Part shown: piece after piece, positions 1-64,000 of the stretch
How the letters are laid out: each line of letters opens with the position of its first letter
Numbering within the stretch: position 1 is the first letter of the stretch
Translations under genes and position numbers: made by a program
The notes under the pieces: model-generated
The model's input: only the letters and a program-made list of their open reading frames with translations
Told to the model about the DNA's origin: nothing
Databases searched by the model: none
Source of the DNA: Actinomycetota bacterium
GTDB taxonomy: Bacteria > Actinomycetota > UBA4738 > JACQTL01
Reading direction: 5' to 3'
NCBI GenBank assembly: GCA_045805265.1
Contig: JBJMLO010000011.1
Span: forward strand, 110,148-174,147
Length of the DNA stretch: 64,000 bases

Positions 1-366
1 GACGCCGGCTCGAAGGGGATCATGGCAGTCGCCGAGGAGATCGGCCGGCTCTCGGCCGCGGCGCGCGACGGGTCGATCCGCCCGGAGGACATGGGCGGCA
101 GCACGATCACGGTTTCGAACGTGGGGACGTTCGGCGCGGAGTTCGGCACGCCGATCATCAACCACCCGGAGTCGGCCATCCTGGCGACGGGCGTCATCGA
201 GCCGCGGGCCCTCGTCGTGGACGGCGAGGTCGTGGCCCGGCCCGCGATGACGCTGTCGCTGTCCTTCGACCACCGGCTCCTCGACGGGGCGCAGGCCGGG
301 CGGGCGCTCCGGGACCTGGCCGACCTCCTGGAGAGCCCCTTCGAGCTGGGACGGCTGCCCCGGTGA
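1..366 (+). CDS. 2-oxoacid dehydrogenase E2 component (dihydrolipoamide acyltransferase), C-terminal fragment; 5' end lies outside the window
   Basis: Open frame from nt 1 to TGA at 364-366. C-terminal catalytic-domain signature SFDHRLLDGA (the DHR..DG active-site motif of E2 acyltransferases). Confidence 0.8.
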   Translation, partial: DAGSKGIMAVAEEIGRLSAAARDGSIRPEDMGGSTITVSNVGTFGAEFGTPIINHPESAILATGVIEPRALVVDGEVVARPAMTLSLSFDHRLLDGAQAGRALRDLADLLESPFELGRLPR

Positions 367-394
367 GGCCTCGGACCCCCGGGAGGCGGTCCTC

Positions 395-1312
395 GTGAAG
401 ATCGTCTCGCTGCTGCCGTCGGCCACCGAGATCGTCTACGCGCTCGGGCTGGGCGACGACCTCCTGGCCGTGACCGACGAGTGCGACTACCCCGAGGACG
501 CCACCAAGAAGCCGGTCGTTTCGCGCAGCGCGCTGCCGAGCGGCCGCCCGCTGTCCGCCCGGGAGATCGACGACGTCGTCCGCGAGCGCATGGACCAGCA
601 GCAGCCGCTATACCTGCTCGACCGGGCGCTGATCCAGCGGATCCAGCCGGACGTGATCCTGGCACAGGACCTGTGCCGGGTCTGCGCGGTCCCGTCCGGC
701 GACGTGCAGGAGGCCCTGGCCGACCTGGGGATCGAGGCCGAGGTGCTGTCGCTCGACCCGAACACGCTCGACGAGGTGATCGAGTCGGTCGCGGTGGTCG
801 GCCGGGCGCTCGGGCGGGAGGAACGGGCCCAGGAGGTCGCGGCGGGCCTCCGGGCTCGGGTCGAGGCGGTGCGGCGGACCGCGCTGCGCCTCCCCTCGAT
901 CCGGGTCCTGGCGCTCGAGTGGTCGGACCCGCCGTTCTCCGGCGGCCACTGGGTCCCGGACATGGTCGAGATCGCCGGCGGCACCAACCTGCTGTCGGCG
1001 AAGGGGGAACCCTCGCGCACGGTGACGTGGCGGCAGATCGCCGACGCCACGCCCGAGGTCGTCGTGTTCATGCCCTGCGGCTACTACCTGGAGGAGGCGG
1101 AGGACGAGGCGGCCCGCCTGTACGCGAACCCCGACTTCGCGGCGACGCCGGCGGCCCGGGAGGGCGGCGTGTTCGCGGTGGACGCCTCCTCCTACTTCTC
1201 CCGCCCCGGCCCCCGCATCGTCGACGGCCTCGAGATCCTGGCGTGGGCCATCCACCCTGACGCGTACCCCGATCCGCCCTCCGGCTCGATCTCGCGCATC
1301 GTCCGGAGGTGA
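395..1312 (+). CDS. ABC-transporter periplasmic substrate-binding protein, BtuF/FecB-like (cobalamin or Fe3+-siderophore type)
   Basis: GTG start at 395 preceded by GGGAGG at 381-386. N-terminus MKIVSLLPSATEIVYALGLGDDLLAVTDECDYP is characteristic of class III SBPs (BtuF-like); length 305 aa. Confidence 0.6.
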   Translation: MKIVSLLPSATEIVYALGLGDDLLAVTDECDYPEDATKKPVVSRSALPSGRPLSAREIDDVVRERMDQQQPLYLLDRALIQRIQPDVILAQDLCRVCAVPSGDVQEALADLGIEAEVLSLDPNTLDEVIESVAVVGRALGREERAQEVAAGLRARVEAVRRTALRLPSIRVLALEWSDPPFSGGHWVPDMVEIAGGTNLLSAKGEPSRTVTWRQIADATPEVVVFMPCGYYLEEAEDEAARLYANPDFAATPAAREGGVFAVDASSYFSRPGPRIVDGLEILAWAIHPDAYPDPPSGSISRIVRR

Positions 1313-1557
1313 CGCCGCACCCGCCCGCCGGCGCTACGCTGTCGGCCGTGGGACAGCGGCAGAACTACGTGACCCCGGAGGACCTGGGCCGGCGGGTCTC
1401 GTTCCAGTTCGAGCTGCCGAACGGATACGTGGGCGAGGCCGTGGGCACGCTGGAGGACTACGACGCCGCCGCCCAGACCTACCTGGTCAGGAACCGGAAG
1501 GACGAGCTCGTGCGGGTCCCGGCGATCCGCGTCCGGTTCGGTCGCGTCGTCGCCTGA
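1309..1557 (+). CDS. hypothetical small protein (82 aa), possibly translationally coupled to the upstream SBP gene
   Basis: GTG at 1309 overlaps the upstream TGA (GTGA). Balanced, non-repetitive composition; no recognisable family. Confidence 0.35.
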   Translation: MTPHPPAGATLSAVGQRQNYVTPEDLGRRVSFQFELPNGYVGEAVGTLEDYDAAAQTYLVRNRKDELVRVPAIRVRFGRVVA

Positions 1558-1686
1558 CCTCCTCGCGGGCCCGAACGCGTTCCCTAGGCCGAAAGGCCGA
1601 TCCGACCGGGTTCGGAGGACCGAGCGATGTCGGCCCCTTCGCCCGATGACCGGCCAGGGCGCCCTCGCTACGCTCGTGACGTCCGA

Positions 1687-2094
1687 TCACTCCTGCCGGG
1701 GAGGGGGCGGCAGGAGTGACCGGATCGTCCCGATCAGATCGTCCATGTCGAAGGGTTTCGCGACGAACGCGTCGACGGCGTAGTCCTCGGCCCGTCGGCG
1801 GTCGCCGGGGCCGGTGCGCGCCGAGACGACCACCACCCGCGGCCGGGTGAGTCCTCGCCGGCGGATCTCGTGGAGGACCCCCCACCCGTCCATGACCGGC
1901 ATCATGAGGTCGAGCAGCATGAGGTCCGGGTTGACCTCCTCCAGCAGCTGCAGGGCGCTCTGCCCATTCGAGGCGACGAACGTCCGAAACCCCTCCAGCT
2001 CCAGGTTGAACCGGACCACCCACACGAGGTCCGCCTCGTCCTCCACGACGAGGATCGACCCGGCGTGCCCTTCGGGTTCGTCCGGCTGCTGCAT
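1687..2094 (-). CDS. single-domain response regulator (CheY-like receiver domain only)
   Basis: ATG at 2094 (MQQPDEPEGHAGSILVVEDEADLV...). Canonical receiver residues (VVEDE, LLDLMMP phospho-Asp, VVVVSA, AKPF). The long N-terminal extension in the ORF track is Arg-rich antisense of purM and was rejected. 9-bp gap after the purM stop. Confidence 0.75.
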   Translation of the reverse strand: MQQPDEPEGHAGSILVVEDEADLVWVVRFNLELEGFRTFVASNGQSALQLLEEVNPDLMLLDLMMPVMDGWGVLHEIRRRGLTRPRVVVVSARTGPGDRRRAEDYAVDAFVAKPFDMDDLIGTIRSLLPPPPRQE

Positions 2095-2102
2095 CGGGCT
2101 CC

Positions 2103-3137
2103 TCAGGACGTGCCGAACGGCGTCAGGCGGACCCCGGCCGGCGGCGAGGCCCGGCCCACCACGTGGGCGTCGTGGCCGGCCTCCCGCGCCGCCGCGATCG
2201 CGTCGGTGGCTCCGCCGGCGTCGACCACCAGGATCATGCCGAGCCCCATGTTGAACGTCGACCACATGTCCCGGTCGGCGACCTCGGCCACCCGTTGGAT
2301 CAGGCCGAACACCGGCGGCCGGACCCAGGCCGACACGTCGACGTCCGCCCCCAGCTCCTCGGGGAGCGCGCGGGGCAGGTTCTCGGGGATCCCCCCGCCG
2401 GTCACGTGTGCCGCGGCGTGGAGGACCCCCCGGCGGGCCAGCGTCACGACGAGCGGTGCGTACACGGCCGTCGGTTCCATCAGCTCGTCGGCCATCGTCC
2501 GTCCGCCCAGCTCGCCTGGCCGGTCGTCGAGCCGGACGGCGCCCGAGTCCAGCACCCCGGAACGCACCAGGCTGTAGCCGTTCGCGTGCAGCCCGCTCGA
2601 CGCCAGGCCCACCAGCACGTCGCCGGGCCGCACCCGCCGGGGGCCGAGGAGGTGGTCGTCGTGGACGAGCCCCACGCAGAACCCGGCCAGGTCGAACCGG
2701 TCGGGCTCCATCACGCCGGGATGCTCGGCGGTCTCGCCTCCCAGCAGGGCGCAGCCGGCCCGGCGGCACCCCTCGGCAACGCCCTCGACGACCGCGGCGG
2801 CCCGTTCCGGCACCAGCGCGCCCACCGCCAGGTAGTCGAGGAAGAACAGCGGCTCCGCGCCCGTGCACGCGACGTCGTCGGCGCACATCGCGACGAGGTC
2901 GATCCCGATCGTGTCGAGCCGCCCGGTGAGCCGCGCGATCTCGGTCTTGGTCCCCGCGCCGTCGGTGGCGGCGGCCAGGTGCCGCCCCTCCCCGATCGAG
3001 AACAGCCCGGCGAACCCGCCCACCGCTTCAACGGCCTCGGGGCGGGTGGCGCGAGCGGCGACGCCGGCGATCAGCGACACGGCCTTCGCCGCGGCGTCCA
3101 GGTCGACGCCGGCGCGACGGTAGGCCTCGGCGCCCAC
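2103..3137 (-). CDS. purM: phosphoribosylformylglycinamidine cyclo-ligase (AIR synthetase)
   Basis: N-terminus AYRRAGVDLDAAAKAV matches the conserved AGVD PurM start, with the PurM fold following (VDYLAVG..., HVTGGG). Proposed GTG start at 3137 overlaps the purF TAG (GTAGTG). Confidence 0.85.
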   Translation of the reverse strand: MGAEAYRRAGVDLDAAAKAVSLIAGVAARATRPEAVEAVGGFAGLFSIGEGRHLAAATDGAGTKTEIARLTGRLDTIGIDLVAMCADDVACTGAEPLFFLDYLAVGALVPERAAAVVEGVAEGCRRAGCALLGGETAEHPGVMEPDRFDLAGFCVGLVHDDHLLGPRRVRPGDVLVGLASSGLHANGYSLVRSGVLDSGAVRLDDRPGELGGRTMADELMEPTAVYAPLVVTLARRGVLHAAAHVTGGGIPENLPRALPEELGADVDVSAWVRPPVFGLIQRVAEVADRDMWSTFNMGLGMILVVDAGGATDAIAAAREAGHDAHVVGRASPPAGVRLTPFGTS

Positions 3138-4558
3138 TACTGTCCGGAGGCGGGCTGCTCCAGCAGGAGCTTCGTCGGCTCCTGCTCCGGGATGGGCACC
3201 GGGTAGTAGCCGTCGAAGCAGGCGCGGCAGAACTCTCCCGACCGGGAGCCGGTGGCCTCGACCAGGTCCTCGAGCTCCAGGTATGCCAGGGAGTCGGCCC
3301 CGACGAACTCCCGGACCTCCTCGACCGACAGGTCGCTCGCCACCAGCTCCTGCCTGGTCGACATGTCGATCCCGTAGAAGCACGGCCATCGGATGGGCGG
3401 CGAGGTGATCCGCAGGTGGATGGCCGCCGCGCCGGCCTCGCGGAGGATCTGCACGATCTGCCGCGTGGTCGTCCCACGCACGATCGAGTCGTCGACGATC
3501 ACCAGTCGCTTCCCCCGGACGGCGTCCGGCATGGGGTTCAGCTTCAGCTTCACTCCCCGCTGGCGGAGCGACGGCGCCGGCTGGATGAATGTCCGACCCA
3601 CGTAGCGGTTCTTCATCAGGCCCTCGCCATACGGGATCCCGGCCGCTGCGGCGAACCCCTGCGCGGCCGAGTCGGCGGTGTCCGGGACGGGGACCACCAT
3701 GTCTGCCTCCACGGGAGACTGGCGGGCCAGGCGCGCTCCCATCTCGACTCGGGCCAGGTGGACGGTGCGGCCGTACAGCCGGGAGTCCGCCCGGGCCAGG
3801 TACGCGAACTCGAACAGGCACAGCGCCTTCCGCGGCGACTCCGCGAAGCGCCGGCTCCGCAGGCCCCGGTCATCGACCATGACCAGCTCGCCGGGTTCAA
3901 CCTCCCGGACGTACGTCGCGCCGACGATGTCGAGCGCCGCGGTCTCACTGGCGAAGCAGAACCCGCCGGGCAGCTTGCCGATGGCCAGTGGGCGCAGGCC
4001 GTGCGGGTCGCGCGCGGCGAACACGGTCCGCTCGTCCATGAACAGGAACGAGAACGCGCCCTCCAGACGGGGCAGGGCGCGGAGCGCGGCCTCCTCGACG
4101 CCGTCCTCGATCTGCGCGGCGATCATCGAGGCGACCAGGTCGGAGTCGGTGGTGGAGCGCCCGGACGGCCGGCCGTCCCGGCCGGTCTCCTCCGCCAGCC
4201 GGCGGGTGTTCACCAGGTTGCCGTTGTGGCCGAGGGCCAGCCCGCGGGTGCCGTCGGTCTTGAACGAAGGCTGCGCGTTCTCCCAGGTCGTCGAGCCGGT
4301 GGTGGAGTACCGCGTGTGCCCGATGCCGAGGTCGCCCTGCAGCGTGGACAGCGTGGCCTCGTCGAACACCTGCGCGACGAGCCCCAGCTCCCGGTACACG
4401 AGTATGTTCCGGAGGTCGGACACGGCCATCCCGGCGGATTCCTGTCCCCGGTGCTGGAGGGCGAACAGTCCGAAGTAGATGAGCCTGGAGATGTCCTCGC
4501 CGGGCGCCCACACCCCGAACAGGCCACAGGCTTCGCGCGGGCCTTCGCCGTCCCCCAT
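3137..4558 (-). CDS. purF: amidophosphoribosyltransferase
   Basis: ATG at 4558 gives MGDGEGPREA-CGLFGVWAP with the N-terminal nucleophile Cys. Contains the glutamine amidotransferase class II domain and the PRTase motif (VIVDDSIVRGTT). The upstream 117 codons of the ORF track are low-complexity and were rejected. Confidence 0.9.
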   Translation of the reverse strand: MGDGEGPREACGLFGVWAPGEDISRLIYFGLFALQHRGQESAGMAVSDLRNILVYRELGLVAQVFDEATLSTLQGDLGIGHTRYSTTGSTTWENAQPSFKTDGTRGLALGHNGNLVNTRRLAEETGRDGRPSGRSTTDSDLVASMIAAQIEDGVEEAALRALPRLEGAFSFLFMDERTVFAARDPHGLRPLAIGKLPGGFCFASETAALDIVGATYVREVEPGELVMVDDRGLRSRRFAESPRKALCLFEFAYLARADSRLYGRTVHLARVEMGARLARQSPVEADMVVPVPDTADSAAQGFAAAAGIPYGEGLMKNRYVGRTFIQPAPSLRQRGVKLKLNPMPDAVRGKRLVIVDDSIVRGTTTRQIVQILREAGAAAIHLRITSPPIRWPCFYGIDMSTRQELVASDLSVEEVREFVGADSLAYLELEDLVEATGSRSGEFCRACFDGYYPVPIPEQEPTKLLLEQPASGQ

Positions 4559-4745
4559 CGATCGGATGCTAGCACCCGTTACGGACGCGGCTTCGGAAGC
4601 ACCGCTAGATGGACCTTGCGGGCGACGGTCTCGCTCAGGTCGAAGGAGGAGACCCGCTCTCGCTCGGCTCGCTCCTCGCTCTGGCCCAGCTCGATGGAGC
4701 CGGCGCGTTCGAGCGGAAGCCCTGATCCCGGACCGACTCCGTGGC

Positions 4746-6957
4746 TCAGCGCTCGCCGAGCAGGCGGGGGATGGCGTCCTCGTAGACCGCCCGGGCCTCG
4801 GCGATCGTGAGCTCGAACAGGCTGTCGAACACCATGCGGGGGCCGCCCGTCTCGCCGAGGCGGGCGAACGGAACGTGGAGGGCGGCGGAGAGATCCTCGA
4901 ACCGCTGGGCACGCTCCGGTGCGACGCTGACCACGGCGCGGGAGGCCGACTCCGAGAAGAGGGTGACGTGCGGCGGGAGGTCGCCCGGCAGGGACACCGC
5001 GAACCCGGTGTCGGCCGCGATCGCCGACTCCGCCAGCGTGATCGCCAGCCCGCCGTCGCTGCAGTCGTGCGCGGAGTCGAGCAGGTCGTCGTGGGCGGCC
5101 CGCTGCAGCAGGCGGAGCAGCGCGGCCTCGCGGTCGAGGTCGAGCGACGGCGGCCGGCCGGAGACCCGGCCCAGGATGACCTCGCCGAACTCCGACCCCC
5201 CGAGCTCCGCCAGCGTCTCCCCCAGGAGGTACACGTACAGCCCCGGTCGGGGAAAGCCGGCGCCGACGACCAGCCGGTAGTCCTCGATCAGCCCGAGCAT
5301 GCCGACCACCGGGGTCGGCCAGATCGCGGAGTCGCCGGACTCGTTGTAGAAGCTGACGTTGCCGCCCGTGACCGGAGTCTGTAGCGCCCGGCATGCGTCG
5401 GCCATCCCCCGGACCGACTCGGCGAAGGCCCACATGACCTCCGGGCGCTCGGGGTTGCCGAAGTTCAGGCAGTTGGTGACCGCCAACGGTCTCGCGCCCA
5501 CCGTCGCCACGTTCCGAGCCGCCTCCGCGACCGCGTGGGCCGCTCCCAGGTACGGGTTGAGCGCGCCGTACCGGCCCTTGCCGTCGGTGGACAGCGCCAT
5601 GGCCTTCAGCGTGCCCTCGATGCGGACGATCGCCGCGTCGGCCCCCGGGCCCTGGACCGTCTGGCCGCCCACGATCGAGTCGTACTGTTCGAACGCCCAC
5701 CGCTTGCTGGCGACGTTCGGCGAGGCCAGGAGCGTCAGGAACGCCTCGCCGGGCGGCGTGGTGACCGTGGCGAACGTCGGGTCGTCCTCCGCCATCGCGT
5801 CGAGCTCGTCGGGCTCCCGCATGAGCCTGCGATAGGTGGGGCCTTCCTCGGCGAGCGACCTGGCCGGGACCTCGGCGACGACCTCGTCACCCCGCCGCGC
5901 GCGGAGGTTGCCGTGGCCGGCCACGCGCCCGATCACGGCAGGGGGGAGCCCCCACTTCTCGCACACGGCCGCGACCTCGTCGAAGCGGTCCGGCTCCACG
6001 ACGCCGAGCATCCGTTCCTGCGATTCGCTGGTGAGGATCTCGAACGGCTCCATCCCGGCCTGGCGCAGGGGCACGGCGTCGAGGTCGACGTCCGCGCCCA
6101 TGCCCGCGCGCGACGCCGACTCGCTGACCGCGCAGGTGAGCCCCGCGCCGCCCAGGTCCTGCAGCCCGATGAGCAGGTCGCGCTCGATCAGCTCCAGGCA
6201 GCACTCGATGAGGAGCTTCTCGGTGAAGGGATCGCCGATCTGCACCGACGGGCGGCTGTCCCCGGCATCGTCCTCGATGGTCCGGCTGGCCAGCACGCTC
6301 ACCCCGCCGATGCCGTCGCGGCCGGTGCGCCCGCCGATCAGCACCAGCAGGTTCCCCTCGCCTTCGGCGCGGCCCCGCATCAGCCGCTCTGCCCGGGCGA
6401 GGCCCACGCACATCACGTTCACCGTCGGGTTCGCGGTGTGGGCGGCGGCGAACGCGATCTCGCCGCCCACGGTGGGGACGCCGATGCAGTTGCCGTAGCC
6501 GCCGATCCCTCCGACCACGCCGCCCAGCAGCCACCGGTTCCGGGGCTCGGTCAGCGGGCCGAACCGCAGCGGGTCGAGCAGCGCGACGGGGCGGGCCCCC
6601 ATGCTGAGGATGTCCCGCACGATCCCGCCGACCCCCGTGGCGGCTCCCTGGTACGGCTCGACCGCCGAGGGGTGGGAGTGGGACTCCAGCTTGAACACGG
6701 CCGCCACCCCGTCGCCGAGGTCGACCACGCCGGCGTCCTCGCCCGGGCCGACCAGCACGGCGGGGCCCTCCGTGGGGAGCTTCCGCAGGTGGACCTTGCT
6801 CGACTTGTACGAGCAGTGCTCGGACCACATCACCGAGTACATGGCGAGCTCGGCGCGGTTCGGCTCGCGCCCGAGCGTGGCGACGACCCGGTCGTACTCC
6901 TCGTCGGTCAGGCCGAGTGCCCGGTGGAGCGCGTCGGCAGGCGGGGCCTCGGCCATC
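4746..6957 (-). CDS. purL: phosphoribosylformylglycinamidine synthase subunit PurL (FGAM synthase II)
   Basis: ATG at 6957 gives MAEAPPADALHRALGLTDEEYDRV...AMYSVMWSEHCSYKSSK, the classic PurL N-terminus. 737 aa. Confidence 0.9.
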
Positions 6958-7058
6958 AGGGAGCGGACGTGTCGGTGGGCGCCGGTACGGTCATGTGGCA
7001 AGAGGATGATAGATGCCCACCGGGCCGCCCGCCGAGGACGGGAAGGAGGCGCTCGATC

Positions 7059-7550
7059 GTGCGATGGGAGGAGTTCACGACCGTCTGCCCCGAGATCGCG
7101 CAGCAGGCCAGGGAGCGGTTCGAGCGCGATCAGCTGGTGCTCCTCGGAACCGTCACACGGGACGGGTGGCCGCGGATCAGCCCGTGCGAGCTCGACTTCG
7201 CCGAAGGGCACCTGTTCCTCGGGATGATGTGGCGTTCGCCGAAGGCGCTCGACCTGCTCCGAGGCAGCCCCCTCGCGGTCCACAGCGTCCAGGCCGACCG
7301 CCACGCGACCGAGCCCGACATCAAGCTGTCCGGCCACGCCGCGGACGTGGCGAACCCGGCGATGCGGGAGGCCTTCCGAGACGCCATCCGCCGGCGCATC
7401 GACTGGGCGCCCGAGGAGCCCCGGTTCCACCTGTTCTCGTTCGACATCGAGCGCGCGGCCGTGCTGGCGTTCGCGAACGACGTGGAGACGGTTACGACGT
7501 GGGATCCGGAACGGGGCCTGCGCACCTGGACGAAGCGGGGCGACGAGTAG
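7059..7550 (+). CDS. pyridoxamine 5'-phosphate oxidase-like (PPOX-class FMN/F420-binding) family protein
   Basis: GTG at 7059 with GGAAGGAGG at 7040-7048. 163 aa; split-barrel PPOX-like sequence (LVLLGTVTRDGWPRISPCELDF...LFLGMMWRSPKALDL). Its TAG abuts the purQ stop on the opposite strand. Confidence 0.5.
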   Translation: MRWEEFTTVCPEIAQQARERFERDQLVLLGTVTRDGWPRISPCELDFAEGHLFLGMMWRSPKALDLLRGSPLAVHSVQADRHATEPDIKLSGHAADVANPAMREAFRDAIRRRIDWAPEEPRFHLFSFDIERAAVLAFANDVETVTTWDPERGLRTWTKRGDE

Positions 7551-8255
7551 TCAGCCCACGCGCTCGATCGCGTGTTCCAGCAGCGAGGCGAACAGCGGCT
7601 GGCCGCCGGTCGGGCCGGTGTCGGGGTCCACGGCGTGCTCCGGGTGGGGCATGAGCCCCACCACGTTCCCCCGCTCGTTGCTGATGCCGGCGATCGAGTT
7701 CGCGGCCCCGTTCGGGTTGTGCTCGTCGCCGGTCTCGCCCTTCGGCCCCGCATACCGGAACACCACTAGACCCTCGTCCTCGATCCGCGCGAGCTCGTCG
7801 GCCGCCGCCGTGAACTGGCCCTCGCCGTGCTTGATGGGGATCCGGACCAGCTCGCCGGGCACGAGTCCCGCGCTCAGCACACTGGTGGACGTCTCGACGC
7901 GCAGCGTCACGACCCGGCACACGAACCGCAGCGAGCGGTTGCGGAGCAGCGCGCCGGGCAAGAGGCCGGCCTCGCACAGAATCTGGAAGCCGTTGCAGAT
8001 GCCCACCACCGGGTGGCCGGCGTCCGCGAACTCGCGGACCGCGGGCATCACGTCGGCGAAGCGCGCGATCGCCCCGGTGCGGAGGTAGTCGCCGTAGGAG
8101 AACCCGCCCGGCAGGATCACCGCGTGGAGCGACGGCAGCGTCAGGTCGCCGTGCCACACGGGCACGGGCTCGCCGCCCATCGCCCGCACGGCCCGCAGCG
8201 CGTCGCGGTCGTCGAGCGAGCCCGGGAACGTGACGACGCCGACCCGCGGCCTCAC
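7551..8255 (-). CDS. purQ: phosphoribosylformylglycinamidine synthase subunit PurQ (glutaminase)
   Basis: MRPRVGVVTFPGSLDDRDALRAV...GICNGFQILCEAGLLPG; class I glutamine amidotransferase with catalytic Cys in GICNGFQ. Confidence 0.9.
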   Translation of the reverse strand: MRPRVGVVTFPGSLDDRDALRAVRAMGGEPVPVWHGDLTLPSLHAVILPGGFSYGDYLRTGAIARFADVMPAVREFADAGHPVVGICNGFQILCEAGLLPGALLRNRSLRFVCRVVTLRVETSTSVLSAGLVPGELVRIPIKHGEGQFTAAADELARIEDEGLVVFRYAGPKGETGDEHNPNGAANSIAGISNERGNVVGLMPHPEHAVDPDTGPTGGQPLFASLLEHAIERVG

Positions 8256-8554
8256 GGCACCACCTCGGTCTCCTCCGACGAGACCTCGCGGGTCCAGGCC
8301 CTGGATCGCATCGGCACGACCTCAGCCGATTCGATGACCGGGTTCGACAGGAGCCGCCCGGCGATCTCTTCCGCGTCGGTGAGCGCGAGCTCGCCGTTGT
8401 CGGCCTCGACGGTCATCAGGAAGCGTTTGCCGGTCCGAACGTTCGACACGTTGGCCCATCCCATGTGCGGCAACGAATCCTCGATGGCCTTGGCCTGCGG
8501 GTCCAGCAGGCCCTCCTTCAACATCACGAGAACCTCGAAGCGGTACGCGATCAT
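8252..8554 (-). CDS. purS: phosphoribosylformylglycinamidine synthase subunit PurS
   Basis: ATG at 8554 overlaps the purC TGA (ATGA). MIAYRFEVLVMLKEGLLDPQAKAIEDSL... PurS fold. About 20 aa C-terminal extension relative to typical 80-aa PurS. Confidence 0.8.
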   Translation of the reverse strand: MIAYRFEVLVMLKEGLLDPQAKAIEDSLPHMGWANVSNVRTGKRFLMTVEADNGELALTDAEEIAGRLLSNPVIESAEVVPMRSRAWTREVSSEETEVVP

Positions 8555-9432
8555 GCCGCGCCCATCCTTCGCAGGTACTCCTCCCACGGCTCGCCCGTGA
8601 TGCGTTGGTAGGCCTCGCGGTACCGGTCGGCCGTCTGCTCGACCACGTCGTCGGGGAGCTCGGGCGCCGGGGGCTCGTGGTCCCAGCCGCTCGCGTCGAG
8701 CCAGTCCCGGACGAACTGCTTGTCGAACGAGGGCTGGGGGCCGCCGGGCGCGTACCGGTCGGCCGGCCAGAACCGCGACGAGTCCGGCGTGAGCACCTCG
8801 TCGCACAGGATGAGCTCGCCGCCCGAGAACCCGAACTCGAACTTCGTGTCGGCGACGATGACGCCCTGCTCGCCGGCGACCGACGCGCCGCGCTCGTAGA
8901 CCGCGATCGTGAGCTCCTGCAGCCTCTGCGCCAGCCCCTCGCCGATCAGGTCACCGGCGCGCTCGATCGAGATGTTCTCGTCGTGGCCGGTCTCGGCCTT
9001 GGTGGCCGGAGTGAAGATCGGCTCGGGCAGCCGGTCGGACTCCCGCAGCCCAGCAGGCAGCTCGACACCGCAGACCGACCGCGACGCTCGGTACTCCTTC
9101 CAGCCCGAACCGCTGAGGTAACCACGAGCCACGCACTCGATCGGGACCATGTCGGCACGCTGCACGAGCATCGCCCGCCCCGCCAGCTCCTCGTCGCCGC
9201 GGAACGGCTCCGGGAACTCCCGCGCGTCGGCCGTGATCAGATGGTTCGGCACGATGTCGGCCGTCCGTTCCAGCCAGAACAGGGTCAGCGCCGTCAGGAC
9301 CCGCCCCTTGTCGGGGATCGCGGTGGGCAGGACGACGTCGAAGGCGCTGATCCGGTCGCTCGCCACCATCAGCAGGTCGTCGCCGGCCTCGTAGACGTCG
9401 CGGACCTTGCCCCGCGCATGCAGTTCGGCCAT
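8551..9432 (-). CDS. purC: phosphoribosylaminoimidazole-succinocarboxamide synthase (SAICAR synthetase)
   Basis: ATG at 9432 gives MAELHARGKVRDVYEAGDDLLMVASDRISAFDVVL, the canonical PurC N-terminus. Confidence 0.9.
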   Translation of the reverse strand: MAELHARGKVRDVYEAGDDLLMVASDRISAFDVVLPTAIPDKGRVLTALTLFWLERTADIVPNHLITADAREFPEPFRGDEELAGRAMLVQRADMVPIECVARGYLSGSGWKEYRASRSVCGVELPAGLRESDRLPEPIFTPATKAETGHDENISIERAGDLIGEGLAQRLQELTIAVYERGASVAGEQGVIVADTKFEFGFSGGELILCDEVLTPDSSRFWPADRYAPGGPQPSFDKQFVRDWLDASGWDHEPPAPELPDDVVEQTADRYREAYQRITGEPWEEYLRRMGAA

Positions 9433-9448
9433 CACACCCACCAGAGCA

Positions 9449-10756
9449 TCACCCCCCGATCTCCAGCTTCTCCAACCGGTCGAACACGGCGTCGAGGTGC
9501 CGAACCGAGGCCGCCGGGTCGAACAACGCCTGGAACTCCGCCGGGGACAGGCGTTCCCTGACCTCCGGCCGGGACAGCAGGACGTCGCGAAAGTCGCCGT
9601 CGTCGTCCCACGCCGCCGCCGCGGCGGTCTGTACCACGTGATAGGCCTCCTCGCGCGACAGCCCCTTGTCGACGAGCGCCAGCAGCACGCCCTGCGAGAA
9701 CGCCAGCCCGCCACCGGCCTCCAGGTTCTCGAGCATCCGGTCGGGGAACACCCGCAGGCCCTCCATGACGCCAGTGAACAGGTGCAGGAGGTAGTGCGCC
9801 AGGACCGTCGAGTCGGGAAGGATCACCCGCTCGGCGCTCGAGTGCGAGATGTCGCGCTCGTGCCACAGCGCCACGTCCTCCAGCGCCGGGACCAGGTTCC
9901 CCCGGACCACCCGGGCCAGCCCGCACACCCGCTCGCAGACGATCGGGTTCCGCTTGTGGGGCATGGCGGAGGAACCCTTCTGCCCGGCGGCGAACGGCTC
10001 CTCGACCTCCCGGACCTCCGTCCTGGCCAGGTGCCGGATCTCGGTGGCGAACTTCTCCAGCGACGCGGCGGTGATGGCCAGCGCGGCCATGTACTCGGCG
10101 TGGCGGTCACGCTGGAGGATCTGCGACGACGCCTCGGCGGGCCGGAGGCCGAGCTCGGCGCACACGTACTCCTCGACGCGGGGGTCGACTTTCGCGTACG
10201 TGCCGACCACCCCGCTGACCTTCCCCACGGAGATCACGTCGCGGGCCCGGCGGAGCCGCTCCCGGTCGCGGTCCAGCTCGAACGTCCACACGGCCAGCTT
10301 GTGTCCGAACGTGACGGGCTCGGCGTGGACGCCGTGCGTCCGCCCCATCATCACGGTCCCCCGGTGCTCCAGCGCCCGGGCCCGGACCACCGCCATCAGC
10401 CGCTCCAGCCGGGCCAGGAGCAGGTCGGCGGCCTCGCGCAGCTGCAGTGCGAGCCCGGTGTCGAGCAGGTCCGAGGAGGTCATCCCGAAGTGGATCCAGC
10501 GTCCCTCCGGCCCCACGGACTCCGCGACGTTCTGCACGAACGCGGCGACGTCGTGGTTCGTCGTGCGCTCCAGCTCGGCCACGCGTTCGATGCTGAACGA
10601 GGCGCGTGTGCGGATCGCGGTCAGGTCCGGCTCCGGGATGCGGCCCAGCCGGGCCCACGCCTCGCAGGCCAGGACCTCGATGCGCAGCCAGTGGCCCAGC
10701 CGGGCCTCGTCCGTCCACACGGCGGCCATCTCGGGCAGCGTGTACCGGGGGATCAC
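9449..10756 (-). CDS. purB: adenylosuccinate lyase
   Basis: MIPRYTLPEMAAVWTDEARL...HFGMTSSDLLDT; fumarate-lyase family signature (GSSAMPHKRNP). Confidence 0.9.
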   Translation of the reverse strand: MIPRYTLPEMAAVWTDEARLGHWLRIEVLACEAWARLGRIPEPDLTAIRTRASFSIERVAELERTTNHDVAAFVQNVAESVGPEGRWIHFGMTSSDLLDTGLALQLREAADLLLARLERLMAVVRARALEHRGTVMMGRTHGVHAEPVTFGHKLAVWTFELDRDRERLRRARDVISVGKVSGVVGTYAKVDPRVEEYVCAELGLRPAEASSQILQRDRHAEYMAALAITAASLEKFATEIRHLARTEVREVEEPFAAGQKGSSAMPHKRNPIVCERVCGLARVVRGNLVPALEDVALWHERDISHSSAERVILPDSTVLAHYLLHLFTGVMEGLRVFPDRMLENLEAGGGLAFSQGVLLALVDKGLSREEAYHVVQTAAAAAWDDDGDFRDVLLSRPEVRERLSPAEFQALFDPAASVRHLDAVFDRLEKLEIGG

Positions 10757-10781
10757 CGGCGATCGGCCCTTCCGGCGCCGG

Positions 10782-11261
10782 TCACAGCTTCAGGCCCTCC
10801 GCCAGGTCCTCCTTGAACCGCCGGAGCCGGCGGCGGACGTCCTCGTCGCCGACCCCGATGATCTGGGCGGCGAGGATCGCCGCGTTGGTCGCCCCGTCGA
10901 TCGACACCGTCGCCACGGGGATCCCCCGCGGCATCATCACCGTGGAGTACAGCGCGTCGAGGCCGTTCAGGTACTTCGTCCAGATCGGAACGCCGATCAC
11001 CGGCAGCACCGTCCGGGCCGCGACCGCGCCAGCCAGGTGCGCGGCGAGCCCGGCGCCGCAGACGATCACCTTGAGCCCCCGCTCCTCGGCCAGCCTCGCG
11101 TACTCGTCGACAAGGTCGGGATTGCGGTGCGCGGACAGGACACGGATCTCGTTCGGGATCTCCAGCTTGTCGAGGATGGTCTCGGTCTGCTGGACGACGG
11201 GGAGGTCGGAGGCGGACCCCGTAAGGATCCCGACCAGCGGGCTCGGCCCTGCCTCAACCAC
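10782..11261 (-). CDS. purE: 5-(carboxyamino)imidazole ribonucleotide mutase (N5-CAIR mutase)
   Basis: VGILTGSASDLPVV...GAGLAAHLAGAVAARTVLPVIGVP; 159 aa, typical PurE. Confidence 0.9.
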   Translation of the reverse strand: MVEAGPSPLVGILTGSASDLPVVQQTETILDKLEIPNEIRVLSAHRNPDLVDEYARLAEERGLKVIVCGAGLAAHLAGAVAARTVLPVIGVPIWTKYLNGLDALYSTVMMPRGIPVATVSIDGATNAAILAAQIIGVGDEDVRRRLRRFKEDLAEGLKL

Positions 11262-11292
11262 CTGTTCGATCCTCCGCCGGCGCCGTCCGGGC

Positions 11293-12552
11293 TCAGTTTC
11301 CCGCCGCGATGTCGCGACGGTACTGCATCCCGTCGAACGACACCCGCCCGCACGCCTCGTAGGCGAGGCCGCGGGCGTCCTCGAGGGAGGCTCCCAGCGC
11401 CGACACGGCGAGGACCCTCCCGCCTGCGGTCAGCACTCTACCGTCTCGCCGCGCCGTTCCCGAGTGGAACACCTGGACGCCGGGGACCGCGGCCGCCGCC
11501 TCCAGCCCGTCGACCGGCACCCCGGTCCGCGGTTCGCCCGGGTATCCCTCCGAGGCCAGCACGACGCTCACACAGGCCTCGTCGGCCCACCCGGCCCGGA
11601 CGTCCGCCAGGTTCCCGTTCACGCAGGCCAGCAGGACCTCGCACACATCGGTGCGGAGGCGGGGGACCAGGGCCTGCGTCTCCGGATCGCCGAACCGGCA
11701 GTTGAACTCGAGGACCTGGGGCCCGTCGGCCGTCAGCATCATGCCCGCGTACACGACCCCCCGGTACACGATCCCCTCGTCGCTCAGCGCCCGGACGGTC
11801 GGCTCCAGGACGTCGGTCACGATCCGGTCGCTGGTCTCGTCGTCAACGAACGGAACGGGCGAGTAGGCTCCCATCCCGCCGGTGTTCGGGCCGGTGTCCC
11901 CGTCGCCGGCCCGTTTGTGGTCCTGGGCGAGCGCGAGCGGCAGCACGGTCCGCCCATCGGTCAGGGCCAGCGCGCTCACCTCGCGTCCCTCCAGGAACCG
12001 CTCGACAACGACGGTCTTCGGGGCGTCGCCCGGCCGCCGGTCCAGGGAGGCCCGCACGGCGCGGTCCGCCTCCGCGCGGTCCTCGGTGACCGTGACGCCC
12101 TTCCCCGCCGCCAGCCCGTCGGCCTTGACCACGAACGGGGGCCCGACCTCGTCGAGGAACGCCAGGGCCGGCTGCTCTTCCGTGAAGGCCTCCGACCGCC
12201 CTGCCGGGATCCCGTGACGGCGGCACAGGTCCTTGGCCCACGACTTCGAGCCCTCAAGCCGCGCGCCCGCCCGGGTCGGCCCGAAGATCGGCAGGCCGCG
12301 TTCCTGGAACTCGTCGACGAGGCCGGCCACGAGCGGCGCCTCCGGCCCGACCACGGTGAGGTCGATGGCCTCCCGCTCGGCGAACTCCGCCAGGCCCGGC
12401 AGGTCGGCCGCGGCGATGGGCTCGCACGTGGCCACCTGCGCGATCCCGGCGTTCCCCGGCGCGGCGAACAGCCGGTCGACCGACGGGTTCTGCGCGATCC
12501 TCCACGCCAGGGCGTGCTCGCGGCCCCCCTGCCCGACGATCAGCACGTTCAC
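11293..12552 (-). CDS. purD: phosphoribosylamine--glycine ligase
   Basis: MNVLIVGQGGREHALAWRIAQ... with ATP-grasp domain; 419 aa. The stop overlaps the purA start region. Confidence 0.9.
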   Translation of the reverse strand: MNVLIVGQGGREHALAWRIAQNPSVDRLFAAPGNAGIAQVATCEPIAAADLPGLAEFAEREAIDLTVVGPEAPLVAGLVDEFQERGLPIFGPTRAGARLEGSKSWAKDLCRRHGIPAGRSEAFTEEQPALAFLDEVGPPFVVKADGLAAGKGVTVTEDRAEADRAVRASLDRRPGDAPKTVVVERFLEGREVSALALTDGRTVLPLALAQDHKRAGDGDTGPNTGGMGAYSPVPFVDDETSDRIVTDVLEPTVRALSDEGIVYRGVVYAGMMLTADGPQVLEFNCRFGDPETQALVPRLRTDVCEVLLACVNGNLADVRAGWADEACVSVVLASEGYPGEPRTGVPVDGLEAAAAVPGVQVFHSGTARRDGRVLTAGGRVLAVSALGASLEDARGLAYEACGRVSFDGMQYRRDIAAGN

Positions 12553-13823
12553 GACCGCATCAGGGTCTGCTCTCGGGAGGGACCGACCGAGACCGCGCCG
12601 ACCCTCACGCCGGCCAGCTCGGTGACGTGCTCGATGTACGCCTGCGCCGCCTTCGGGAGGTCATCGAAGGAACGGGCCTCGGAGAGGTCTTCCTCCCAGC
12701 CGTCGACCTCCTCGTACACGGGCTCGGCGCGATGGAACAGCGACTGGTGGGGCGGGAAGTCGTCGAACGTGTCGCCGTCCGCACGGTACGCCGTGCACAC
12801 CTTCACGGCCGGGAAGCCCGACAGCACGTCGAGCTTCGTCAGGAACACCTCGGTGAGGCCGTTCAGGCGGGCGGCGTACCGGAGCAGCACGGCGTCGAAC
12901 CACCCGCACCGGCGCTTGCGGCCGGTGGTCGTGCCGAACTCTTGCCCTCGGTCCCCCATTCGCTCCCCGTCGGGGCCCGTGTCCTCCGTCGGGAACGGCC
13001 CCGCGCCGACTCGGGTGACGTAGGCCTTGGTCACCCCGATCACGTCGGTCACCTCGCCGGGGCCGAGCCCAGCACTGGCCAGGGCGCCGCCCGCCACGGG
13101 CGAGGACGAGGTCACGAACGGGTACGTCCCGTGGTCGAGGTCGAGCATCGTCCCCTGCGCCCCCTCCAGCATCACGTGCTTGCCCTCACGGAGCGCGTCG
13201 TACAGGAGCTTCGAGGTGTCCGCGACGTGGGACGCCAGGCGCTCGGCGTAGCCCATGTAGTCCGCGACCACCCGGTCGGACTCGAGCGGCAGCCGACCGT
13301 ACACCTTGGTCAGGACGAGGTTCTTCTCCTTGAGGACCACCTCGAGCTTCTGGCGGAAGATCTTCTCGTCGTAGAGGTCCTGGACCCGCAGGCCGATCCG
13401 GGCCGCGCGGTCGGCGTACGCGGGGCCGATCCCGCGCTTGGTGGTCCCCAGCGCGTTCCGGCCCAGGAATCGCTCGGTCACCTTCTCGAGCTCCAGGTGG
13501 TGGGGCATGATCAGGTGGGCGTTCCCGCTGAGCACCAACCTCGACGTGTCGATGGACCCCGCCTCGAGGCGGTCCATCTCCTCCAGCAGCACCCGGGGAT
13601 CGACGACCACGCCGTCGGCGATGACCGACGTGATGTGGGGGTACAGGATCCCCGACGGCACCAGGTGCAGCTTCAGCAGCCGCTCGCCGGCGAGGACCGT
13701 GTGGCCGGCATTGTTCCCCCCCTGGTACCGGACCACGAAGTCCATGCGGTCGGCGACGAAGTCCGTGACCTTGCCCTTGCCCTCGTCGCCCCACTGCGTC
13801 CCGACCAGGATCGTTGCCGGCAT
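12549..13823 (-). CDS. purA: adenylosuccinate synthetase
   Basis: MPATILVGTQWGDEGKGKVTD... P-loop GDEGKGK and QGGNNAGHT motifs; 424 aa. Confidence 0.9.
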   Translation of the reverse strand: MPATILVGTQWGDEGKGKVTDFVADRMDFVVRYQGGNNAGHTVLAGERLLKLHLVPSGILYPHITSVIADGVVVDPRVLLEEMDRLEAGSIDTSRLVLSGNAHLIMPHHLELEKVTERFLGRNALGTTKRGIGPAYADRAARIGLRVQDLYDEKIFRQKLEVVLKEKNLVLTKVYGRLPLESDRVVADYMGYAERLASHVADTSKLLYDALREGKHVMLEGAQGTMLDLDHGTYPFVTSSSPVAGGALASAGLGPGEVTDVIGVTKAYVTRVGAGPFPTEDTGPDGERMGDRGQEFGTTTGRKRRCGWFDAVLLRYAARLNGLTEVFLTKLDVLSGFPAVKVCTAYRADGDTFDDFPPHQSLFHRAEPVYEEVDGWEEDLSEARSFDDLPKAAQAYIEHVTELAGVRVGAVSVGPSREQTLMRS

Positions 13824-13886
13824 GGCCGGATTGTCCCACGCCCGCCACGGGGCCTCCCGACAGGGCGACCGCCGGGGTTCGGCCGG

Positions 13887-14090
13887 CTACCGTTCGATCC
13901 GGAACCTGACTCGGACGTGCGTGTGGTACTCGGCGATCTGGTCGCCCTGGACCGTCGCGCTGGTCTCGAGGATGTCCATCGCCTCGATCCCCCGCAGGGT
14001 CTTCGCCGCCTCCGCCAGGGCCTGGGCCGCCGCGTCCCTCCACGACTCCGTGGACACCCCGACCAGGTCGATCGTCTTGATGACGGACAC
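13887..14090 (-). CDS. dodecin family flavin-binding protein
   Basis: 67 aa; MSVIKTIDLVGVSTESWRDAAAQALAEAAKTLRGIEAMDILETSATVQGDQIAEYHTHVRVRFRIER matches the dodecin beta-alpha-beta-beta architecture and length. Confidence 0.65.
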   Translation of the reverse strand: MSVIKTIDLVGVSTESWRDAAAQALAEAAKTLRGIEAMDILETSATVQGDQIAEYHTHVRVRFRIER

Positions 14091-14214
14091 TCGCTTGCTC
14101 CTTCCCTGAGCGCACGGAAGCCGTGCGGCGGGATTCTAGGCGGGCCCGACGGCCGTCGCGAACGCTCGAGCGGGGCCGAGGTGAGGGGGCGCGCTCCCCG
14201 ACCGGCCCCGCAGA

Positions 14215-15120
14215 TCAGGCGCCCGTGTAGGCGTCGATCATGCGGCGGTAGTTCTCGCCGATCTTCTCGGTGATGGCGTCCCTGGTGGCTTGCGCGTCGA
14301 CGTAGGACTTCAGCGCGTCCCACCAGATGGTGCGGCCGATGGCGAATCCGATGTACCCCGGCACGCCGGCGCCCGTCTTCAGCCAGTGGACGACCGCGGC
14401 CTCATCGGCCCCCCGGCCGAGGACCACGCACACCACCCCGTCCCTGCCGCCGCTGCGCACCTGCTCGCTGATCCGCTCGCAGTCCTCGCGTGCGTCGATG
14501 CCCTCGATCTTCCAGATGTCCGGCTCGACGCCGGCCCCCTGGATCTCGGCGATGGCCCGCCGCATGAGCTCCGGCCGGAGCTCCCGGTCGTACCGGCCGG
14601 GGTCGCCGCCCACCGTGTCGAGCTGCGACTGCTCGGCCGGGACCAGCAGCTCGAACAGGAACAGGCGGTCGTTCGCGTGAAGCCAGTCGCCGAGGCGCTT
14701 CAGCCGGGCGGACTGCCGGCGGTTCATGTCCTGATCGCCCTCGGGGTTCCACCGGACCAGCACCTTGGAGAAGCTCGGGTCGAACTCCTCGATGTGCTTG
14801 CCGAAGTCGTCGCCGTACTGGAAATCGAACTCGTCCTGCCCGCTCTTCTCGACGGGCATGGCCAGGAGGAACCCCTCCTTCTTCGCGGTGCGCGCGATGT
14901 CGGCGCCGAACTGCTCGTCGACGAGGACGCCGCCGGCGTCCTTCGGCGCGCCGCCCTCGATCGCCCGGCGGAATCCCTCGAAGATGACCATCTTGGCGTC
15001 GCTGATCCGCTCGGCCTCCTCCGGCGAGGGCTCGCCCGAGATGCCGAAGAACTTCTTCTGGAACGATCCCCGGTGGTCGAACGCGAGAATGTACAGCGGT
15101 CGGTCGTACCCGAGCTCCAT
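14215..15120 (-). CDS. DUF2090-like aldolase-fold protein (IolC-associated 2-deoxy-5-keto-gluconate-6-phosphate aldolase-like; class I/tagatose-bisphosphate aldolase-like)
   Basis: 301 aa; ATG at 15120. Family assignment is from recollection of the DUF2090 family (LYILAFDHRGSF..., WKIEGI...) and is not verifiable here. Confidence 0.4.
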   Translation of the reverse strand: MELGYDRPLYILAFDHRGSFQKKFFGISGEPSPEEAERISDAKMVIFEGFRRAIEGGAPKDAGGVLVDEQFGADIARTAKKEGFLLAMPVEKSGQDEFDFQYGDDFGKHIEEFDPSFSKVLVRWNPEGDQDMNRRQSARLKRLGDWLHANDRLFLFELLVPAEQSQLDTVGGDPGRYDRELRPELMRRAIAEIQGAGVEPDIWKIEGIDAREDCERISEQVRSGGRDGVVCVVLGRGADEAAVVHWLKTGAGVPGYIGFAIGRTIWWDALKSYVDAQATRDAITEKIGENYRRMIDAYTGA

Positions 15121-15288
15121 GGTGGTTGCTCCTTCCGTCCGAGAAATCGCTGGTCACCCATTGTTCCATCCGCACGCCCGGGCGGCACCCGGGCCGGAGC
15201 CGGGTGCCGGGCGTGGAGGACGCCGGGTAGGCTCCCGGAACCGGGGTCCGGCCGGAGACGAATACCCGAGAGAGGACCGGGCCAACTC

Positions 15289-15966
15289 ATGGACGACACC
15301 GAGCGCGAGCGCGACCCGATGGCGACGCGTGCACACACCGCGGAAGGGACCGGCGCAGGAGCCGCGTTCTCGGCCGGCATACGGGAGCCCATCGTGGTCT
15401 GCATGCTGCTCGCGGCGCTGTTCGACGAGCTCTCCGGGAACCCGCTGCACTCCATCGTCCTCGTGGGCACGGCCGTCGCGCTGTCGATCGCACGGGCCAG
15501 GGAGCGGGTCTCCACCGGGGCCCGGCGCGAGACCCTGTGGGGGGAGCCCCCTCCCCTGCTGGCCCGGATGCGCTCGGCCATCGACCGGTCGTCCATCCCG
15601 CTGCTGCTGGTCCCGGTGATCGGCCTCGCAGTGGCCATCGGGTTGTTCGAACGCTACTCGGTGATCCCCTCGATCCTGGTGGCCGCCGTGGGGGTCACGG
15701 CGATCGCGTTGTCCTGGCACGGCCCGCTCCACGACGAGCCGCTCGAGCCGGTCGAACCGGTGGGCAAGGTCCTGTGGGCGCTGGTGGTGGTGGCCCTGGC
15801 GGGCTGGGAGCTGACCAACCTGTTCCTGCAGCCCTCGCTCACCACCGACTCCTGGGCGCACCCCACGCTGAGCGTGCTGTCCGACCCGATCCTGGGGAGC
15901 CCGATCGGGCGGTCGCTCATGCTCTTCGCGTGGCTCCGCGTGGGCTGGGGGCTGCTGCGGCGATGA
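15289..15966 (+). CDS. hypothetical integral membrane protein (about 6 predicted TM segments)
   Basis: ATG at 15289 (MDDTERERDP...). Multiple hydrophobic stretches (IVVCMLLAALF, LLLVPVIGLAVAIGLF, ILVAAVGVTAIAL, LWALVVVALAGW). Confidence 0.5.
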   Translation: MDDTERERDPMATRAHTAEGTGAGAAFSAGIREPIVVCMLLAALFDELSGNPLHSIVLVGTAVALSIARARERVSTGARRETLWGEPPPLLARMRSAIDRSSIPLLLVPVIGLAVAIGLFERYSVIPSILVAAVGVTAIALSWHGPLHDEPLEPVEPVGKVLWALVVVALAGWELTNLFLQPSLTTDSWAHPTLSVLSDPILGSPIGRSLMLFAWLRVGWGLLRR

Positions 15967-16163
15967 GCGCCCACGACTTCACCGTCCTCGTCTACGGCGG
16001 CATCGCGGCCGTCGCGTTCCTCCTCGAGGTGCTGAGCAGGCGCGAGCGTTCGCGCATCCCCACGCTCTCCACGCTCTTCCGCACCATCATGGCGACCCGG
16101 CCCGGCCGGGTGGGGATCGTGGCAGGCTGGGCCTGGCTCGGCCTGCACCTGTTCGCCCGATAG
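15963..16163 (+). CDS. small membrane protein (66 aa), translationally coupled to the upstream membrane protein
   Basis: ATG at 15963 overlaps the upstream TGA (ATGA). Two hydrophobic segments (VLVYGGIAAVAFLLEVL, GIVAGWAWLGLHLF). Confidence 0.4.
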   Translation: MSAHDFTVLVYGGIAAVAFLLEVLSRRERSRIPTLSTLFRTIMATRPGRVGIVAGWAWLGLHLFAR

Positions 16164-16208
16164 CGCGGCCGGCCGCAGCGTTTCGCCGCGCAACGGTGTC
16201 TGTCATGC

Positions 16209-16748
16209 GTGGTGCATCAGGATGCGGGCGTACGGGAGCATGTCGGGGGCGGCGTGACCGAGCGCACAGGTGGACTGTCGGAGTTGTACGAGCGCCACGT
16301 TCCGGACGCGGTTCGGCTGGGGTACCTGCTGACGGGCGACCGGGAGGTGGCCCGCGACATGGCGCACGAGGCGTTCACCCGGGTGGTCGGCCGGCTCGCC
16401 CACCTCCGCCGCCCCGACGCGTTCGGCGCGTATCTGCGGCGGGCCGTGGTCAACCTGTCGAGGAACCACTTCCGCTCGCGGTCTCGCGAGCGGGCCTACG
16501 TCGAGCGCGGGCAGGCGCGGGACACGACGGCTCCGGCCGAGGAGACGGTGCTGGAGCGGGCCGTCCTCCGGTCGGCGCTGCTCCGGCTCCCCGAGCGGCA
16601 GCGGGCCGCGATCGTGCTCCGGTTCTACCTCGACCTGGCGGAGGACCAGGCGGCCGACGCCCTGCGGTGCCGGCCGGGGACCGTTCGATCGCTCGTGTCG
16701 CGCGGCATGCAGTCGCTGCGAGCAACCGTGGAGGAACGAGATGCCTGA
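16209..16748 (+). CDS. ECF-type sigma-70 family RNA polymerase sigma factor
   Basis: Region 2 (LSELYERHVPDAVRLGYLLTGDREVARDMAHEAF) and region 4 helix-turn-helix (LPERQRAAIVLRFYLDLAEDQAADALRCRPGTVRSLVSRGMQSLR). The stop overlaps the next gene's ATG. Confidence 0.75.
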   Translation: MVHQDAGVREHVGGGVTERTGGLSELYERHVPDAVRLGYLLTGDREVARDMAHEAFTRVVGRLAHLRRPDAFGAYLRRAVVNLSRNHFRSRSRERAYVERGQARDTTAPAEETVLERAVLRSALLRLPERQRAAIVLRFYLDLAEDQAADALRCRPGTVRSLVSRGMQSLRATVEERDA

Positions 16749-18036
16749 TCGACCCGACGACCTGGAGCCCGACGTCCGCCACCTGCTGGAGGACATGGCG
16801 TCCGCCGCGGACCCGCCCTCGAAGGCGCCGCCGGCCGTGGTGCGGACGGCCCGCAGGCGGCTGGTGCGGAACTCCGTCGCGCTGGCGACGGTGCTGTCGG
16901 TGATCGTGGCCGGCGGCGCGGTCGCCGGCGCCCGGCTCGTGAACGGCCCGGACCACGGCGCGGTGGTCCCCATCGGGTCGGGAACACCCAGCGCTGAGCC
17001 CTCGACGCCGGGGCCGGTCCCCTCGGAGTCGACGCAGCCATCTCCCTCCCCGACCGCTTCGGACATGCCGGCCGGCGGCAGCGGGACCGGACCCCTGCCG
17101 GCGATGGTGTTCCTCGACGGGGTCGTGTACCGGTATGCGCAGGGGCCCCAGGGTCTGTCCGCGGAGGTGCTCGGCGTCATCCCGGAGACGACCGCCGCGC
17201 AGCCTCCCGTGGCGACGCCCTCCGGGGTACTGGTGCTGGGAGGACGCCCTGGGGCCGAGACCGAGCTCTGGCTCCTTCCGGACCAGGGTTCGCGGCGCCT
17301 GCTCGTCTCCCGCATCGACGGCTTCGCGGTGTCCGCCGACGGGAGCCGGGTCACGTACGCGAACACGACCGCCGACTCGACCCACTCGGAGCTGATCGAG
17401 GCGTCCGTGGAGACGGGGGCCGTCCTGCACTCGGCGACGTTCGACACCTTCATCCGGGCGATCGGCTACGCCGGAGACGTCGTGGTGCTGGACACGGGCG
17501 ACGGCGCTGCGGCGTCGGCCGCCACGTGGAGCCCGGGAGGAACGACCATCTCGCGGATCAAGGGGTACGGGACCGCCGACGCCACCGATCCCGATACCGG
17601 CCTGGCCGTCCTCAACCAGGGAGACGGCGTCTGCTGGTCGATCCTCCATCTCGGCCCGACCGGGAACGCCGGCCAGGGACCGGCGAAAACCGGCGACAGC
17701 TGCGGCGTCGTCGGCATCTCGTTCGAGACGGGCGCGGGCACGATCGCCGGGGTCGAGCTGACCTCCGAGGCCGCCACCGGGACCCAGCGGCTCATCCTCG
17801 CGGGCACCGACTCCCAGCTGGGCGGCGCCGTCGACGTCGACGGGGCGTTCCAGACGCTGTGGACCGCCACCGGGCGGTTCCTCGTGCTGACCGAGCCGAC
17901 CGACGGCCACTTCGCCGTCGTCCGGTGCCAGGTCTCGGAGAACATCTGCCCGGACGGTCCCGTGTGGAGCGCAAGCGGCGCCGGAGGCGACGGGACCGCG
18001 TGGCTGGTGGAGGAGCGTCCCCGGACCGGTACGTGA
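16741..18036 (+). CDS. putative anti-sigma factor: short cytoplasmic N-terminus, single TM helix, large Ser/Pro-rich linker and extracytoplasmic C-terminal domain
   Basis: ATG at 16741 overlaps the sigma-factor stop. TM helix VALATVLSVIVAGGAVAGA about 45 aa from the N-terminus. The position directly after an ECF sigma gene is the main argument. Confidence 0.5.
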   Translation: MPDRPDDLEPDVRHLLEDMASAADPPSKAPPAVVRTARRRLVRNSVALATVLSVIVAGGAVAGARLVNGPDHGAVVPIGSGTPSAEPSTPGPVPSESTQPSPSPTASDMPAGGSGTGPLPAMVFLDGVVYRYAQGPQGLSAEVLGVIPETTAAQPPVATPSGVLVLGGRPGAETELWLLPDQGSRRLLVSRIDGFAVSADGSRVTYANTTADSTHSELIEASVETGAVLHSATFDTFIRAIGYAGDVVVLDTGDGAAASAATWSPGGTTISRIKGYGTADATDPDTGLAVLNQGDGVCWSILHLGPTGNAGQGPAKTGDSCGVVGISFETGAGTIAGVELTSEAATGTQRLILAGTDSQLGGAVDVDGAFQTLWTATGRFLVLTEPTDGHFAVVRCQVSENICPDGPVWSASGAGGDGTAWLVEERPRTGT

Positions 18037-18049
18037 GCGGACGAGCGGC

Positions 18050-19429
18050 TCAGGCCCTCGCGACGAGGTCGTGGAGCTGCTGCTCCCACGTCGCGTTATG
18101 GATGGCCCGCCCGAGGAACGCCGCGCGGGTCCACTGGAGGTAGTCGAGCCTGCGCAGCGCGACGCGGTACTTGGCGTAGCGGCTCGTCGCGATCTGGTCG
18201 TCGGGCAGGTAGATGGGCTCGCGGCGGAAGTTCAAGGTCAGCAGCGCCCGGTTCAGCCGCGCAACGGCGGCCGAGACGGCACCGGCCACGGCGTCCGGAC
18301 CGGCCGCCTGGGCTGCCCGGAACGCCTCGGGGTCCATGAGGCGGAACACATACGTGGCGTGGCCCTTCTCCGAGGTGATCTCCTGGGCCACGGCGTTCCG
18401 GGGCACCCCGCCATCGGCGAGCGGCGTGAAGAACCACAGGATGGTGCGGTCCCGGCCGGTCTCGTCCTCGGTGACTCCGGCGATCCCTTCCGGGGTCGCC
18501 CCGCCCTCCTCGGCGGACGGGCCGTCGTCCGCGGCGGGCGGTTCCGGTTCCACCCGGTCCTCGCCGGACCCGACCCCGCCGGGGGAGCCCTCCTCCTCGG
18601 TGACCACGGCCTTGACGCCGAGGGCAGGCCATCCGGGCGGACACATGGACGCCAGCAGGTCGAAGGTCGACCTGAGCTCGGGCGTCCCCACCACGGCGTC
18701 CACGAGCCGCGGCCAGACCCCCGCCGCGATCCCGTCGACCTCGCGCTGCTGCACGGCCCTGCCGTCGCGCATCCGGCCGGCCAACCGCGAGAGCACGGCC
18801 GGCTCCAGCCCCGGTACCAGGGCCCCGAGCGATCTCCCCGTCCTGGTCGCCAGCGCGTCGAGCAGTCGCCGGAGCTCGCCGGGCAGCTCCTGCGAGCGGA
18901 GCCCCGCCATGCCGAACACGTGGTCCCCGCCGTCGTCGGTCACCACGTGGGTCTGGTACAGCTCCTCGTCGAACCGGATCTCGTCGACGAACGAGTAGGG
19001 CAGGCCCCACATCACGCCGCGCTCCGGCACGACGACCATGAGGTCCTCGAACAGCCGCACCTCGCACGCCACCGGTTCCGAGCCATCCTGCCCGAGGAAC
19101 CGGGCCGGGAAGGTGTCCTGCAGGTCGACGCCCGTGAGCAGCAGGTCGTGCTGGAGCAGGTCGTTCCGCAGCTGCCGCACATCGGCCAGGACCTGCCCGT
19201 AGGCCCTGCCCAGCATCGACAGGTCGTATCTGCGACCGGCGAAGTCGGTCAGGCGCAGCGTGTAGTCGTCGTCGAACACATCGTCGACGTCGATGTAGGC
19301 GAGGGTGATGGGATCGCCGCGTTCGGGGACGATGGTCAGCGTGTTCTGGCCGACGTCGACGGACGCCGGCACCGCCTCACCGGAGGCGCCGCCCGGCTCG
19401 ACGACGGCCAGCTGTCCGCGATACGACAC
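18050..19429 (-). CDS. hypothetical protein with an N-terminal tandem duplication of a roughly 60-aa module, an acidic low-complexity linker and a C-terminal domain of unknown function
   Basis: Internal repeat visible in sequence: TIVPERGDPITLAYIDVDDVFDDDYTLRLTDFAGRRYDLSMLGRAY versus VVVPERGVMWGLPYSFVDEIRFDEELYQTHVVTDDGGDHVFGMAGL. Start proposed at GTG 19429, 18 bp after the upstream stop; the ATG at 19528 would overlap the zinc-ribbon gene by 80 nt. Confidence 0.45.
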   Translation of the reverse strand: MSYRGQLAVVEPGGASGEAVPASVDVGQNTLTIVPERGDPITLAYIDVDDVFDDDYTLRLTDFAGRRYDLSMLGRAYGQVLADVRQLRNDLLQHDLLLTGVDLQDTFPARFLGQDGSEPVACEVRLFEDLMVVVPERGVMWGLPYSFVDEIRFDEELYQTHVVTDDGGDHVFGMAGLRSQELPGELRRLLDALATRTGRSLGALVPGLEPAVLSRLAGRMRDGRAVQQREVDGIAAGVWPRLVDAVVGTPELRSTFDLLASMCPPGWPALGVKAVVTEEEGSPGGVGSGEDRVEPEPPAADDGPSAEEGGATPEGIAGVTEDETGRDRTILWFFTPLADGGVPRNAVAQEITSEKGHATYVFRLMDPEAFRAAQAAGPDAVAGAVSAAVARLNRALLTLNFRREPIYLPDDQIATSRYAKYRVALRRLDYLQWTRAAFLGRAIHNATWEQQLHDLVARA

Positions 19430-19446
19430 GGCGCGACCGATCCGGG

Positions 19447-20094
19447 CTAGGCCTGCGCCAGCAGGTTGTTGCCGCACTCGGGGCAGAACTTGGTCCCCCG
19501 CTCGGACTCGGTTCCGCACTTGGCGCACACGACCGGGATCGTCAGGGGCTGGCCGCAGTTCTCACAGAACTTCCCCGACACCGAGGCCTCGGCCCCGCAG
19601 TGCGGGCACAGCGCCCGCTGCTTCTGCTCGACGTTGACGTCGGCGGTCCAGTTGGCCTCGCCCACCTTGGTCTTGACCTGCTCCAGGCGCGCATCCGACT
19701 GCATCTTGCCCAATTCCTGCTCGAGCTTGGGAGCGTCGTCCACGCACATGTTGAACTCGGTGTTCCAGCAGATCTCCTTGCACACCCAGTTGCCGCAGCG
19801 GTGGCACTGGTTGAACAGCGGCGCGACGTTCTGCACCGCCTCCTGCAGCGCGCGATCCTTTGCCTGCGACTCGGTCATGTCGTGCAGGGCATCGGCGCCG
19901 TATTGGGCACCGCCGAACCGGCCGCCGAGCAGTCCCCCGAGGCCCCGCGCGACCTTCGCGCCCATCCCCAGGGGGTTGGACTTGAACCCGGACTTGTAGC
20001 CGTTGCCGCAGCGTTCGCAGAAGAACTCGAACTGGAACCCCGCCTCGGTGGAGTGATCCTGGTAGTTGTCGGTGAACGGTACGGGCACTGGCAC
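19447..20094 (-). CDS. zinc-ribbon domain protein (several CxxC pairs; C-terminal double zinc ribbon)
   Basis: CERCGNGY...CHRCGNWVC in the N-terminal half; CPHCGAE..KFCENCGQ and CAKCGTE..KFCPECG at the C-terminus. Lys/Asn/Phe-rich; local GC about 62% against roughly 70% in flanking DNA. Confidence 0.65.
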   Translation of the reverse strand: MPVPVPFTDNYQDHSTEAGFQFEFFCERCGNGYKSGFKSNPLGMGAKVARGLGGLLGGRFGGAQYGADALHDMTESQAKDRALQEAVQNVAPLFNQCHRCGNWVCKEICWNTEFNMCVDDAPKLEQELGKMQSDARLEQVKTKVGEANWTADVNVEQKQRALCPHCGAEASVSGKFCENCGQPLTIPVVCAKCGTESERGTKFCPECGNNLLAQA

Positions 20095-20138
20095 GGCGTC
20101 GAACCTCCCTCTCGATCCGTCGGGTCGGCACAGTGTAG

Positions 20139-20154
20139 GGGCCCCCGGGGGCCC
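20139..20154 (-). terminator. perfect 16-nt GC palindrome (GGGCCCCCGGGGGCCC) between the MBL-hydrolase stop and the zinc-ribbon gene; possible factor-independent terminator or hairpin lacking a U-tract
   Basis: Palindrome read directly; lies 31-46 nt downstream of the MBL stop codon. Confidence 0.2.
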
Positions 20155-20184
20155 TTGGGAAGGGAGGATTCGGCGCCGGGGAAC

Positions 20185-20832
20185 CTACCCGGTGATCTCG
20201 AAGGGGTTGGTGGGCTCGAGGATCTGCACCTCGACGGGCGCGGCCTCGCTCTTGAAGCGCTCCGCGTCGGCGGGAGTTCCCACGACGAACCCGTAGTGCA
20301 TCGGGACCGCCAGCTTCGGCGACTGCGCCCGCACCAGCTCCGCGGCCTCGGTGGCCTCCATGGTGTAGGTCCCGCCGATCGGCACGAACGACACGTCGGC
20401 CTTCACGCTGTCGAGCTCGGCGATGTGATCGGTGTCGCCGGCGTGGTAGTAGGTCGTCCCTCCCAGCTCGAGGATGTAGCCGACCCAGTTGTTCGCCTGG
20501 GGGTGCTTGTCCAGCCGGTCCTCCACGACGTTGTACGCGGGCACCGCTTGGACCTTGATGCCGGCCACCTCGAGCGAGTCGCCGGGCGCCACGGGCGTGA
20601 CGTCCCCCGACAGCTCGGCGGCGATGTCGTGCGGCGCCACGAGCTTGGTCGATCCCTCCCGCACTACCTTCGCGAGGTCGTCGGGCTCGTAGTGGTCCTG
20701 GTGCGCGTGCGTGATGAACACGACGTCCGCCGGCGGATCGCCGGTGACGCCCCACGGGTCGATGTAGACGTTGATGCCGTCGCCCCGCCACAGGTAGGCG
20801 GACTGCCGGTACCAGGTGAAGCGGTCGAGCAT
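20185..20832 (-). CDS. MBL-fold metallo-hydrolase
   Basis: HxHxDH motif (FITHAHQDH) and downstream His/Asp ligands (YHAGDTDH, PMHYG); 215 aa. Confidence 0.8.
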   Translation of the reverse strand: MLDRFTWYRQSAYLWRGDGINVYIDPWGVTGDPPADVVFITHAHQDHYEPDDLAKVVREGSTKLVAPHDIAAELSGDVTPVAPGDSLEVAGIKVQAVPAYNVVEDRLDKHPQANNWVGYILELGGTTYYHAGDTDHIAELDSVKADVSFVPIGGTYTMEATEAAELVRAQSPKLAVPMHYGFVVGTPADAERFKSEAAPVEVQILEPTNPFEITG

Positions 20833-21034
20833 GCCTGGACCTCCTTGTCACGTGTCGCGGGGCGCCACCGCCCGCGACGCCGATGGAGGTACGGCCCGCG
20901 GGTCCCTGCGGTTCTCCTCTCAGTGTGGCCCAATCCGCCCCGGATGCGCGACTCGGCGGGACGCCCCCTCCCGTGCGTTGCCCCGACGTGGGACTGCTCG
21001 TACGGTAGGGGCCTCCACGAGAACGGAGGAATTG

Positions 21035-22057
21035 GTGGGGGTACCCGAGTACTCGCTCGTGCTGCCCGCTTGTGACGAGGCCGAGACCATCCCGGAGCTG
21101 GTCCGCAGGCTTCGGGAGGTGATCGAGCGGCTCGACGGACCCGCCGAGGTCGTCTTCGTGGACGACGGGAGCACGGACGACACCTTCCGGCTGCTCGTCG
21201 ACGCCAGCCGGACGGACCCCCGGTTCCGGGTCGTGCAGCTGTCGCGGAACTTCGGCCATCAGGCGGCGATCACGGCCGGGCTCGACTTCGCGCGGGGCCG
21301 GGCGGTCATCATCATGGACGCCGACCTGCAGGACCCCCCGGAGCTCATCCTCGACCTCGCGGCGAAATGGCGGGAGGGCTACGAGGTCGTGTACGCGGTG
21401 CGGGAGGACCGCCCCGGCGACTCGGCGTTCAAGCGGGCGACGGCGTCCGTGTTCTATTCCGCGCTCCGCAGGATGTCGGAGACCGACGTCCCGCTCCAGG
21501 TGGGGGACTTCCGGCTGGTGGACCGCAAGGCCCTCGAGGCGTTCCTCTCGATGCGCGAGTCGAACCGCTACGTCCGCGGGATGTTCGGATGGATCGGCTT
21601 TCGCCAGACCGGGGTGCCGTACCGGCGTGACCCCCGCTTCGCCGGACGGAGCAAGTACTCGCTGGGTGCGATGTTCAAGTTCGCGCTCGATGGCATCGTG
21701 GGCTTCTCGACGGCGCCCCTCCGGGTGGCGCTGAAGCTCGGGTTCATCCTCGCCGGGCTCGCCTTCCTGGGCGGCGTCGCGGCCATCGTGCTGAAGGTGG
21801 TGGGCGCCTACGTGGTCCCCGGATGGGCCTCGTTGACGGTGGCGGTGACCTTCCTCGGCGGCATCCAGCTGTGGATGATCGGCATCATGGGCGAGTACGT
21901 GTCGCGCATCCAGGACGAGGTCCGGCAGCGGCCCCTGTACATCGTCCGCCAGACGGAGGGGTTCACCCCCCGGGGCGGCGCGGCCGCCGGCGAGTCCGAT
22001 CGGAAGACCGCGGCGGCACCCGGGGACACCGACGTGGCCACCGAGCTCTCGGGCTGA
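21035..22057 (+). CDS. family 2 glycosyltransferase, polyprenyl-phosphate sugar transferase type (GtrB/ArnC/Dpm1-like) with two C-terminal TM helices
   Basis: GTG at 21035 with GGAGGA at 21025-21030. GT2 motifs EVVFVDDGSTDDT and IIMDADLQDPPE; C-terminal hydrophobic helices (LGFILAGLAFLGGVAAIVL, VTFLGGIQLWMIGIMGEYV). Confidence 0.75.
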   Translation: MGVPEYSLVLPACDEAETIPELVRRLREVIERLDGPAEVVFVDDGSTDDTFRLLVDASRTDPRFRVVQLSRNFGHQAAITAGLDFARGRAVIIMDADLQDPPELILDLAAKWREGYEVVYAVREDRPGDSAFKRATASVFYSALRRMSETDVPLQVGDFRLVDRKALEAFLSMRESNRYVRGMFGWIGFRQTGVPYRRDPRFAGRSKYSLGAMFKFALDGIVGFSTAPLRVALKLGFILAGLAFLGGVAAIVLKVVGAYVVPGWASLTVAVTFLGGIQLWMIGIMGEYVSRIQDEVRQRPLYIVRQTEGFTPRGGAAAGESDRKTAAAPGDTDVATELSG

Positions 22058-22108
22058 CCCCCCTCCCAGGAACCGGCGCCGTGCGCCTCCCCCGGTACGC
22101 TGCCCGCG

Positions 22109-23410
22109 ATGGCCAGGACGCGCACCTGGGGTGGAAGGCGGGGCCGCCGGCAGCGGCGCGACGTGCGCTCCTCCACAGCGGCGGCCGGCGGCGCGCGCCG
22201 CGCGTGGGCCCTCATCCGGGGTAACCGGGACTTCCGGCGGTTCTACGTCGCACAGCTGATCTCGTTCGCCGGCGACTGGTTCCTGCTGGTGGCGCTGTAC
22301 GGGCTGGTCCTCGAGACCACCCACTCGGCGTTCCTCGCCTCGCTGATCCTGGTCGCCGAGCTGGCGCCGCAGTTCCTGGTGGCGCCGATCGGTGGGGCGC
22401 TGGCCGATCGGATGAACCGACAGGTGCTGATGGTGCTGTGTGACCTGGCCCGGGTCGTGCTGTGCCTCGGATTCCTCCTGGCCGGGCCGGGCTCGATCTG
22501 GGTCATCTATCCTCTCCTCGCCGGGATCGCCGTGTTCTCGGCGGCCTTCGAGCCGACCTCGTCGGCGGTCGTGCCGAACCTGGTCGACCCCGAGGACCTG
22601 GCGACCGCCAATGTGCTGGTCGGTTCGGCGTGGGGAACCATGCTGGCGGTCGGTGCGGCCATCGGCGGCGTGTTCACCGCCCTCGCCGGCCGGGACGCGG
22701 CGTACGTGACCGACTCCGCGTCCTTCCTGCTGTCCGGGGTGCTGCTGGCCTCGGTCCGGCGCCCGTTCTCCGAGGCCCGGGAGCACGCGGAGGACCACCC
22801 CGGATTCCTTGAGGCCACGGTCGAGACGGTGCGGTACGCGCGATCGGACGGCCGGGTGGTGGCGCTGCTCGCGGTGAAGGGCGGATTCGGCCTGGCCGGT
22901 GGGGTGCTGATCCTGCTGCCGGTCTTCGCGACCGACGTGTTCAACCAGGGCGACACGGGGATCGGGATCCTCTACGGGCTCCGCGGGGTGGGGGCCCTCA
23001 TGGGGCCGTTCCTGGCCCGCCGGATCGCCGGCGACTCCGAGCGGGGCCTGTTCACCGCCATCGGGGCGTCGCTCGTCTGCTTCGGCGTGTTCTACCTGGT
23101 GTTCCCGTTCATGCCGAGCCTCCTGCTGGCCGGGCTGTGCTCGCTGGGCGCGCACCTCGGAGGCGGGGCCCAGTGGACGCTCTCGACCTACGGGCTGCAG
23201 TCGATCGTGCCCGACCGGATCCGGGGCCGGGTCTTCGCGTTCGACTTCGCCCTGGTCACGCTCACGATCATGGCGTCGAACCTCGTGAGCGGGTGGGCGG
23301 CGCAGGCCCTCGGCCCCCACCACGCGATGCTGGCGTTCGCGACGGTCGGGCTGCTGTACGCCGGGGGCTGGTGGCTCGGAACGCGCCCCGTCCGCCGAGC
23401 GGTGGCCTGA
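22109..23410 (+). CDS. MFS transporter
   Basis: 12-TM pattern; FYVAQLISFAGDWFLLVALYGL and GGALADRMNRQ motif (MFS signature loop between TM2 and TM3). The Arg-rich N-terminal 40 aa may belong to an upstream mis-start. Confidence 0.7.
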   Translation: MARTRTWGGRRGRRQRRDVRSSTAAAGGARRAWALIRGNRDFRRFYVAQLISFAGDWFLLVALYGLVLETTHSAFLASLILVAELAPQFLVAPIGGALADRMNRQVLMVLCDLARVVLCLGFLLAGPGSIWVIYPLLAGIAVFSAAFEPTSSAVVPNLVDPEDLATANVLVGSAWGTMLAVGAAIGGVFTALAGRDAAYVTDSASFLLSGVLLASVRRPFSEAREHAEDHPGFLEATVETVRYARSDGRVVALLAVKGGFGLAGGVLILLPVFATDVFNQGDTGIGILYGLRGVGALMGPFLARRIAGDSERGLFTAIGASLVCFGVFYLVFPFMPSLLLAGLCSLGAHLGGGAQWTLSTYGLQSIVPDRIRGRVFAFDFALVTLTIMASNLVSGWAAQALGPHHAMLAFATVGLLYAGGWWLGTRPVRRAVA

Positions 23411-23504
23411 ACGCACGACGCCGCGGTCACCCGCGTCGCGGGGCGATCGTTTGACCGAGGCGTCGAGGAACACCACACTCCGGTCAGCCGACCAGGGAGG
23501 TCCG

Positions 23505-24428
23505 ATGTCGCGCATTCGCTCGCGCTCACGCCGATCCCGGCGTCTCGTCACGGTGGTGCTCCTCGGCGCGCTGGGGCTCGTGGCGGACGCGCTGCCCGCG
23601 TCGGCCTCGACGCCCCATCCGGTCCTCACGTCGAACCTGCAGGAGGAGGGCCCGGCCGGCGGAGGCGGATTCCTGTTCTGGTCCCAGAACTCGGCCTCCG
23701 ACAAGACGCACTTCACGCTGTTCGGCAGGAGGGGCACCAACCCGAAATTCCGGATCAACGCCCTGCACACGCAGGGCTATACGGGAGGGATCGACGGCTC
23801 CACTGTCGTGTACCAGCAGACCAACCGGCTGAACTCGAGGTCGGACCTCTTTCTGTTCCACCTCGGTTCCAGAACGCGCACCAAGCTCCCCGCCGCGGTG
23901 AACACTGCCGCCTACGAGTACTGGCCGAGCATCTCGGGCAACCTCGTCACGTTCTCCCGCCAGGTCCCGTCGACGCACACCCGGAGGGAGCTGCTGTTCG
24001 ACCGCTCCGACAGCTCCGTGCAGACGCTCGACTCCGTGCAGGGCTCGAACACATTTCTCGGCAACGGCCAGGTCAACGGAAACTTCGCGGTGTGGGAGAA
24101 GTGCAACCCGAAATGCAACGTCTTCGAGCGCGACATCCAGGCTGGGACGACGACGAAGCTCGGCAATCCGCTGGGGAAGTACCAGTACGGCGAGACCGTG
24201 GCTTCCAACGGCACCGTGTTCTTCGCGCGAAGCGGTCAGGGCTGCGGCACCAGCGTGAAGATCGTGAAGGATCCCGTGGACGGACCCCAGAAGGTGCTCT
24301 TCACGCTGCACACGGGCATCGACCTCGCGCGGATGCACGTGATCGTGGGCTCCTCCCCCACGGCCGTGCTCTTCGACCGCTACATCTGCGCTCAGAACCA
24401 GTACGACGTGTACCGGTTCGCCGCTTGA
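23505..24428 (+). CDS. secreted protein of unknown function with signal peptide; repeated beta-strand-rich segments suggest a beta-propeller-like fold
   Basis: ATG at 23505 with GGAGG at 23495-23499. Signal peptide MSRIRSRSRRSRRLVTVVLLGALGLVADALPASAS. Local GC about 61%, clearly below the flanks; Asn/Ser/Thr/Phe-rich composition. Confidence 0.55.
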   Translation: MSRIRSRSRRSRRLVTVVLLGALGLVADALPASASTPHPVLTSNLQEEGPAGGGGFLFWSQNSASDKTHFTLFGRRGTNPKFRINALHTQGYTGGIDGSTVVYQQTNRLNSRSDLFLFHLGSRTRTKLPAAVNTAAYEYWPSISGNLVTFSRQVPSTHTRRELLFDRSDSSVQTLDSVQGSNTFLGNGQVNGNFAVWEKCNPKCNVFERDIQAGTTTKLGNPLGKYQYGETVASNGTVFFARSGQGCGTSVKIVKDPVDGPQKVLFTLHTGIDLARMHVIVGSSPTAVLFDRYICAQNQYDVYRFAA

Positions 24429-24446
24429 TACGAACGGGAAACCCGA

Positions 24447-25190
24447 TCAGCCGGTGAAGCCGCCTCCTCTGCCGCCCTGCGGTGGCGCCGGCGGCGGTTC
24501 GGCGGGTGGGGGCTGCTGCGGCGGCGCCTGGGGCACCGGGGCGGGAGCCGTGCTGGCGCCGCCCGCGCCGCCGCCGACCGCTCCGCCGCCCGCGGGCTGA
24601 GCGAAGGACACGCCGGGCGTTCCGGCCGCGAAGCTCACCTGGGGCGCGCCCGCGTCGCGGATCTGGTCCGGGATCTCGAAGAACTCCTCCTCCTTGAAGT
24701 GGAACATGGAGGCGATGGCGTTCGACGGGAAGGACTGCACGCGCCGGTTGTAGTCCTGCACGTTGTTGTTGTAGAAGCGCCGGCTGGTCTGGATGCGGTC
24801 CTCGGTGTTCGACAGCTCCGCCTGCAGCTGCTGGAAGTTCTCGGTCGCGCGGAGCGTGGGGTAGTTCTCGGCGACCGCGAACAGCCGGCCCAGCGCGGCG
24901 ACGAACGGACCCTCGGCCGCGGCCTGCGTGGCGGGCGACTGCCCGCTGGTTGCGGCGGCGGCCGCGCGCGTCCGGGCGACCTCCTCGAACACCTCGCGCT
25001 CGTGGGAGGCGTAGCCCTTCACCGTCTCCACCAGGTTCGGGATCAGGTCGTACCGCCGTCGCAGCTCGGTGTCGATGTTCGCGAACGCGTTGCGGATCTG
25101 GTTCCGCTGGCTCACGAACCGGTTGTAGGACAGGACCCCGGCCAGCAGCAGCAGGACCACGATCCCCAGGACGATCCACAGGACGATCAC
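24447..25190 (-). CDS. LemA family protein
   Basis: GTG at 25190. N-terminal TM helix, then LSYNRFVSQRNQIRNAFANIDTELRRRYDLIPNLVETVKGYASHEREVFEEV, typical of LemA. Gly/Pro/Ala-rich C-terminal tail. Confidence 0.8.
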   Translation of the reverse strand: MIVLWIVLGIVVLLLLAGVLSYNRFVSQRNQIRNAFANIDTELRRRYDLIPNLVETVKGYASHEREVFEEVARTRAAAAATSGQSPATQAAAEGPFVAALGRLFAVAENYPTLRATENFQQLQAELSNTEDRIQTSRRFYNNNVQDYNRRVQSFPSNAIASMFHFKEEEFFEIPDQIRDAGAPQVSFAAGTPGVSFAQPAGGGAVGGGAGGASTAPAPVPQAPPQQPPPAEPPPAPPQGGRGGGFTG

Positions 25191-25282
25191 GTCGTCATCC
25201 TTTCTTTCGGGGCGCTCGGAGCGCTCGGATCTTCGCTCGTCATCGACGGAACCCTATCGGAAGTACCGGGCCGGACACAGGG

Positions 25283-26074
25283 TCAGAGCATCGTTCCGGC
25301 AGGGCCGGACGGAGGTGGAGGAGGCGGCGGTGGTGGCGCCTGGGGCGAGATCTGGGGAGGAGCCGGGGGAGCCGGCGCGCCGTACAGCGCGGCCGCCTTC
25401 GCCGGATCGCCGTACAGGCTGTAGGCCACGCGCGGCACGTGGTCCACGTACCCCTTCAGGGTTCCGAGCAGCGGCGTGAGCTCGAGCGGCTTCACCCGCT
25501 TGGAGTACACGAGCACGAACGGCCCGTTCATCTCGAACGCGTGGTGCTCCCCCTCCTCCAGCAGCCACTGCATCATGCGGGCGTCGATCACGTCCGTGGC
25601 GAACTTCCGGTCCCTGGACTTGACGTTGAACTCCCGGTTGAACCGCTCGGACTCGAACTCGATGTCCCGCAGCCCCACGTGGTCGGCGAGCCGCGTGAAG
25701 ACGTTCTCCCGGGTCACCGACAGGTCTGCCGCCGAGAGCGGAGTCTGGGTCACGACGCAGGAGAAGTACGAGTAGGACTTGCTGGTGTGACCCTCGGAGT
25801 CGGTGCTCTCGTCGTAGTACCAGTAGTCGAACTCGCGCAGCTCGACGCCCTGCCAGGTCCCCCACAGGACGTTCTCGGTGCCGCGCCCGTCGCCCTTGCG
25901 CAACAGCCCGAACGGCAGAGCGAGACAGTTGAACATGTCCTGGGCCGAGTACTGCAGGCCGAGCTGCTTCGCCGCGATGGCCAGCTCCTCGCGGCGCTTC
26001 TTCTTCGCGTACCACGAGTACCAGATGGACAGGCCGATCAGGGCGACGACGACGACGGCGATGACGACCCCCAC
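25283..26074 (-). CDS. hypothetical membrane-anchored protein (N-terminal TM helix, about 190-aa globular domain, Pro-rich C-terminal tail) immediately upstream of lemA
   Basis: GTG at 26074 is the first start after the LLM gene stop at 26122. TM helix VGVVIAVVVVALIGLSIWYSWYA followed by KKKRREE (positive-inside). 92-bp gap to lemA. Confidence 0.45.
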   Translation of the reverse strand: MGVVIAVVVVALIGLSIWYSWYAKKKRREELAIAAKQLGLQYSAQDMFNCLALPFGLLRKGDGRGTENVLWGTWQGVELREFDYWYYDESTDSEGHTSKSYSYFSCVVTQTPLSAADLSVTRENVFTRLADHVGLRDIEFESERFNREFNVKSRDRKFATDVIDARMMQWLLEEGEHHAFEMNGPFVLVYSKRVKPLELTPLLGTLKGYVDHVPRVAYSLYGDPAKAAALYGAPAPPAPPQISPQAPPPPPPPPPSGPAGTML

Positions 26075-26121
26075 GGGCGCAGCATGCCAGACCCCCCGGC
26101 CGATGACCAGGGACAGATCGG

Positions 26122-26991
26122 TCAGGCGGAACGGACGAGCGGCGCGACCTCGGTGGCGAGCCGCTCGCGCTGGCCGGCGGGATCCGGGCCGGCCGGCCAG
26201 AGGTTCAAGGCGGTGAAACCGATCGCGAGGAACGCCCGCAGCTGCTCGGCGCACCGGTGGGGAGGGCCGCTCACGACGTACGGCCGGGGGTCCTCCCGTT
26301 CGTCGACCCGGATCCCCACGTTGTAGGCGTATGCCAGCTCGGCGGGGTCGCGCCCGGCCTCCTCAGCCGCCCGGCGGATCCGGTCGGTCATGCCCCGGGC
26401 CCGGTCGGGCGGAGCGAAGCGGAACGACGGGATCCAACCGTCAGCGAGCCGCCCGGTCACGGCCAGCGAGCGGTTGCCGTACGAGCCGGTCCAGACGGGA
26501 ATCGCCCGGTCCGGCTTCGGTTCCATCTCGGCCGCCTCGGTGTGGAAGTGTCTGCCGTGGAACGTGAACGAGCGCTCGGTCCACAGCCCGCGGAGGATCC
26601 GGATGGCCTCCTCCATCGCGTCGACCTTGTCGCGAGGCTCCCGGACCTCCAAGCCGAACGCGCTGAACTCGGCGTCGGAGCCGCCGCCGCCGATGCCGAG
26701 GACGAGCCGCCCGCCGGACAGCCGGTCGAACGACTCGGCCATCTTGGCCAGCACCGCCGGGTGACGATATGGAAGACCCAGCACGTCGGTGACGATCCGG
26801 ACCCGGGAGGTGTGCGCGGCGACCCATGCCAGCGTCGTCCATGTCTCAAACGAGGGATGCGTGCCGGCCAGGTGGTCGGAGCAGGACACGAAGTCGAACC
26901 CGAGCTCCTCGGCGTGCTGCGCGTCGGCGACCGGGTCTGCGCCCGGCAGCGCCGACTGGCTCAGATTCACCCCGAGGAGGGGCGTGCTCAT
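26122..26991 (-). CDS. LLM-class (luciferase-like) flavin/F420-dependent oxidoreductase
   Basis: 289 aa; luciferase-like TIM-barrel motifs (AEELGFDFVSCSDHL, GRLVLGIGGGG). Confidence 0.8.
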   Translation of the reverse strand: MSTPLLGVNLSQSALPGADPVADAQHAEELGFDFVSCSDHLAGTHPSFETWTTLAWVAAHTSRVRIVTDVLGLPYRHPAVLAKMAESFDRLSGGRLVLGIGGGGSDAEFSAFGLEVREPRDKVDAMEEAIRILRGLWTERSFTFHGRHFHTEAAEMEPKPDRAIPVWTGSYGNRSLAVTGRLADGWIPSFRFAPPDRARGMTDRIRRAAEEAGRDPAELAYAYNVGIRVDEREDPRPYVVSGPPHRCAEQLRAFLAIGFTALNLWPAGPDPAGQRERLATEVAPLVRSA

Positions 26992-26992
26992 C

Positions 26993-27151
26993 TCATGAGG
27001 ACGGGTAGGGGACGGCCACGACGGCCAGCTCCTCGATGCCAGCGAAGTCGTCCGGGTTGCACGTGAACAAGGGCAACTCGTTGGGCAGCGCCGTGGCGGC
27101 GATCATTGCGTCACCGCCGCTCACGGGCGGGGATCCACCGAGCCATCGAGG
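26993..27151 (-). pseudogene. vapC: vapC (PIN-domain toxin) 3' remnant: only the C-terminal 45-50 codons remain
   Basis: Reverse-strand translation ...AMIAATALPNELPLFTCNPDDFAGIEELAVVAVPYPSS* matches the conserved C-terminal block of VapC PIN toxins (A.A..LPL.T.NP.DF.....L.VV). The frame opens only at 27151, so about 90 N-terminal codons including the catalytic Asp residues are absent. Confidence 0.5.
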
Positions 27152-27353
27152 TCACGGCGCAGCACGGAGGGATCGACGTGGGGGAGCCGTCGCCACCGCT
27201 CGAGCACGGAACTCGTCAGCGCCTCGGCCCGGAGCGGTCGTACCTCGGCACGGGCACGCCCGACCTGGTAATCGTCACCCGCTCGCCGCGCGCCACGCGA
27301 TCGACCACCTCGCCAGCCTTTTCCCTCAGCTCTCGGATGGTGACGTTCGCCAT
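27121..27353 (-). pseudogene. vapB: Phd/YefM-family (VapB-type) antitoxin, apparently frameshifted
   Basis: ATG at 27353. MANVTIRELREKAGEVVDRVARGERVTITRSGVPV is a classic Phd/YefM N-terminus; this frame stops at 27216 after about 45 codons. The plausible continuation AEVRPLRAEALTSSVLERWRRL...DPRP* (stop at 27121) lies in another reading frame, implying a 1-nt indel near 27250. Confidence 0.5.
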
Positions 27354-27392
27354 TTCTCACTTGGTATCACACGAGGGACATGGCTCGGGAAC

Positions 27393-28265
27393 CTACAGCC
27401 CGGCGATCTTCGGGATCACCTCGCGGCCGACGATCTCGATCGGCTCGATGTACTGAATGCCCCGCATCCCGCCGATGGCGCCCTGCGCGCCCGCCTCGGC
27501 CAGCCTGCCGAGCTCGTCGATCATCTGCGGGACCCTGACGCCGTCCCGGCCTGGGTCGAGGCGGCAGTAGGCGGTCTTCCAGATCCCGTCGTAGTCGCGG
27601 TCCTCCCGCTCGCAGTGCTCCCGGAGCACCGCGAGCTTGTGCCGGACCGTCGCCGCGTCGCCGAACAGGTTGCACGCGTCGGCGTACCGCGCCACCAGCC
27701 GGAGCGTCACCTTCTCGCCGCCCCCGCCGATCAAGATCTTCGGCCGGGGCTGCTGGAGGGCCTGGGGTTCGTTCAGGGTCTGCGCGAGCCGATAGTGCTT
27801 CCCCTCGAACGCGCCCTCGTCCTCGCTCCACATCTGCAGGGTGATGCGCAGCGTCTCCTCGAGGCGCTCGAAGCGCTCCTTCACGGGCGGGAACGGCACG
27901 CCGAGGCCCTCGTGCTCGTGCTGGTTCCAGGCGGCGCCGATGCCGAACCACGCCCGGCCGCCGGACAGCACGTCCAGCGTCGTGACGGTCTTGGCCAATA
28001 TGCCGGGGTGCCGGTAGGTGACGCCCGTGACCAGCGTGCCGAGGCCGAGGCGCGACGTGACGCCGGCCAGGAACCCGAGCGCCGTGTACGCCTCGAGCAT
28101 CGGCTGGCGCACGTCGCCGACCCCAGGGATCTGGAAGAAGTGGTCCATCACCCACATCGAGTGGAATCCCGAGTCGTCCGCGGCCCGGCCGATGCGGGCG
28201 AGGGTGGGACCGATGTCGGAGTCCTCGCCCCACGTGAACGACGGGACCTGCAGCCCGATCTCCAT
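27393..28265 (-). CDS. LLM-class (luciferase-like) F420/flavin-dependent oxidoreductase (paralog of 26122-26991)
   Basis: 290 aa; GFHSMWVMDHFFQIPG and LSGGRAWFGIGAAWNQHEHEGLG. Confidence 0.8.
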   Translation of the reverse strand: MEIGLQVPSFTWGEDSDIGPTLARIGRAADDSGFHSMWVMDHFFQIPGVGDVRQPMLEAYTALGFLAGVTSRLGLGTLVTGVTYRHPGILAKTVTTLDVLSGGRAWFGIGAAWNQHEHEGLGVPFPPVKERFERLEETLRITLQMWSEDEGAFEGKHYRLAQTLNEPQALQQPRPKILIGGGGEKVTLRLVARYADACNLFGDAATVRHKLAVLREHCEREDRDYDGIWKTAYCRLDPGRDGVRVPQMIDELGRLAEAGAQGAIGGMRGIQYIEPIEIVGREVIPKIAGL

Positions 28266-28407
28266 GCTGGTTCGCTCCTGTCGCGATCACGGCGGGCGCC
28301 TGCGACACCCTACGACCGTTGGGGGAACGCCGAACGCGCCGGCTGCCCGCGGAAAGGTGCCGCGCGCGCCCGCGTTGGAGGGCGACGGGCGCGCGCGGAC
28401 GTCGGCC

Positions 28408-28929
28408 TCAGGCCCCGGTGATCGGACCCTCCGCCCGGACCTTCTGGACAGCGACCAGCGCCTGCTGGAGGTCCTTCAACCACTCGCCCTGCTTCTCCGC
28501 GACGAGCTTCACGCACCAGGCCAGCGCGTGGCTCCTGCTGCGGGCCACGCCCGCGTCGACGAGCGTGTCGAGGACGTCGCGCTCCGGCATCCGCAGGCGG
28601 GTCATCACGGGGACCGACAGCGTGGTGAACAGCTGCCGCTCCCCGCCGATCTCGACGCCCCACGCGACCTTGCGGCCGTAGCGCCGCTCGGCCTCCCGGG
28701 CGATGCGCATGCGCTGCTCCCGGGTGTCCTCCCGGAACTGCTTCACGCGCCCCTCGCGCGCCGCCTCCGTCGCCGCCTCGCTGGCGCCCTCGCCCGCCTC
28801 GGCGTCGGCGAGCGTCCCGACCACGAGGATCTCCTCCCGGTCGTAGCTCACCTCCGGCGCCCCGGTGAACCACCCGTCGGGGATCCGCCCCGCGAACCAC
28901 CCGCTCAGCTTGTCGTCCTTCTCGGCCAT
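28408..28929 (-). CDS. hypothetical protein (173 aa)
   Basis: Clean ORF with balanced composition; ATG at 28929 preceded by GAGGAGG. No family recognised. Confidence 0.5.
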   Translation of the reverse strand: MAEKDDKLSGWFAGRIPDGWFTGAPEVSYDREEILVVGTLADAEAGEGASEAATEAAREGRVKQFREDTREQRMRIAREAERRYGRKVAWGVEIGGERQLFTTLSVPVMTRLRMPERDVLDTLVDAGVARSRSHALAWCVKLVAEKQGEWLKDLQQALVAVQKVRAEGPITGA

Positions 28930-29110
28930 CCGTGTGCCTCCTCGGTCTCTGCGTGATTACGAGATTACACCATTTCTCAACCGCGAGAGGAGTCGCCCGG
29001 GTTGCCGGAGCGTGGCCCGCATGCACACGGGCTGTTGACATCTCGATGGAAGGCTAGACGCGTCATCCGCTGGACGACGCCTGACCCTCAGCGAGCGCGT
29101 CCGCGAGGCC

Positions 29111-31720
<2,610 letters not shown>

Positions 31721-31765
31721 GTGGTCGTGGTTCCTCGTGTCGTCGGTTGCGTTCGGATCGCTCGT

Positions 31766-32362
31766 CTAGCCGGTGGTTGTCGTCGCGGCGGCGGCGGCGG
31801 CGGCCTCGCGTTCGCGGAGCCCCGACCAGTCGTCCTTCGTGATGGCGTACAGCGCGTAGTCCCGACGGCCGTCCCCGACCGGCATGTACGACCGGAGCGC
31901 GCCCTCCATTCGGAAGCCGCACCGCTCCGCGACGGTGCGCATCGCGGCATTCTCCAGATCGGTGGAGAGCGCGATGCGCTGGGCGTCCTCGTCGGCGAAC
32001 AGCCGGTCGCACAGCAGGGTCAGGGCCTCACGCCCGTACCCGCGGCCCCGATCGGCCCGGGAGAACAGCGTGATGCCGACCTCCCACACGCCCGGGGGCA
32101 GGGCCCACTTCGGGTGGCGGGCGTCGATCTCGCCGATGAGCCGGCCGTCGGCCTCGACCGCGAGGTCGATGCGGCCGTCGGACAACGAGCCCCCGGCCTC
32201 GACCCGCCGTCGGAGCTCGTGCCGGGGGGGCGGGCCGAGTGGCAGCCAGTCCCGGGCGTCGTCGGAGGCCATCGCCGACTCCATCGCGTCGATCTCCGCG
32301 GCCCGATACGGGCGCAGGACCACGTACCGGCCGCGCCGGACCACCCGCCCGGTCGCCCTCAC
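31766..32362 (-). CDS. GNAT family N-acetyltransferase (RimJ/RimL-like)
   Basis: GTG at 32362 overlaps the hspR TGA (GTGA). Acetyl-CoA motif [17 protein letters not shown]; 198 aa. The long ORF 31766-33958 in the track is a read-through artefact. Confidence 0.7.
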
Positions 32363-32823
32363 TTGTTCCCCCACGGCAGCGGCCGGTACGCCGAGCGGAG
32401 CACGAGCGCCCGCGCGTCCCGATCCCGCTCCGCGCGGCGGCGGGCGGCCTCCTCGGCCTCCACCCGGGCCCGCTCCGCCGCCTCCCGCACCCGACGGCGC
32501 TGGCGCTGCCTCTCGTTCGACAGCTCCTCGACGGTGCGCCGCAGCTCGTCGAGCTGGCGCTCCATCTCCACGATCATCTTCACGCCGGCCAGGTTGATGC
32601 CGTGCTCCTGCGTGAGCTCCTGGATGGAACGGAGGCGCTCGATGTCGCGCTCCGAGTACCGCCGCGTGTTGCCGGCGGTCCGCGACGGACGCAGCAGGCC
32701 CTTCCGCTCGTAGATGCGAAGCGTCTGCGGGTGGACCCCGGCGAGCTCGGCGGCCACGCTGATGATGTAGACCCCCCGCTCCTCCGGTTCCCGCTGCTCG
32801 TTCGCCACGACTCCTCCTTCCAC
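32359..32823 (-). CDS. hspR: heat-shock repressor HspR (MerR family)
   Basis: MerR-type helix-turn-helix ([38 protein letters not shown]) and position directly after dnaJ. Confidence 0.85.
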
Positions 32824-33981
32824 CTACTGCACGCCCAGCGGTCGCCGCGGCGACTCCCGCTCGGTCTCCTGGAACCGGCGCAGCAGGTCCTTCTGCTCGC
32901 GCGACAGCTTGTGCGGCACGTCGACCTTCACGGTCACGAGGAGGTCGCCGCTTCCGGACCGGGCCGGGGCGCCCTTGCCCCGGACCCGGAACGTCTTGCC
33001 AGACGGCGTTCCGCCCGGGACCTTCAGCGTGACCGGGCCGTTCAGCGTCGGGACCTCGACGTTCGCCCCGAGGGCCGCCTCCGAGAACGTGACGGGCAGC
33101 TCCACCAGCAGGTCGCTCCCCTTTCGACGGAACACCCGGTGGGGCTGCACCCGCACGACCACGTACAGGTCGCCGGGCCGTCCGCCCATCCTGGGCGCCT
33201 CCCCCCGCCCCGCGAGCCGGATCCGGGCGCCGTCCTTCACGCCCGCCGGCACCTTGACCTGAAACTCGCGCGTCGCCTGGACGTGGCCGGAGCCGCGGCA
33301 CGTGTGGCAGGGGTGCTCGATCACCGTGCCCGAGCCGGCGCACCGCGGGCAGGTCTGAGCCATCTGGAACGGACCCTGGTTCACCGAGACCTGGCCGGAG
33401 CCGCCGCACTGGGGACACGTGATCGGGGTAGTACCCGGCTCGGCGCCGATGCCCCCGCACGTCGTGCACAGCGCGGCGCCCCGGATCTTGATCGGGACGT
33501 TCGCGCCCTCCATGGCCTGCTCGAACGACACCCGGACCTCGGTCTCGAGGTCGGGGCCGCGCGCCGCGGCCTGACGCCTGGCACCGCGGCCCCGGCCGGC
33601 GCCGCCCATCCCGCCGAAGAGGCCGCCGAACAGGTCGCCGAGGTCGCCGAGGTCCTCCACGCGGACGCGGGCCCCGCCGGGGAACCCACCGAACCCGCCT
33701 CCCCCGCCGCCGGTGCCGCCGAAGAACCCGCCGGAGCCGACCGCGTCGCGCACTTGGTCGTACTGCTTGCGCTTCTCCGCGTCGCCGACGACGTCGTAGG
33801 CCGAGGACACGTCCTTGAACCTCGCCTCGGCCTCGGCGTTCCCGGGATTGGCGTCGGGATGGTGCTGTTGCGCGAGCTTGCGGTACGCCTTCTTGATGTC
33901 CGCCTGGCCGGCGTTCTTGGGCACCCCGAGGACCTGGTAATAGTCCTTCTCGAGCCACTCGCGACGGACGTCGCCGTTCAC
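32824..33981 (-). CDS. dnaJ: molecular chaperone DnaJ
   Basis: J-domain with HPD (DYYQVLGVP...HHPDAN), G/F-rich region, four CxxCxGxG zinc-finger repeats. Confidence 0.9.
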
Positions 33982-33988
33982 CGGGGCC

Positions 33989-34738
33989 TCACTTCCTCGT
34001 CACGCGGACGCCGGCAGGGCGCAGGACCCGCCCCTTCAGGGTGTAGCCCTGGCGGAACACGTCCTCGACGACGAGCTCGCCGTCCCCCTCCCCCTCGGCG
34101 TGCATGAGCGCCTCGTGCTGCTCGGGGTCGAACGTCTTGCCATCGGCATCGATTCGCTGCAGGCCCTCGGCCTCGAGGATGTCGCGCAGCTTCGCGTAGA
34201 CCAGCTCGACGCCGCGCAGGAACTGCTCGAGGTCGGGGGTCCGCTCCGCGGCCATCAGGGCGAGGTCGAACTCGTCGAGGACCTCCAAGAGGCGGCGCAT
34301 GATCGGCTCCGACGCTCGCTCCAGGGTGCTCGTCTGCTCCCGGATGGTCCGCTTGCGGAAGTTGTCGAACTCCGCCTGGAGGCGCTGGAGGTGGTCGCGG
34401 TACTCGGCAGCTTCTGTTTGAGCGCGGTCCAAATCGGTCGCCTCGGCGGGGTGGCCGGGGTCGACGCCGGTGCCGGGGGGCGCTTCGCTCCTGCGACCTT
34501 CGGTCGCAGAGGTGCCAAGGCCCCCGGCACCGTCGCCGGCCCCGTCCATGCTCGCGGTCTCAGCCGTGTGCCTCGCAGAACCTGAACCCGCCGACGTCGG
34601 GTCGGCTTGGTCAGCGTCTTCGGGGCGGACTCGGCGCTTGTCGGTTACTCGGACCTTGGGGCGGGGACCGTCGGTCCCGAAACCGGGCGCGTCCGAGCGA
34701 TCCTGCTTGTTGGTACCGCGGGGGTCGTGGTCTGGCAT
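33989..34738 (-). CDS. grpE: nucleotide exchange factor GrpE
   Basis: C-terminal GrpE domain ([19 protein letters not shown]...EALMHAEGE). Confidence 0.9.
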
Positions 34739-36646
34739 CTAGGACGCTTCTCCTTCGTCCACGATCTCGCCCTCGACGACGTCGTCCGGGGACTCGGTGC
34801 CGCCGGTCGAACCGCCGGCCGCGGCCTCACCACCGCCGGCGGGCCCGGCGCCGCCCGCTGCGGCCTGCTGGCCCTGGGACGCCTGCTGGGCCTGCTGCAT
34901 CGCGGGACCCACCTTCTGGAAGGCCTCCATCAGCCGGTCCGCGGCGGCCTTGATGGCCTCGGGGTCGTCGCCCTTGAGGGCCTCCTTCACCTCGTCGTTG
35001 GCCTTGACGAGGTGGTCCTTCTCACCCTGCGGGATCTTGTCCCCGTATTCGCCGACCGCCTGGTCCACCCGGTAGGACAGGTTGTCGGCGTCGTTCCGGG
35101 CCTCGGCGGCCTCGCGCCGCTTGCGGTCCTCGTCCGCGAACTTCTCCGCCTCGACGACCATCCGGTCGATGTCCTCCTTGCCGAGCGCGGTGCCGCCCGT
35201 GATCGTCATGGCCTGCTCCTTGCCGGTGGCGAGGTCCTTTGCCGAGACGTTCACGATGCCGTTGGCGTCGATGTCGAACGCGACCTCGATCTGGGGGACG
35301 CCGCGCGGCGCGGGCGGGATGCCCATCAACTGGAACTGCCCCAGCGAGCGGACGCCCGGCGAGTGAACCGTCTGGGCCTCGCCCTGCAGGATGTGGATCT
35401 CGACCTGCATCTGGTTGTCGTCCGCGGTGGTGAACACCTCGCTCTTGCGCGTGGGGATCGTGGTGTTGCGCTCGATGAGCCGGGTGAAGATGCCGCCCTT
35501 GGTCTCGACGCCGAGCGTCAGCGGCGTGACGTCGAGGAGCAGGATGTCCTTCACGTCGCCCTTCAGCACGCCGGCCTGGATGGCGGCGCCGACGGCGACG
35601 ACCTCGTCCGGGTTCACGCCCTTGTGGGGCTCCTTGCCTCCCGTGAGCTGCTTGACGAGGTCGAGGGTCATCGGCATGCGGGTCGAGCCGCCCACCAGGA
35701 TCACGTGGTCGATCTCGGATGGGTCCTTGCCCCAGTCCTTCACGGCCTGCTGGAACGGGCCCTTGCACCGGTCGATGAGGTCGGACGTCATGCGCTCGAA
35801 CTCGGCGCGGGTGAGCTTGGCCTCCAGGTGCAGCGGCGACATCGAGCCGTCGTCGGACTTCGTCGCGGTGACGAAGGGCAGGTTGATCGTGGTCTCGGTG
35901 ACCTGGGACAGCTCGATCTTGGCCTTCTCCGCGGCCTCCTTCAGGCGCTGCATGGCCATTCGGTCGGCGGAGATGTCGACCCCGTTCGCCTTCTTGAACT
36001 CCGCGACCATCCAGTCGATGACGCGCTGGTCCCAGTCGTCGCCGCCCAGGTGGGTGTCCCCGTGGGTGGACTTGACCTCGAACACGCCCTCCCCGATCTC
36101 GAGCAGGGACACGTCGAAGGTGCCGCCGCCGAGGTCGAACACCAGGACGGTCTGGTCCTTGCCGCCCTTGTCCAGCCCGTAGGCCAGCGCGGCGGCGGTG
36201 GGCTCGTTGATGATCCGGAGCACCTCGAGCCCCGCGATCTGCCCGGCCTCCTTGGTGGCCTGGCGCTGCGAGTCGTCGAAGTACGCCGGGACCGTGACCA
36301 CGGCCTGGGTCACCTTGTCGCCGAGGTAGGACTCGGCGTCACGCTTCAGCTTGCCGAGGATCTGGGCCGAGATCTCCTGCGGCGTCCACTTCTTGCCGTC
36401 GACGTCGAGCGACCAGTCCTTCTCCCCCATGTGACGCTTGATGGACCGCACCGTGCGGTCGGGGTTCGTGATGGCCTGGCGCTTGGCGACCTCGCCGACC
36501 AGGATCTCGCCGTTCTTCGAGTAGCCGACGACGCTGGGGGTGGTCCGGGACCCCTCCGAGTTGGGGACGACCGTCGGCTCCCCACCCTCCAGCACCGCGA
36601 CCACGGAGTTCGTGGTGCCGAGGTCGATTCCCACTGCTCGTGCCAT
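34739..36646 (-). CDS. dnaK: molecular chaperone DnaK (Hsp70)
   Basis: ATG at 36646 ([18 protein letters not shown]...) preceded by GGGAGGAA. The ORF-track start at 36664 (MGRNDHM...) is an upstream in-frame ATG overlapping the RBS and was rejected. Confidence 0.95.
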
Positions 36647-36685
36647 GTGATCGTTCCTCCCCATTCAGGAAACTTGACAATGCCG

Positions 36686-36714
36686 ATATTAGGAACGGCT
36701 CCGGCCCGTGTCAA
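36686..36714 (-). promoter_or_regulatory. sigma-70-type promoter for dnaK operon: -35 TTGACA, 17-nt spacer, -10 TAATAT (minus-strand orientation)
   Basis: Read directly: reverse complement of 36686-36714 is TTGACAcgggccggagccgttccTAATAT; the -10 lies 40 nt upstream of the dnaK ATG. Confidence 0.45.
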
Positions 36715-36729
36715 TCCCGCGGCGCCGAA

Positions 36730-36750
36730 GTTGAGTACATTGTTGTCAAC
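36730..36750. promoter_or_regulatory. HAIR-like inverted repeat (putative HspR operator)
   Basis: In gene orientation GTTGACA-acaatgt-ACTCAAC: 7-nt arms, 7-nt spacer, resembling the HspR-associated inverted repeat consensus CTTGAGT-N7-ACTCAAG (right arm 6/7, left arm 5/7). A weaker second repeat overlaps the -10 at about 36673-36693. Confidence 0.4.
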
Positions 36751-36825
36751 ATCGCCGCACTCCCGTGTGTTCCTGCTCCGGCAACTTTCTGCCGGGAACG
36801 TGGGCGGGGTCGCAGAATCAGGTCG

Positions 36826-37827
36826 ATGAGGGTCCTTCGGCGACCAGCGATCCGGGCTCTGGCCGTCGTCATGTCCTGCTCGGCCGCCTTGCTCTCCGCC
36901 TGCACCGGCCGGGGGGACGGCGCATCGACCTCCCACCGCGAACCCGATCGGGCATCTTCCGCCTCCTCCCCGGAGTCGCCGGCGCCGCCGTCGCCGAGCG
37001 GAGGGTCCCCTGAGAGCCCGTCCCCTACCGCGAGCTCGCCGGCGATGAGCGAGTTCGTCCCGGCCGCCTCCCGAGCCATCCCGCGTTCGGCGGGTGAGCT
37101 GGCGGAGGCCCTGGCGAGGACGAACCGGTCGCTCAGGGCGGCGATCGGACGGTGGGTGGCCGGCGGCGAGCCGTCGCCTCCCCGGCCGCCGGGGGACGTC
37201 GTCCTGCTGTCGCTGTACCAGCAGCGCATCTACCGCCTGCTGGCCCGGGACGACGTGCTGGCCCGGCGAACCCTTCCGCTCCTGCCACCCGGCGTGGCGG
37301 GCCCCGCGGCGGCGAACATCGGCGCGGCGCGCGAGCTGTTCACCCTGATCTCCCCGGTTCGCACGGGATTCGTCCTGCACGTCCAGCGCCCCGCGCCGCC
37401 GGGACGCCTGCTCGGTTTCTTCCACGAGGCGGAGCGCCGGTTCGGCGTGGACTGGCAGCTCCTGGCCGCCGTGATGCTGGTGGAGTCCAAGTTCGGCCGG
37501 ACGCGATCGGCCAGCACGGCCGGCGCCCAGGGGCCGATGCAGTTCGTCCCCTCGACCTGGGCCGCCTACGGGCTGGGCGGTGACGTCCACGATCCGCACG
37601 ACGCCATCCTGGGCGCTGCGAACTACCTGCACGCCTCGGGCGCCCCGCAGGCCGAGCGCAGGGCGCTGTTCGCCTACAACCATGCCGCTGCGTACGTGGA
37701 CGCGGTGGAGACGTACGCGGACGAGATGCGCCGGGACCCCCGTGCCTACTTCGCCTACTACAACTGGCAGGTGTTCCTCGTCACCGTGGCCGGCGATCGG
37801 CGCCTGACCGGCCCCGGACGCTCCTGA
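36826..37827 (+). CDS. lytic transglycosylase (SLT domain) lipoprotein
   Basis: ATG at 36826. Lipoprotein signal peptide with lipobox LLSAC. C-terminal SLT catalytic region (LLAAVMLVESKFGRTRSASTAGAQGPMQFVPSTWAAYG) with catalytic Glu in the ES motif. Confidence 0.7.
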   Translation: MRVLRRPAIRALAVVMSCSAALLSACTGRGDGASTSHREPDRASSASSPESPAPPSPSGGSPESPSPTASSPAMSEFVPAASRAIPRSAGELAEALARTNRSLRAAIGRWVAGGEPSPPRPPGDVVLLSLYQQRIYRLLARDDVLARRTLPLLPPGVAGPAAANIGAARELFTLISPVRTGFVLHVQRPAPPGRLLGFFHEAERRFGVDWQLLAAVMLVESKFGRTRSASTAGAQGPMQFVPSTWAAYGLGGDVHDPHDAILGAANYLHASGAPQAERRALFAYNHAAAYVDAVETYADEMRRDPRAYFAYYNWQVFLVTVAGDRRLTGPGRS

Positions 37828-37915
37828 CCTGGGTGTGGCGGAACCTACCCGTGGGTAGGATGCGGCTCGGATCGAGACGGACCTAGACTCGACCGACCAA
37901 GCCAAGGAGACGCCT

Positions 37916-39958
37916 GTGGCCGGGACGATCGTGCTCGTGGTGATCTTCGTCGCGGCCGCCGGAATCTTCCTGCGGAGGTCCTGGCTGCTGTACCGGCTCG
38001 TGCGGCTGGGACAGCCGGTGAACCGGTTCGACGACATGCCGAAGCGCGTGGAGTACGAGGCCACCGTCGTCCTCGGCCAGCGGAAGCTGCTGCAGCGGGC
38101 GCTCCCCGGGATCATGCACGCGTTCATCTTCTGGGGGTTCCTGGTCCTGCTGACCACGATCCTCGAGGCCATCGGGCAGATCGTCGACCGGTCCTTCCGC
38201 ATCCCCCTGATCGGCGAGACCTCCGCGCTCAACCTGATCCAGGACCTGTTCGCGCTGCTGGTGCTCGTGGGCCTGGCCATCGCGGTATACATCCGCAAGA
38301 TCCAGCGCCCGGAGCGGTTCAAGGGCTCGCACCTGCGCGAGGCCGACTACATCCTGCTGTGGATCGCCGGGATCATCGTCACGCTGTTCGGCATCAAGTC
38401 CACGGCCGTCGCGGCCGGCGCCGTGCGCAACCCGGCGTGGCTCTTCGTGTCGAACCCGCTGTCGCACGTGTGGGGCGGCCTCGGTACGAGCGCGCTGTCG
38501 ACGCTGAACTACGCGTTCCTGTGGGCGCATATCGCCTTGGTCTTCTCGTTCCTCGTGTACATCCCGTACTCGAAGCACCTGCATATCGTGACCAGCTCGA
38601 TCAACGTGTTCTTCTCGAGCACGAAACCTCGGGGGACGCTCCGGCCGGTGAAGATCGACATGGAGGCGCTCGAGACCTCCGACGAGATGCCGGTGCTCGG
38701 CGCCGCCACGCTCGAGGACCTCACGTGGAAGGAGGCCCTCGACCTCTACACGTGCACCGAGTGCGGGCGGTGCCAGAGCGTCTGCCCCGCGTGGAACACC
38801 GGCAAGCCGCTGTCACCGAAGCTGCTGATCATGAACCTCCGCGACCACCTCTTCGAGCAGGGCCCGAAGATCCTCGCGGCGAAGAAGGCCGGCGAGGAGT
38901 ACGAGAAGGTCCCGCTGAACCCGGGCGTGGTCGAGGACGAGGTCGTGTGGGACTGCGTCACGTGCGGCGCGTGCATGCAGGAATGCCCGGTGAACATCGA
39001 GCACATCGACCACATCGTCGACATGCGGCGGAACCTGGTGATGGCCGAGTCGCGGTTCCCGGCCGAGGCCGGGACGCTCCTGCGGAACATTGAGAACTCG
39101 AGCAACCCGTGGGGGATGCAGCAGGGGACCCGCGGCGACTGGGCGAACGGGCTCGGCTTCGAGGTCCCGACCGTGAACGGCACCGCCCCGGAGTACCTGT
39201 ACTGGGTCGGCTGCGCGGGGTCGTTCGACGAGCGGGCCCGCAAGATCGCCCAGGCCGTCGCCCGGGTGCTGCACGCCGCGGGCGTGCAGTTCGCGATCCT
39301 CGGGCCCGAGGAGCTGTGCAACGGCGACCCCGCCCGGCGCATCGGCAACGAGTACCTGTTCCAGACGCTCGCCGAGCAGAACGTGGCGACGATGAACTCG
39401 AAGGGCGTGCGGAAAGTCGTCGTGAACTGCCCACACTGCTTCAACACCCTCCGCAACGAGTACCCCCAGTACGGCGGCGACTACGAGGTGATCCACCACA
39501 CGCAGCTGTTCGCGCGGCTCGTCGACGAGGGGCGGCTGCGCCCCACCGAGGAGGTCCAGGCCCTGCTCACGTATCACGACCCCTGCTACCTGGGGCGGCA
39601 CAACTCGGAGTACGACGCGCCGCGGAAGGTGCTCGACGCCGTGCCCGGAGTGAAGACGGTGGAGATGCTCCGGCACCGGGAGCGGGCGTTCTGCTGCGGC
39701 GCCGGGGGGGCGAGGATGTGGATGGAGGAGCACCTCGGCAAACGCATCAACAGCGAGCGCACCGAGGAGGCCATCTCCACCGGCGCCGACACCATGGGCG
39801 TGGCGTGCCCGTACTGCCTGATCATGCTCGACGACGGCTCGAAGGCGAAGGGGGGTGAGCTGCAGGTGCTCGACGTCGCCCAGATCGTCGATCGGTCACT
39901 CCGGGGGTCGGGGGAGACGCCCGGCCCGCCCGCGCCATCGAAGACGCCCAGCGGCTGA
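37916..39958 (+). CDS. membrane-anchored (Fe-S)-binding oxidoreductase, heterodisulfide-reductase/GlpC-like with two CCG cysteine-rich domains
   Basis: GTG at 37916 after AAGGAG. About 5 N-terminal TM helices; two 4Fe-4S ferredoxin motifs (CTECGRCQSVCP, CVTCGACMQECP); two CCG domains (VGCAGSF...CPHCF and YHDPCYLGRH...FCCGAGG). Confidence 0.75.
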   Translation: MAGTIVLVVIFVAAAGIFLRRSWLLYRLVRLGQPVNRFDDMPKRVEYEATVVLGQRKLLQRALPGIMHAFIFWGFLVLLTTILEAIGQIVDRSFRIPLIGETSALNLIQDLFALLVLVGLAIAVYIRKIQRPERFKGSHLREADYILLWIAGIIVTLFGIKSTAVAAGAVRNPAWLFVSNPLSHVWGGLGTSALSTLNYAFLWAHIALVFSFLVYIPYSKHLHIVTSSINVFFSSTKPRGTLRPVKIDMEALETSDEMPVLGAATLEDLTWKEALDLYTCTECGRCQSVCPAWNTGKPLSPKLLIMNLRDHLFEQGPKILAAKKAGEEYEKVPLNPGVVEDEVVWDCVTCGACMQECPVNIEHIDHIVDMRRNLVMAESRFPAEAGTLLRNIENSSNPWGMQQGTRGDWANGLGFEVPTVNGTAPEYLYWVGCAGSFDERARKIAQAVARVLHAAGVQFAILGPEELCNGDPARRIGNEYLFQTLAEQNVATMNSKGVRKVVVNCPHCFNTLRNEYPQYGGDYEVIHHTQLFARLVDEGRLRPTEEVQALLTYHDPCYLGRHNSEYDAPRKVLDAVPGVKTVEMLRHRERAFCCGAGGARMWMEEHLGKRINSERTEEAISTGADTMGVACPYCLIMLDDGSKAKGGELQVLDVAQIVDRSLRGSGETPGPPAPSKTPSG

Positions 39959-40356
39959 GTACGGGCTGGTCGCCCTCGGCACTCAAGCCGGAGGCCGGTT
40001 TGGCCGATGAACATCCCCCTAGGTCCATCGGAGGACATCCTTGTGGTTCGGATCGAGGACCAGACGGGTCGAACAGGGGACGGGGCGCCCGCGGTCCCGG
40101 GGTCGAAGCGTGCGAACGGGGAGACGACGATGCTTGCAGGGCCGGGCACCACGGGTGACAATGCCCCGCTACGCCCGGTTCACCGATCCGGCCGCCGGTC
40201 CGGAGCCGCCTCGGACGTTGTCGAGGGATCCAGCGATCCCCCGATCGGCCGAGGGGCCCACCCGGCGGGAACGCTCGCGGGGCGGGTCCCCAGGGGCAGG
40301 GACGCGGCCGTCTCGGCCGCGTCGAAGGACCCGACCCGAGCGCCGTCCGGAGGAGC

Positions 40357-42273
40357 GTGGACCTGGTGAGTGAGTCGTCCGCGATGCGGGCCACCTCGTC
40401 GCTCGTCGACGAGTGCCGCCGCCTGGGCGAACGCCTGCGCCTGGACGCGGTCGGCGTGGCCGCCGGCCCCGAGGGACAGGTCACGTGGTGGGCGGCCCCC
40501 GGCGGCCCGCCGCTCCCGTCCCGGCTCGACGACGTCCTCCTCGGGGCGCTGCCCGGCTGGCTGGTGCTGCCGGTGGGATCCGACGCCATGGTGTTCGCCC
40601 GCCCCACGCCTGACACCCCGCCCCGCGCGGCCGAGGTGCTGCGCGCGGTGGCCCTGTCCCTGGTCGCGCGCGCGAGCGCGCCCCGCCTCGCGCCTGCCCC
40701 CCTCCCGGCGCGAGACGGTGACGGGACCGACCTCGAGGCCCACCCCCTCGAGACCCCAGACGACCGCCCTGTCCTGTGGGAGATCTCCGGGGTCACCGGA
40801 ATCCTGGCGGCCCTGGCACGTGACACGGGGTTCGAGACCGCGTCGCTGTTCGGGCCAGCCGGCTCGGGATGGGAGCTCGTGATGCGGGCGGGACCCACCC
40901 GCCCCTGGCACGCGGTCCTCGATCCCTCGTTGCTCGGTCCGGTCGGTGACGGGATCCGCTACGCCGACGCGAACGACATCCCCGGGGTGGGGCCCCGGCT
41001 CGCCACCCTGGGGTGCGCCAGCCTGGCCGTGCTCCCCTCCGAGGGGGGGACCCGCGTCGTCCTCGATTCCTCCGTTCCGAACCTCGACCTGGGATGGCTG
41101 GACCGGGCGCTGCCCCACCTCGCCATGATCCTCGCGGTGGGCGCCGAGCCCAGGTTCGCCACCGCCGAGCGGAGCGCGAGGGAGCTCGAGATGGTCGAGC
41201 GGTGCGCGGAGGCCACCCGCCGAATCCTGGAGGAACCGGCCAGCACCTCGCTCGAGCTCCTGCGGGAGCTGCGGCAGGCCCTCGAGGCCGACGAGCTCTT
41301 CCATCTGGTCGAGCGGTCCGGCGAGGTCGAGGTGCTGAGCGAGACCAGGTCGGGGTGGCCCCGGAGCATCCCCCGGGAGATCCGCGTCACGATGCGTACG
41401 CTGCCCCTGTACGGCCCGGTCGACGAGGCCACTTCCCGTCAGCTGGGGCTGGTGCTGGGCGCCCTGAGCCCCCATCTCGCCGCGGCATTCAGCCGCGAGA
41501 TCCCGCCGCAGGAGGCTTTGGTGGCGGGGTGGCGACGAGGCCCGGGCCTGTCGCAGGCCGCGATGCGGGCGGTCGCGCAGCTCGCGGCCGGAGCGCGGTC
41601 GGTCATCGAGAGCCGGCAGTCGGCGGTGGACACCATGATGACCAGGGAGCGGACCCGGTGGGCGGACGAGATCCACGACGGGCTGACCCAGTCCGTGACC
41701 ACCGCGGTCCTCGAGCTGGAGGCGATGGAGCGCCTCATCCGGGAGGACCCCCACGCGGCCATCGAGGCCCTCACGGCGTCGAAGTCGGAGATCCGGAAGG
41801 CCCTGTCGAAGCTCCGCGCGATCCTGTTCGATCTCCAACGAGATTCCGCCGAGGACTCAAGGAGCGAGGAACCCCTTACGAAATACGTCAGTGACGTGAT
41901 CAAGCGATGGAGACTTCCGGCGAGGGTGACGGTGACGGGCGACCTCCGCGAGGTGCCCAAGCCGTTGCTCGGCGCGGCCTACGTGGTGATCCGTGAGGGC
42001 CTCGCCAACGCGGCGAAGCACGCGGGCCCAGGGACGGTCAGCGTCGCGGTGAACGCGGTGCCGGACGAGCTCACGGTCGAGGTGGCCGACACCGGGCGGG
42101 GATTCGCCCCCGGCGCCGGGGCCCCGCTGGACCACGGCCCCGGGCACCATTTCGGGCTGGGGATGATGCGCAGGCGCGTGTCCGATGCTGGCGGGACGCT
42201 CGACGTCCAGTCGGCTCCCGGCAAGGGAACGAGACTCGTAGCGCGCCTTCCGGTTCGAGGGAGAAGGCCATGA
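40357..42273 (+). CDS. sensor histidine kinase (HisKA_3/NarL-partner type) with a large N-terminal cytoplasmic sensory region
   Basis: H-box DEIHDGLTQSV (HisKA_3), N-box VIREGLANAAKHA, G-boxes DTGRGF and GLGMM. No obvious TM helices in the about 420-aa N-terminal region. The stop overlaps the RR ATG (ATGA). The start (GTG 40357) is uncertain. Confidence 0.8.
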   Translation: MDLVSESSAMRATSSLVDECRRLGERLRLDAVGVAAGPEGQVTWWAAPGGPPLPSRLDDVLLGALPGWLVLPVGSDAMVFARPTPDTPPRAAEVLRAVALSLVARASAPRLAPAPLPARDGDGTDLEAHPLETPDDRPVLWEISGVTGILAALARDTGFETASLFGPAGSGWELVMRAGPTRPWHAVLDPSLLGPVGDGIRYADANDIPGVGPRLATLGCASLAVLPSEGGTRVVLDSSVPNLDLGWLDRALPHLAMILAVGAEPRFATAERSARELEMVERCAEATRRILEEPASTSLELLRELRQALEADELFHLVERSGEVEVLSETRSGWPRSIPREIRVTMRTLPLYGPVDEATSRQLGLVLGALSPHLAAAFSREIPPQEALVAGWRRGPGLSQAAMRAVAQLAAGARSVIESRQSAVDTMMTRERTRWADEIHDGLTQSVTTAVLELEAMERLIREDPHAAIEALTASKSEIRKALSKLRAILFDLQRDSAEDSRSEEPLTKYVSDVIKRWRLPARVTVTGDLREVPKPLLGAAYVVIREGLANAAKHAGPGTVSVAVNAVPDELTVEVADTGRGFAPGAGAPLDHGPGHHFGLGMMRRRVSDAGGTLDVQSAPGKGTRLVARLPVRGRRP

Positions 42274-42980
42274 AGGTCCTGATCGTCGACGACCACACGC
42301 TGGTTCGCCACGGCATCGCACTGCTCGTGCAGGAGTGCTTCAGCGACGCGGAGGTCCGCGAGGCGGCCAGCGCCGACGACGCCATCGACCAGCTGAAGGA
42401 AGAGACCTTCGACATCGCGCTGCTCGACGTGCGGATGCCCAACCGGGACGGCCTCGAGCTGCTGCGGGAGATGAAGTCGACCTGGCCCGAAACCCCCGTC
42501 CTCATGCTGACCACGTTCGACCATGCGACCTACGTGAAGCAGGCCCTGGCGCACGGCGCCAACGGCTACATGCTCAAGGACTCCTCTCCGGAGGACCTCG
42601 ACCAGGCCATGCGGGTGGCGATGTCGGGCGGCGGGAACGTGCTGTCGGCCCGGGCCATCAGGTCGCTGTTCGAGGGGAACGTCGCGAGCGAGCAGGACAA
42701 GGAGAGGCAGATCCGCCCCGAGAGCCTGACCAAGCGCGAGACCGACATCCTGGCGCTGCTGGCAGAGGGAAAGAGCAACCGGGAGATCGCCCGCTCGCTG
42801 TTTTTGTCGGAGAAGACCGTGAAGGCCCACCTGGCAGCCGTGTTCCGCAAGCTCGGGGTGACGAACCGGACCCAGGCAGCCATGGCCGCGGTGGGCATGG
42901 GTATGGGTCCCGGAGCGAGGCCCCCGATGGTCGAGGACTCCTTCGGGGAGCCGCGCGAGGCCGCGAGCTGGCGGAGCTGA
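42270..42980 (+). CDS. NarL/LuxR-family response regulator
   Basis: Receiver domain (VLIVDDH, LLDVRMP, LMLT) plus C-terminal LuxR helix-turn-helix (LTKRETDILALLAEGKSNREIARSLFLSEKTVKAHL). Confidence 0.9.
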   Translation: MKVLIVDDHTLVRHGIALLVQECFSDAEVREAASADDAIDQLKEETFDIALLDVRMPNRDGLELLREMKSTWPETPVLMLTTFDHATYVKQALAHGANGYMLKDSSPEDLDQAMRVAMSGGGNVLSARAIRSLFEGNVASEQDKERQIRPESLTKRETDILALLAEGKSNREIARSLFLSEKTVKAHLAAVFRKLGVTNRTQAAMAAVGMGMGPGARPPMVEDSFGEPREAASWRS

Positions 42981-43006
42981 TCCGCCCTGGTGGAGTGGCT
43001 CCCCGC

Positions 43007-45661
43007 GTGAGCGACTCGCCGCCCGTCAAGCGGGCCATCCTCTCCGGCCTCACAGGGCTCTTCCACGGCGACCAGGCCGCCGACGGGATGCCCGAGCCGG
43101 CCGACGACGCCATGATGGATCCACCCGCGGGACCCGTGGACGACCGCGCGGACGACGACTCGGTGGAGGTCACGATGCCGGCCCCGGAACCGGAACGCCA
43201 GCAACCGGCCACTCCGCTCGTCGTGGCGCGCGACGAGTTCGCCGGGCTGGCCTCCCGGGATCCGGCGGAGCGCCGGCGGGCGCTCGATGTGATCGCCGCG
43301 CGGGGACTCTCCGACCGTACCGTTCCGGCCGTGGCGGGACTCCTGCAGGATCCCGAGCGAGCGATCCGCGTTGCCGCCCTCGAGGTCCTCGCCGCCCGCC
43401 CCGACGCGGTCGGCGCATCGGTGGTGCGGCAGGCCTTGCGGGACCCCTCGGACGAGGTCCGGGCCGCCGCCGTGCGCCTGGCGGCCGCCCGCCCGTCCCG
43501 CGATCTCCCGGACGTGTTCTCGCTGATCGGCGAGCGGCAGTGGCCCACCGCCCAACTGGCCGCGCTGCAGGCGCTGCCACACGCGGTGTCCGAGTTCGGC
43601 ATCGGGCCCGAGGAGCTGGACGCCATGCTCGACGCCCTGGCCGCCATGGAGTCCGATCCCGGCCCCACGGAGCACGGCGGCCTGGCGGCGATGGCCGCCT
43701 CGGTGGGACGGGCTCGGCTGGCGGCGGCCCTCGAGGTTCCCGGAACGAGACGCCTCGGCGCCGCCCGGCTGGTGCTGCAGGACGACTCGCCGGCTTCGCT
43801 CCGCGAGCTGGCCGGGCACGCGGACGATCCCGATCCGGACGTCGCCCGGTTGGGCCGCGTCGCCGCCGACCGCCTGGCCGTGGCGGGTATCGACGAGTCG
43901 CTCGAGGAACATGTGACGAAGGGGCCGGACGACTCGCCGACCGCGAGGGAGGCGTTCGAGGCCGAGCTCGGGCCGCGCGGCGAGATGGTCGCTGGCCTGG
44001 CCCGCGCCCTGGGCGACCCGGACGAGGCCGTCCGGGCCCGGGGCCGGGAGGCGCTCCGCGCCATCGACCGGGCCACCCTCGTGGACTGGATGCTCGCCGC
44101 GCTGGACTCGAACGACCCGGACCAGGTCCTGCTGGCAGCGCAGGTGGCGGAGGCGGCCGGCGTGACCGAGGCAGCCCCGATCCTGCTGGCACGCGGCGCG
44201 GCGGCGACGGCCGACGCCCGGGGGCCGTTCACCCGGGCACTCCTCTCGCTCGGGGTGCCGCCGGAGGAGCTCGTGGCCATGGCGACCCGGCTCGACGGCC
44301 GGTACCGGCAGGAGGCGGTTCGCATGCTGTGGCAGGTCGGGGGGCGTTCCATCCTGCCCGCCCTCCAGCCGCTTTTGGAGGACGCGTCGGCGACGGTCCG
44401 GGTGGCGGCCCTGGAGGTCTTCGGGCATTCGGGCGACGCGCAGACGATCGAGGTCGCCCAGCGCGTGCTGGAGCGGGACTCCTCGCCGGTGGTCCGGGCC
44501 ACCGCGATCTCCGTGATCGGCCGCGCCGGGCTGGACCAGCGCTCGGCCTCGCTGGCCCAGGCCCTTGCCGATCCGGACCCCGACGTCCGGGCCACGGCCG
44601 TCGAGGTCCTGCCGGCGGGCATGGGCCGCCACGCCACGGACCTCCTTCTGGAAGCGCTGTCGGATCACGACGAGCGGGTGTGGCAGGCCGCCATCCGGCA
44701 CTTGGCGTCCGTGCCCGACCGCGACCGTTCGATCGTCTGGCAGGCCATCGAACGGTGCCCGGCCACGCGCCGCGAGCACCTCGTGGCCGCGCTCGAGCGT
44801 TCGAACGGGGAACGGCTGGCATTGCTGGCCCTGGATCACCTGACGTCGCCGGACGCGGCCGAGCGGACACTCGCCATCGTGCTGGCCGGTCGGGCCGGAA
44901 CCCCCGACTGCGTCCGGGGGATCGTCGCGGCGCTGCAGGACCCGGCGCCCACCGTGCGCCGGACCGCGGCCTCCGCCCTGCACTCCATCCACAGCGCGGA
45001 ATCGATCGAGGGCCTCTCGCGGGCCCTGTCCGACCCCGACGTCGAGGTCCGTGTGGAAACCGTGCGGGCGCTGTCGGTGATCGACGACGACACCGTGCTG
45101 GACCCCCTGATCACTGCGCTGAAGGACCCGGAGATGCGGGTCCGCGACGTCGCGGCCGAAGCGCTCGTACGGTGGCGCTCCCCCGCCGTGGCCCGGCGGC
45201 TGGCCGTAGCGCTGACCAACCCGTCGCTCCGCCGAGCCGCGGGAGAGGTGCTGGGGCGGATGGGGACCTCGGCCGTCGACCCGCTGGTCGAAATCCTCAT
45301 GGAGGACGATCCGGAGCTGGCGGCGACCGTCGGCGCGCTGCTGGACAGCCTGGTCGGAGCCGACGCGTTCCTGTCGCGCCTCGGCGCCATGGATCCCACG
45401 GAGCGCCTGCGCGCCGTGGAGGCCCTCGGTGCCATGGGCGGCGAGCGTGGGATCGACGGCCTGATCCGGGCGCTGTCGGACCCGGTGGAGTCCATCCGCG
45501 TGCGGGCGGTCACCCTCCTCGGTGACGCCGACGACGACCGGGCCTTCGAAGCCGTCAAACAGGCCTTCCTGAGCGATCCCGTGCAGGAGGTCGTCTCGGC
45601 GGCGGAGGAGGCGCTCCGCCGGCTGCAGGGCGGCCTCGAGGCCCCCGACGGCCAGGAATAG
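43007..45661 (+). CDS. HEAT-repeat (PBS-lyase-type HEAT-like) protein, about 15 tandem repeats
   Basis: GTG at 43007 (alternative GTG at 42995), 27 bp after the RR stop. Repeats of the form L.DPD..VR..A...L recur (LQDPERAIRVAALEVLAA, LRDPSDEVRAAAVRLAAA, LADPDPDVRATAVEVLPA, LSDPDVEVRVETVRALSV, LKDPEMRVRDVAAEALVR and others). The ORF-track entry 42335-45661 fuses this frame with antisense of the RR and was rejected. Confidence 0.7.
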   Translation: MSDSPPVKRAILSGLTGLFHGDQAADGMPEPADDAMMDPPAGPVDDRADDDSVEVTMPAPEPERQQPATPLVVARDEFAGLASRDPAERRRALDVIAARGLSDRTVPAVAGLLQDPERAIRVAALEVLAARPDAVGASVVRQALRDPSDEVRAAAVRLAAARPSRDLPDVFSLIGERQWPTAQLAALQALPHAVSEFGIGPEELDAMLDALAAMESDPGPTEHGGLAAMAASVGRARLAAALEVPGTRRLGAARLVLQDDSPASLRELAGHADDPDPDVARLGRVAADRLAVAGIDESLEEHVTKGPDDSPTAREAFEAELGPRGEMVAGLARALGDPDEAVRARGREALRAIDRATLVDWMLAALDSNDPDQVLLAAQVAEAAGVTEAAPILLARGAAATADARGPFTRALLSLGVPPEELVAMATRLDGRYRQEAVRMLWQVGGRSILPALQPLLEDASATVRVAALEVFGHSGDAQTIEVAQRVLERDSSPVVRATAISVIGRAGLDQRSASLAQALADPDPDVRATAVEVLPAGMGRHATDLLLEALSDHDERVWQAAIRHLASVPDRDRSIVWQAIERCPATRREHLVAALERSNGERLALLALDHLTSPDAAERTLAIVLAGRAGTPDCVRGIVAALQDPAPTVRRTAASALHSIHSAESIEGLSRALSDPDVEVRVETVRALSVIDDDTVLDPLITALKDPEMRVRDVAAEALVRWRSPAVARRLAVALTNPSLRRAAGEVLGRMGTSAVDPLVEILMEDDPELAATVGALLDSLVGADAFLSRLGAMDPTERLRAVEALGAMGGERGIDGLIRALSDPVESIRVRAVTLLGDADDDRAFEAVKQAFLSDPVQEVVSAAEEALRRLQGGLEAPDGQE

Positions 45662-45799
45662 CGCCGGTTGCGACCGCAGATGTCGGGAATGCCGACCGAT
45701 CGACTCGGTCGAAAGACCTAGGCCGCTTTCCCTAGACATCGGCCGATCGTGCCCCGAATGGTGGATGGCCGGATCGGCCGGTGGGCCTAGGCTCCTACC

Positions 45800-47809
45800 A
45801 TGCAACCCCGGCTGCGGGCCAGGGGGGCGTCCACACGCGTCGGCTCGTTGCGGAACTCGATCCTGCTGGCGACCGAGGAGTCCTACCCCTCGGTGGCGAG
45901 CGACCATGCCGACTGGTGCCAGGCCCTGGTGAACGGATTGCCCGAGCTCGACTTCGTGTCGTGGTCGCTGTCGAGCGCTCCTCGGGCGGAGGCGTCGTAC
46001 CGCCTCCCGCCGAACGTGATCCGGTGGATCGACGTGCCCTGGGGCGCGGGGAGGCCGGTCGAGGCGGGCGACGGCCCGACCGCCGATGTCGATCGTCCCC
46101 CTTCCACCCTGGACGCCCGGGACGGCGAGCGCGAGTTCGTCCCGGCGCTCCGCGGGTTGCTCGAGGCGACGGTGGATCCCGCCGGTCCCGGCCCCCGGAT
46201 GGCCGAGGCGCTGCTGCGCCTTCGCGCCGTGCTGCTCCGATGGGGCGCCGGTGAGACGTGGGAGGCTCCGGCCGCGGTGCTCGCCCTCCGCGACCACCTG
46301 CTGGCGCGGGCCGAGGTCCCGGGGCCCGGAGGCGCCGCGGGCGGCGCGCCGCCGGTGGGAGACGCCCCCTCGCATGCGCCGACCGAGAGCGACGCCGTCG
46401 AGGCCGCGGCGTGGCTGTCACGGGTGCTCGCCGGCCTGGCCGCGGAGATTCCTCCCACCGACGTGGTGCACGTGACCGCTTCCGGGTTCTGCGCGCTGCC
46501 CGGCGTCCTGGCAAAGGCCCGATGGGGGACGCCGCTGCTGCTCACCGAGCTGGCCAGCCCCCTGCGCGAGCCGCGCCTCCGCCTGGCCCCCGCGGCCCCG
46601 CTCCACCTGCGGCGGTTCGCGGCCGAGGTCCAGGGGGCAGTGGCGCGGACGGTCTACCGGCTCGCGGACCGGGTAACGGTGGTCTCGCCGCACATCGAAC
46701 CGCTCGAGCGCGTGCGCGGGACGCGGGTGGAGGTCGTCGCGGGCGGGGTCGACGAGGGGGTGTTCCGTCCGGAGCGCGTCACGCGGTCGGATCGTCCGAC
46801 GGTCGTCCAGGTGTCGCGGATCGACCCCCGGTCGGACCTGTTCACGCTGCTGCGGGTCGCCGATCTGGTGCGCCGGGAGATCCCGGACGTGCTGTTCGTC
46901 CACCACGGCGACATCGTCGACGGCGCCTACTGGGAGCGGGTGCTGCACCTGCACCGCGACCTTGCGCTCGGGGACACGGTTCGCTTCGAGGGCCCGGCCT
47001 CCGACGTTCCCCGGGCGCTGGCCGCGGCCGACCTGGTGCTCGGCACGTCGGTGGAGGAGGCCTTCCCGTGGATCGTCGTGGGCGCGCTGCTGTGCGAGCG
47101 TCCCGCGGTGGCGGCCGATCCCGGCGGGGTGCGGAACGTCGTCGAGGGGGCGGGAATCACGGCGCCGCCGGGGGACGCCGCCGCGCTCGCCGAGGCCGTG
47201 GCCGCGACGCTGCGGATCTCGCCGGAGCAGCGGGCCGCGATCGGCCGGGCCGGCCGGGACCTGGCGCTGTCCAGGTTCCGCCTGAGCAGGTTCCTGGACG
47301 ACTCCCGTGAGATCTACCGACGGCTGGTCGGCGGGCCGGATACCGCTCCCCCGCCGGCCCGTGCCGCCGCGGAGGCGGAGGCCGGGGCGGTGCCGCCCGC
47401 AGCCGGCGAGCGGGCGCCTGGCGGAGCGGAGCCGCGCACAGTGCCTCGACGGATGGTGCCCGCAGGTGTGGCCGCGGAGATCGGCGTCGCGCAGCCCGAC
47501 CCGGGCGCAGGTCGGACGTCTGGTCCCCGAGACGAACTGAGGCATCCCGACCCCCTCGTGCGGATCGGGGCGCTCTCCCGCCTCGAGTCGGCCGAGGACG
47601 TCGACCAGGCAGCGGCGGGCCTCTCCGACTCCTATCCCCAGGTCCGGCGGGAGGCCGTGCGGGCGATCGGCAGGCTGGACGGGCCGCTCGCCGGCCGATG
47701 GCTCGCCGACGCCGTGGCGCACGACCCCTCGGCGGAGGTCCGGGAGGAGGCTGTGGCGGCGATCGCCGAGCTGCTGGCGAGACCCCCCGCGGACGAGCGG
47801 CCGGCCTGA
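45800..47809 (+). CDS. family 4 glycosyltransferase with an about 190-aa N-terminal domain of unknown function and three C-terminal HEAT-like repeats
   Basis: GT4 core (VVHVTASGFCALPG...; Rossmann EX7E-like region RFEGPASDVPRALAAADLVLGTSVEEAFPWIVVGALLCERPAVAAD). C-terminal repeats LRHPDPLVRIGALSRLES, LSDSYPQVRREAVRAIGR, VAHDPSAEVREEAVAAIAE match the repeat type of the upstream gene. Confidence 0.7.
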   Translation: MQPRLRARGASTRVGSLRNSILLATEESYPSVASDHADWCQALVNGLPELDFVSWSLSSAPRAEASYRLPPNVIRWIDVPWGAGRPVEAGDGPTADVDRPPSTLDARDGEREFVPALRGLLEATVDPAGPGPRMAEALLRLRAVLLRWGAGETWEAPAAVLALRDHLLARAEVPGPGGAAGGAPPVGDAPSHAPTESDAVEAAAWLSRVLAGLAAEIPPTDVVHVTASGFCALPGVLAKARWGTPLLLTELASPLREPRLRLAPAAPLHLRRFAAEVQGAVARTVYRLADRVTVVSPHIEPLERVRGTRVEVVAGGVDEGVFRPERVTRSDRPTVVQVSRIDPRSDLFTLLRVADLVRREIPDVLFVHHGDIVDGAYWERVLHLHRDLALGDTVRFEGPASDVPRALAAADLVLGTSVEEAFPWIVVGALLCERPAVAADPGGVRNVVEGAGITAPPGDAAALAEAVAATLRISPEQRAAIGRAGRDLALSRFRLSRFLDDSREIYRRLVGGPDTAPPPARAAAEAEAGAVPPAAGERAPGGAEPRTVPRRMVPAGVAAEIGVAQPDPGAGRTSGPRDELRHPDPLVRIGALSRLESAEDVDQAAAGLSDSYPQVRREAVRAIGRLDGPLAGRWLADAVAHDPSAEVREEAVAAIAELLARPPADERPA

Positions 47810-47909
47810 CCGCCACGGCCGCGTGACGCTGGCCCGCGAGGGACCGAACCCCGATCATGCTCCGGGAGCCCCGTCGGCCGTGCGCCGTTCATCCCGTAAG
47901 GTGGGGAAC

Positions 47910-49245
47910 CATGCGCGTCTCGGTCATCGGCACCGGTCACGTCGGGCTGACCACCGCCGCATGTCTCGCCCACATCGGGCACGACGTGCTCGGCGTCGAC
48001 GACGACGTCGAGAAGGCCGGGGCCATCGGGCGCGGCGAGGTCCCGTTCCACGAGCCCGGCCTGGCCGAGCTGGTCCGCGAGGGCCTCGATTCGGGCCGCC
48101 TCCGAATGTCGACCGACCCTTCGGCGGCCGCTCCGCACGGGGAGGTCGTGTTCATCTGCGTCGGCACCCCCACAGGGGAATCCGGCGCTGCGGACCTCGA
48201 CCAGGTCGAACGTGTCGCCCGGATCGTCGCCCGGAGCCTGGAGGGCTACGCCGTGATCGCGGAGAAGTCCACGGTGCCGGTGGAGACCGGCGAATGGATC
48301 CGCCGCACCGTCGAGCGCGAGGCCCGGCCGGGGACCGAGTTCGACGTGGCCTCCAACCCCGAGTTCCTGCGCGAGGGGCGCGCCATCAACGACACACTGG
48401 AGCCCGACCGCATCGTCGTCGGGAGCGACTCGCCCCGGGCGATCGAACGCCTCCGCGAGGTGTACCGCCCGATCCTGGACCGGAGCGGCTGCCCCTTCGT
48501 GGTGACCGACCTCGCGACGGCGGAGCTCATCAAGCACGCTTCGAACGCGTTCCTGGCCACGAAGATCTCGTTCATCAATTCCATCGCGGACCTGTGCGAG
48601 CGGGCGGGGGCCGACGTGGAGACCGTCGCCGAGGCCATGGGCCTCGACCAGCGCATCGGGCCCGCCTTCCTCCGGGCGGGGATCGGCTACGGCGGCGAGT
48701 GCTTCCCGAAGGACGTGCGCGCGTTCCGCCACCGTGCCGACGAGCTCGGCGTCGACTTCGCGCTGCTGGCCCAGGTGGAGCGGGTGAACGACGCGCGGAT
48801 CGACGCGTTCGTCGAGAAGGTTCGGGGGGCACTGTCGGGCCTCGAGGGGAAGCGCGTGGCGCTGTGGGGCCTGTCGTTCAAGCCCGAGACCGACGACCTC
48901 CGCAACGCCCCGGCCCTGGAGGTGGCACGGCGGCTGGTCGCCGGCGGCGCTCGCGTCACGGCCTACGACCCGGTGGCGATGCCCGCCGCGAAGCCGCTCG
49001 TGCCGGACGTCGAGCTCGCGCCGGACCCCTACGACGCCGTGCGGGGAGCGGACTGCCTGGCGGTATGCACGGAGTGGAGCGTCTTCGCCACGGCCGACCT
49101 CGAACGGCTCCGCGCCGAGATGGCCCACCCCCTCGTCGTCGACGGCCGGAACGTCTTCGACCCGGCCGCGATGGCCGCCGCCGGCTTCACCTACGCGAGC
49201 GTCGGCCGCCCGACCGTGGCGCCGGGCCCGATCGCGACTCCGTAG
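47910..49245 (+). CDS. ugd: UDP-glucose 6-dehydrogenase family (UDP-glucose/GDP-mannose dehydrogenase)
   Basis: ATG at 47910. N-terminal NAD Rossmann fold MRVSVIGTGHVGLTTAACLA; catalytic Cys in GYGGECFPKDV. Confidence 0.85.
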
Positions 49246-49280
49246 CCCTCCGCCGGGTCGTCGCGGCGTCGTCGGCCCGG

Positions 49281-50402
49281 CTACGCGTTGGATGCGACGA
49301 TCCACCGGTCCAAGGCCCCGGCCGCGGCGCCCGAATCGATCGACCGCGCCGCGGACGCTACGCCGGTCCGGAGGTCGCCCGCCGCCCCCGCGGTCCACAG
49401 GGCCGCGCCGGCGTTCAGCAGGACCACGTCGCGGGCCGGCCCGGGGTCGCCGGCCAGCACCGACCGGGCGATCGCGACGTTGTGCCCGACGTCGCCCCCC
49501 TTCAGGTCGTCGGGCGAGGCGCGACCGAGACCGGCGTCCTCGGGGGTCAGCTCGCCCTCCGTGGCGGCTCCGCCCGAGACCGTGAACACGTGGGACGGCC
49601 CGGTGGTCGTGAGCTCGTCGAGTCCATCGTCGCCCCGGAACACCAGCGCGGTGGTCCCCCGCCGGGCCAGCACCTCCGCCACGAGGGGCACCATCCGGAG
49701 ATCGGAGACGCCGACGATCTGGGCGTGAGGCCGGGCGGGGTTCGTCAGCGGGCCCAGGAAGTTGAAGGCCGTCGGCACCCGGAGCTCCCGGCGGACGACG
49801 GCCGCATGCGCCATGGCGGGGTGGAACACGGGGGCGAACATGAACGCGATGCCGGCCTGCTCCAGGCACCGCCGTACGCCGGCCGGATCGAGGTCGATCT
49901 TCACGCCGAGCGCCTCCAGGAGGTCGGCGGAGCCGCACCGCGAGGACGCCGCCCTGTTGCCGTGCTTGGCCACGGCGACGCCGGCACCCGCGCACGCGAT
50001 GGCCCCCAGCGTAGAGACGTTGAGCGTCCCCGCCCGGTCGCCGCCCGTGCCGCACGTGTCGATCACCGGGCCCGGCGGATCCACTGCCTGCGCCAGCTCG
50101 AGCATGGTGGCCGCGAGGCCCTCGAGCTCCTCGGCGGTCTCCCCCTTCGTGCGCAGGGCCATCAGGAACCCGCCCATCTGGGCCTGGGTGGCCTGGCCGA
50201 GCATGACGGCCCGCATCGCCGCCGCGGTCTCCTCGGCGGTGAGCGACTCGTGCGCGGCCAGGCGGGCCAGCAGGTTCGGCCAGAAGTTCGGCGTTGGCTC
50301 GACGCCGGGCTCGTGCGCCGGTGAGGAAGCCGCGTCTGTCGGCGCTGCTGGTGGCGAGTGCGGCGTGCCCGGGGAGGGCTGCTGTTCGGGGCCGGCAGGC
50401 AT
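49281..50402 (-). CDS. trpD: anthranilate phosphoribosyltransferase
   Basis: ATG at 50402. GTGGD motif (VIDTCGTGGDRAGTLNVST) and KHGNRAASS. Pro/Ala-rich N-terminal extension as in actinobacterial TrpD. The upstream 247 codons of the ORF track were rejected. Confidence 0.85.
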   Translation of the reverse strand: MPAGPEQQPSPGTPHSPPAAPTDAASSPAHEPGVEPTPNFWPNLLARLAAHESLTAEETAAAMRAVMLGQATQAQMGGFLMALRTKGETAEELEGLAATMLELAQAVDPPGPVIDTCGTGGDRAGTLNVSTLGAIACAGAGVAVAKHGNRAASSRCGSADLLEALGVKIDLDPAGVRRCLEQAGIAFMFAPVFHPAMAHAAVVRRELRVPTAFNFLGPLTNPARPHAQIVGVSDLRMVPLVAEVLARRGTTALVFRGDDGLDELTTTGPSHVFTVSGGAATEGELTPEDAGLGRASPDDLKGGDVGHNVAIARSVLAGDPGPARDVVLLNAGAALWTAGAAGDLRTGVASAARSIDSGAAAGALDRWIVASNA

Positions 50403-50564
50403 GGGAACGGCAACGCTAGCAGGTCGGGATTCCCGCGCCCCGGGGCATGTTCCGAGGCTCGTCGTGAGGGCGTTTCCGCGGCCCGGGACACGAGCCATCC
50501 GGGCGCGGCCCCGACCGCGGCCCTTGCTAGAATGCGCGGCGCGACCGGCCTCCGGGCCGCTCTG

Positions 50565-50635
50565 GCGGATGTGGTTCAATGGCAGAACGCAAGCTTCCCA
50601 AGCTTGAGACGGGGGTTCGATTCCCCTCATCCGCT
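50565..50635 (+). tRNA. tRNA-Gly (anticodon CCC)
   Basis: Cloverleaf read by hand: acceptor GCGGATG/CATCCGC, D-arm GTTC-AATGGCA-GAAC, anticodon arm CAAGC-TTCCCAA-GCTTG (anticodon CCC), T-arm GGGGG-TTCGATT-CCCCT, discriminator U. CCA not encoded. Confidence 0.85.
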
Positions 50636-50761
50636 CCCTCCCCTCACAGGAGTGTTCGCGCGGGGACCGAGCGTTCGAGGCTCGGATGCGACGAGGAGTT
50701 GGGGCAGGACTTCCGTCCGAACCAATGGCATCGCTTCGTCGACGATCGAAACTGACCCAAC

Positions 50762-51589
50762 CTAGCCCCTCGCGTCGCCCGGGCGATCGGTCGTTCCGCC
50801 CAGATACATCGGCGCGGTGGGGCACAGGTCGTTCAGCGGGCAGTCCTCGCAGCGGGGCCGGCCCGGCTTGCAGATCTCGCGACCCAGGCGGATCAGGCCA
50901 ACGTGCATCGAGATCCGCAACCGTGGCGGCACGAGCTTCCGCAGGATCTCGTGCGCGGGGCCGGCGCCCGCGCCCGGCGGGATCCAGCCGAGCCGGCCGG
51001 CCACCCGGTGGACGTGGGTGTCGACCGGCAGGGCCGGCCGCTCCAGCGAGAAGGCCAGCACGCAGGCCGCCGTCTTCGGGCCGACGCCGGGAAGGGATTC
51101 CAGGTAGGCGACCACCTCCTCGTCGGAGGCCTCGCGCATCCACGCCAGGTCCAGCGAGCCGTCACGGTCGCGGATCTCGCGCAGGATCGCGAGGAGCCGT
51201 GGCGCCTTGATCCGGGACAGGCCGCCGGGGCGGATGGCCTGGGCGACGTCCGCGACCTCGGCGTCGGCCAGCGACTCCCACGTCGGGAACCGATCCCGCA
51301 GCGCCGCGAACGCCCGGTCGCGGTTCACGTCGCTGGTGTTCTGCGACAGGACCGTGAGCACCAGCTCTTCGACCGGGTCGCGCTTGACGGGCGGGTCGAG
51401 CGGCCCGAAACGCCGGGCCAGCCTCCGGTGGACCTGCCTGACCACCGCGGCATCGACGGAGGGCGAGCCGGCCACGCCATCGACTGCACGACCGGCGGGA
51501 CGCGCAACGAACCGCGCGGGTCGCGCGGCGGTCCGGCGGGCGGCACGGCGCTTCCCGGGCGGACCGGGCGCCGTCTTCGCGGCGCTCAC
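50762..51589 (-). CDS. nth: endonuclease III (HhH-GPD family DNA glycosylase, 4Fe-4S)
   Basis: HhH-GPD (LPGVGPKTAACVLAF) and C-terminal Cys cluster CKPGRPRCEDCPLNDLC. GTG at 51589 overlaps the dnaB TGA (GTGA); the start is uncertain. Confidence 0.75.
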   Translation of the reverse strand: MSAAKTAPGPPGKRRAARRTAARPARFVARPAGRAVDGVAGSPSVDAAVVRQVHRRLARRFGPLDPPVKRDPVEELVLTVLSQNTSDVNRDRAFAALRDRFPTWESLADAEVADVAQAIRPGGLSRIKAPRLLAILREIRDRDGSLDLAWMREASDEEVVAYLESLPGVGPKTAACVLAFSLERPALPVDTHVHRVAGRLGWIPPGAGAGPAHEILRKLVPPRLRISMHVGLIRLGREICKPGRPRCEDCPLNDLCPTAPMYLGGTTDRPGDARG

Positions 51590-53445
51590 CCCCGGTAGAG
51601 GTTCCGGAACCGGATCAGCTCGTCGGAGAAGGCCAGCTTGATCGTGCCCGTGGGTCCGTTCCGGTGCTTCGCCACGATGAGCTCCGCCTCGCCCTTGGCC
51701 CAGTGTCCATCCTCGTCCTTCTCGCGGTGGATGAACATGACGACGTCGGCGTCCTGCTCCAGCGCGCCGGAGTTGTGGCTGATGATCCCGTTCGACACCC
51801 AGGAGTTCGGTCCGGGAACGGTGAGGTCGTAGACACGCTCCCGCCCGGCCGGCTCCACGGCGATCACGGGGTCCCATCCCAGGTCGGGCCGGTTCTCACC
51901 GAGGCCCCACCCGACCTGGCTATCCAGTCCCCCGGGGGCGAACGACGAGAACCCGGACCTGTGCGCGGCTTGGGCCACGGCCACCGGCAGGGGAAGCGCG
52001 GCGTGGACGCCGACCCGGTCGCCGGCCATCAGGTCCCGGACCCGGATCCATCCGCGGGCCCCATACACCAGGTGGAGGTCGGTCGCCCGGAGGCGCCGGC
52101 CCGATGCCAGGACCACGTCGAAGACCCGCCGGACCCCGACCTCCCAGATGAGCTCGGACCGGGCCGTGACGATCAGCCCCTCCCGGGTGAGGGCGAGCAC
52201 CTCCGGTGCCGTTCCGACGAGCTCCTCGATCGGTGCGACGCCGCCGTCGGCCAGCGCGACCGTCGTGTCGCCGGTCACGCACTCCCGGAGGTTGGACAGC
52301 TGGGGCTTGGCCCCTTCCCGGCGCTCGGGGTCCCGGTTCAGCTGGGAGAGGGCGACGACCGGGATCTGGAGCTCCTTGGCCAGGAGCTTCAGGGAACGGC
52401 TGATCTCGGCGATCTCCTGCTGGCGGTTGTCCACCCGGCGGTGGTGGGACATCAGCTGGAGGTAGTCGACGACGATCAGCGCCAGGTCCTCCCGCGACCG
52501 GAGCCGCCGAGCCTTGGCCCGGATGTCGAGGATCGTGACCTCCCCGGAGTCCACGATGTACAGGGGCGCGTCGTGCAGCGTGTCGGCGGCGTCGGCGAAC
52601 GCGCTGAAGTCGGCGCCGCCGATCTTCCCCGCCCGGACCTTGGCCATCGGGACCCCGGCCTCGCTGCACAGCAGCCGCATCCCCAGCTCCCACCGCGACA
52701 TCTCGAGCGAGAACAGGGCAACGGTCTTGCGCTCGGTGACTGCCACGTTGCGGGCGATGTTGACCGCGAGCGCCGACTTCCCGGCGCCGGGACGCGCGGC
52801 GATGATGATGAAGTTGCTGTCCTGCATCCCCGACAGCAGCTCGTCGATGTCCCGGAAACCAGTGGCGAGCCCGGCCAGCGCGGACTCCCGCTGCTGGATG
52901 TGTTCGATCTCGTCGATGGCCGAGGAGATCACCGGCTGCAGCGCGACCAGCGAGGTCTCGTCCTCGTGGCGGGAGGCCGCGTAGATGCGGCCTTCGGCGA
53001 GCTCCGCAGCCTCCCGCGGGTTCTCCGGCACGGCGTACGCGATCTCCATGACGTCGGCCGCCGCCGAGATGAGCCGGCGGAGCAGCGCGAGCTCCGACAC
53101 GATCTTGGCGTAGTGCACGGCGCTCGCCGGGGACGGCACCGCCTCCACCAGCTCCTGGATCCGGAGCGCCCCGCCGACCTCCACCAGCTGCCCGCGGCGC
53201 TTCAGCTCCTCGACCGCGGTGATGGCGTCGACGGGCTCGCCGCGCGCGTACAGCTGCAGGAGCGCCTCGAAGATCGTGGCGTTCGCCCGGCGGTAGAACT
53301 CGTCGGCCTTGACCACGTCGATGACGTTGGCGATGGCGTCCGCGGAGAGCATCATGGCGCCGAGCACGGATTCCTCGGCCTCCAGGTTCTGCGGGGGGAT
53401 CCGTTCCGGTCGGACCCGCCTGACCTCGTCCGTCGCCTGCGCCAT
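51586..53445 (-). CDS. dnaB: replicative DNA helicase DnaB, interrupted in-frame by a mini-intein
   Basis: N-terminal domain (IPPQNLEAEESVLGAMML), Walker A (ARPGAGKSALAVN), Walker B (LIVVDYLQLM), C-terminal SGALEQDADVVMFIHRE. Total 619 aa against about 450 aa for intein-free DnaB. Confidence 0.9.
   Translation of the reverse strand: MAQATDEVRRVRPERIPPQNLEAEESVLGAMMLSADAIANVIDVVKADEFYRRANATIFEALLQLYARGEPVDAITAVEELKRRGQLVEVGGALRIQELVEAVPSPASAVHYAKIVSELALLRRLISAAADVMEIAYAVPENPREAAELAEGRIYAASRHEDETSLVALQPVISSAIDEIEHIQQRESALAGLATGFRDIDELLSGMQDSNFIIIAARPGAGKSALAVNIARNVAVTERKTVALFSLEMSRWELGMRLLCSEAGVPMAKVRAGKIGGADFSAFADAADTLHDAPLYIVDSGEVTILDIRAKARRLRSREDLALIVVDYLQLMSHHRRVDNRQQEIAEISRSLKLLAKELQIPVVALSQLNRDPERREGAKPQLSNLRECVTGDTTVALADGGVAPIEELVGTAPEVLALTREGLIVTARSELIWEVGVRRVFDVVLASGRRLRATDLHLVYGARGWIRVRDLMAGDRVGVHAALPLPVAVAQAAHRSGFSSFAPGGLDSQVGWGLGENRPDLGWDPVIAVEPAGRERVYDLTVPGPNSWVSNGIISHNSGALEQDADVVMFIHREKDEDGHWAKGEAELIVAKHRNGPTGTIKLAFSDELIRFRNLYRG
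51772..52281 (-). other. mini-intein (170 aa, Hint domain only, no homing endonuclease) inside dnaB
   Basis: Starts with Cys directly after conserved extein LSNLRE (CVTGDTTVALADGG, block A). TxxH block B (ATDLH). Ends ...VYDLTVPGPNSWVSNGIISHN followed by +1 Ser of the conserved SGALEQDAD helicase motif (blocks F/G). Codons 389-558 of the dnaB ORF. Confidence 0.8.
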
Positions 53446-53652
53446 CTCAGCTCCCCCCCGTGGAATCCCGCGACGCTAGTCCCTCGCGTCGGGAAGGCGG
53501 AAGGGGAAAGGACGGAGGAAATCGTTGGGGAAAACGCGGTGCGCTGGTCCGGGCGTCGCCGAGCTCGGGATTTCGTGTCGTTCCCGCTCCGACCAGCGCT
53601 CCCCCGGTGTGGACAACCATGTGGAGAAATGTAGAGGGGACCACCGACACGA

Positions 53653-55629
53653 ATGTCCCGGCCGGTCCTGCGGCCCCCGCCCGGCGCCTTGGGCGGGGTC
53701 GGTGACGGGAGCGGTCATCGGCCCGCGGGGGATCGTGCTTCCTTGACGGGTCCCCGCCGCACGGGTGGAATGGCGGGCATGGCCGGCTCCGGGACGTCCC
53801 AACCGGCCCCGCGCCCGGCCGATGCCACGACGACCGCTCCCGACCGGGGCGCGCCGCCGCCATCGACCGGCGACGGGGCCGAGCCGGCCGGTCCCCGCCG
53901 GCACGCGGCCGCCTCATGGGCCGGCCGCACGGCCGGCTGGCTGCGCTCGACGACCCGGGGACAGGCGACAGTGGCGTTCCTCGCCTACCTCGTGGCCTCG
54001 ATCGGCACGTTCGGCGCACCGATCCTGCGTCACCCCGGAACGACGGTCGTCGGGTGGGGCACCGACCCGAGCTTCTACGCGTGGGCCATGGCCTGGTTCC
54101 CGCACGCAATCGGGCACGGCCTGAACCCGCTCGTCACCCACGAGGTGTGGGCGCCGGTGGGGTTCAACCTCACCCACGCCACGGCGGTCCCCGGGCCCGC
54201 GCTGGCCCTGTCGCCCGTCACGCTGCTGTTCGGGCCGGTGGTCGCGTACAACGTGATGTCGCTGCTGGCTCCCGTGCTGGCGGCGTGGGCCGCGTACCTG
54301 CTGTGCCGGGAGGTCACCGGGAGGTTCTGGGCGTCGCTCGTCGGCGGCTACCTGTTCGGGTTCTCCGTGTACGTGACCGCGCAGATGCTGGGCCACCCGA
54401 ACCTGTCGCTGGTGTTCCCGGTGCCGCTGTGCGCGCTGGTGGTGCTCCGGCTCGTTCGGGGCGAGATCTCGACCAGGAAAGCCGTGGTCGGCCTCGCGGC
54501 GGCGCTCACCGGGGAGTTCCTCATCTCACTGGAGGTGTTCACGACCCTCGCGGTGGTCGGCATCCTGGCCCTGGTGGCAGCCGTGCTCGTGATGCCCCGG
54601 CTGAGGCCGGCGCTGTACGGCGCGGGGATGGCGGTGGCACTCGCCTACGGGATCACGGCGGTGGTGGTGTCGCCGTTGGTGTGGTCGTTCTTCTCCTCGT
54701 CGTACTACGCGCCCGTGTACGACTTCTACCCGGCGCTGTACGCCTCGGACCTCGTGAACTTCCTGGTGCCCACGTCGCTCACGCACGTCGGCGCGGGCAC
54801 CTTCTTCCCGGTGAGCACGATGTTCACCGGGGACATCTCCGAGCAGTCCGCGTACTTCGGGCTGCCGCTCCTCGCCATGGCCGGCGGGTTCGCCGTCGAG
54901 TTCTGGCGCCGGGGGTGGGCGAGATGGCTCCTCGGGCTGACGGCGGTGGTCTGCGTTCTGTCGCTCGGACCCAAGCTCCACATCGGCGGCCAGGAGACCA
55001 TGACCATGCCCTGGAAGCTCGCGCTCTCGGTGCCGCTGCTGAAGTACGTCCTGCCCGGCCGGCTCATGCTGTACGCGTGGCTGGGCGTCGCAGTGATGGC
55101 CGCCGCGTGGCTGGCGGCCCGGCCGGGCTGGGGCCGGTGGGCCCTGGCGGGGCTCGCCGTGATCGTGCTGTTCCCGAACATCACCGGGCCGTTCTGGCAC
55201 AACCCCGTCCACGAGCCCGCTTTCTTCTCCGGCGGCGAGTACCGCCGCTTCCTCCCGCGGGACGCGAACGTCCTGGTCGTGCCCTACGGCGCGAGCGGAG
55301 AGAGCACGCTGTGGCAGGCCGAGTCGGGATTCTGGTTCCGGATGCCGGGCGGGAACGTCGCCACCAGGCCGCCCTCGGATTTCGGGAACTGGCCGATCAT
55401 GGAGGCCCTGTACTCGGGCCAGCCCATCGCGAACTCCGGCGTGGAGCTGAAGCGGTTCCTGGGCGCGAACGCGGTGCGCGACGTCGTGGTCGTACACGGC
55501 ACCCCGGGGGAATGGAAGGCGCTGTTCGCCCCGATCGGCCGGCCGCGCTCGATCGGGGGGATCGACCTGTACACGGTCCCCGGTTCGATCCTCCGGGCGT
55601 ACGCGAATGCGCCCCGCCCCGGACCGTAG
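53653..55629 (+). CDS. polytopic integral membrane protein, putative GT-C-type glycosyltransferase (unknown specificity)
   Basis: At least 10 hydrophobic helices after an about 100-aa Pro/Gly-rich N-terminus and a C-terminal soluble domain; the true start may be at the internal Met (MAGMAG) near 53770. Family assignment is inference only. Confidence 0.5.
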   Translation: MSRPVLRPPPGALGGVGDGSGHRPAGDRASLTGPRRTGGMAGMAGSGTSQPAPRPADATTTAPDRGAPPPSTGDGAEPAGPRRHAAASWAGRTAGWLRSTTRGQATVAFLAYLVASIGTFGAPILRHPGTTVVGWGTDPSFYAWAMAWFPHAIGHGLNPLVTHEVWAPVGFNLTHATAVPGPALALSPVTLLFGPVVAYNVMSLLAPVLAAWAAYLLCREVTGRFWASLVGGYLFGFSVYVTAQMLGHPNLSLVFPVPLCALVVLRLVRGEISTRKAVVGLAAALTGEFLISLEVFTTLAVVGILALVAAVLVMPRLRPALYGAGMAVALAYGITAVVVSPLVWSFFSSSYYAPVYDFYPALYASDLVNFLVPTSLTHVGAGTFFPVSTMFTGDISEQSAYFGLPLLAMAGGFAVEFWRRGWARWLLGLTAVVCVLSLGPKLHIGGQETMTMPWKLALSVPLLKYVLPGRLMLYAWLGVAVMAAAWLAARPGWGRWALAGLAVIVLFPNITGPFWHNPVHEPAFFSGGEYRRFLPRDANVLVVPYGASGESTLWQAESGFWFRMPGGNVATRPPSDFGNWPIMEALYSGQPIANSGVELKRFLGANAVRDVVVVHGTPGEWKALFAPIGRPRSIGGIDLYTVPGSILRAYANAPRPGP

Positions 55630-55706
55630 GCAGACGGCGTCGCAGCGCCGCGGCGCCAGCCCATCGCCGGGGACTGCCGGCGCCGGCGGAGGGCTCGCGT
55701 CCGCCG

Positions 55707-56156
55707 CTAGGACTCCGCCTCGACCTGGATCGACAGGGTCGCGTTGACCTCGGGGTGCAGCCGCACCGTGACCTCGTGCGTGCCGAGGCTCCGGATGGGC
55801 TCGTCGAGATGGATGTCGCGGCGGTCGATCGGCTGGTCCGCCTGCCTGGCGATCTCCTCGGCCAGATCGGCGGTGGTGATGCTGCCGAACAACCGTCCCT
55901 CCTCGCCCGCCCGCGCGGAGACCACGATGGGCTTCGCCGCCAGCCGGCCGGCCACCTCCTCGGCCGCCACCTTCGTCTTGTTCACGCGCGAGTCATGGGC
56001 CCGGCGCAGTGAGTCGATGTGGCGGACGGCGCCCTTGGACGCCGGGATGGCGATGCCTCGCGGCACCAGGTAGTTCCGCGCGTAGCCGTCGGCGACCGTG
56101 ACGATGTCGCCCGGCACCCCGAGCTTCTCCACTTCCTTCTGCAGGATGATCTTCAC
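55707..56156 (-). CDS. rplI: 50S ribosomal protein L9
   Basis: MKIILQKEVEKLGVPGDIVTVADGYARNYLVPRG, canonical L9. Confidence 0.95.
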   Translation of the reverse strand: MKIILQKEVEKLGVPGDIVTVADGYARNYLVPRGIAIPASKGAVRHIDSLRRAHDSRVNKTKVAAEEVAGRLAAKPIVVSARAGEEGRLFGSITTADLAEEIARQADQPIDRRDIHLDEPIRSLGTHEVTVRLHPEVNATLSIQVEAES

Positions 56157-56165
56157 GGGCTCCTC

Positions 56166-56450
56166 CTACCGTGTGCTGTACGGCAGGAGCGCCATCTCCC
56201 GCGCGTTCTTCACCGCCGACGCGACGTCGCGCTGGTGCTGGGAGCAGTTCCCCGTCACCCGGCGCGCCCGGATCTTCCCCCGCTCCGAGACGAACTTCCG
56301 CAGCAGGTTGGTGTCCTTGTAGTCGACGTGGCTGACCTGGTCCTTGCAGAACTGGCAGAACTTGCGCTTGCCGCGCTTCGCCCAGCCCTTCTCTTCCTTG
56401 GCGTCCTTGCGGGGACGCTTCTTCGTCGACGTGCTCGATCTACCCGGCAT
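56166..56450 (-). CDS. rpsR: 30S ribosomal protein S18
   Basis: Core [31 protein letters not shown]; basic N-terminal extension. Confidence 0.9.
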
Positions 56451-56886
56451 CCAGTGGTGTCTCCTCGTCTCTGCCGACGCCGACGGCCACCCGGTCCTGC
56501 GATGCGGACCACTCGCCGCCGCCGGACCGGCTCTGCTTCTCCACCTTGGCGGTGGCCCACCGCAGGCTCGGCCCGACCTCGTCGGCCTCGATCTCGATCA
56601 CGGTTCGCTTCTCTCCGTCCTGGGTCTCCCAGGACCGCTGCTGCAGCCGCCCGACGACGATCACGTTGGCGCCGCGGGTGAGCGACTCCGCCACGTTCTC
56701 GCCGAGCGACCGCCACGCGTTGACGGTGAAGTACGACGTGTCGCCGTCCTTCCACTCACCGGACTGGTCCTTGTACCGCCGGTTCACCGCCACGCGGAAC
56801 TTGGCCACGGCCGCGCCGTTCGGCGTGTACCGCAGCTCGGGATCGTCGGTCAGGTTGCCGACGATCGTCACCTGTCCCATCGCCAT
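56440..56886 (-). CDS. ssb: single-stranded DNA-binding protein
   Basis: OB-fold start [29 protein letters not shown]; Gly-rich C-terminal tail. Start at ATG 56886 or 56880; the 3' end overlaps the rpsR start by 11 nt. Confidence 0.85.
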
Positions 56887-56965
56887 CAGAACCACCACCT
56901 TCTCGCCAGCTCGTCCCTCCCCGAACGATGGCGTTTCGGGGAGAGGGGGAAGCTCCTGCGACCGG

Positions 56966-57259
56966 TCAGGCCGCCTTGTGGACCACCTTGAACCTGATCA
57001 CCTCGTCCGCGAGGTGCAGGACCCGCTCGAGCTCGGTGATCGCATCGGGCTCGGCGTCGAGGTCGGCGACCAGGTAGTAGCCCTCGGACTGCTTCGCGAT
57101 CTCGTACGCGAGGCGCCTGCGGCCCCAGCGGTCGAGCTTCCCGACCTGGCCCTTGCCGTCGGCGAGGGTCTGGTTGATCCGGTCCACCACGCGCGTCACG
57201 ACGGCCTCGTCGGACTCGGAAGGCAGGATCAACATGAGCTCGTACTTGCGCACAGCCAC
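56966..57259 (-). CDS. rpsF: 30S ribosomal protein S6
   Basis: [30 protein letters not shown]..., canonical S6. Confidence 0.95.
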
Positions 57260-57386
57260 CTCCTGTGGACTGAGACGGCCCCCGAAGGGGCAGGAGTGGA
57301 CCCCCCAAGTCTACAGATCGCTTCATCGCCTCACCTCGGGCGGACCCTAGCAGGAGGGTCCGACACGCCGATCGTGGGCCCGACGC

Positions 57387-58061
57387 CTAACTCCCACGGC
57401 CCGACTTGGAGGACGACGCCCGCGACGAGCCCTTCGACGAGCCGTCCTTCCTGATCCAGCGCCGGTACACGAACCGCCCCCCGAAGAACAGCACGATGAG
57501 CGCCAGGAGCCCCCACCCGAACCGGGAGAGGACGGTGTCGATCGTGTGGATCTGGGATTCCAGGAAGTAGCCCAGCAACGACACGCCCACCGCCCACACG
57601 GTGACCGAGGGGACGTCGAACAACAGGAACCGGCCGTAGCGCATCTTCGACATGCCGGCCACGAACGGGAGGAAGGTGCCGGCAACCGAGACATAGCGCC
57701 CTATGAACACCGTCTTGCCGCCGTTCCGGCGGAAGAAGTCCTCGGTCTTGGTGAGGTCGTCGGCCCACCGCCGCAGGATCGGGACCCTCCGCAGCAGCCG
57801 AGCCCCGTACCGGCGGCCCAGCCAGTACCCGACGGATTCCCCCGCGAGGCCGGCCGCCGCCCCCACCGCGATCACGGACGGGAGTGTCAGGACGTGCCGG
57901 GCGGCGTACACGCCCCCCACGGCCAGCACGACGTCGCCGGGAATGATCAGCCCGAGGAACGCCGAGCGGTCCGCGAACACCCCGGCGAACACGATGTAGT
58001 ACCCGGCCACGGCGAACGCCGGGCCAACCCACTTCACCAGCTGCTCGATGATCGCGACCAC
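57387..58061 (-). CDS. DedA/VTT-family membrane protein
   Basis: GTG at 58061. Characteristic GYYIVFAGVFADRSAFLGLIIPGDVVLAVGGVYAA and GRYVSVAGTFLPFVAGMSKMRY motifs of the DedA (SNARE-associated) family. Confidence 0.7.
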   Translation of the reverse strand: MVAIIEQLVKWVGPAFAVAGYYIVFAGVFADRSAFLGLIIPGDVVLAVGGVYAARHVLTLPSVIAVGAAAGLAGESVGYWLGRRYGARLLRRVPILRRWADDLTKTEDFFRRNGGKTVFIGRYVSVAGTFLPFVAGMSKMRYGRFLLFDVPSVTVWAVGVSLLGYFLESQIHTIDTVLSRFGWGLLALIVLFFGGRFVYRRWIRKDGSSKGSSRASSSKSGRGS

Positions 58062-58219
58062 GTCGGTCTTCCGTGAGCTCCCGGGCCCCCGACCGAGGGA
58101 ACCGACGGCCTCCACGGCCGCCCGACCCCGATCGTATCGCCCCCTCCCGGCATGGCAGCCACCGGGTGCGGGTAGACTGCCCGGGAACACGCCGTGCACT
58201 CGGAAGGAGGCGCGAGCCG

Positions 58220-59011
58220 ATGAGCATCACCGTCCGGGACCTCCGGACCTTCAAGGCGGAAGGCAGGCGATTCGCCATGCTCACCGCCTACGACTACCCC
58301 ACCGCACAGATCCTGGACGAAGCCGGGATCCCCGTGCTGCTGGTGGGCGACTCACTGGCGCAGACGATCCTCGGCTACGAGACGACGCTGCCGGTGACGA
58401 TGGAGGAGATGCTCCATCACACGAGGGCCGTCGCCCGAGGCGCGAACGACGCGCTGATCGTCGGCGACATGCCGTTCCTCTCGTACCAGGTCTCGGTCGA
58501 GGAGGGCGTGACCAACGCCGGGCGGTTCCTCAAGGAGGGCGGCGCCCACGCCGTCAAGATCGAGGGCTGGATGCCGGAGCTGGCCGAGGCGCTGTCGAGC
58601 CGTGGCATCCCGGTGATGGCCCACCTGGGCCTGACCCCCCAGTCCGTGCACGCCATGGGGGGCTACCGGGTCCAGGGCCGGACCGAGGAGGACGCCCAGC
58701 GGCTGGTCCAGCAGGCGTCCGGCATGGAGAAGGCCGGCGCCTTTTCGCTGGTGCTGGAGGGCATCCCCTCCGAGCTCGGGCGAGAGATCACCCAAGGGCT
58801 GCAGATCCCGACCATCGGCATCGGTGCGGGCCCCGACTGCGACGGCCAGGTGCTGGTGCTCACCGACCTCCTCGGGATCAACAGCGGCAGGTACCCCAAG
58901 TTCGCGAAGCCGTACGCGAACCTCCGCGAGGAGATCGCGAGGGCGGCCCGCGCCTACGCGACCGACGTGGAGGGGGGCCGGTTCCCGGACGAGGAGCACT
59001 CGTACAGCTGA
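58220..59011 (+). CDS. panB: 3-methyl-2-oxobutanoate hydroxymethyltransferase (ketopantoate hydroxymethyltransferase)
   Basis: ATG at 58220 with GGAAGGAGG at 58203-58211. MLTAYDYPTAQILDEAGIPVLLVGDSLAQTILGYETT and the GADALIVGD-type motif. Confidence 0.9.
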   Translation: MSITVRDLRTFKAEGRRFAMLTAYDYPTAQILDEAGIPVLLVGDSLAQTILGYETTLPVTMEEMLHHTRAVARGANDALIVGDMPFLSYQVSVEEGVTNAGRFLKEGGAHAVKIEGWMPELAEALSSRGIPVMAHLGLTPQSVHAMGGYRVQGRTEEDAQRLVQQASGMEKAGAFSLVLEGIPSELGREITQGLQIPTIGIGAGPDCDGQVLVLTDLLGINSGRYPKFAKPYANLREEIARAARAYATDVEGGRFPDEEHSYS

Positions 59012-59149
59012 ACCGCCCTGTTGGGATCGCCCGACATCGCGGTGACCGCCGGTCAGTGGGATAGTTGGCCGAACGGGGAGACCGGCGAAGCGCGACGGGA
59101 GGCGCTTCGGGTCCCGTCCGCTCGCTGACCGGAAAATCCCCCGCCGGGC

Positions 59150-59899
59150 GTGACATCACCATTAGACTCCCCCGGACGCGTTGAGGGGCGGCGTCTGTTC
59201 GCCCCTGTGGAGGTTCAGGTGGCGGACAGTTCCGACGGCCGGATCACGCTGCTGATCTGTGACGACCACAAGCTGTTGACGGATTCCCTGGCCACGGTCG
59301 TCAACGCCGAGCCGGACATGGCGCTCGTGAGCGACCCGGTGGACGACCCGGCGGCGGCGGTCGAGCTGGTGCTGGAGCGGCGCCCCGACGTGGTCCTCAT
59401 GGACGTCGGCTTCACGACCTCGCCGATGGATGGGTTCGAGGCCACCCGGCGCATCAAGGCGGCCTCGCCCGAGACCAGCGTGATCATCATGACCGCCTCG
59501 ACGGAGGAGTCGGACCTGGTGGCGGGCGTCGAGGCGGGCGCTGCCGCATTCCTCACCAAGACCGAGGCCGTCGAGGAGGTCCTCGCGGCCGTGCGAGGCG
59601 CGGCGGACGGGGAGATCCTGATCGACCCCCGGCTGCTGTCCCGGGCCCTGCACCTGGTGGCCCGCGACCGGGAGGCCCGCCGGCACGCCGAGGTGCTGCT
59701 CGGCCAGCTGACCGGGCGGGAGCGGCAGGTGCTCCAGCTGCTGGCCCAGGGGAAGCGGAACGAGGGCATCGCCCAGGAGCTGTTCATCAGCCAGCAGACC
59801 GTGCAGACGCACGTCCGGAACATCCTGGCCAAGCTCCGCGTGCACTCGAAGCTCGAGGCGGTCTCGTTCGCGATCCGCCACGGTGCCGTGCACGTCTGA
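59150..59899 (+). CDS. NarL/LuxR-family response regulator (orphan: no adjacent histidine kinase)
   Basis: Receiver (LLICDDH, VVLMDVGF, IIMTAS, AFLTK) plus LuxR helix-turn-helix (LTGRERQVLQLLAQGKRNEGIAQELFISQQTVQTHV). The N-terminal about 25 aa is uncertain. Confidence 0.8.
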   Translation: MTSPLDSPGRVEGRRLFAPVEVQVADSSDGRITLLICDDHKLLTDSLATVVNAEPDMALVSDPVDDPAAAVELVLERRPDVVLMDVGFTTSPMDGFEATRRIKAASPETSVIIMTASTEESDLVAGVEAGAAAFLTKTEAVEEVLAAVRGAADGEILIDPRLLSRALHLVARDREARRHAEVLLGQLTGRERQVLQLLAQGKRNEGIAQELFISQQTVQTHVRNILAKLRVHSKLEAVSFAIRHGAVHV

Positions 59900-59920
59900 G
59901 CTTCCGCCCGGCCGTGCGAG

Positions 59921-61258
59921 ATGATGCGGCCGATGCAGGAGGCACTCGAAGAGCCACCCGAAGCTTCGCCACGCGACCGTCGGCGACCCCGCGAGATCTG
60001 GCTGGGGCACGTGCTGATCGCCGTCCTGGTGGCCTGCCTGGCGGGGCTGTGGCTGAAGAGCCAGCCGGACCCCGCCCACGGGTTCCGGGTCGACTGCGCC
60101 GCCGGGGGGTGGAGCGGCCAGCAGTACTCGCACCTGTGCTACAGCGACATCGTGCCCCTGCTCGGGACCGAGCACCTCGACGGCGGCCGCCTCCCCTTCC
60201 TGAACGGGTGCCCCGACCAGGAGACCTGCGACGAGTACCCGGTGCTCACCATGTACGTGATGCGCCTCGCGGCGTGGGGGTCGAGCGGCTACGCGGGGTT
60301 CTTCTTCGCGAACGCGCTGTGGCTGGCCATCGCCGCGGGCGTGACGGCCGTGTGCCTGTACCTGGTCGCCGGGCGTCGGGCGCTGTGGTTCGCGCTCGCC
60401 CCGACGCTCGTGATCTACGGGTTCATGAACTGGGACCTGCTGGCCGTGGCGTTCGCCGCGGCGGGGATGCTGGCGTTCTTCCGGGGGCGGGACGTCGCCG
60501 CCGGTGCCCTGTTCGGGCTCGGCGCCGCCGCCAAGCTGTTCCCAGCGCTGCTGGTGATCCCGTTCGCCGCCGAGCTGTTCCGCCGGCGCGAGCCCGACCG
60601 GGGGATCCATCTCGCGTGGGCCGCGGCGGGGACGTGGGTCGCGGTGAACCTTCCGTTCGCGCTGTTCGGGTGGCGGGGATGGACGGAGTTCTTCCGGTTC
60701 AACGCGAAACGACCCACGGACTTCGACAGCCTGTGGTACATCGGCTGCCACCTGGCCGGGCACGACGGGTGCGTACCAGTGAACGTGGTGAACGTCGTCG
60801 CGATCGCCGCGTTCTTGGCCGGAACGGCCGGCCTATGGGCCTGGCGGCGGACCCGGGACCCCGGGTTCCCCCGGTGGACGCTGGCGCTTCCCGCCGTCGT
60901 GCTGTTCCTGCTGACGAACAAGGTGTACTCGCCGCAGTACGGGGTGTGGCTCCTCCCGCTGTTCGTCGTGGCGCTCCCGCCGCTCGGGACGATCCGGCCG
61001 CTCGCGCTGTTCGTGGCGTTCGAGGCGACGGACGTCGCCGTGTTCCTCACCCGGTTCACCTGGTTCCACACCATTGCCCCGTACAACGGAGGTGGTGCAC
61101 CATTCGGGGCGTTCGAGGCGGCGGTGCTGGCCCGGGCCGCCGTGCTGGTGCTGTGTCTGGTGGCATGGGTGACGGGACCGTTCGACGAGTTGAAGGGACC
61201 CGCGATGGCCGGTGAGGATCGCGCGGGACGGCGGGCGGCGGTGGGGGCCGGCGCGTGA
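59921..61258 (+). CDS. polytopic membrane protein, DUF2029/GT87-like (putative polyprenyl-phosphate-mannose-dependent glycosyltransferase)
   Basis: Many TM helices. Segment GFMNWDLLAVAFAAAGMLAF...GLGAAAKLFPALLVIPFAAEL resembles the DUF2029 family (from recollection). Confidence 0.45.
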   Translation: MMRPMQEALEEPPEASPRDRRRPREIWLGHVLIAVLVACLAGLWLKSQPDPAHGFRVDCAAGGWSGQQYSHLCYSDIVPLLGTEHLDGGRLPFLNGCPDQETCDEYPVLTMYVMRLAAWGSSGYAGFFFANALWLAIAAGVTAVCLYLVAGRRALWFALAPTLVIYGFMNWDLLAVAFAAAGMLAFFRGRDVAAGALFGLGAAAKLFPALLVIPFAAELFRRREPDRGIHLAWAAAGTWVAVNLPFALFGWRGWTEFFRFNAKRPTDFDSLWYIGCHLAGHDGCVPVNVVNVVAIAAFLAGTAGLWAWRRTRDPGFPRWTLALPAVVLFLLTNKVYSPQYGVWLLPLFVVALPPLGTIRPLALFVAFEATDVAVFLTRFTWFHTIAPYNGGGAPFGAFEAAVLARAAVLVLCLVAWVTGPFDELKGPAMAGEDRAGRRAAVGAGA

Positions 61259-61307
61259 AGGCGACCCGGGCGGCGAGCGTCGGCGTGAGGAGGACCGAGC
61301 GGTGGCC

Positions 61308-62642
61308 GTGACCGCACGAGCCGGCGCGGCGGCCACCCGGATCCGGGGGCTGTTCGCGCGGGCCGGCGGCGGGGGTTCCTCCCCGTGGGAGGGCATCCGG
61401 TACTGCCTGCTGGTTTTCCTCGGGATGCGGGTGGCGCTGGGAGTGCTGGCGGTGGTCGCCCTGGGAACGCTCCCCCACCCGGCGGCGTCCGTCGGCGTGC
61501 CGGGATGGCCGGCGCCCGCGTTCACCCCCGGGCCGCACAACTTCGTGACCGGGTGGGAGCGGGCCGACGCGCTGTGGTACCTGCGGATCGCCGACGGGGG
61601 GTACAGCGCGACGGACGGCAGCGCCGCCTTCTTCCCGCTGTATCCGCTGGCCGTCCGGGGGCTGTCCTGGGTCCTCGGCGGGCATCCCCTCGCCGCCGGG
61701 CTGCTGGTGGCGAACGTCGCGCTCCTCGCCGGACTGGTCCTGCTGTACCGGCTCACGGAGCGGGAGTTCTCGACCGCGGTGGCCCGCACCGCCGTGCTGG
61801 TGGTCGTGCTGTTCCCGGCGTCGTTCTTCTTCCTGGCGCCCTTCAGCGAGGCCCTGTTCCTGCTGCTCGCCGTGGCCTCGTTCTCCGCGGCCCGGCGGCG
61901 ACGATGGGCATGGGCCGGGGCGTTCGGGGCGCTGGCGGCGCTCACCCGGAGCGTGGGCGTCGCGCTCGCGCCGGCGCTGATGGCGGAGGCCGTCCACCAG
62001 TTCCTCGAGGCCAGGCACGGCGCGGTCGTCGGCCTCGGCGACGGCCTCCGGGCCCTGGACGGGGACGGGAGGGGGACGCCCTCGGCGCACATCGCGCTCC
62101 CGGCGGCCGGCGGCGTGGACGCGTCGACGCGGCGGCTCGCAGGGCGCATGGCGCTGGCCACCCTGCCCGTGGTGGGCCTGGTGTCGTACCTGGCCTACTG
62201 GGGGGCGCGGACCGGCGACTGGCTGGCTCCCTACCACGCCCAGGTGCAGTGGCAGCGAACGGCCCAGCTGCCCTGGGTCACGGTGGGCCACGCCACCCAG
62301 CAGGCGTTCGCCGGGCTGGGAACCTTCCCCGACACCTATCACCTGCTCGACTGGCTGGTGGTGATCCCGTGCCTGGCCGCCGCCGGCTACGCCGCCTGGC
62401 GGTTCCGGCCCGCATACGGCATCTTCACCTGGGGATGCCTGCTGCCTCCGCTGTCGTACATCTTCGCCCCGCGGGCGTTCATGTCCGACCCCCGGTTCCT
62501 CGCGCCGCTGTTCCCGGTGTTCTGGGCCGTCGCGGTGCTCGTCGAACGAGGCCGGCTGCCCCGTACGGCCGTCCTGGCGCTCTCGGCCGCCGGACTCGCG
62601 ATCATGACCTCGCTCTTCGTCGCCAGGTACTACGTCTTCTGA
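61308..62642 (+). CDS. polytopic membrane protein, PIG-V-like mannosyltransferase family (GT-C)
   Basis: GTG at 61308 after GAGGAGG (61286-61292); the ATG at 61212 would overlap the upstream gene by 47 nt. WERADALWYLRIADGGY...FFPLYP resembles the Mannos_trans_2 (PIG-V) family (from recollection). Confidence 0.45.
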   Translation: MTARAGAAATRIRGLFARAGGGGSSPWEGIRYCLLVFLGMRVALGVLAVVALGTLPHPAASVGVPGWPAPAFTPGPHNFVTGWERADALWYLRIADGGYSATDGSAAFFPLYPLAVRGLSWVLGGHPLAAGLLVANVALLAGLVLLYRLTEREFSTAVARTAVLVVVLFPASFFFLAPFSEALFLLLAVASFSAARRRRWAWAGAFGALAALTRSVGVALAPALMAEAVHQFLEARHGAVVGLGDGLRALDGDGRGTPSAHIALPAAGGVDASTRRLAGRMALATLPVVGLVSYLAYWGARTGDWLAPYHAQVQWQRTAQLPWVTVGHATQQAFAGLGTFPDTYHLLDWLVVIPCLAAAGYAAWRFRPAYGIFTWGCLLPPLSYIFAPRAFMSDPRFLAPLFPVFWAVAVLVERGRLPRTAVLALSAAGLAIMTSLFVARYYVF

Positions 62643-62743
62643 CGGAACCCGAGCCCCGGTCAGGCGCCGGGGCGGGCGGCGGCTCTTCGTCGAACTTTTC
62701 CCCGAAAGCCTTCAACTCCGGCGCGGGGCATGCCGAACGTAGA

Positions 62744-63439
62744 ATGGACATGATTGAAACCATGCTGCAACAGGAGCCCGCGCGCTCGGAGGAATCCCGC
62801 GTGACGATCAGGGTTGCCATCGCCGACGACCACTCTCTGGTGCGCCAGGGTCTCCGGCGCTATCTGGATACGGCCGGCGACATCGACGTCGTGGGCGAGG
62901 CGTCCACCGGCCAGGAGGCAGTGGCGCTGGTCGACTCGGAGTCACCGGACATCGTCCTGCTCGACATCCGGATGCCGGAGATGGACGGCCTCGAGGCCGC
63001 CCGGAAGATCCGGGACCGGTTCCCCAAGGTCGGCGTGATCATGCTGACCGCCTACGACGACCGCCAGTTCGTGGTGGAGGCCGTCCGCGCGGGTGCCCGG
63101 GGCTACGTGCTCAAGGCGCGCGACGCGGAGCACCTGATCCAGACGGTGCGGCTCGTCGCCGGCGGCAACATGGTGATCGACCCCCAGCTGGTCGTGGCCC
63201 TCGCCGAGGAGCTCTCCACCGTGAAGGAGCGCGACCGCAAGGCCGACTCGCTGACCGCCCGGGAGATCGAGGTCCTCCAACTGCTCGCCTTCGGCCACAC
63301 GAACCGCGACATCGCGGAGAAGCTGTTCATCTCCCCGGACACCGTGAAGACGCACCTCGAGCACATCTTCGAGAAGCTGGGGGCGTCCGACCGGACCGCC
63401 GCGGTCGCCGAGGCACTGCGCCGCCGCCTGATCGAGTGA
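62744..63439 (+). CDS. NarL/LuxR-family response regulator (orphan)
   Basis: IRVAIADDHSLVRQGL, DIVLLDIRMPEMDG, VIMLTAYDD, GARGYVLK plus LuxR helix-turn-helix (LTAREIEVLQLLAFGHTNRDIAEKLFISPDTVKTHL). ATG at 62744; alternative GTG at about 62801. The ORF-track entry 61385-63439 is a read-through artefact. Confidence 0.85.
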   Translation: MDMIETMLQQEPARSEESRVTIRVAIADDHSLVRQGLRRYLDTAGDIDVVGEASTGQEAVALVDSESPDIVLLDIRMPEMDGLEAARKIRDRFPKVGVIMLTAYDDRQFVVEAVRAGARGYVLKARDAEHLIQTVRLVAGGNMVIDPQLVVALAEELSTVKERDRKADSLTAREIEVLQLLAFGHTNRDIAEKLFISPDTVKTHLEHIFEKLGASDRTAAVAEALRRRLIE

Positions 63440-63653
63440 TCCCGCCCGGCCCCCGGGCCGGTGACATGGATGTCGGTGTGCGGGTTCCCGTCGGCTTCGG
63501 TATGCGTGCTGCGCCGGTGAGCGACCTTCCCCTGCCCGGTGGTGCGCCGTCGGCCGGTCCGCCACCGAGCCGATCTGCTCCGGACGAAAGCCCCCGGAAG
63601 CCCGATCGGGCTGAAGCGGCGCCCCGTTCCGGCCGATACGTCCCAATGAGCCC

Positions 63654-64000
63654 ATGCAGAGATCACTGTCCGGCACCAGTCGAGGTTCACGCACCGTGCG
63701 CCCGACGAAACGGGTACTCCACGCCGCGCCGGGCTTCCTGCCGGACGCGGAGGATGACCCCGCCGCGGCTCGCCCGAGACCGTCACGCGCCCCCCTCGCG
63801 CTCCTCGCGCTGAGCGCCGTCGCGCTCGTGTCCGCCCAGGTCCTGATGCCGAGCGGATTCCGCGGCCGGGCCGTGGTGACGTCCTCGACCGGCATGGTCG
63901 CCGGCGCCGTGGCGGCCGGCGTGGTCCTCCTGGCGTCCCGCCGCCCGGACGCCTGGGCGTCCGCCAGGCGGTACGGCCTGGCCCTCGTTGCGCTCGTCCT
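63654..64000 (+). CDS. possible secreted/membrane protein, 5' partial (runs off the window end)
   Basis: ATG at 63654 opens a frame that is still open at 64000. It contains a signal-peptide-like stretch RAPLALLALSAVALVSAQVLMPSG and a second hydrophobic segment. Open frames are common by chance at this GC, so confidence is low. Confidence 0.25.
   Translation, partial: MQRSLSGTSRGSRTVRPTKRVLHAAPGFLPDAEDDPAAARPRPSRAPLALLALSAVALVSAQVLMPSGFRGRAVVTSSTGMVAGAVAAGVVLLASRRPDAWASARRYGLALVALV

Follow-up and report, generated by a model that had tools for sequence, protein, structure and literature searches.

A probably inactivated remnant of a VapBC5-type toxin-antitoxin cassette between two LLM oxidoreductase genes of an uncultured Actinomycetota bacterium

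Related toxin-antitoxin systems

The best solved relative of both partners of the cassette described here, in its intact form, is the VapBC5 system of Mycobacterium tuberculosis (Rv0626/Rv0627), the structure of which is available as PDB 3DBO (PMC10526153); VapB46 of the same species (PDB 6JQY) is grouped with VapBC5 as the closest known system. The intact toxin matches 3DBO with E=2e-15 over residues 5-131, and the antitoxin profile does so with E=3e-11. The likeness extends to the gene order, a Phd/YefM-like VapB being encoded upstream of, and overlapping, a PIN-domain VapC, to the actinobacterial host, and to the acidic positions LLDT, xEL, D-x-IAA and DDF, which align with the intact orthologous toxin. 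However, the relatedness is remote, and the copy found in the window (the whole stretch of 64,000 nucleotides analysed) is a pseudogene, with about 95 toxin residues missing and a frameshift in the antitoxin. The latter resembles the Phd/YefM family (Pfam PF02604; TIGR01552), which its N-terminal 35-41 residues match above threshold, but the toxin it is paired with is a PIN/VapC, not Doc or YoeB, and its reading frame in the window is split. As in VapBC modules, two small co-directional genes are found, the antitoxin first, with the stop and start codons overlapping (GTGA). The intact cassette of two relatives (L001 and L041, see below) would be a working toxin-antitoxin (TA) pair, for which we infer RNase activity, autoregulation and leaderless transcription.

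Eroded chromosomal type II TA systems of Photorhabdus were catalogued by Belot et al. (Mol Biol Evol 2026; PMC13617665). There, modules are acquired at permissive spots and undergo complete deletion or truncation of the toxin ORF, the flanks being conserved and the TA genes not, and both routes of loss are described as common (PMC13617665). That chromosomal TA modules first suffer truncation of the toxin and are then lost has been described before, and the phenomenon is a known one. We observed the Photorhabdus pattern at a single site, where the cassette is truncated in the window, intact in L001 and L041, and in the presumed deleted state in L015, L042 and L046. In contrast to Photorhabdus, the hosts are uncultured soil Actinomycetota, the module is a VapBC whose antitoxin is of the Phd type, the damage extends to toxin as well as antitoxin, and decay of the operator and promoter is also visible.

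Organization of the locus

The cassette and its flanks comprise the following elements.

27393..28265, minus strand: LLM-A, intact F420-dependent LLM oxidoreductase of 290 aa, the upstream flank of the cassette (Pfam Bac_luciferase, E=3e-43)
27354..27392, minus strand: spacer of 39 nt, containing a degraded operator palindrome and a broken extended -10 box
27121..27353, minus strand: vapB pseudogene (Phd/YefM-type antitoxin) in two frames, from alignment to L001, tblastn and Pfam
26993..27124, minus strand: vapC (PIN toxin) remnant of 43 codons, from alignment to L001 and L041 and tblastn
26122..26991, minus strand: LLM-B, intact F420-dependent LLM oxidoreductase of 289 aa, the downstream flank of the cassette (Pfam Bac_luciferase, E=7e-59)

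The presence of these elements at these minus-strand coordinates is confirmed well beyond chance. Taken together, the locus is very probably the remnant of a type II toxin-antitoxin cassette of the VapBC5 type that was inactivated recently and no longer functions.

The flanking genes belong to different subfamilies: LLM-A scores 306 bits against NCBIfam TIGR03560 (Rv1855c family, cut-off 231.4), and LLM-B scores 178 bits against TIGR03619 (Rv2161c family, cut-off 166.9). A sequence-only reading of the window had tentatively tied the erosion to a duplication or insertion from which the LLM paralogs arose, and this suggestion fails. A recent tandem duplication is ruled out by the low identity of the two proteins (32% over 140 aa), by their assignment to different subfamilies and by their adjacency in relatives that have no TA genes (L015-17, L042-45 and L046); the cassette is inserted between two pre-existing, anciently diverged LLM genes. 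LLM-A is 100% identical to MFL5797197.1 in NCBI (MAG, Actinomycetota bacterium), and LLM-B shares about 93% nucleotide identity with its L001 ortholog. Exact-protein contig look-ups with LLM-A/P0121 gave no match, and a contig-level homolog scan returned only LLM-B homologs of at most 66% identity, without synteny and without TA genes. No transposase or integrase adjoins the window cassette, Rfam and tRNA scans had no match within the cassette region, and a scan of the region for consensus sigma-70 promoters and terminators found none.

Intact and empty alleles in related bacteria

The reading of the locus as a vapBC module in the process of erosion was borne out by comparison of the orthologous loci, which revealed that L001 and L041 have intact cassettes at this very site. 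L001, a soil-metagenome contig, has an intact vapB of 78 aa and a PIN gene of 141 aa, with LLM-B starting 2 nt further on, whereas L041 has the gene order AbmR, LLM-A, vapB (78 aa), PIN (143 aa), LLM-B, DUF and LemA. The vapC stop and the LLM-B start are separated by a 1-nt gap in L001 and overlap as ATGA in L041. Both PIN proteins have a complete Pfam PIN domain (37.5 and 45.7 bits, respectively) with all four conserved acidic residues. Against the NCBIfam VapC equivalogs NF047863 and NF047959 the intact orthologs reach 51-54 bits versus 140 and 22-24 versus 80, and by these scores we classify them as VapC-like PIN toxins outside both equivalogs.

Empty sites, with LLM-A adjoining LLM-B, are present in fully syntenic relatives, the spacer being 26 nt in L015-17, 34 nt in L042-45 and 12 nt in L046. 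The LLM-B start of L015, GTG-AGC, resembles the vapC start, which is suggestive only. The empty L015 spacer contains no deletion scar, its local alignment scoring no better than shuffled controls.

The tree of the flanks has the form ((L041,(window,L015)),L042),L046. Between L001 and L041, dS is 0.50 for vapB, 0.78 for vapC and 0.59 for the flank; the cassette has therefore diverged about as much as its surroundings, which indicates one old insertion co-diverging with the flanks. Between the window and L001 the dS of the cassette (0.47-0.60) exceeds that of the flank (0.18), a difference that is not fully explained and that suggests separate histories. Two independent gains at the same site, one in L041 and one in the window and L001, or a transfer by homologous recombination in the flanks, would account for such a difference, for the scarless L015 site and for a parsimony count that is tied between one gain plus one loss and two gains. 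Nevertheless, we regard this alternative as rather unlikely, as the junction architecture is identical, the cassettes are homologous, and cassette and flank dS agree between L001 and L041. With no scar in L015, one gain with a later loss is hard to tell strictly from two gains or from allelic replacement; this uncertainty concerns only the history of the cassette, and thus the conclusion that the window copy has decayed is unchanged.

Remnant of the toxin gene

The 43-codon ORF at 27124..26993 (MSGGDAMIAATALPNELPLFTCNPDDFAGIEELAVVAVPYPSS) matches Pfam PIN weakly when taken alone (E=0.031, profile positions 92-117 of 120; 15.3 bits, under the 23.6 cut-off) and has no match among the NCBIfam VapC equivalogs. 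Its proposed origin as the C-terminal part of a VapC PIN toxin was established by tblastn, in which residues 100-136 of the intact ortholog aligned to it with 84% identity (E=3e-17); its C-terminal 39 or so residues correspond to ortholog residues 100-138. The N-terminal two-thirds of the toxin had been described as missing. This catalytic N-terminal part is indeed gone, but it was lost through an internal deletion that left the frame and the GTG start intact and not through truncation at the 5' end: relative to L001, 285 nt encoding VapC residues ~3-97 are lost, the junction being ambiguous within 27118-27113, and a further 9 nt are deleted between 27002 and 27001. The only microhomologies at the junction of the large deletion are 4-5 nt candidates in the intact sequences. 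Two of the four acidic catalytic positions, the Asp of LLDT and the Glu of (A/T)EL, are deleted, and the Asp residues of DAMIAA and NPDDF are kept.

The remnant retains the original GTG start (27124-27122) together with a Ser codon, and the GTG overlaps the vapB stop as GTGA, as in L001 and L041. At the other end, the stop TGA (26995-26993) lies 1 nt from the LLM-B ATG (26991); this abutment had been correctly noticed, but it reflects the ancestral layout of the intact cassette and is not a product of decay. The same 43-aa remnant is encoded in an independent Logan assembly (P0243, on a contig of 1036 bp), with the same junction, the same end and one differing residue, an ancestral Ala that P0243 retains, the window carrying A14P relative to both P0243 and the intact orthologs. 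Since the PIN deletion recurs in an independently assembled, non-identical strain, it is real.

Operator and promoter

Promoters with TANNNT and TGNTANNNT motifs, as well as leaderless TA transcripts, are known in M. tuberculosis (PMC3898074). Upstream of vapB in five independent intact cassettes we identified the palindrome GTATCAC-N2-GTGATAC, with 7-9 of 9 self-complementary pairs, and the sequence TGATACNNT, ending 6-9 nt upstream of the ATG; a conserved operator and extended -10 motif is now defined for this VapBC5-like family. In the window the palindrome (27380-27363, TGTCCCTCGTGTGATACC; intact counterpart GTATCACGCGTGATAC) has only 4 of 9 self-complementary pairs left, and the extended -10 box (TGATACCAA; hexamer 27366-27361) lacks the final T of TANNNT. 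Judging from these changes, the palindromic operator overlapping the promoter that would serve autoregulation is no longer in place in the window.

Antitoxin pseudogene

An antitoxin split between two frames by a 1-nt indel near 27250 had been proposed from the open reading frames, and both the split and its position proved right. The ATG at 27353 opens the frame of codons 1-35 (MANVTIRELREKAGEVVDRVARGERVTITRSGVPV), and the final 42 codons (AEVRPLRAEAL...DPRP) are in a different frame with a stop at 27123-27121. In agreement with this, the intact ortholog gave two tblastn HSPs in different frames (27353..27249 and 27249..27130), and in the alignment to L001 a single nucleotide is missing between 27250 and 27249, which changes CCCGTGGCCGAG to CCCGT-GCCGAG. 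A 3-nt deletion relative to L001, removing one Leu codon, lies between 27205 and 27204. The N-terminal ORF (27353-27216) is 45 aa long, and the DNA-binding N-terminal domain and the toxin-binding C-terminal region are in separate frames in the window (one assembly), whereas they form a single ORF in L001, L041, L002, L047 and L048. A programmed frameshift was considered and ruled out, as the antitoxin is a single-frame protein of about 78 aa in each of the 120 homologs listed and in every orthologous cassette.

The assignment of the antitoxin to Phd/YefM also stands. The frame-corrected product of 77 aa scores 34.2 bits against Pfam PhdYeFM (threshold 29.8) and 38.0 bits against TIGR01552 (cut-off 20.8), and the 45-aa ORF by itself reaches 31.1 bits against the same Pfam threshold. 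The joined product matches 625 family members across 90-100% of its length, the best of them with 87% identity. At positions where 94% or more of 120 homologs agree, it differs by N11E (Asn in 96%), G13A (Gly in 100%), L38V (Leu in 99%) and the lost L50 (Leu in 94%); its rare residues number six, which places it only within the top ~10% of the family.

The 1-nt deletion could alternatively be a sequencing or assembly error, concealing an intact 77-aa orphan antitoxin beside the deleted toxin, possibly kept for a regulatory role or for anti-addiction protection from incoming homologous vapBC modules. The sequence comes from a MAG, only this assembly shows the frameshift, with no second frameshifted antitoxin product in the collection, and dN/dS of vapB between the window and L001 is still 0.18. 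However, the missing base falls within a GG dinucleotide and not in a long homopolymer, and the assembly does not appear frameshift-prone, since elsewhere in the window the domain matches of ten large genes are complete and unsplit, and six flanking genes can be aligned to their orthologs over the full length; a GC3 frame plot for other frameshifts across the window was noisy, and the Pfam domain-completeness checks were used instead. An error in one base would also leave the 3-nt Leu deletion, the replaced G13, L38 and N11, and the degraded operator and -10 box, and no intact antitoxin more than 87% identical occurs in the collection, though the sister strain with the PIN remnant is assembled there. 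On balance, we find an error improbable and a genuine frameshift in a decaying vapB the better reading.

Proposed history of the cassette

The ancestral cassette was probably a self-contained unit of about 0.75 kb, in which the operator palindrome overlapped the extended -10 box and the transcript was probably leaderless. It would have encoded a VapB of 78 aa, in which a DNA-binding N-terminal domain of the Phd/YefM fold is followed by a C-terminal tail that binds the toxin, and, translationally coupled to it, a PIN-domain VapC of ~141 aa, presumably an Mg2+-dependent ribonuclease. Its insertion exactly between the LLM-A stop and the LLM-B start may be placed in an ancestor shared by the lineages of the window, L001 and L041, the sister lineage L015-17 being without any cassette. 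In the window lineage, the 285-nt in-frame deletion would have disarmed the toxin by taking away the greater part of the PIN fold; as nothing was left to neutralise, vapB and the operator/promoter would have become dispensable and begun to drift. The likely marks of this drift are the 1-nt frameshift splitting the two halves of vapB, the 3-nt deletion, the replaced near-invariant residues, five operator mismatches and the loss of the -10 T. We infer both this order of events, the toxin first, and the lack of residual function. Whereas one indel and one truncation had been recognized from the sequence alone, and rightly so, there are four indel lesions and regulatory decay in all.

Polarised substitutions number 26 on the window branch and 12 on the L001 branch, with nonsynonymous to synonymous changes of 10/11 versus 3/9; the excess of nonsynonymous changes on the window branch is not significant (Fisher p=0.28). 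The dN/dS between the window and L001 is 0.18-0.28, with vapB at the lower value, and GC3 is undecayed; the inactivation is therefore recent.

The in-frame deletion preserved both the start codon and the stop beside LLM-B, so that a 43-aa peptide could still be produced. That the remnant was kept as partly useful, by coupling or read-through of the mini-ORF into LLM-B or with the 45-aa VapB as a stand-alone DNA-binding protein, is nevertheless very improbable: although no allele has an obvious Shine-Dalgarno sequence for LLM-B, the 43-aa ORF with its GTG start is kept in two strains and the 45-aa ORF exceeds the Pfam threshold, one deletion in three is expected to be in frame by chance, the frameshift in vapB brings translation to an end at 27216, ~90 nt ahead of the mini-ORF, and thereby breaks the original coupling chain, the promoter and operator are degraded, LLM-B is presumably expressed without the cassette in the empty-site relatives, and the window remnant has gained the nonsynonymous A14P. 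There is a similarly slim chance that the mini-ORF, found in at least two strains, was co-opted as an upstream coupling ORF driving LLM-B translation, in which case the erosion of the TA cassette would have been shaped by the expression needs of the downstream gene.

As a decayed module, the locus completes a clean natural series of empty, intact and eroded states at one chromosomal site of uncultured soil Actinomycetota. The series would exemplify the expected toxin-first route of TA decay, and it sets the boundaries of a minimal vapBC cassette of about 0.75 kb inserted without neighbouring mobile-element genes. The eroded cassette is a clear but ordinary example of the gain and decay of a selfish module and will not surprise a TA specialist.

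Finally, the public record labels the 43-aa remnant a hypothetical protein and the 45-aa fragment a Phd/YefM antitoxin (MFL5797196.1); for both, pseudogene fragment is the better label.

Structure of the eroded vapBC locus

The toxin-antitoxin (TA) remnant lies on a 700-kb contig of an NCBI MAG assigned to an Actinomycetota bacterium, between two F420-type LLM oxidoreductase genes, LLM-A and LLM-B. Its closest intact counterpart, the source of the top antitoxin match, is L001, a 989-bp soil-metagenome contig that codes for an intact antitoxin of 78 aa, a PIN protein of 141 aa overlapping it and, 2 nt further on, the first part of an LLM-B ortholog (92% amino acid and ~93% nucleotide identity to LLM-B of the window). 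Relative to this reference the window cassette carries four indels.

Layout of the window locus and lesions relative to L001
28265..27393, minus strand, LLM-A
between LLM-A and the vapB ATG, minus strand, spacer of 39 nt
ATG at 27353, minus strand, antitoxin-like gene (vapB), first 35 and last 42 codons in different frames
between 27250 and 27249, minus strand, vapB, 1-nt deletion (GTGGCC to GT-GCC)
between 27205 and 27204, minus strand, vapB, 3-nt deletion (one Leu codon)
27124..26993, minus strand, 43-codon ORF (vapC remnant)
junction within 27118-27113, minus strand, vapC, in-frame 285-nt deletion, GTG start kept
between 27002 and 27001, minus strand, vapC, 9-nt deletion
26991..26122, minus strand, LLM-B

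The split-frame antitoxin described in the sequence-only reading was recovered again by tblastn with the intact L001 proteins. The joined 77-aa sequence exceeds the Pfam PhdYeFM threshold and has 625 nearly full-length matches in a ~78-aa Phd/YefM family (top identity 87%). The proposed VapC fragment downstream is likewise confirmed by 84% identity to residues 100-136 of the L001 toxin (E=3e-17); by itself, the 43-aa ORF matches only the last ~26 positions of the Pfam PIN profile (E=0.031). Most of the toxin fold is indeed missing: the 285-nt deletion took the Asp of LLDT and the Glu of xEL, and the acidic positions of DAMIAA and NPDDF are present. The GTG start of the remnant overlaps the vapB stop.

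In the public record, the 45-aa frameshift product (27216-27353, MFL5797196.1) is labelled 'Phd/YefM family antitoxin' and the 43-aa PIN remnant (26993-27124, MFL5797195.1, locus tag ACJ77A_04590) hypothetical protein; both are pseudogene fragments.

Authenticity of the lesions

The vapC deletion is real, since P0243, a 43-aa protein from an independent Logan assembly, has the same MSGG|DAMIAA junction and shortened C-terminus, and is not identical to the window remnant, retaining the ancestral Ala at one residue where the window has Pro. The 1-nt vapB frameshift, seen in one assembly, is probably genuine. A sequencing error would agree with the lack of a second frameshifted antitoxin product in the protein collection. 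However, the lost base lies outside any long homopolymer, no break is seen in ten large genes from other parts of the window or in six flanking genes, and the frame-corrected antitoxin is altered at near-invariant positions anyway: G13A (100% conserved), L38V (99%), N11E (96%) and loss of L50 (94%), as counted among the 120 homologs listed. Rare residues occupy six antitoxin positions in the window, two in L001 and none in the relative L041. Whether or not the frameshift is real, the module lacks a toxin. Assembly quality was checked on the purine-biosynthesis cluster (3137-13886, minus strand), which gave full-length domain matches for amidotransferase, FGAM synthase AIRS domains, GATase_5, SAICAR synthetase, adenylosuccinate lyase, GAR synthetase and adenylosuccinate synthetase.

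Upstream regulatory region

The palindrome GTATCAC-N2-GTGATAC lies 26-29 nt ahead of the vapB ATG in five independent intact cassettes, whose genomic contexts differ. Continuous with its right arm is TGATACNNT, which ends 6-9 nt before the ATG and agrees with the mycobacterial extended -10 consensus TGNTANNNT.

Palindrome and TGATACNNT sites
L001:1-27
L041:4071-4099
L002:3213-3239
L047:312-338
L048:2971-3000
27361-27380, window equivalent

The position of TGATACNNT matches the arrangement of most M. tuberculosis TA operons, which are reported to be leaderless (PMC3898074). Judged from sequence, palindrome and TGATACNNT together form a candidate VapB operator overlapping a leaderless promoter of this VapBC5-like antitoxin family. 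The intact cassettes keep 7-9 of nine self-complementary pairs; the window keeps four and has TACCAA as its -10 hexamer, so its control region has decayed too.

Evolution of the locus

Syntenic relatives share the gene order ClpB, AbmR-like, LLM-A, slot, LLM-B, DUF3137-like, LemA. A search of the orthologous locus for an intact vapBC, suggested earlier, found one in both L001 and L041; in the latter (78 and 143 aa) the PIN stop overlaps the LLM-B ATG. No TA occurs in L015-17, L042-45 or L046, where 26, 34 and 12 nt, respectively, separate LLM-A from LLM-B. The flanks give the tree ((L041,(window,L015)),L042),L046. Cassette dS between L001 and L041 (0.50 and 0.78) is similar to flank dS (0.59), and thus a single old insertion fits, after which the L015 lineage lost the cassette completely and the window copy decayed in part. 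Because the L015 slot has no recognisable deletion scar, allelic replacement or a second gain is a possible alternative.

In two more distant syntenic relatives (L052, 1338-1731; L053, 3874-4225), with LLM-A 82% identical and no LLM-B, a ~82-aa ORF on the reverse strand, without a Pfam match, lies in the slot between LLM-A and the DUF3137-like gene. The site downstream of LLM-A is therefore variable in general, beyond TA modules.

The suggested connection of the erosion with an LLM duplication is ruled out: LLM-A and LLM-B are 32% identical, fall into separate F420-LLM subfamilies (TIGR03560 and TIGR03619) and are adjacent in TA-less genomes. Several short metagenomic contigs have LLM-B homologs (59-72% identical) whose tblastn match is in two segments (L034:322-1186; L035:230-1098; L037:172-1003), which may indicate frameshifts or sequencing errors.

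Between the window and L001, dN/dS is still 0.18 (vapB) and 0.28 (vapC remnant), and GC3 is undecayed; the divergence thus accumulated mostly under selection and inactivation was recent. Polarised substitutions number 26 on the window branch versus 12 on the L001 branch (about twofold), with a non-significant non-synonymous excess on the former (p=0.28). Cassette dS (0.47-0.60; 26993-27353 versus L001:28-686) is roughly three times the value for the neighbouring LLM-B flank (0.18), which could reflect accelerated evolution after inactivation or recombination homogenising the flank.

Proposed mechanism and known systems

By family knowledge (PMC10526153), VapB dimers of the intact form would bind the operator and repress the leaderless vapBC mRNA, and the C-terminal tail of VapB would obstruct the active site of the PIN RNase. 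In the window lineage the toxin core was probably deleted before the antitoxin was damaged, because antitoxin loss with an active toxin would be deleterious; antitoxin and operator would then have become neutral and would now be eroding. Most likely the remnant is functionless, with a small residual possibility that the in-frame mini-ORF aids LLM-B translation.

Among characterised systems, M. tuberculosis VapBC5 (PDB 3DBO) is the closest and is matched in both chains; the kinship is remote, NCBIfam VapC equivalog cut-offs not being reached. Acquisition followed by toxin truncation or complete deletion in a conserved neighbourhood was described for Photorhabdus TA systems (Belot et al. 2026, PMC13617665), and the window locus follows the same pattern. 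It is an unsurprising, fresh instance of a known phenomenon, useful as an illustration and an annotation correction.

Other features

The gene upstream of LLM-A (28408-28929, minus strand) has an equivalog-level AbmR match (NF058631, 261 bits versus a cut-off of 160). AbmR is the ATP-binding transcription factor Rv1265, which controls the adjacent sRNA Mcr11 in M. tuberculosis; the neighbouring intergenic region (28930-29110) contains no Rfam family at the gathering threshold. The sole Rfam or ARAGORN match in the window is a tRNA-Gly(CCC) (50564-50638, plus strand), surrounded by ~0.5 kb without coding signal.

Related soil Actinomycetota contigs (L047:339-1713, L048:1418-3656, L049, L050) carry two to three Phd- or RHH-type antitoxin and PIN pairs side by side; this lineage is TA-rich, reminiscent of M. 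tuberculosis. The PIN gene call is 140 aa in L048 and L049, and 133 aa, with no antitoxin overlap, in L050.

Follow-up and report, generated by a model that had tools for sequence, protein, structure and literature searches.

A PelF-like glycosyltransferase with a mini-HEAT tail in a conserved HEAT/two-component gene array of uncultured Actinomycetota

Do the five genes of the array described here form a single module, and which known pathway, if any, do they resemble? The array lies in a 64-kb stretch of actinomycetotal DNA (hereafter the window) and encodes a histidine kinase, a NarL-type response regulator, a giant HEAT-repeat protein, a HEAT-tailed glycosyltransferase (GT), and a UDP-glucose 6-dehydrogenase (UGD). 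A preliminary description had read these as five consecutive same-strand genes forming one candidate module that matched no known pathway. The gene list was confirmed by ORF calls and third-codon-position GC content. All five genes are on the + strand; the kinase and regulator genes overlap, and the following gaps are 26, 138, and ~100 nt. With its overlap, short gaps, and shared strand, the layout from the kinase to UGD is operon-like. The conservation of the neighborhood, which the preliminary description had proposed to check, was also found, since the array was tightly spaced, on one strand, and conserved in every related genome sampled. Its distribution is confined to one clade of uncultured Actinomycetota from soil and groundwater.

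In the region at 40120-40356 (+ strand), upstream of the kinase gene, TTGCAG-N17/18-GACAAT forms a conserved promoter-like element, accompanied by a structured 5' leader of ~190 nt; sequence blocks are conserved across 8 loci. The consensus fold of the leader obtained with RNAalifold has 38 pairs, among them a helix between the 5' end and the region of the start codon. Paired cells accounted for 91%, whereas slid controls reached 35-44%; covariation scored 0.216, compared with 0.118 in shuffles (0/500). The leader had no Rfam match and is a candidate cis-regulatory RNA.

The kinase (40357-42273, + strand) carries HisKA_3 and HATPase_c domains at aa 431-634. No hydrophobic transmembrane (TM) segment was estimated in the kinase, the giant HEAT protein, or the GT, in agreement with the kinase having been called soluble. 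Its N-terminal 420 residues had been left unassigned, and aa 1-420 indeed gave no Pfam match; however, three GAF-like alpha/beta domains are visible in the AlphaFold model (~aa 15-106, 146-262, and 298-400). Invariant residues of the kinase include W172, W184, and C220. The regulator (42270-42980, + strand), whose start overlaps the kinase stop as ATGA when read directly from the sequence, is of the NarL/LuxR type (Pfam Response_reg, 101 bits; GerE, 82 bits) and scored below all NCBIfam equivalog cutoffs.

The giant HEAT gene (43007-45661, + strand) starts with GTG 27 nt past the final base of the regulator stop codon, the spacing noted before, with GGAG ~10 nt 5' of the start. Its 884-aa product matched HEAT_2 in eight stretches (E = 1e-64), and our own repeat HMM resolved 8 canonical and ~8 degenerate repeats of 31 aa each, so that the earlier count of about 15 was fair. 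The N-terminus is acidic and probably disordered, and no non-HEAT domain was found by Pfam. In all sufficiently long loci, orthologues of 809-1363 aa follow the regulator gene, and they carry HEAT matches only.

The 669-aa GT (45800-47809, + strand) consists of three parts. The first (aa 1-515; 45800-47344, + strand) is PelF-like and of the GT4 type, with Glycos_transf_1 at aa 323-486 (64 bits). Its N-domain, which contains a helical insert, had been regarded as unknown but matches DUF3492 at 69.8 bits against a cutoff of 23.3, in addition to Glyco_transf_4. Against the NCBIfam PelF model, the window GT scored 61.9 bits, under the equivalog cutoff of 100 that is exceeded by its relatives in loci L008 (145 bits) and L003 (115 bits). 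By these profile scores, the window GT is a divergent member of the known DUF3492/PelF biofilm-polysaccharide family. The housekeeping enzyme MshA was rejected as an identity (31.6 bits against a cutoff of 462.5). The second part, an Ala/Pro-rich low-complexity linker (aa 516-575; 47345-47524, + strand), is poorly conserved (identity, 34-53%; dN/dS, 0.48-0.60; pLDDT, <50) and variable in length, reaching ~170 aa in group B GTs.

The third part of the GT is a mini-HEAT tail (aa 576-669; 47525-47809, + strand). The tail comprises three HEAT repeats according to the repeat HMM (Pfam HEAT_2 at aa 579-656), was modeled with six helices at pLDDT >80, and is among the better-conserved portions of the GT, with many invariant columns across 7 GTs and a dN/dS of 0.19 in group B. 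The tail recognized at the outset is therefore real and strongly conserved. Its repeats had been considered the same type as those of the giant HEAT protein, from which co-assembly was argued. The Pfam type is indeed shared, but the tail is at most 37% identical to the giant HEAT repeats, which weakens the argument from matching repeats. Tail-profile scores (other tails, 90-118 bits; stand-alone mini-HEAT proteins, 38-62 bits; best giant-HEAT window, 20-39 bits) suggest a subfamily of its own, although for two of the six stand-alone proteins the score (38-39 bits) did not exceed that of the best giant-HEAT window. A 1293-aa GT2-PMT_2 synthase in L009 also terminates in this tail (90.5 bits); the locus is from another MAG, where no giant HEAT or two-component genes were found within 10 kb of the fusion. 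The tail thus appears to be a distinct, portable unit.

We next consider the gene order. Every locus that is long enough has the Fe-S protein, kinase, regulator, and giant HEAT genes followed by a mini-HEAT. In the window, L001-L007, and L025, the latter forms the tail of PelF; it is a stand-alone gene of ~100 aa in L013, L014, L027, L030, L031, and L032; in L024, the kinase-regulator-giant HEAT-PelF order is seen on a contig that ends within the GT, ahead of the tail. By position and profile scores, the PelF tail is the counterpart of the stand-alone mini-HEAT gene of PelF-less relatives. The partnership with the giant HEAT protein is better supported by this invariable order than by repeat similarity. 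By contrast, the view of the five genes as one indivisible module did not hold. Six more distant loci carry the kinase, regulator, giant HEAT, and mini-HEAT genes with no GT or UGD, and PelF, PelG, and UGD are absent from the same chromosomal site in more distant relatives. In L025, the tailed PelF lacks an accompanying UGD, and in L008, a short contig, a 5'-3' exonuclease gene instead of the giant HEAT gene is directly upstream of the tailed PelF.

The UGD ORF opens at 47857 and runs to 49245, but since orthologues are 442-446 aa and the Pfam match begins at aa 19, we place the likely start at 47911 (47911-49245, + strand; 444 aa). The assignment as UGD stands, with 443 bits for TIGR03026 (cutoff, 190) and all three UDPG_MGDP_dh domains; the TuaD-type model gave 471 bits, under its equivalog cutoff of 700. 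UGD is strongly constrained (dN/dS, 0.17). It follows PelF or PelF-PelG in groups A and B and is absent in L025 and group D. Two further genes are of uncertain membership. The Fe-S protein upstream of the kinase in every locus extending far enough is a membrane oxidoreductase with 5 TM segments, 4Fe-4S, and two CCG domains (37916-39958, + strand). The other, at 53653-55629 (+ strand), encodes a protein with ~10 TM segments and a C-terminal soluble domain; it had no match in the current Pfam and NCBIfam copies and is called DUF6311-like from PF19830 precomputed on its orthologues. Lineages with PelF have this gene, whereas the PelF-less L013 and L014, in which rplI directly follows dnaB, do not; it is a possible accessory.

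The HEAT/two-component set always lies between the dnaK operon and dnaB, and the flanking dnaK operon, trpD, nth, dnaB, and rpsF-ssb-rpsR-rplI cluster are equally conserved in order. Because this whole 20-kb neighborhood is syntenic including its housekeeping flanks, co-occurrence alone proves little, and the conserved gene order could reflect inheritance rather than selection. It could thus be argued that the HEAT/two-component and GT/UGD genes are mere syntenic neighbors and that the tail is a generic interaction appendage unrelated to the giant HEAT protein. PelF, PelG, and UGD are gained or lost independently of the kinase-regulator-HEAT genes, HEAT_2 repeats are extremely widespread (with E <= 1e-3, the tail profile matches 36,330 representative proteins), and neither the GT of L008 nor the fusion of L009 has a giant HEAT gene directly upstream or within 10 kb, respectively. 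Nevertheless, in all lineages whose loci extend far enough, the next gene after the giant HEAT gene encodes a tail-subfamily mini-HEAT, fused or free, with short spacing on a single strand throughout, and the tail is well conserved. We consider mere neighborhood improbable.

In relatives, PelG is a protein of 522-534 aa with ~10 TM segments encoded after the GT (Pfam PelG in L005, 43.1 bits; cutoff, 29). Its gene overlaps the GT stop codon in L003, L005, and L008 and is immediately downstream of the GT in L006 and on the P0005 contig. No tblastn match to pelG was obtained in the whole 64-kb window or in L001, L002, and L004. The gene has been lost from the locus in the window lineage, and pelG or pelD/pelE/pelA-like genes could be located elsewhere in the genome, beyond the 64 kb inspected. 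PelD, PelE, PelF, and PelG form a membrane synthase complex, and Gram-positive Pel requires all of pelD, pelE, pelADA, pelF, and pelG (PMC13254593, PMC12345266, PMC7112168). pelF-pelG cores have already been reported in Actinobacteria (PMC7112168, PMC7112194). Membership of the GT in the DUF3492/PelF family and the PelG downstream in sister lineages place the locus in the Pel-type synthase-dependent class, contrary to the initial view that no described pathway matched.

The window GT differs from PelG-linked relatives at three positions in the motif alignment: TEH is TEL, PLKD is PRSD, and the second Glu of EX7E is Gly. The corresponding His, Lys, and Glu are kept in L008, P0006, and P0007. 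The roles of these residues are presumed from what applies to GT4 enzymes in general, the PDB containing no PelF structure, and the AlphaFold model of the GT (pLDDT 54) is too poor for active-site geometry. The window GT retains the first EX7E Glu as well as the SRI-motif Arg, and an Arg adjoins the position of the lost Lys. Residue loss is not strictly tied to pelG, as P0005 has pelG yet lacks the Lys and the second Glu, while L025 has no pelG and keeps EX7E. With the outgroups L008 and L025, the catalytic region shared 39-42% identity in the window group and 50-54% in group B. The dN/dS of the GT was 0.41, compared with 0.15-0.26 in neighboring genes and 0.30 for its group B counterpart. By these measures, the window-lineage GT evolves faster than group B GTs. 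Within the PelF part, dN/dS was 0.27-0.51 (C-domain, 0.27-0.29), and all four genomes without pelG encode a full-length GT. The gene is thus under purifying selection and is not a pseudogene. We infer a loss or change of activity: the GT is probably not a canonical Pel polymerase, and a Pel-like enzyme that has been weakened or put to another use is most likely.

Two other readings of the GT should be weighed. In one, the exopolysaccharide pathway is active: the GT still polymerizes, perhaps making a polymer that contains glucuronic acid supplied through the adjacent UGD; export relies on a pelG paralogue elsewhere in the genome or on the DUF6311-like protein with 10 TM segments, encoded 6 kb downstream; and the residue changes reflect an altered donor or acceptor rather than decay. 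Purifying selection on a full-length GT, the two retained motif residues and the Arg beside the lost Lys, the adjacent and constrained UGD, and the distribution of the DUF6311-like protein are compatible with this. However, pelG is needed for Pel in characterized Gram-positive systems (PMC12345266, PMC7112168) and has no homologue within the 64 kb, three residues are jointly lost from a GT with an accelerated rate and a score below the family cutoff, and L025 has the GT but no UGD beside it. We regard this reading as unlikely. In the other, the PelF-like domain of the window lineage is non-catalytic and persists because it binds a nucleotide sugar, or serves a purely structural role, as a partner of the HEAT/two-component system. 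The joint loss of the three residues from an intact and constrained ORF and the loss of pelG fit a pseudo-enzyme, as do the stand-alone mini-HEAT genes of PelF-less relatives, which indicate that the HEAT part functions independently of glycosyl transfer. Yet the C-domain dN/dS is as low as in many enzymes, the neighboring UGD fits ongoing sugar chemistry, and some GT4 enzymes reportedly tolerate substitution of the second EX7E Glu, as in mutagenesis of AceA and PelF. A non-catalytic GT is therefore doubtful at best.

The explanation we favor, at about even chances, is that the PelF-mini-HEAT fusion attached a Pel-like cassette to a HEAT/two-component module, the window copy being a pelG-less and possibly re-purposed remnant. 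The first layer is a conserved four-gene set of kinase, NarL-type regulator, giant HEAT, and mini-HEAT. The second is a Pel-type, synthase-dependent exopolysaccharide cassette of PelF, the PelG translocase, and usually UGD. Through its GAF-like domains, the kinase would respond to a ligand in the cytoplasm or to a redox signal; it would then phosphorylate the regulator, which would control transcription of the array. The mini-HEAT tail would dock on the giant HEAT solenoid, holding and possibly gating the cytoplasmic PelF. [quoted passage not shown] Export of the presumed polymer would fall to PelG in sister lineages. The initial interpretation is thus partly supported.

Finally, we compared the locus with known systems. 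The Pel systems considered were pelABCDEFG of P. aeruginosa, Gram-positive pelDEA(DA)FG, and the "pelF-pelG only" Gram-positive loci, including those of Actinobacteria (PMC7112168, PMC7112194). The locus shares with them a cytoplasmic GT4 with a PelF-type DUF3492 N-domain, a PelG-type multi-TM protein right after the GT in sister lineages, an alpha-helical-repeat protein that could organize a complex by analogy with the PelE hub, and a synthase-dependent logic, as the scanned genes of the locus included neither Wzx/Wzy nor an ABC transporter. Unlike in Pel, no PelD (GAF and degenerate GGDEF c-di-GMP receptor), PelE, or PelA deacetylase or hydrolase was found among the genes scanned, UGD adjoins the GT where Pel has an epimerase, PelF carries the fused three-repeat tail and is preceded by two-component genes and the gene for a soluble giant HEAT protein, and the window copy combines the absence of pelG with a sub-cutoff PelF score and three replaced residues. 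Compared with DosS/DosT-DosR (DevS-DevR), the kinase has three GAF-like domains instead of two, missed by the Pfam GAF models, a different invariant set (W172, W184, and C220), different genomic partners, and no sign of heme binding. The giant HEAT protein has the 31-residue HEAT_2/PBS-lyase repeat (L..DPD..VR..A...L) of CpcE/CpcF, NblB, and E. coli YibA, but its weak matches to the models for NblB (63 bits) and CpcE (31 bits) were far under the family cutoffs; giants of this type are far larger (884-1363 aa), lie outside any phycobiliprotein context, and are paired with a dedicated mini-HEAT and a two-component system. BcsA differs in having a PilZ domain in place of the HEAT tail, and no second-messenger link is known for the window locus; by functional analogy, both would be synthases with a C-terminal non-catalytic module that could couple them to a cytoplasmic regulator.

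Five consecutive genes on the plus strand of the window (72% GC) were supported by third-codon-position GC content and ORF calls. The first encodes a kinase (HK, 40357-42273), which matched PF07730 (HisKA_3, 46.8 bits) and PF02518 (HATPase_c, 58.2 bits) at aa 431-634; its phospho-acceptor, H440, was invariant in 37 homologues. The kinase TGA is overlapped by the ATG of a NarL/GerE-type regulator (RR, 42270-42980; PF00072 REC, 101 bits; PF00196 GerE, 82 bits), whose acceptor was read from the sequence as D53, within LLDVRMP. None of the named equivalogs (NarL, MadR, MctR, and others) was matched at cutoff by either protein. The third gene (43007-45661) begins with GTG, 27 nt past the last base of the RR stop codon and with GGAG upstream, and encodes an 884-aa protein (giant HEAT) that matched HEAT_2 in Pfam (PF13646, 215 bits, E = 1e-64) over eight stretches. 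The fourth (45800-47809) encodes a 669-aa glycosyltransferase (GT) consisting of DUF3492, Glycos_transf_1, and a C-terminal HEAT_2 tail (34.1 bits; Pfam cutoff, 27.7). With an HMM built from the repeats of giant HEAT itself, 8 canonical and ~8 degenerate 31-residue repeats were found in giant HEAT and three in the GT tail. No hydrophobic transmembrane (TM) segments were found in the kinase, giant HEAT, or GT. The fifth gene, with a likely start at 47911, encodes a UDP-glucose 6-dehydrogenase (UGD) with all three UDPG_MGDP_dh domains (PF03721, PF00984, and PF03720). UGD scored above the family cutoff of TIGR03026 (443 bits against 189.8); its best specific model was TuaD (471 bits, under the cutoff of 700), and UDP-ManNAc dehydrogenase models gave merely 148-168 bits. 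The preliminary description of these genes was thus accurate; what it observed was confirmed, and what it made of the observation was supported in part.

Related loci (L001-L032, from other genomes or metagenomes) were gathered by a search with the kinase N-terminal sensor region, gene-context look-up, a metagenome-contig scan, and tblastn tabulation. In every locus that was long enough, the left side consisted of the clpB-hspR-dnaJ-grpE-dnaK operon, a membrane Fe-S/CCG protein, the kinase, the regulator, and giant HEAT, in this order, and the right side of nth-dnaB-rplI-rpsR-ssb-rpsF. The array proposed from the single genome therefore recurs outside it in the same order, with a content after giant HEAT that depends on the group. 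In group A (kinase sensor identity to the window of ≥78%; the window, L001 = L015 = L016 = L022, L002, and L004, the last placed by its GT because its kinase lies off the contig), giant HEAT is followed by the tailed PelF-like GT and UGD. In group B (68%; L003 = L007 = L019, L005 = L020 = L021, and L006), a PelG-type gene stands between the tailed GT and UGD. Group C (43-47%) comprises L024, in which the PelF-like gene follows giant HEAT and the contig ends inside it, and L025, which has the tailed GT without PelG or UGD; the link between UGD and GT is thus not obligatory. The loci of group D (37-43%; L013, L014, L027, L030, L031, and L032) lack GT, PelG, UGD, and trpD and carry a stand-alone ~100-aa ORF of three HEAT repeats (mini-HEAT).

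Several features of the surroundings were also recorded. A tRNA-Gly(CCC) gene lies at 50564-50638, between trpD and nth, and its homologue in L013 is found ~100 nt past the mini-HEAT ORF, so the right-hand border of the variable segment (PelF, PelG, UGD, and trpD) is given by this tRNA. The window dnaB (51586-53445, 619 aa) contains a mini-intein, that of L003 (869 aa) a larger intein with a LAGLIDADG endonuclease, and those of L006, L013, and L014 (449-451 aa) no intein. PelF-bearing lineages have, between dnaB and rplI, an inserted gene for a protein of ~10 TM segments that ends in a soluble domain (53653-55629); this gene is absent from the PelF-less L013 and L014. Orthologues of the protein are labelled DUF6311, it had no match in current Pfam/NCBIfam, and a role as an exporter or an envelope glycan enzyme is possible. 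A separate envelope-glycan gene group at 59150-62642 comprises a second NarL-type response regulator and, after it, a gene of the GT87 family and one for a PIG-V-like (GT-C), mannosyltransferase-like protein. The left of the window (4746-13823 and 29111-36664) is ordinary housekeeping context, with purine genes (a purL-type AIRS-domain gene, an amidotransferase, SAICAR synthetase, adenylosuccinate lyase, AIR carboxylase, GAR synthetase, and adenylosuccinate synthetase) and a dnaK confirmed by Pfam, whose neighbouring ORFs should be grpE, dnaJ, hspR, and clpB by synteny with L013 and L014.

The N-terminal domain of GT, described earlier as unknown, matched PF11997 (DUF3492) with 69.8 bits (cutoff, 23.3), with an additional match to Glyco_transf_4, and the C-terminal domain matched PF00534 (Glycos_transf_1) with 64.3 bits (cutoff, 26.4). 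The combination of DUF3492 and Glycos_transf_1 is that of PelF. The top NCBIfam model was also PelF (NF038011), at 61.9 bits over aa 308-452 only and below its cutoff of 100, which was passed by the relatives L008 (145.4 bits) and L003 (115.2 bits). GT is 100% identical to an NCBI protein labelled [quoted passage not shown] and homologues with the same DUF3492-GT1-HEAT_2 architecture shared 45-79% identity with it. The housekeeping enzyme MshA was ruled out (TIGR03449, 31.6 bits against a cutoff of 462.5), and scores for other named GT4 enzyme models were also far under their cutoffs. The pathway class, for which no match had been offered at first, is known, because pelF-pelG cores in Gram-positive bacteria, Actinobacteria among them, have already been published (PMC7112168, PMC7112194), and a PelG-type gene lies downstream of the GT in relatives. 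No link between HEAT repeats and PelF or polysaccharide synthases, nor any HEAT fusion, was found in the literature search.

The PelG-type gene encodes a 522-534-aa protein with ~10 TM segments and was found after the GT in L003 (identical to L007), L005, L006, L008, and the contig of the homologous protein P0005; its start overlaps the GT stop codon in L003, L005, and L008. The L005 copy matched Pfam PelG with 43.1 bits (cutoff, 29), and the remaining copies were 35-79% identical to it. In L008, a groundwater MAG, the gene after PelG (5051-6739) encodes another multi-TM protein, of 560 aa or more and without a family match, whose ORF runs off the contig end. Two PelG queries gave no tblastn match anywhere in the 64-kb window, and tblastn was likewise negative for L001, L002, and L004, in which UGD directly follows GT. 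A word-index search with PelG returned just five close relatives, none attributable to the genome of the window. Among the window ORFs scanned with Pfam, which covered purine biosynthesis, the dnaK operon, the Fe-S protein, trpD, nth, dnaB, ribosomal proteins, and GT-C-like proteins, there were no GGDEF-like, TPR, or deacetylase proteins that could represent the pelD, pelE, or pelA companions. In characterised systems, Pel production needs pelG (PMC12345266, PMC7112168).

The catalytic motifs of the GTs were compared by aligning them to one another and to BshA (PDB 2jjm), with the roles of the His, Lys, and EX7E residues being those generally known for GT4 enzymes. In L008 and the homologous proteins P0006 and P0007, the N-domain His (TEH), the Lys of SRIDPLKD, and both EX7E Glu residues were intact. 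In the window GT, the His is replaced by Leu (TEL), the Lys by Ser (PRSD), and the second EX7E Glu by Gly (EEAFPWIVVG). Residue loss was imperfectly correlated with pelG: the Lys and the second Glu are missing from P0005 despite its pelG, and EX7E is intact in L025, which has no pelG. Across 431 ungapped columns of the catalytic region, identity with the outgroups L008 and L025 was 39-42% for the window group compared with 50-54% for group B, a clear acceleration of rate in the window group. Between the window and L001, the dN/dS of GT was 0.41 as a whole (0.51, 0.27, and 0.42 for the N-domain, C-domain, and tail, respectively) compared with 0.15-0.26 for the neighbouring genes; between the pelG-bearing L003 and L005, the values were 0.30 for the whole GT and 0.19 each for the C-domain and tail. 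GT is therefore not a pseudogene, and of all genes in the array it is under the weakest constraint. An AlphaFold model from a 7-sequence alignment (pLDDT 54) had too low a quality to search for similar folds or to inspect the active site, and the PDB held no PelF structure.

From these comparisons, the window GT appears no longer to resemble canonical PelF, and pelG has been lost from the locus of this lineage, whose PelF has drifted. A fully active pathway with export through another protein is possible but less than probable, and we rank it after the composite reading given below. We consider it improbable that GT is a non-catalytic partner of the HEAT module.

The fused and free mini-HEATs bear on the connection between GT and the HEAT proteins. 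Stand-alone copies were located at L014:15126-15419 and L013 ~15772-16083 and also in L027, L030, L031, and L032, directly after giant HEAT; in all cases the mini-HEAT comes next after giant HEAT, whether as a free gene or as the C-terminus of PelF. The two states may have arisen by a gain of the fusion in groups A-C or by a loss in group D. A public 248-aa gene call at this place in L013 was discarded as being in the wrong frame and spanning the mini-HEAT ORF and the tRNA-Gly gene. A profile built from the GT tails scored 118 and 111 bits with the independent tails of L025 and L008, 90.5 bits with the tail of a further fusion (L009), 58-62 bits with four stand-alone minis, 38-39 bits with the two others (L013 and L027), and 20-39 bits with the best window of any giant HEAT protein. 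Since the profile separates these classes, tail and mini-HEAT constitute a distinct subfamily. The idea of matching repeats in the two window proteins thus held for the HEAT_2 type they share, but not beyond it: the tail is at most 37% identical to the giant HEAT repeats, a generic likeness, and belongs to its own subfamily. Position and tail-profile scores tie GT to the HEAT module more strongly than similar repeats do. Because the whole region is syntenic, arguments from gene order are weakened. We consider it improbable that these genes are mere neighbours without a functional module.

The L009 fusion (6389-10270), from another Actinomycetota MAG, is a 1293-aa protein in which GT2 (cellulose-synthase-like) and PMT_2 membrane domains are combined with a C-terminal HEAT tail that shares 47% identity with that of the window GT; no giant HEAT or two-component genes were found within 10 kb of it. 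As its tail falls in the same subfamily, the same tag is present on a second, unrelated synthase class. A scan of 185,579 species-representative genomes, with the GT alignment as query and patterns drawn from the HEAT tail only, returned four loci, and the tail family occurred only in L007, L008, and the L009 tail; the fourth, L010 (Fimbriimonadia), was unrelated, having a plain GT4 and an MFS-HEAT fusion. The tail family is thus rare (2-3 of 185,579 species representatives). Giant multi-repeat HEAT proteins dominated the best 150 matches of a HMMER search of a protein library with the tail profile; single-stretch matches among these 150 came from the GT-HEAT family alone, including P0118, a truncated copy, and no new fusion partners were among them.

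The window array is a Pel-type locus wired to the HEAT/two-component module via a fused mini-HEAT adaptor, in a pelG-less and drifted state. We rank first, with evenly balanced confidence, the composite reading that a Pel-like cassette was joined to the HEAT/two-component set by the PelF-mini-HEAT fusion and that the window enzyme is weakened or re-purposed. A doubtful further reading takes HK, RR, giant HEAT, and mini-HEAT as an undescribed signalling/scaffold module, with mini-HEAT as a portable docking tag and the captured PelF as non-canonical. The tag would then be fused to at least two unrelated synthase classes, the PelF-type GT4 and the GT2-PMT_2 protein of L009, the HEAT solenoid would control glycan synthesis post-translationally in place of the c-di-GMP/PelD-PelE control of canonical Pel, and PelF of the window lineage would be a non-canonical, possibly non-catalytic, component.

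On the input side, W172, W184, G219-C220, and P209-G210 of the putative second GAF-like domain of the kinase (aa 146-262, within 40357-41631) were invariant in 37 homologues and may form a ligand-binding pocket. The gene before the kinase, in all related loci that extend far enough, is that for the Fe-S protein (37916-39958 in the window), an HdrD/GlpC-like membrane protein with two CCG domains, 4Fe-4S clusters, and five TM segments. The Fe-S neighbour together with the putative GAF-type kinase hints at redox sensing. A promoter-like element (TTGCAG-N17/18-GACAAT or TAGAAT) and a ~190-nt leader precede the kinase (40120-40372) and were also present in L001, L002, L003, L005, L006, L023, and L025. 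The predicted pairing partner of the invariant 5' block of the leader, GCTACGCCCGGTTCACCG, is the region of the RBS and start codon, the inner hairpin shows compensatory changes, and 91% of cells are paired compared with 35-44% in slid controls. No Rfam family matched the leader. A scan of 39.8-50.8 kb for consensus promoters and terminators found none and is uninformative at 72% GC.

Taken with the observed domain identities, gene order, fused and free mini-HEATs, presence or absence of PelG, and changes in residues and rate, the composite reading suggests the following mechanism. The two-component system would control transcription of the array, UGD would supply UDP-glucuronate, and a cytoplasmic PelF would be tethered by its tail to the giant HEAT solenoid; in group B, PelG would export the polymer. 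In canonical PelDEFG complexes, PelE is a protein hub and PelD has a gating role (PMC13254593, PMC12345266). The solenoid would act as the hub in place of PelE and might also replace PelD in gating. If HEAT proteins do recruit or gate PelF, a synthase-dependent polysaccharide machine would be wired to a signal in a different way, and the PelF fusion would then hint at what an otherwise anonymous HEAT/two-component module does. The loci with pelG present, pelG lost, and PelF absent form a natural series that could show the fate of a synthase once its exporter is gone. The immediate impact is modest because the organisms are uncultured and the clade is small.

The window kinase, a soluble and putatively GAF-type kinase with a NarL-type partner, may have a DosS/DosT-like architecture. 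Pel is a widespread biofilm polysaccharide, and in the current model it is made by a PelD-PelE-PelF-PelG synthase complex under c-di-GMP control. Canonical Pel systems include PelD, PelE, and PelA, whereas the clade of the window has a PelF-PelG core with none of the three found nearby. In this clade, PelF instead carries a fused small HEAT module, which occurs as a free gene too, beside giant HEAT and the two-component system.

Follow-up and report, generated by a model that had tools for sequence, protein, structure and literature searches.

Results

The dnaB locus

The window analyzed here is a stretch of 64,000 nucleotides from an uncultured, high-GC Actinomycetota bacterium. It contains a dnaB gene whose product matches the DnaB N- and C-terminal domains (PF00772 and PF03796) in Pfam. 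The product scores 475 bits against the DnaB equivalog model TIGR00665 (cut-off 385) and matches DnaB structures in the PDB with E=1e-101. Translation of the open reading frame agrees with the length of 619 aa reported in a first-pass annotation and places the gene on the minus strand, which that annotation had not given. The genes rpsF-ssb-rpsR-rplI are located upstream of dnaB, and the context rpsF-ssb-rpsR-rplI ... dnaB-nth is conserved, as in orthologous contigs. This context indicates that dnaB encodes the housekeeping (chromosomal replicative) helicase. No identical protein was found on record in an exact look-up of the 619-aa precursor; the nearest database copy, P0009, is 93% identical overall. 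Long open reading frames on the plus strand across dnaB (e.g. 51664..53634, 656 aa) were rejected as antisense artefacts of the 72% GC content. In an Rfam search of both strands around the insertion, the sole structured RNA was a tRNA-Gly at 50565-50635.

Table 1. Positions of dnaB and of its extein and intein segments in the window
Feature	Position	Strand	Evidence and remarks
dnaB, replicative DNA helicase precursor including the intein	51586..53445	-	619 aa + stop; ORF, PF00772 + PF03796, TIGR00665
N-extein, DnaB residues 1-388, ending ...KPQLSNLRE	52282..53445	-	aligns to 2r6a residues 6-382
Very likely class 1 mini-intein, 170 aa, DnaB residues 389-558	51772..52281	-	PF14890, TIGR01445, TIGR01443, HINT fold
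N-terminal splicing region, intein residues 1-93, blocks A and B	52003..52281	-	invariant C1, T67, H70; pLDDT 91-98
Linker, approximately intein residues 94-131	51889..52002	-	position of the ~250-aa LAGLIDADG homing endonuclease in relatives
C-terminal splicing region, intein residues 132-170, blocks F and G	51772..51888	-	TIGR01443, invariant columns
C-extein, DnaB residues 559-619 + stop, beginning with Ser559 of SGALEQDADVVMF (H4 motif)	51586..51771	-	2r6a residues 383-443

The frame is open across all 619 aa and carries an in-frame insertion from Cys389 to Asn558. The junctions are PQLSNLRE/CVTGDTTV... and ...SNGIISHN/SGALEQDADVVMF, where the slash marks the insertion point. The first-pass annotation had placed a 170-aa insertion at 51772-52281, starting with Cys after LSNLRE and ending in GIISHN before Ser. 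Its coordinates are correct to the base, and the translation bears out both junctions. In-silico removal of the 170 aa leaves a DnaB of 449 aa, the canonical product that had been predicted and the length of the intein-less orthologues.

The excised sequence was aligned to intein-free DnaB, a check proposed with the first-pass annotation, and is gapless at the junction with both Geobacillus DnaB (2r6a) and the 449-aa orthologues. In 2r6a, the spliced product is contiguous across E382/S383. Residues 13-388 of the query are aligned and the alignment resumes at 558/559-618, while the target continues from 382 to 382/383 with nothing missing. Because 2r6a loses no residue across the junction, the 170 aa have been inserted cleanly and do not correspond to the variable linker of intein-free DnaB homologues that the annotation had named as the reading to be excluded.

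Profile matches, fold and catalytic residues

The insertion scores above the cut-offs of three curated intein profiles. Against PF14890 (Intein_splicing), the profile suggested as a check for a Hint domain, it reaches 49.4 bits (cut-off 35.8, E=5.7e-13). The scores for TIGR01445 and TIGR01443 are 36.3 (cut-off 24.5) and 32.7 (cut-off 15.6), respectively. A sequence search of the PDB retrieved the inteins of Npu DnaB (4o1r, E=4.9e-15) and Ssp DnaB (1mi8, E=1e-11). An AF2 model of the insertion (pLDDT 84, pTM 0.76) adopts the HINT fold. Foldseek matched this model to 66 PDB entries at E<=1e-3. The best 50 of these are inteins, except for hedgehog autoprocessing and bacterial intein-like (BIL) Hint domains further down. 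The leading matches are the Ssp DnaB, Npu DnaB and Mtu RecA inteins, with target-normalized TM scores of 0.81-0.90; the E values for the two DnaB inteins are ~1e-13 to 1e-12. The profile scores and the predicted fold agree with the original identification of the insertion as a mini-intein.

Catalytic positions were examined in an alignment of 11 mini-inteins (A1), from which the invariant columns were taken. These columns include Cys1 of block A (Cys389 in DnaB), Thr67 and His70 of block B (Thr67-Asp-Leu-His70), Asp152 of block F (V-Y-D152-L-T-V-P-G-P), and His169 and Asn170 of block G (I-I-S-H169-N170). Trp136 and Asp137 are also invariant. Asn558 is directly followed by the +1 nucleophile, Ser559. 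Block A, the TDLH of block B and the terminal HN had been recognized in the first pass, and the alignment adds that C1, T67, H70, H169 and N170 do not vary. Block F of the intein reads GPNSW, with Asn in place of the His found in Ssp and Npu DnaB (GPHNF / GLHNF); A, E, N or S occupies this position across this family. The block F His is not universally required in class 1 inteins. Because it is replaced by Asn here, the catalytic help for Asn cyclization may differ in detail.

Cys1 is the only Cys in the intein. Assignment to class 3 was rejected on the basis of this single Cys, the location in the H4 motif and the intact P-loop (AARPGAGKS) of DnaB. Since the P-loop is intact, there is no second intein at that site. 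A profile HMM built from A1 matched dnaB alone among 408 six-frame segments of the window, which thus contains no second intein detected by this model.

Insertion site and distribution

The insertion point is RE/SGxxEQDAD, with Glu388 at -1 and SGALEQDAD at the start of the C-extein, in the H4/DNA-binding motif. The textbook inteins of Ssp and Npu DnaB, like Msm DnaBi2, are inserted two residues further downstream (RESG/SxEQDAD). The first-pass annotation had placed the intein at the classic DnaB insertion site; the H4 motif is indeed the same, but the exact point is different. The site-a inteins (Ssp, Npu, Rma, Mtu and Msm DnaBi2) have Gly at -1, whereas the residue here is Glu. Gly at -1 is evident in Ssp DnaB from the title of PDB entry 6frg ('G-1F mutant of Ssp DnaB mini-intein') and in DnaBi2 from the 'G-1V' mutant used by Kelley (2018, PMC6195587). 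Novikova et al. (2016, PMC4760082) place DnaB sites a and c at a distance of two residues. Given this spacing and the Gly at -1 of site-a inteins, RE/SG is probably 'DnaB site c' of the Perler/InBase nomenclature followed in that study.

The RE/SG junction is common to all intein-bearing DnaB matches (82/82) and all GTDB loci (80/80), and the point is found in ~100 of the best 148 representative matches. Another 26-28 representatives, of the form RESG/C...HN/SxEQD, are more distant (31-41% identity). Inteins at RE/SG span 133-441 aa and are most often 420-424 aa long; those of this modal length contain LAGLIDADG_3. Relatives at this exact site number in the hundreds and are spread across many phyla. 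The data show that the nuclease has been lost repeatedly and independently elsewhere in this family. No bacterial protein hosts inteins more often than DnaB, for which the survey of Novikova et al. (2016, PMC4760082) lists 317 inteins, 202 of them in Actinobacteria.

Close relatives and the missing nuclease

Among relatives with 84-99% extein identity are five alleles that lack an intein, three orthologues that carry a mini-intein, and two alleles in which a 420-aa intein with PF14528 occupies the same site. The five intein-less alleles are exactly 449 aa long and 84-87.5% identical to the spliced DnaB. Altogether, 39 intein-less DnaBs are contiguous through ...LRE/SGxxEQD.... In the two 420-aa inteins (P0012 and P0013), ~250 extra residues with PF14528 are located at the position of the linker. 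The 170-aa intein has no Pfam match to PF14528 or another nuclease at E<=0.1. Only ~35 aa separate its splicing regions; they are predicted to be disordered, with pLDDT <50 at residues 103-130. The earlier judgement that the intein is too short for a homing endonuclease is therefore sound. No remnant of an endonuclease was detected in the linker: Pfam gave no match, and the linker did not align convincingly with the P0012 and P0013 nuclease. Indels in the linker distinguish orthologous inteins of 170, 171, 173 and 177 aa.

The intein diverges faster than its host protein. Compared to P0009, which comes from the Actinomycetota MAG GCA_009772025.1, the intein is 79% identical and the host 98.7%. 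This is also compatible with partly relaxed constraint. In a single pairwise comparison with the orthologue in L001, dN/dS is 0.045 for the extein and 0.056 for the N-extein, and the C-extein has zero non-synonymous differences. In the same comparison, which for the intein involves short segments of 38-93 codons, dN/dS is 0.23 for the N-terminal splicing region, 0.24 for the C-terminal one and 0.70 for the linker. In a tree of the splicing domains, the query clade and the 420-aa inteins from the closest host relatives are sister groups, which argues for vertical inheritance. A compositional anomaly of the kind that recent transfer leaves was rejected, as GC content gives no signal (72.9% in the intein, 70.6% in the dnaB gene and 71.6% in the window).

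Comparison with known inteins

DnaB inteins at the RE/SG site share identical junctions with the intein described here (DLRE/CVTGDT ... SHN/SGxxEQDAD), belong to class 1 and are 40-60% identical in the splicing domains. Within this group, the present copy differs in being a nuclease-less 170-aa form whose linker is its own and evolves fast. The Ssp and Npu DnaB mini-inteins (1mi8, 6frg/6frh, 4o1r) are also class 1, interrupt the DnaB H4 motif, run from Cys1 to His-Asn/Ser, and have the same HINT fold (TM 0.81-0.89). Unlike the present intein, they are cyanobacterial and inserted at RESG/S, and identity in the Foldseek alignments is ~23-27%. The Npu DnaB intein is likewise a natural mini-intein. 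That of Ssp DnaB is full-length in nature, and its mini form is engineered.

Among actinobacterial DnaB proteins, Msm DnaBi2 and the Mtu DnaB intein are similar in their location in the H4/DNA-binding loop, their class 1 assignment, and their Cys1 and Ser+1. They differ in having a homing endonuclease (~416-425 aa) and Gly at -1, whereas the present intein has no nuclease and Glu at -1. They splice fast and constitutively, and Msm DnaBi2 showed no response to stressors (Kelley et al., 2018, PMC6195587). The class 3 inteins Msm DnaBi1, Mle DnaB and MchDnaB-1 (6bs8, 6rix) are actinobacterial DnaB mini-inteins with the HINT fold as well, and match more weakly in Foldseek (TM ~0.6-0.8). Unlike the intein here, they occupy the P-loop site b, lack an N-terminal nucleophile and use a Trp-Cys-Thr triplet with a block F Cys.

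Discussion

Our analysis indicates that the 170-aa insertion is very likely a nuclease-less class 1 mini-intein in the H4 motif of DnaB that descended from a ~420-aa LAGLIDADG intein. By likeness to the class 1 inteins of Ssp DnaB and Msm DnaBi2, we infer that it splices and that the chemistry follows theirs. The 619-aa precursor would be translated whole, and the HINT domain would then excise itself. An N-S acyl shift at Cys389 (intein Cys1), aided by Thr67 and His70 of block B, would be followed by attack of Ser559 (+1) on the thioester, giving a branched ester. Cyclization of Asn558 (intein Asn170), with help from His169 and block F Asp152, would release the intein. A final O-N shift would join Glu388 to Ser559 and generate ...NLRE-SGALEQDAD... 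in the 449-aa helicase. Self-excision with extein ligation is supported only indirectly, through purifying selection on the splicing domains and the essentiality of DnaB.

The ancestral intein, ~420 aa long and located at this very site, very likely included a LAGLIDADG nuclease that has since been lost. The 420-aa LAGLIDADG intein of close relatives at the same point suggests that the present intein is a nuclease-deleted, vertically inherited descendant. Without its nuclease it should no longer be able to home, and would therefore pass on by vertical inheritance. The sole reason for its retention is probably that an essential gene would be inactivated if the intein were removed imprecisely or ceased to splice.

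The faster evolution of the intein, the nearly neutral linker and the missing block F His might instead point to a relic that no longer splices. Either the 170 aa would be retained in the mature protein, or the gene would be a decaying pseudogene with another helicase at work. We consider this very unlikely. No residue on which class 1 splicing depends is missing or variable, purifying selection acts on the splicing domains (dN/dS ~0.23), the 619-aa frame is open with strongly constrained exteins, and dnaB lies in its canonical housekeeping locus. Moreover, the insertion splits the RE/SGxxEQDAD H4 DNA-binding motif, so unspliced DnaB should be inactive. There is a negligible probability that the segment is instead a BIL domain or a variable loop or linker peculiar to DnaB of this lineage. 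All that favors this is that the central 35 residues look low in complexity, whereas curated intein HMMs match above cut-off, a HINT fold is predicted, and DnaBs that lack the intein, in close orthologues and crystal structures alike, run through the junction without a break. The split invariant motif, the Ser+1 nucleophile and the terminal His-Asn are also unlike BIL domains.

Splicing could also be conditional: an environment-sensing intein would then regulate how much active helicase is available, a role that has been proposed for M. smegmatis DnaBi1. DnaB inteins offer precedent (PMC6195587, PMC7360933), and RE/SG mini-inteins persist across many phyla despite their inability to home. For the present intein this is extremely unlikely, as its sequence indicates no sensor, close relatives manage well with the site unoccupied, and the mycobacterial class 1 intein at the H4 site, DnaBi2, is fast and insensitive to stressors (PMC6195587). 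A redox trap like that of DnaBi1 was rejected, since with a single Cys an intramolecular disulfide has no partner. For the family as a whole, it is unlikely that splicing gates helicase supply after translation in response to ssDNA, temperature, metals or redox state, and that RE/SG mini-inteins, the present one included, persist in many phyla for this reason and not purely as trapped parasites.

As a nuclease-deleted class 1 mini-intein, the insertion is an ordinary new member of a family that is very common and already well described, and has little significance beyond correct annotation. Natural mini-inteins are occasionally useful as parts in protein engineering, and its Glu(-1)/Ser(+1) context sets this one apart from the Ssp and Npu DnaB inteins in wide use. 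It is conceivable, if unlikely, that this natural 170-aa Glu(-1) intein splices fast as a compact module with an extein tolerance unlike that of Ssp and Npu DnaB, which would make it useful as a tool. For annotation, the true DnaB of the organism is a protein of 449 aa and the 619-aa open reading frame is its precursor. With an empty site, a full-length intein carrying a nuclease and a nuclease-deleted mini-intein, one narrow actinobacterial clade provides a snapshot of the homing cycle.

The dnaB gene contains an intein in motif H4

The dnaB product is interrupted by a 170-aa in-frame insertion. Translation of the ORF reproduced exactly the coordinates of the first-pass annotation, and its description of the insertion, with Cys after LSNLRE and an end in ...GIISHN, was literally correct, with the minus-strand orientation of dnaB left unstated. 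The Cys is immediately C-terminal to ...KPQLSNLRE, and ...SNGIISHN is followed at once by SGALEQDADVVMF. The GC content of the insertion is 72.9%, in line with the gene and the window. A plus-strand ORF (51664-53634, 656 aa) and other long antisense or out-of-frame ORFs over dnaB were rejected as non-genes, artefacts of the ~72% GC content.

Features of the dnaB region and nearest relatives of the host DnaB, the latter ordered by extein identity
Feature	Position	Strand	Description
dnaB ORF	51586..53445	minus	1,860 nt, 619 aa
170-aa insertion	51772..52281	minus	DnaB residues 389-558
rpsF, ssb, rpsR, rplI	57259 down to 55707	minus	upstream of dnaB, same strand
658-aa hydrophobic ORF	53653-55629	plus	between rplI and dnaB
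HhH-GPD (endonuclease III-like) gene		minus	downstream of dnaB, GTG start
tRNA-Gly(CCC)	50564-50638	plus	between nth-like and trpD-like genes
trpD-like gene	49281..~50400	minus	downstream of dnaB
P0009	L001 4001-5863 (P0009-11)		98.7%; mini-intein, 171 aa
P0010			96.4%; mini-intein, 177 aa
P0011			88.9%; mini-intein, 173 aa
P0015, P0014, P0016, P0020, P0019	L006 186-1535		87.5-84%; empty site, 449 aa
P0013	L004 3398-6007 (P0012/P0013)		85.5%; 420-aa intein with nuclease
P0012			84.6%; 420-aa intein with nuclease

Profile searches identified the insertion as an intein, as had been proposed. Pfam parted the N- and C-terminal domains of DnaB around residues 389-558, and PF14890 (Intein_splicing) matched residues 396-558. 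The excised 170 aa alone scored 49.4 bits against this Hint-domain profile (gathering cut-off 35.8, E=5.7e-13). TIGR01445 (intein_Nterm) and TIGR01443 (intein_Cterm) of NCBIfam both exceeded their cut-offs, and the host matched the DnaB equivalog TIGR00665 with 475 bits (cut-off 385). The top PDB sequence match was the Npu DnaB intein (4o1r, 4.9e-15), followed by Ssp DnaB mini-intein variants (6frg/6frh, 1.3e-12; 1mi8, 1e-11) and then the Mtu RecA intein splicing domains. An AlphaFold2 model built from an alignment of 11 natural mini-inteins (mean pLDDT 84, pTM 0.76) predicts an all-beta HINT architecture, with pLDDT >90 at intein residues 1-93 and 134-170 and an unstructured segment at 103-130 (pLDDT <50). 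Foldseek returned 66 PDB matches at E<=1e-3. The best 50 are inteins, except for related hedgehog autoprocessing and BIL Hint domains further down; Ssp DnaB, Npu DnaB and Mtu RecA head the list (target-normalised TM 0.81-0.90).

A variable linker within DnaB is ruled out by two comparisons. Geobacillus DnaB (2r6a) aligns in two blocks, query 13-388 with target 6-382 and query 558/559-618 with target 382/383-443. Between E382 and S383 the host chain is therefore unbroken, and the excised protein aligns across the junction with no gap. In addition, 39 among the 120 best full-length homologues have no intein and read ...LRE|SGxxEQD.... Excision in silico gives 449 aa, the DnaB length that had been predicted, and five of these intein-less DnaBs have this same length and 84-87.5% identity to the spliced product.

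The gene order around dnaB is repeated on the contigs of P0009, the nearest database DnaB, and P0012, so the window dnaB is the housekeeping copy. The closest relatives that bear a name are soil-metagenome MAGs labelled 'Actinomycetota bacterium'. The 658-aa ORF has no Pfam match at E<=1e-5. Its syntenic counterparts on these contigs (L001 and L004) are labelled PF19830 (DUF6311); thus a conserved membrane protein of unknown function breaks the usual rplI-dnaB adjacency here. The tRNA is the sole tRNA and sole Rfam match in the 64-kb window. The TGA stop of dnaB overlaps the GTG start of the HhH-GPD gene by 4 nt (GTGA, 51586-51589, minus strand). Because the same overlap is called in the orthologues (L001, 5860 vs 5863; L004, 6004 vs 6007), it suggests that dnaB and the base-excision repair glycosylase are translationally coupled. 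The HhH-GPD protein also has a ~75-aa Arg/Ala/Pro-rich N-terminal extension before the domain.

Catalytic residues and predicted splicing

Cys1, Thr67, His70, Asp152, His169 and Asn170 are invariant among the 11 aligned mini-inteins. They include the block A, block B (TDLH, with Thr67 and His70) and terminal HN elements noted in the first-pass annotation, together with Asp152 of block F; His169 and Asn170 form block G. The +1 residue after Asn170 is Ser559. Judged from sequence, no residue of the class 1 set is missing. No second cysteine is present within the 170-aa intein. Asn is found (GPNSW) where the Ssp and Npu DnaB inteins have His (GPHNF / GLHNF), and this position varies within the RE|SG-site family. 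It is not universally conserved among inteins, so the substitution is considered a minor difference, not a defect.

From this anatomy we infer the chemistry and timing of splicing. The 619-aa precursor would fold, and the HINT domain would draw both junctions together. Cys389 would attack the Glu388 carbonyl, assisted by the block B Thr and His, and the N-extein would pass to Ser559. Cyclisation of Asn558, aided by His557 and Asp540, would release the intein, and an O-N shift would restore the peptide bond. The H4 motif NLRESGALEQDAD would thereby be re-formed, in a 449-aa DnaB able to assemble and bind DNA. The nuclease-less element is incapable of homing, and probably persists because an essential, invariant motif tolerates only a perfectly precise deletion.

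Codon-aligned Nei-Gojobori dN/dS against the P0009 gene in L001, a single pairwise comparison of short segments, was 0.045 for the exteins, 0.23 and 0.24 for the N- and C-terminal splicing regions and 0.70 for the linker. Purifying selection thus appears to act on splicing, less strongly than on the helicase. The linker, which also accumulates indels, seems to drift almost freely.

The insertion site belongs to a common family

The intein had been assigned to the classic DnaB insertion site. This holds for motif H4 but not for the exact point. The window intein is at RE|SG, two residues upstream of RESG|S, the site of textbook DnaB inteins. PDB 6frg is titled 'G-1F mutant of Ssp DnaB mini-intein', and a 'G-1V' mutant was used for Msm DnaBi2, located at 'insertion site a in motif H4' (Kelley et al., 2018; PMC6195587). 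Both inteins, unlike that in the window, have Gly at -1, and their site is therefore RESG|S. In the nomenclature of Novikova et al. (2016; PMC4760082), where sites a and c lie two residues apart, RE|SG is probably site c, because splicing needs a +1 nucleophile and no Ser other than that of SG is two residues from the site-a Ser.

Searching 1.84 billion representatives exhaustively with HMMER, with the intein as query, gave 2,331 matches at E<=1e-3. Among the best 148, ~100 have the RE|C and/or HN|SGxxEQD junction and are closest (40-58% identity); 26-28 read RESG|C...HN|SxEQD and are more distant (31-41%). Thus the two adjacent-site families are related yet distinct, and sequence places the window intein in the RE|SG family.

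When one genome per GTDB species was scanned with sequence patterns, more than 545 loci proved to encode a relative. The RE|SG junction occurs in every one of the 80 loci retained, and most encode mini-inteins (133-232 aa). Hosts include Myxococcota, Deinococcota, Methylomirabilota/Rokubacteria, Cyanobacteria, Gamma- and Betaproteobacteria, Acidobacteriota, Gemmatimonadota, Bacteroidota and Actinomycetota. The list is biased to the RE|SG family because the patterns came from it; despite this bias, the loci show that the element is ordinary. At four loci from purple sulfur bacteria (L036, L037, L042 and L043; Lamprocystis/Thiodictyon, Chromatiaceae), the junction regex gave 626-665 aa, from an upstream 'RD|C' or 'RE|C' to HN|SG, where tblastn matched the query over ~160-175 aa only. 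The regex was probably mis-anchored; these dnaB genes could contain a second intein upstream.

The DnaB mini-intein is real, and its interpretation is correct apart from the two-residue nuance of site. It is previously uncharacterised but of a very well-known kind, and nothing surprising was found.

Loss of the nuclease

Of the close DnaB homologues, 82 contain an intein, in every case with the RE|SG junction. These inteins span 153-441 aa, with a strong mode at 420-424 aa, a size that carries LAGLIDADG_3 (PF14528). Alignment with the 420-aa inteins of P0012 and P0013 shows that the N-terminal ~95 and C-terminal ~40 aa are retained in the query. An unrelated ~35-aa linker replaces their ~250-aa nuclease, in agreement with the earlier view that 170 aa hold no homing-endonuclease domain. 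In a neighbour-joining tree of splice domains, without bootstrap, the four mini-inteins of the clade are sister to P0012 and P0013, as in the hosts, which fits a single nuclease deletion followed by vertical descent.

Mini-inteins occur at at least seven further places in the tree. The splice domains of P0083 (210 aa) and P0081 (420 aa), and of P0025 (240 aa) and P0027 (420 aa), are 91-92% identical, and each pair differs by a 180-210-aa deletion in the nuclease domain. These look like very recent, independent partial endonuclease deletions. Because of these pairs, nuclease loss at the RE|SG site appears to be recurrent and sometimes recent.

All three stages of the homing cycle coexist in one narrow clade from soil metagenomes (84-99% DnaB extein identity): the empty site, the 420-aa intein with a LAGLIDADG nuclease and the 170-177-aa mini-inteins. 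Such a clade would lend itself well, as a natural system, to dating the loss of the nuclease.
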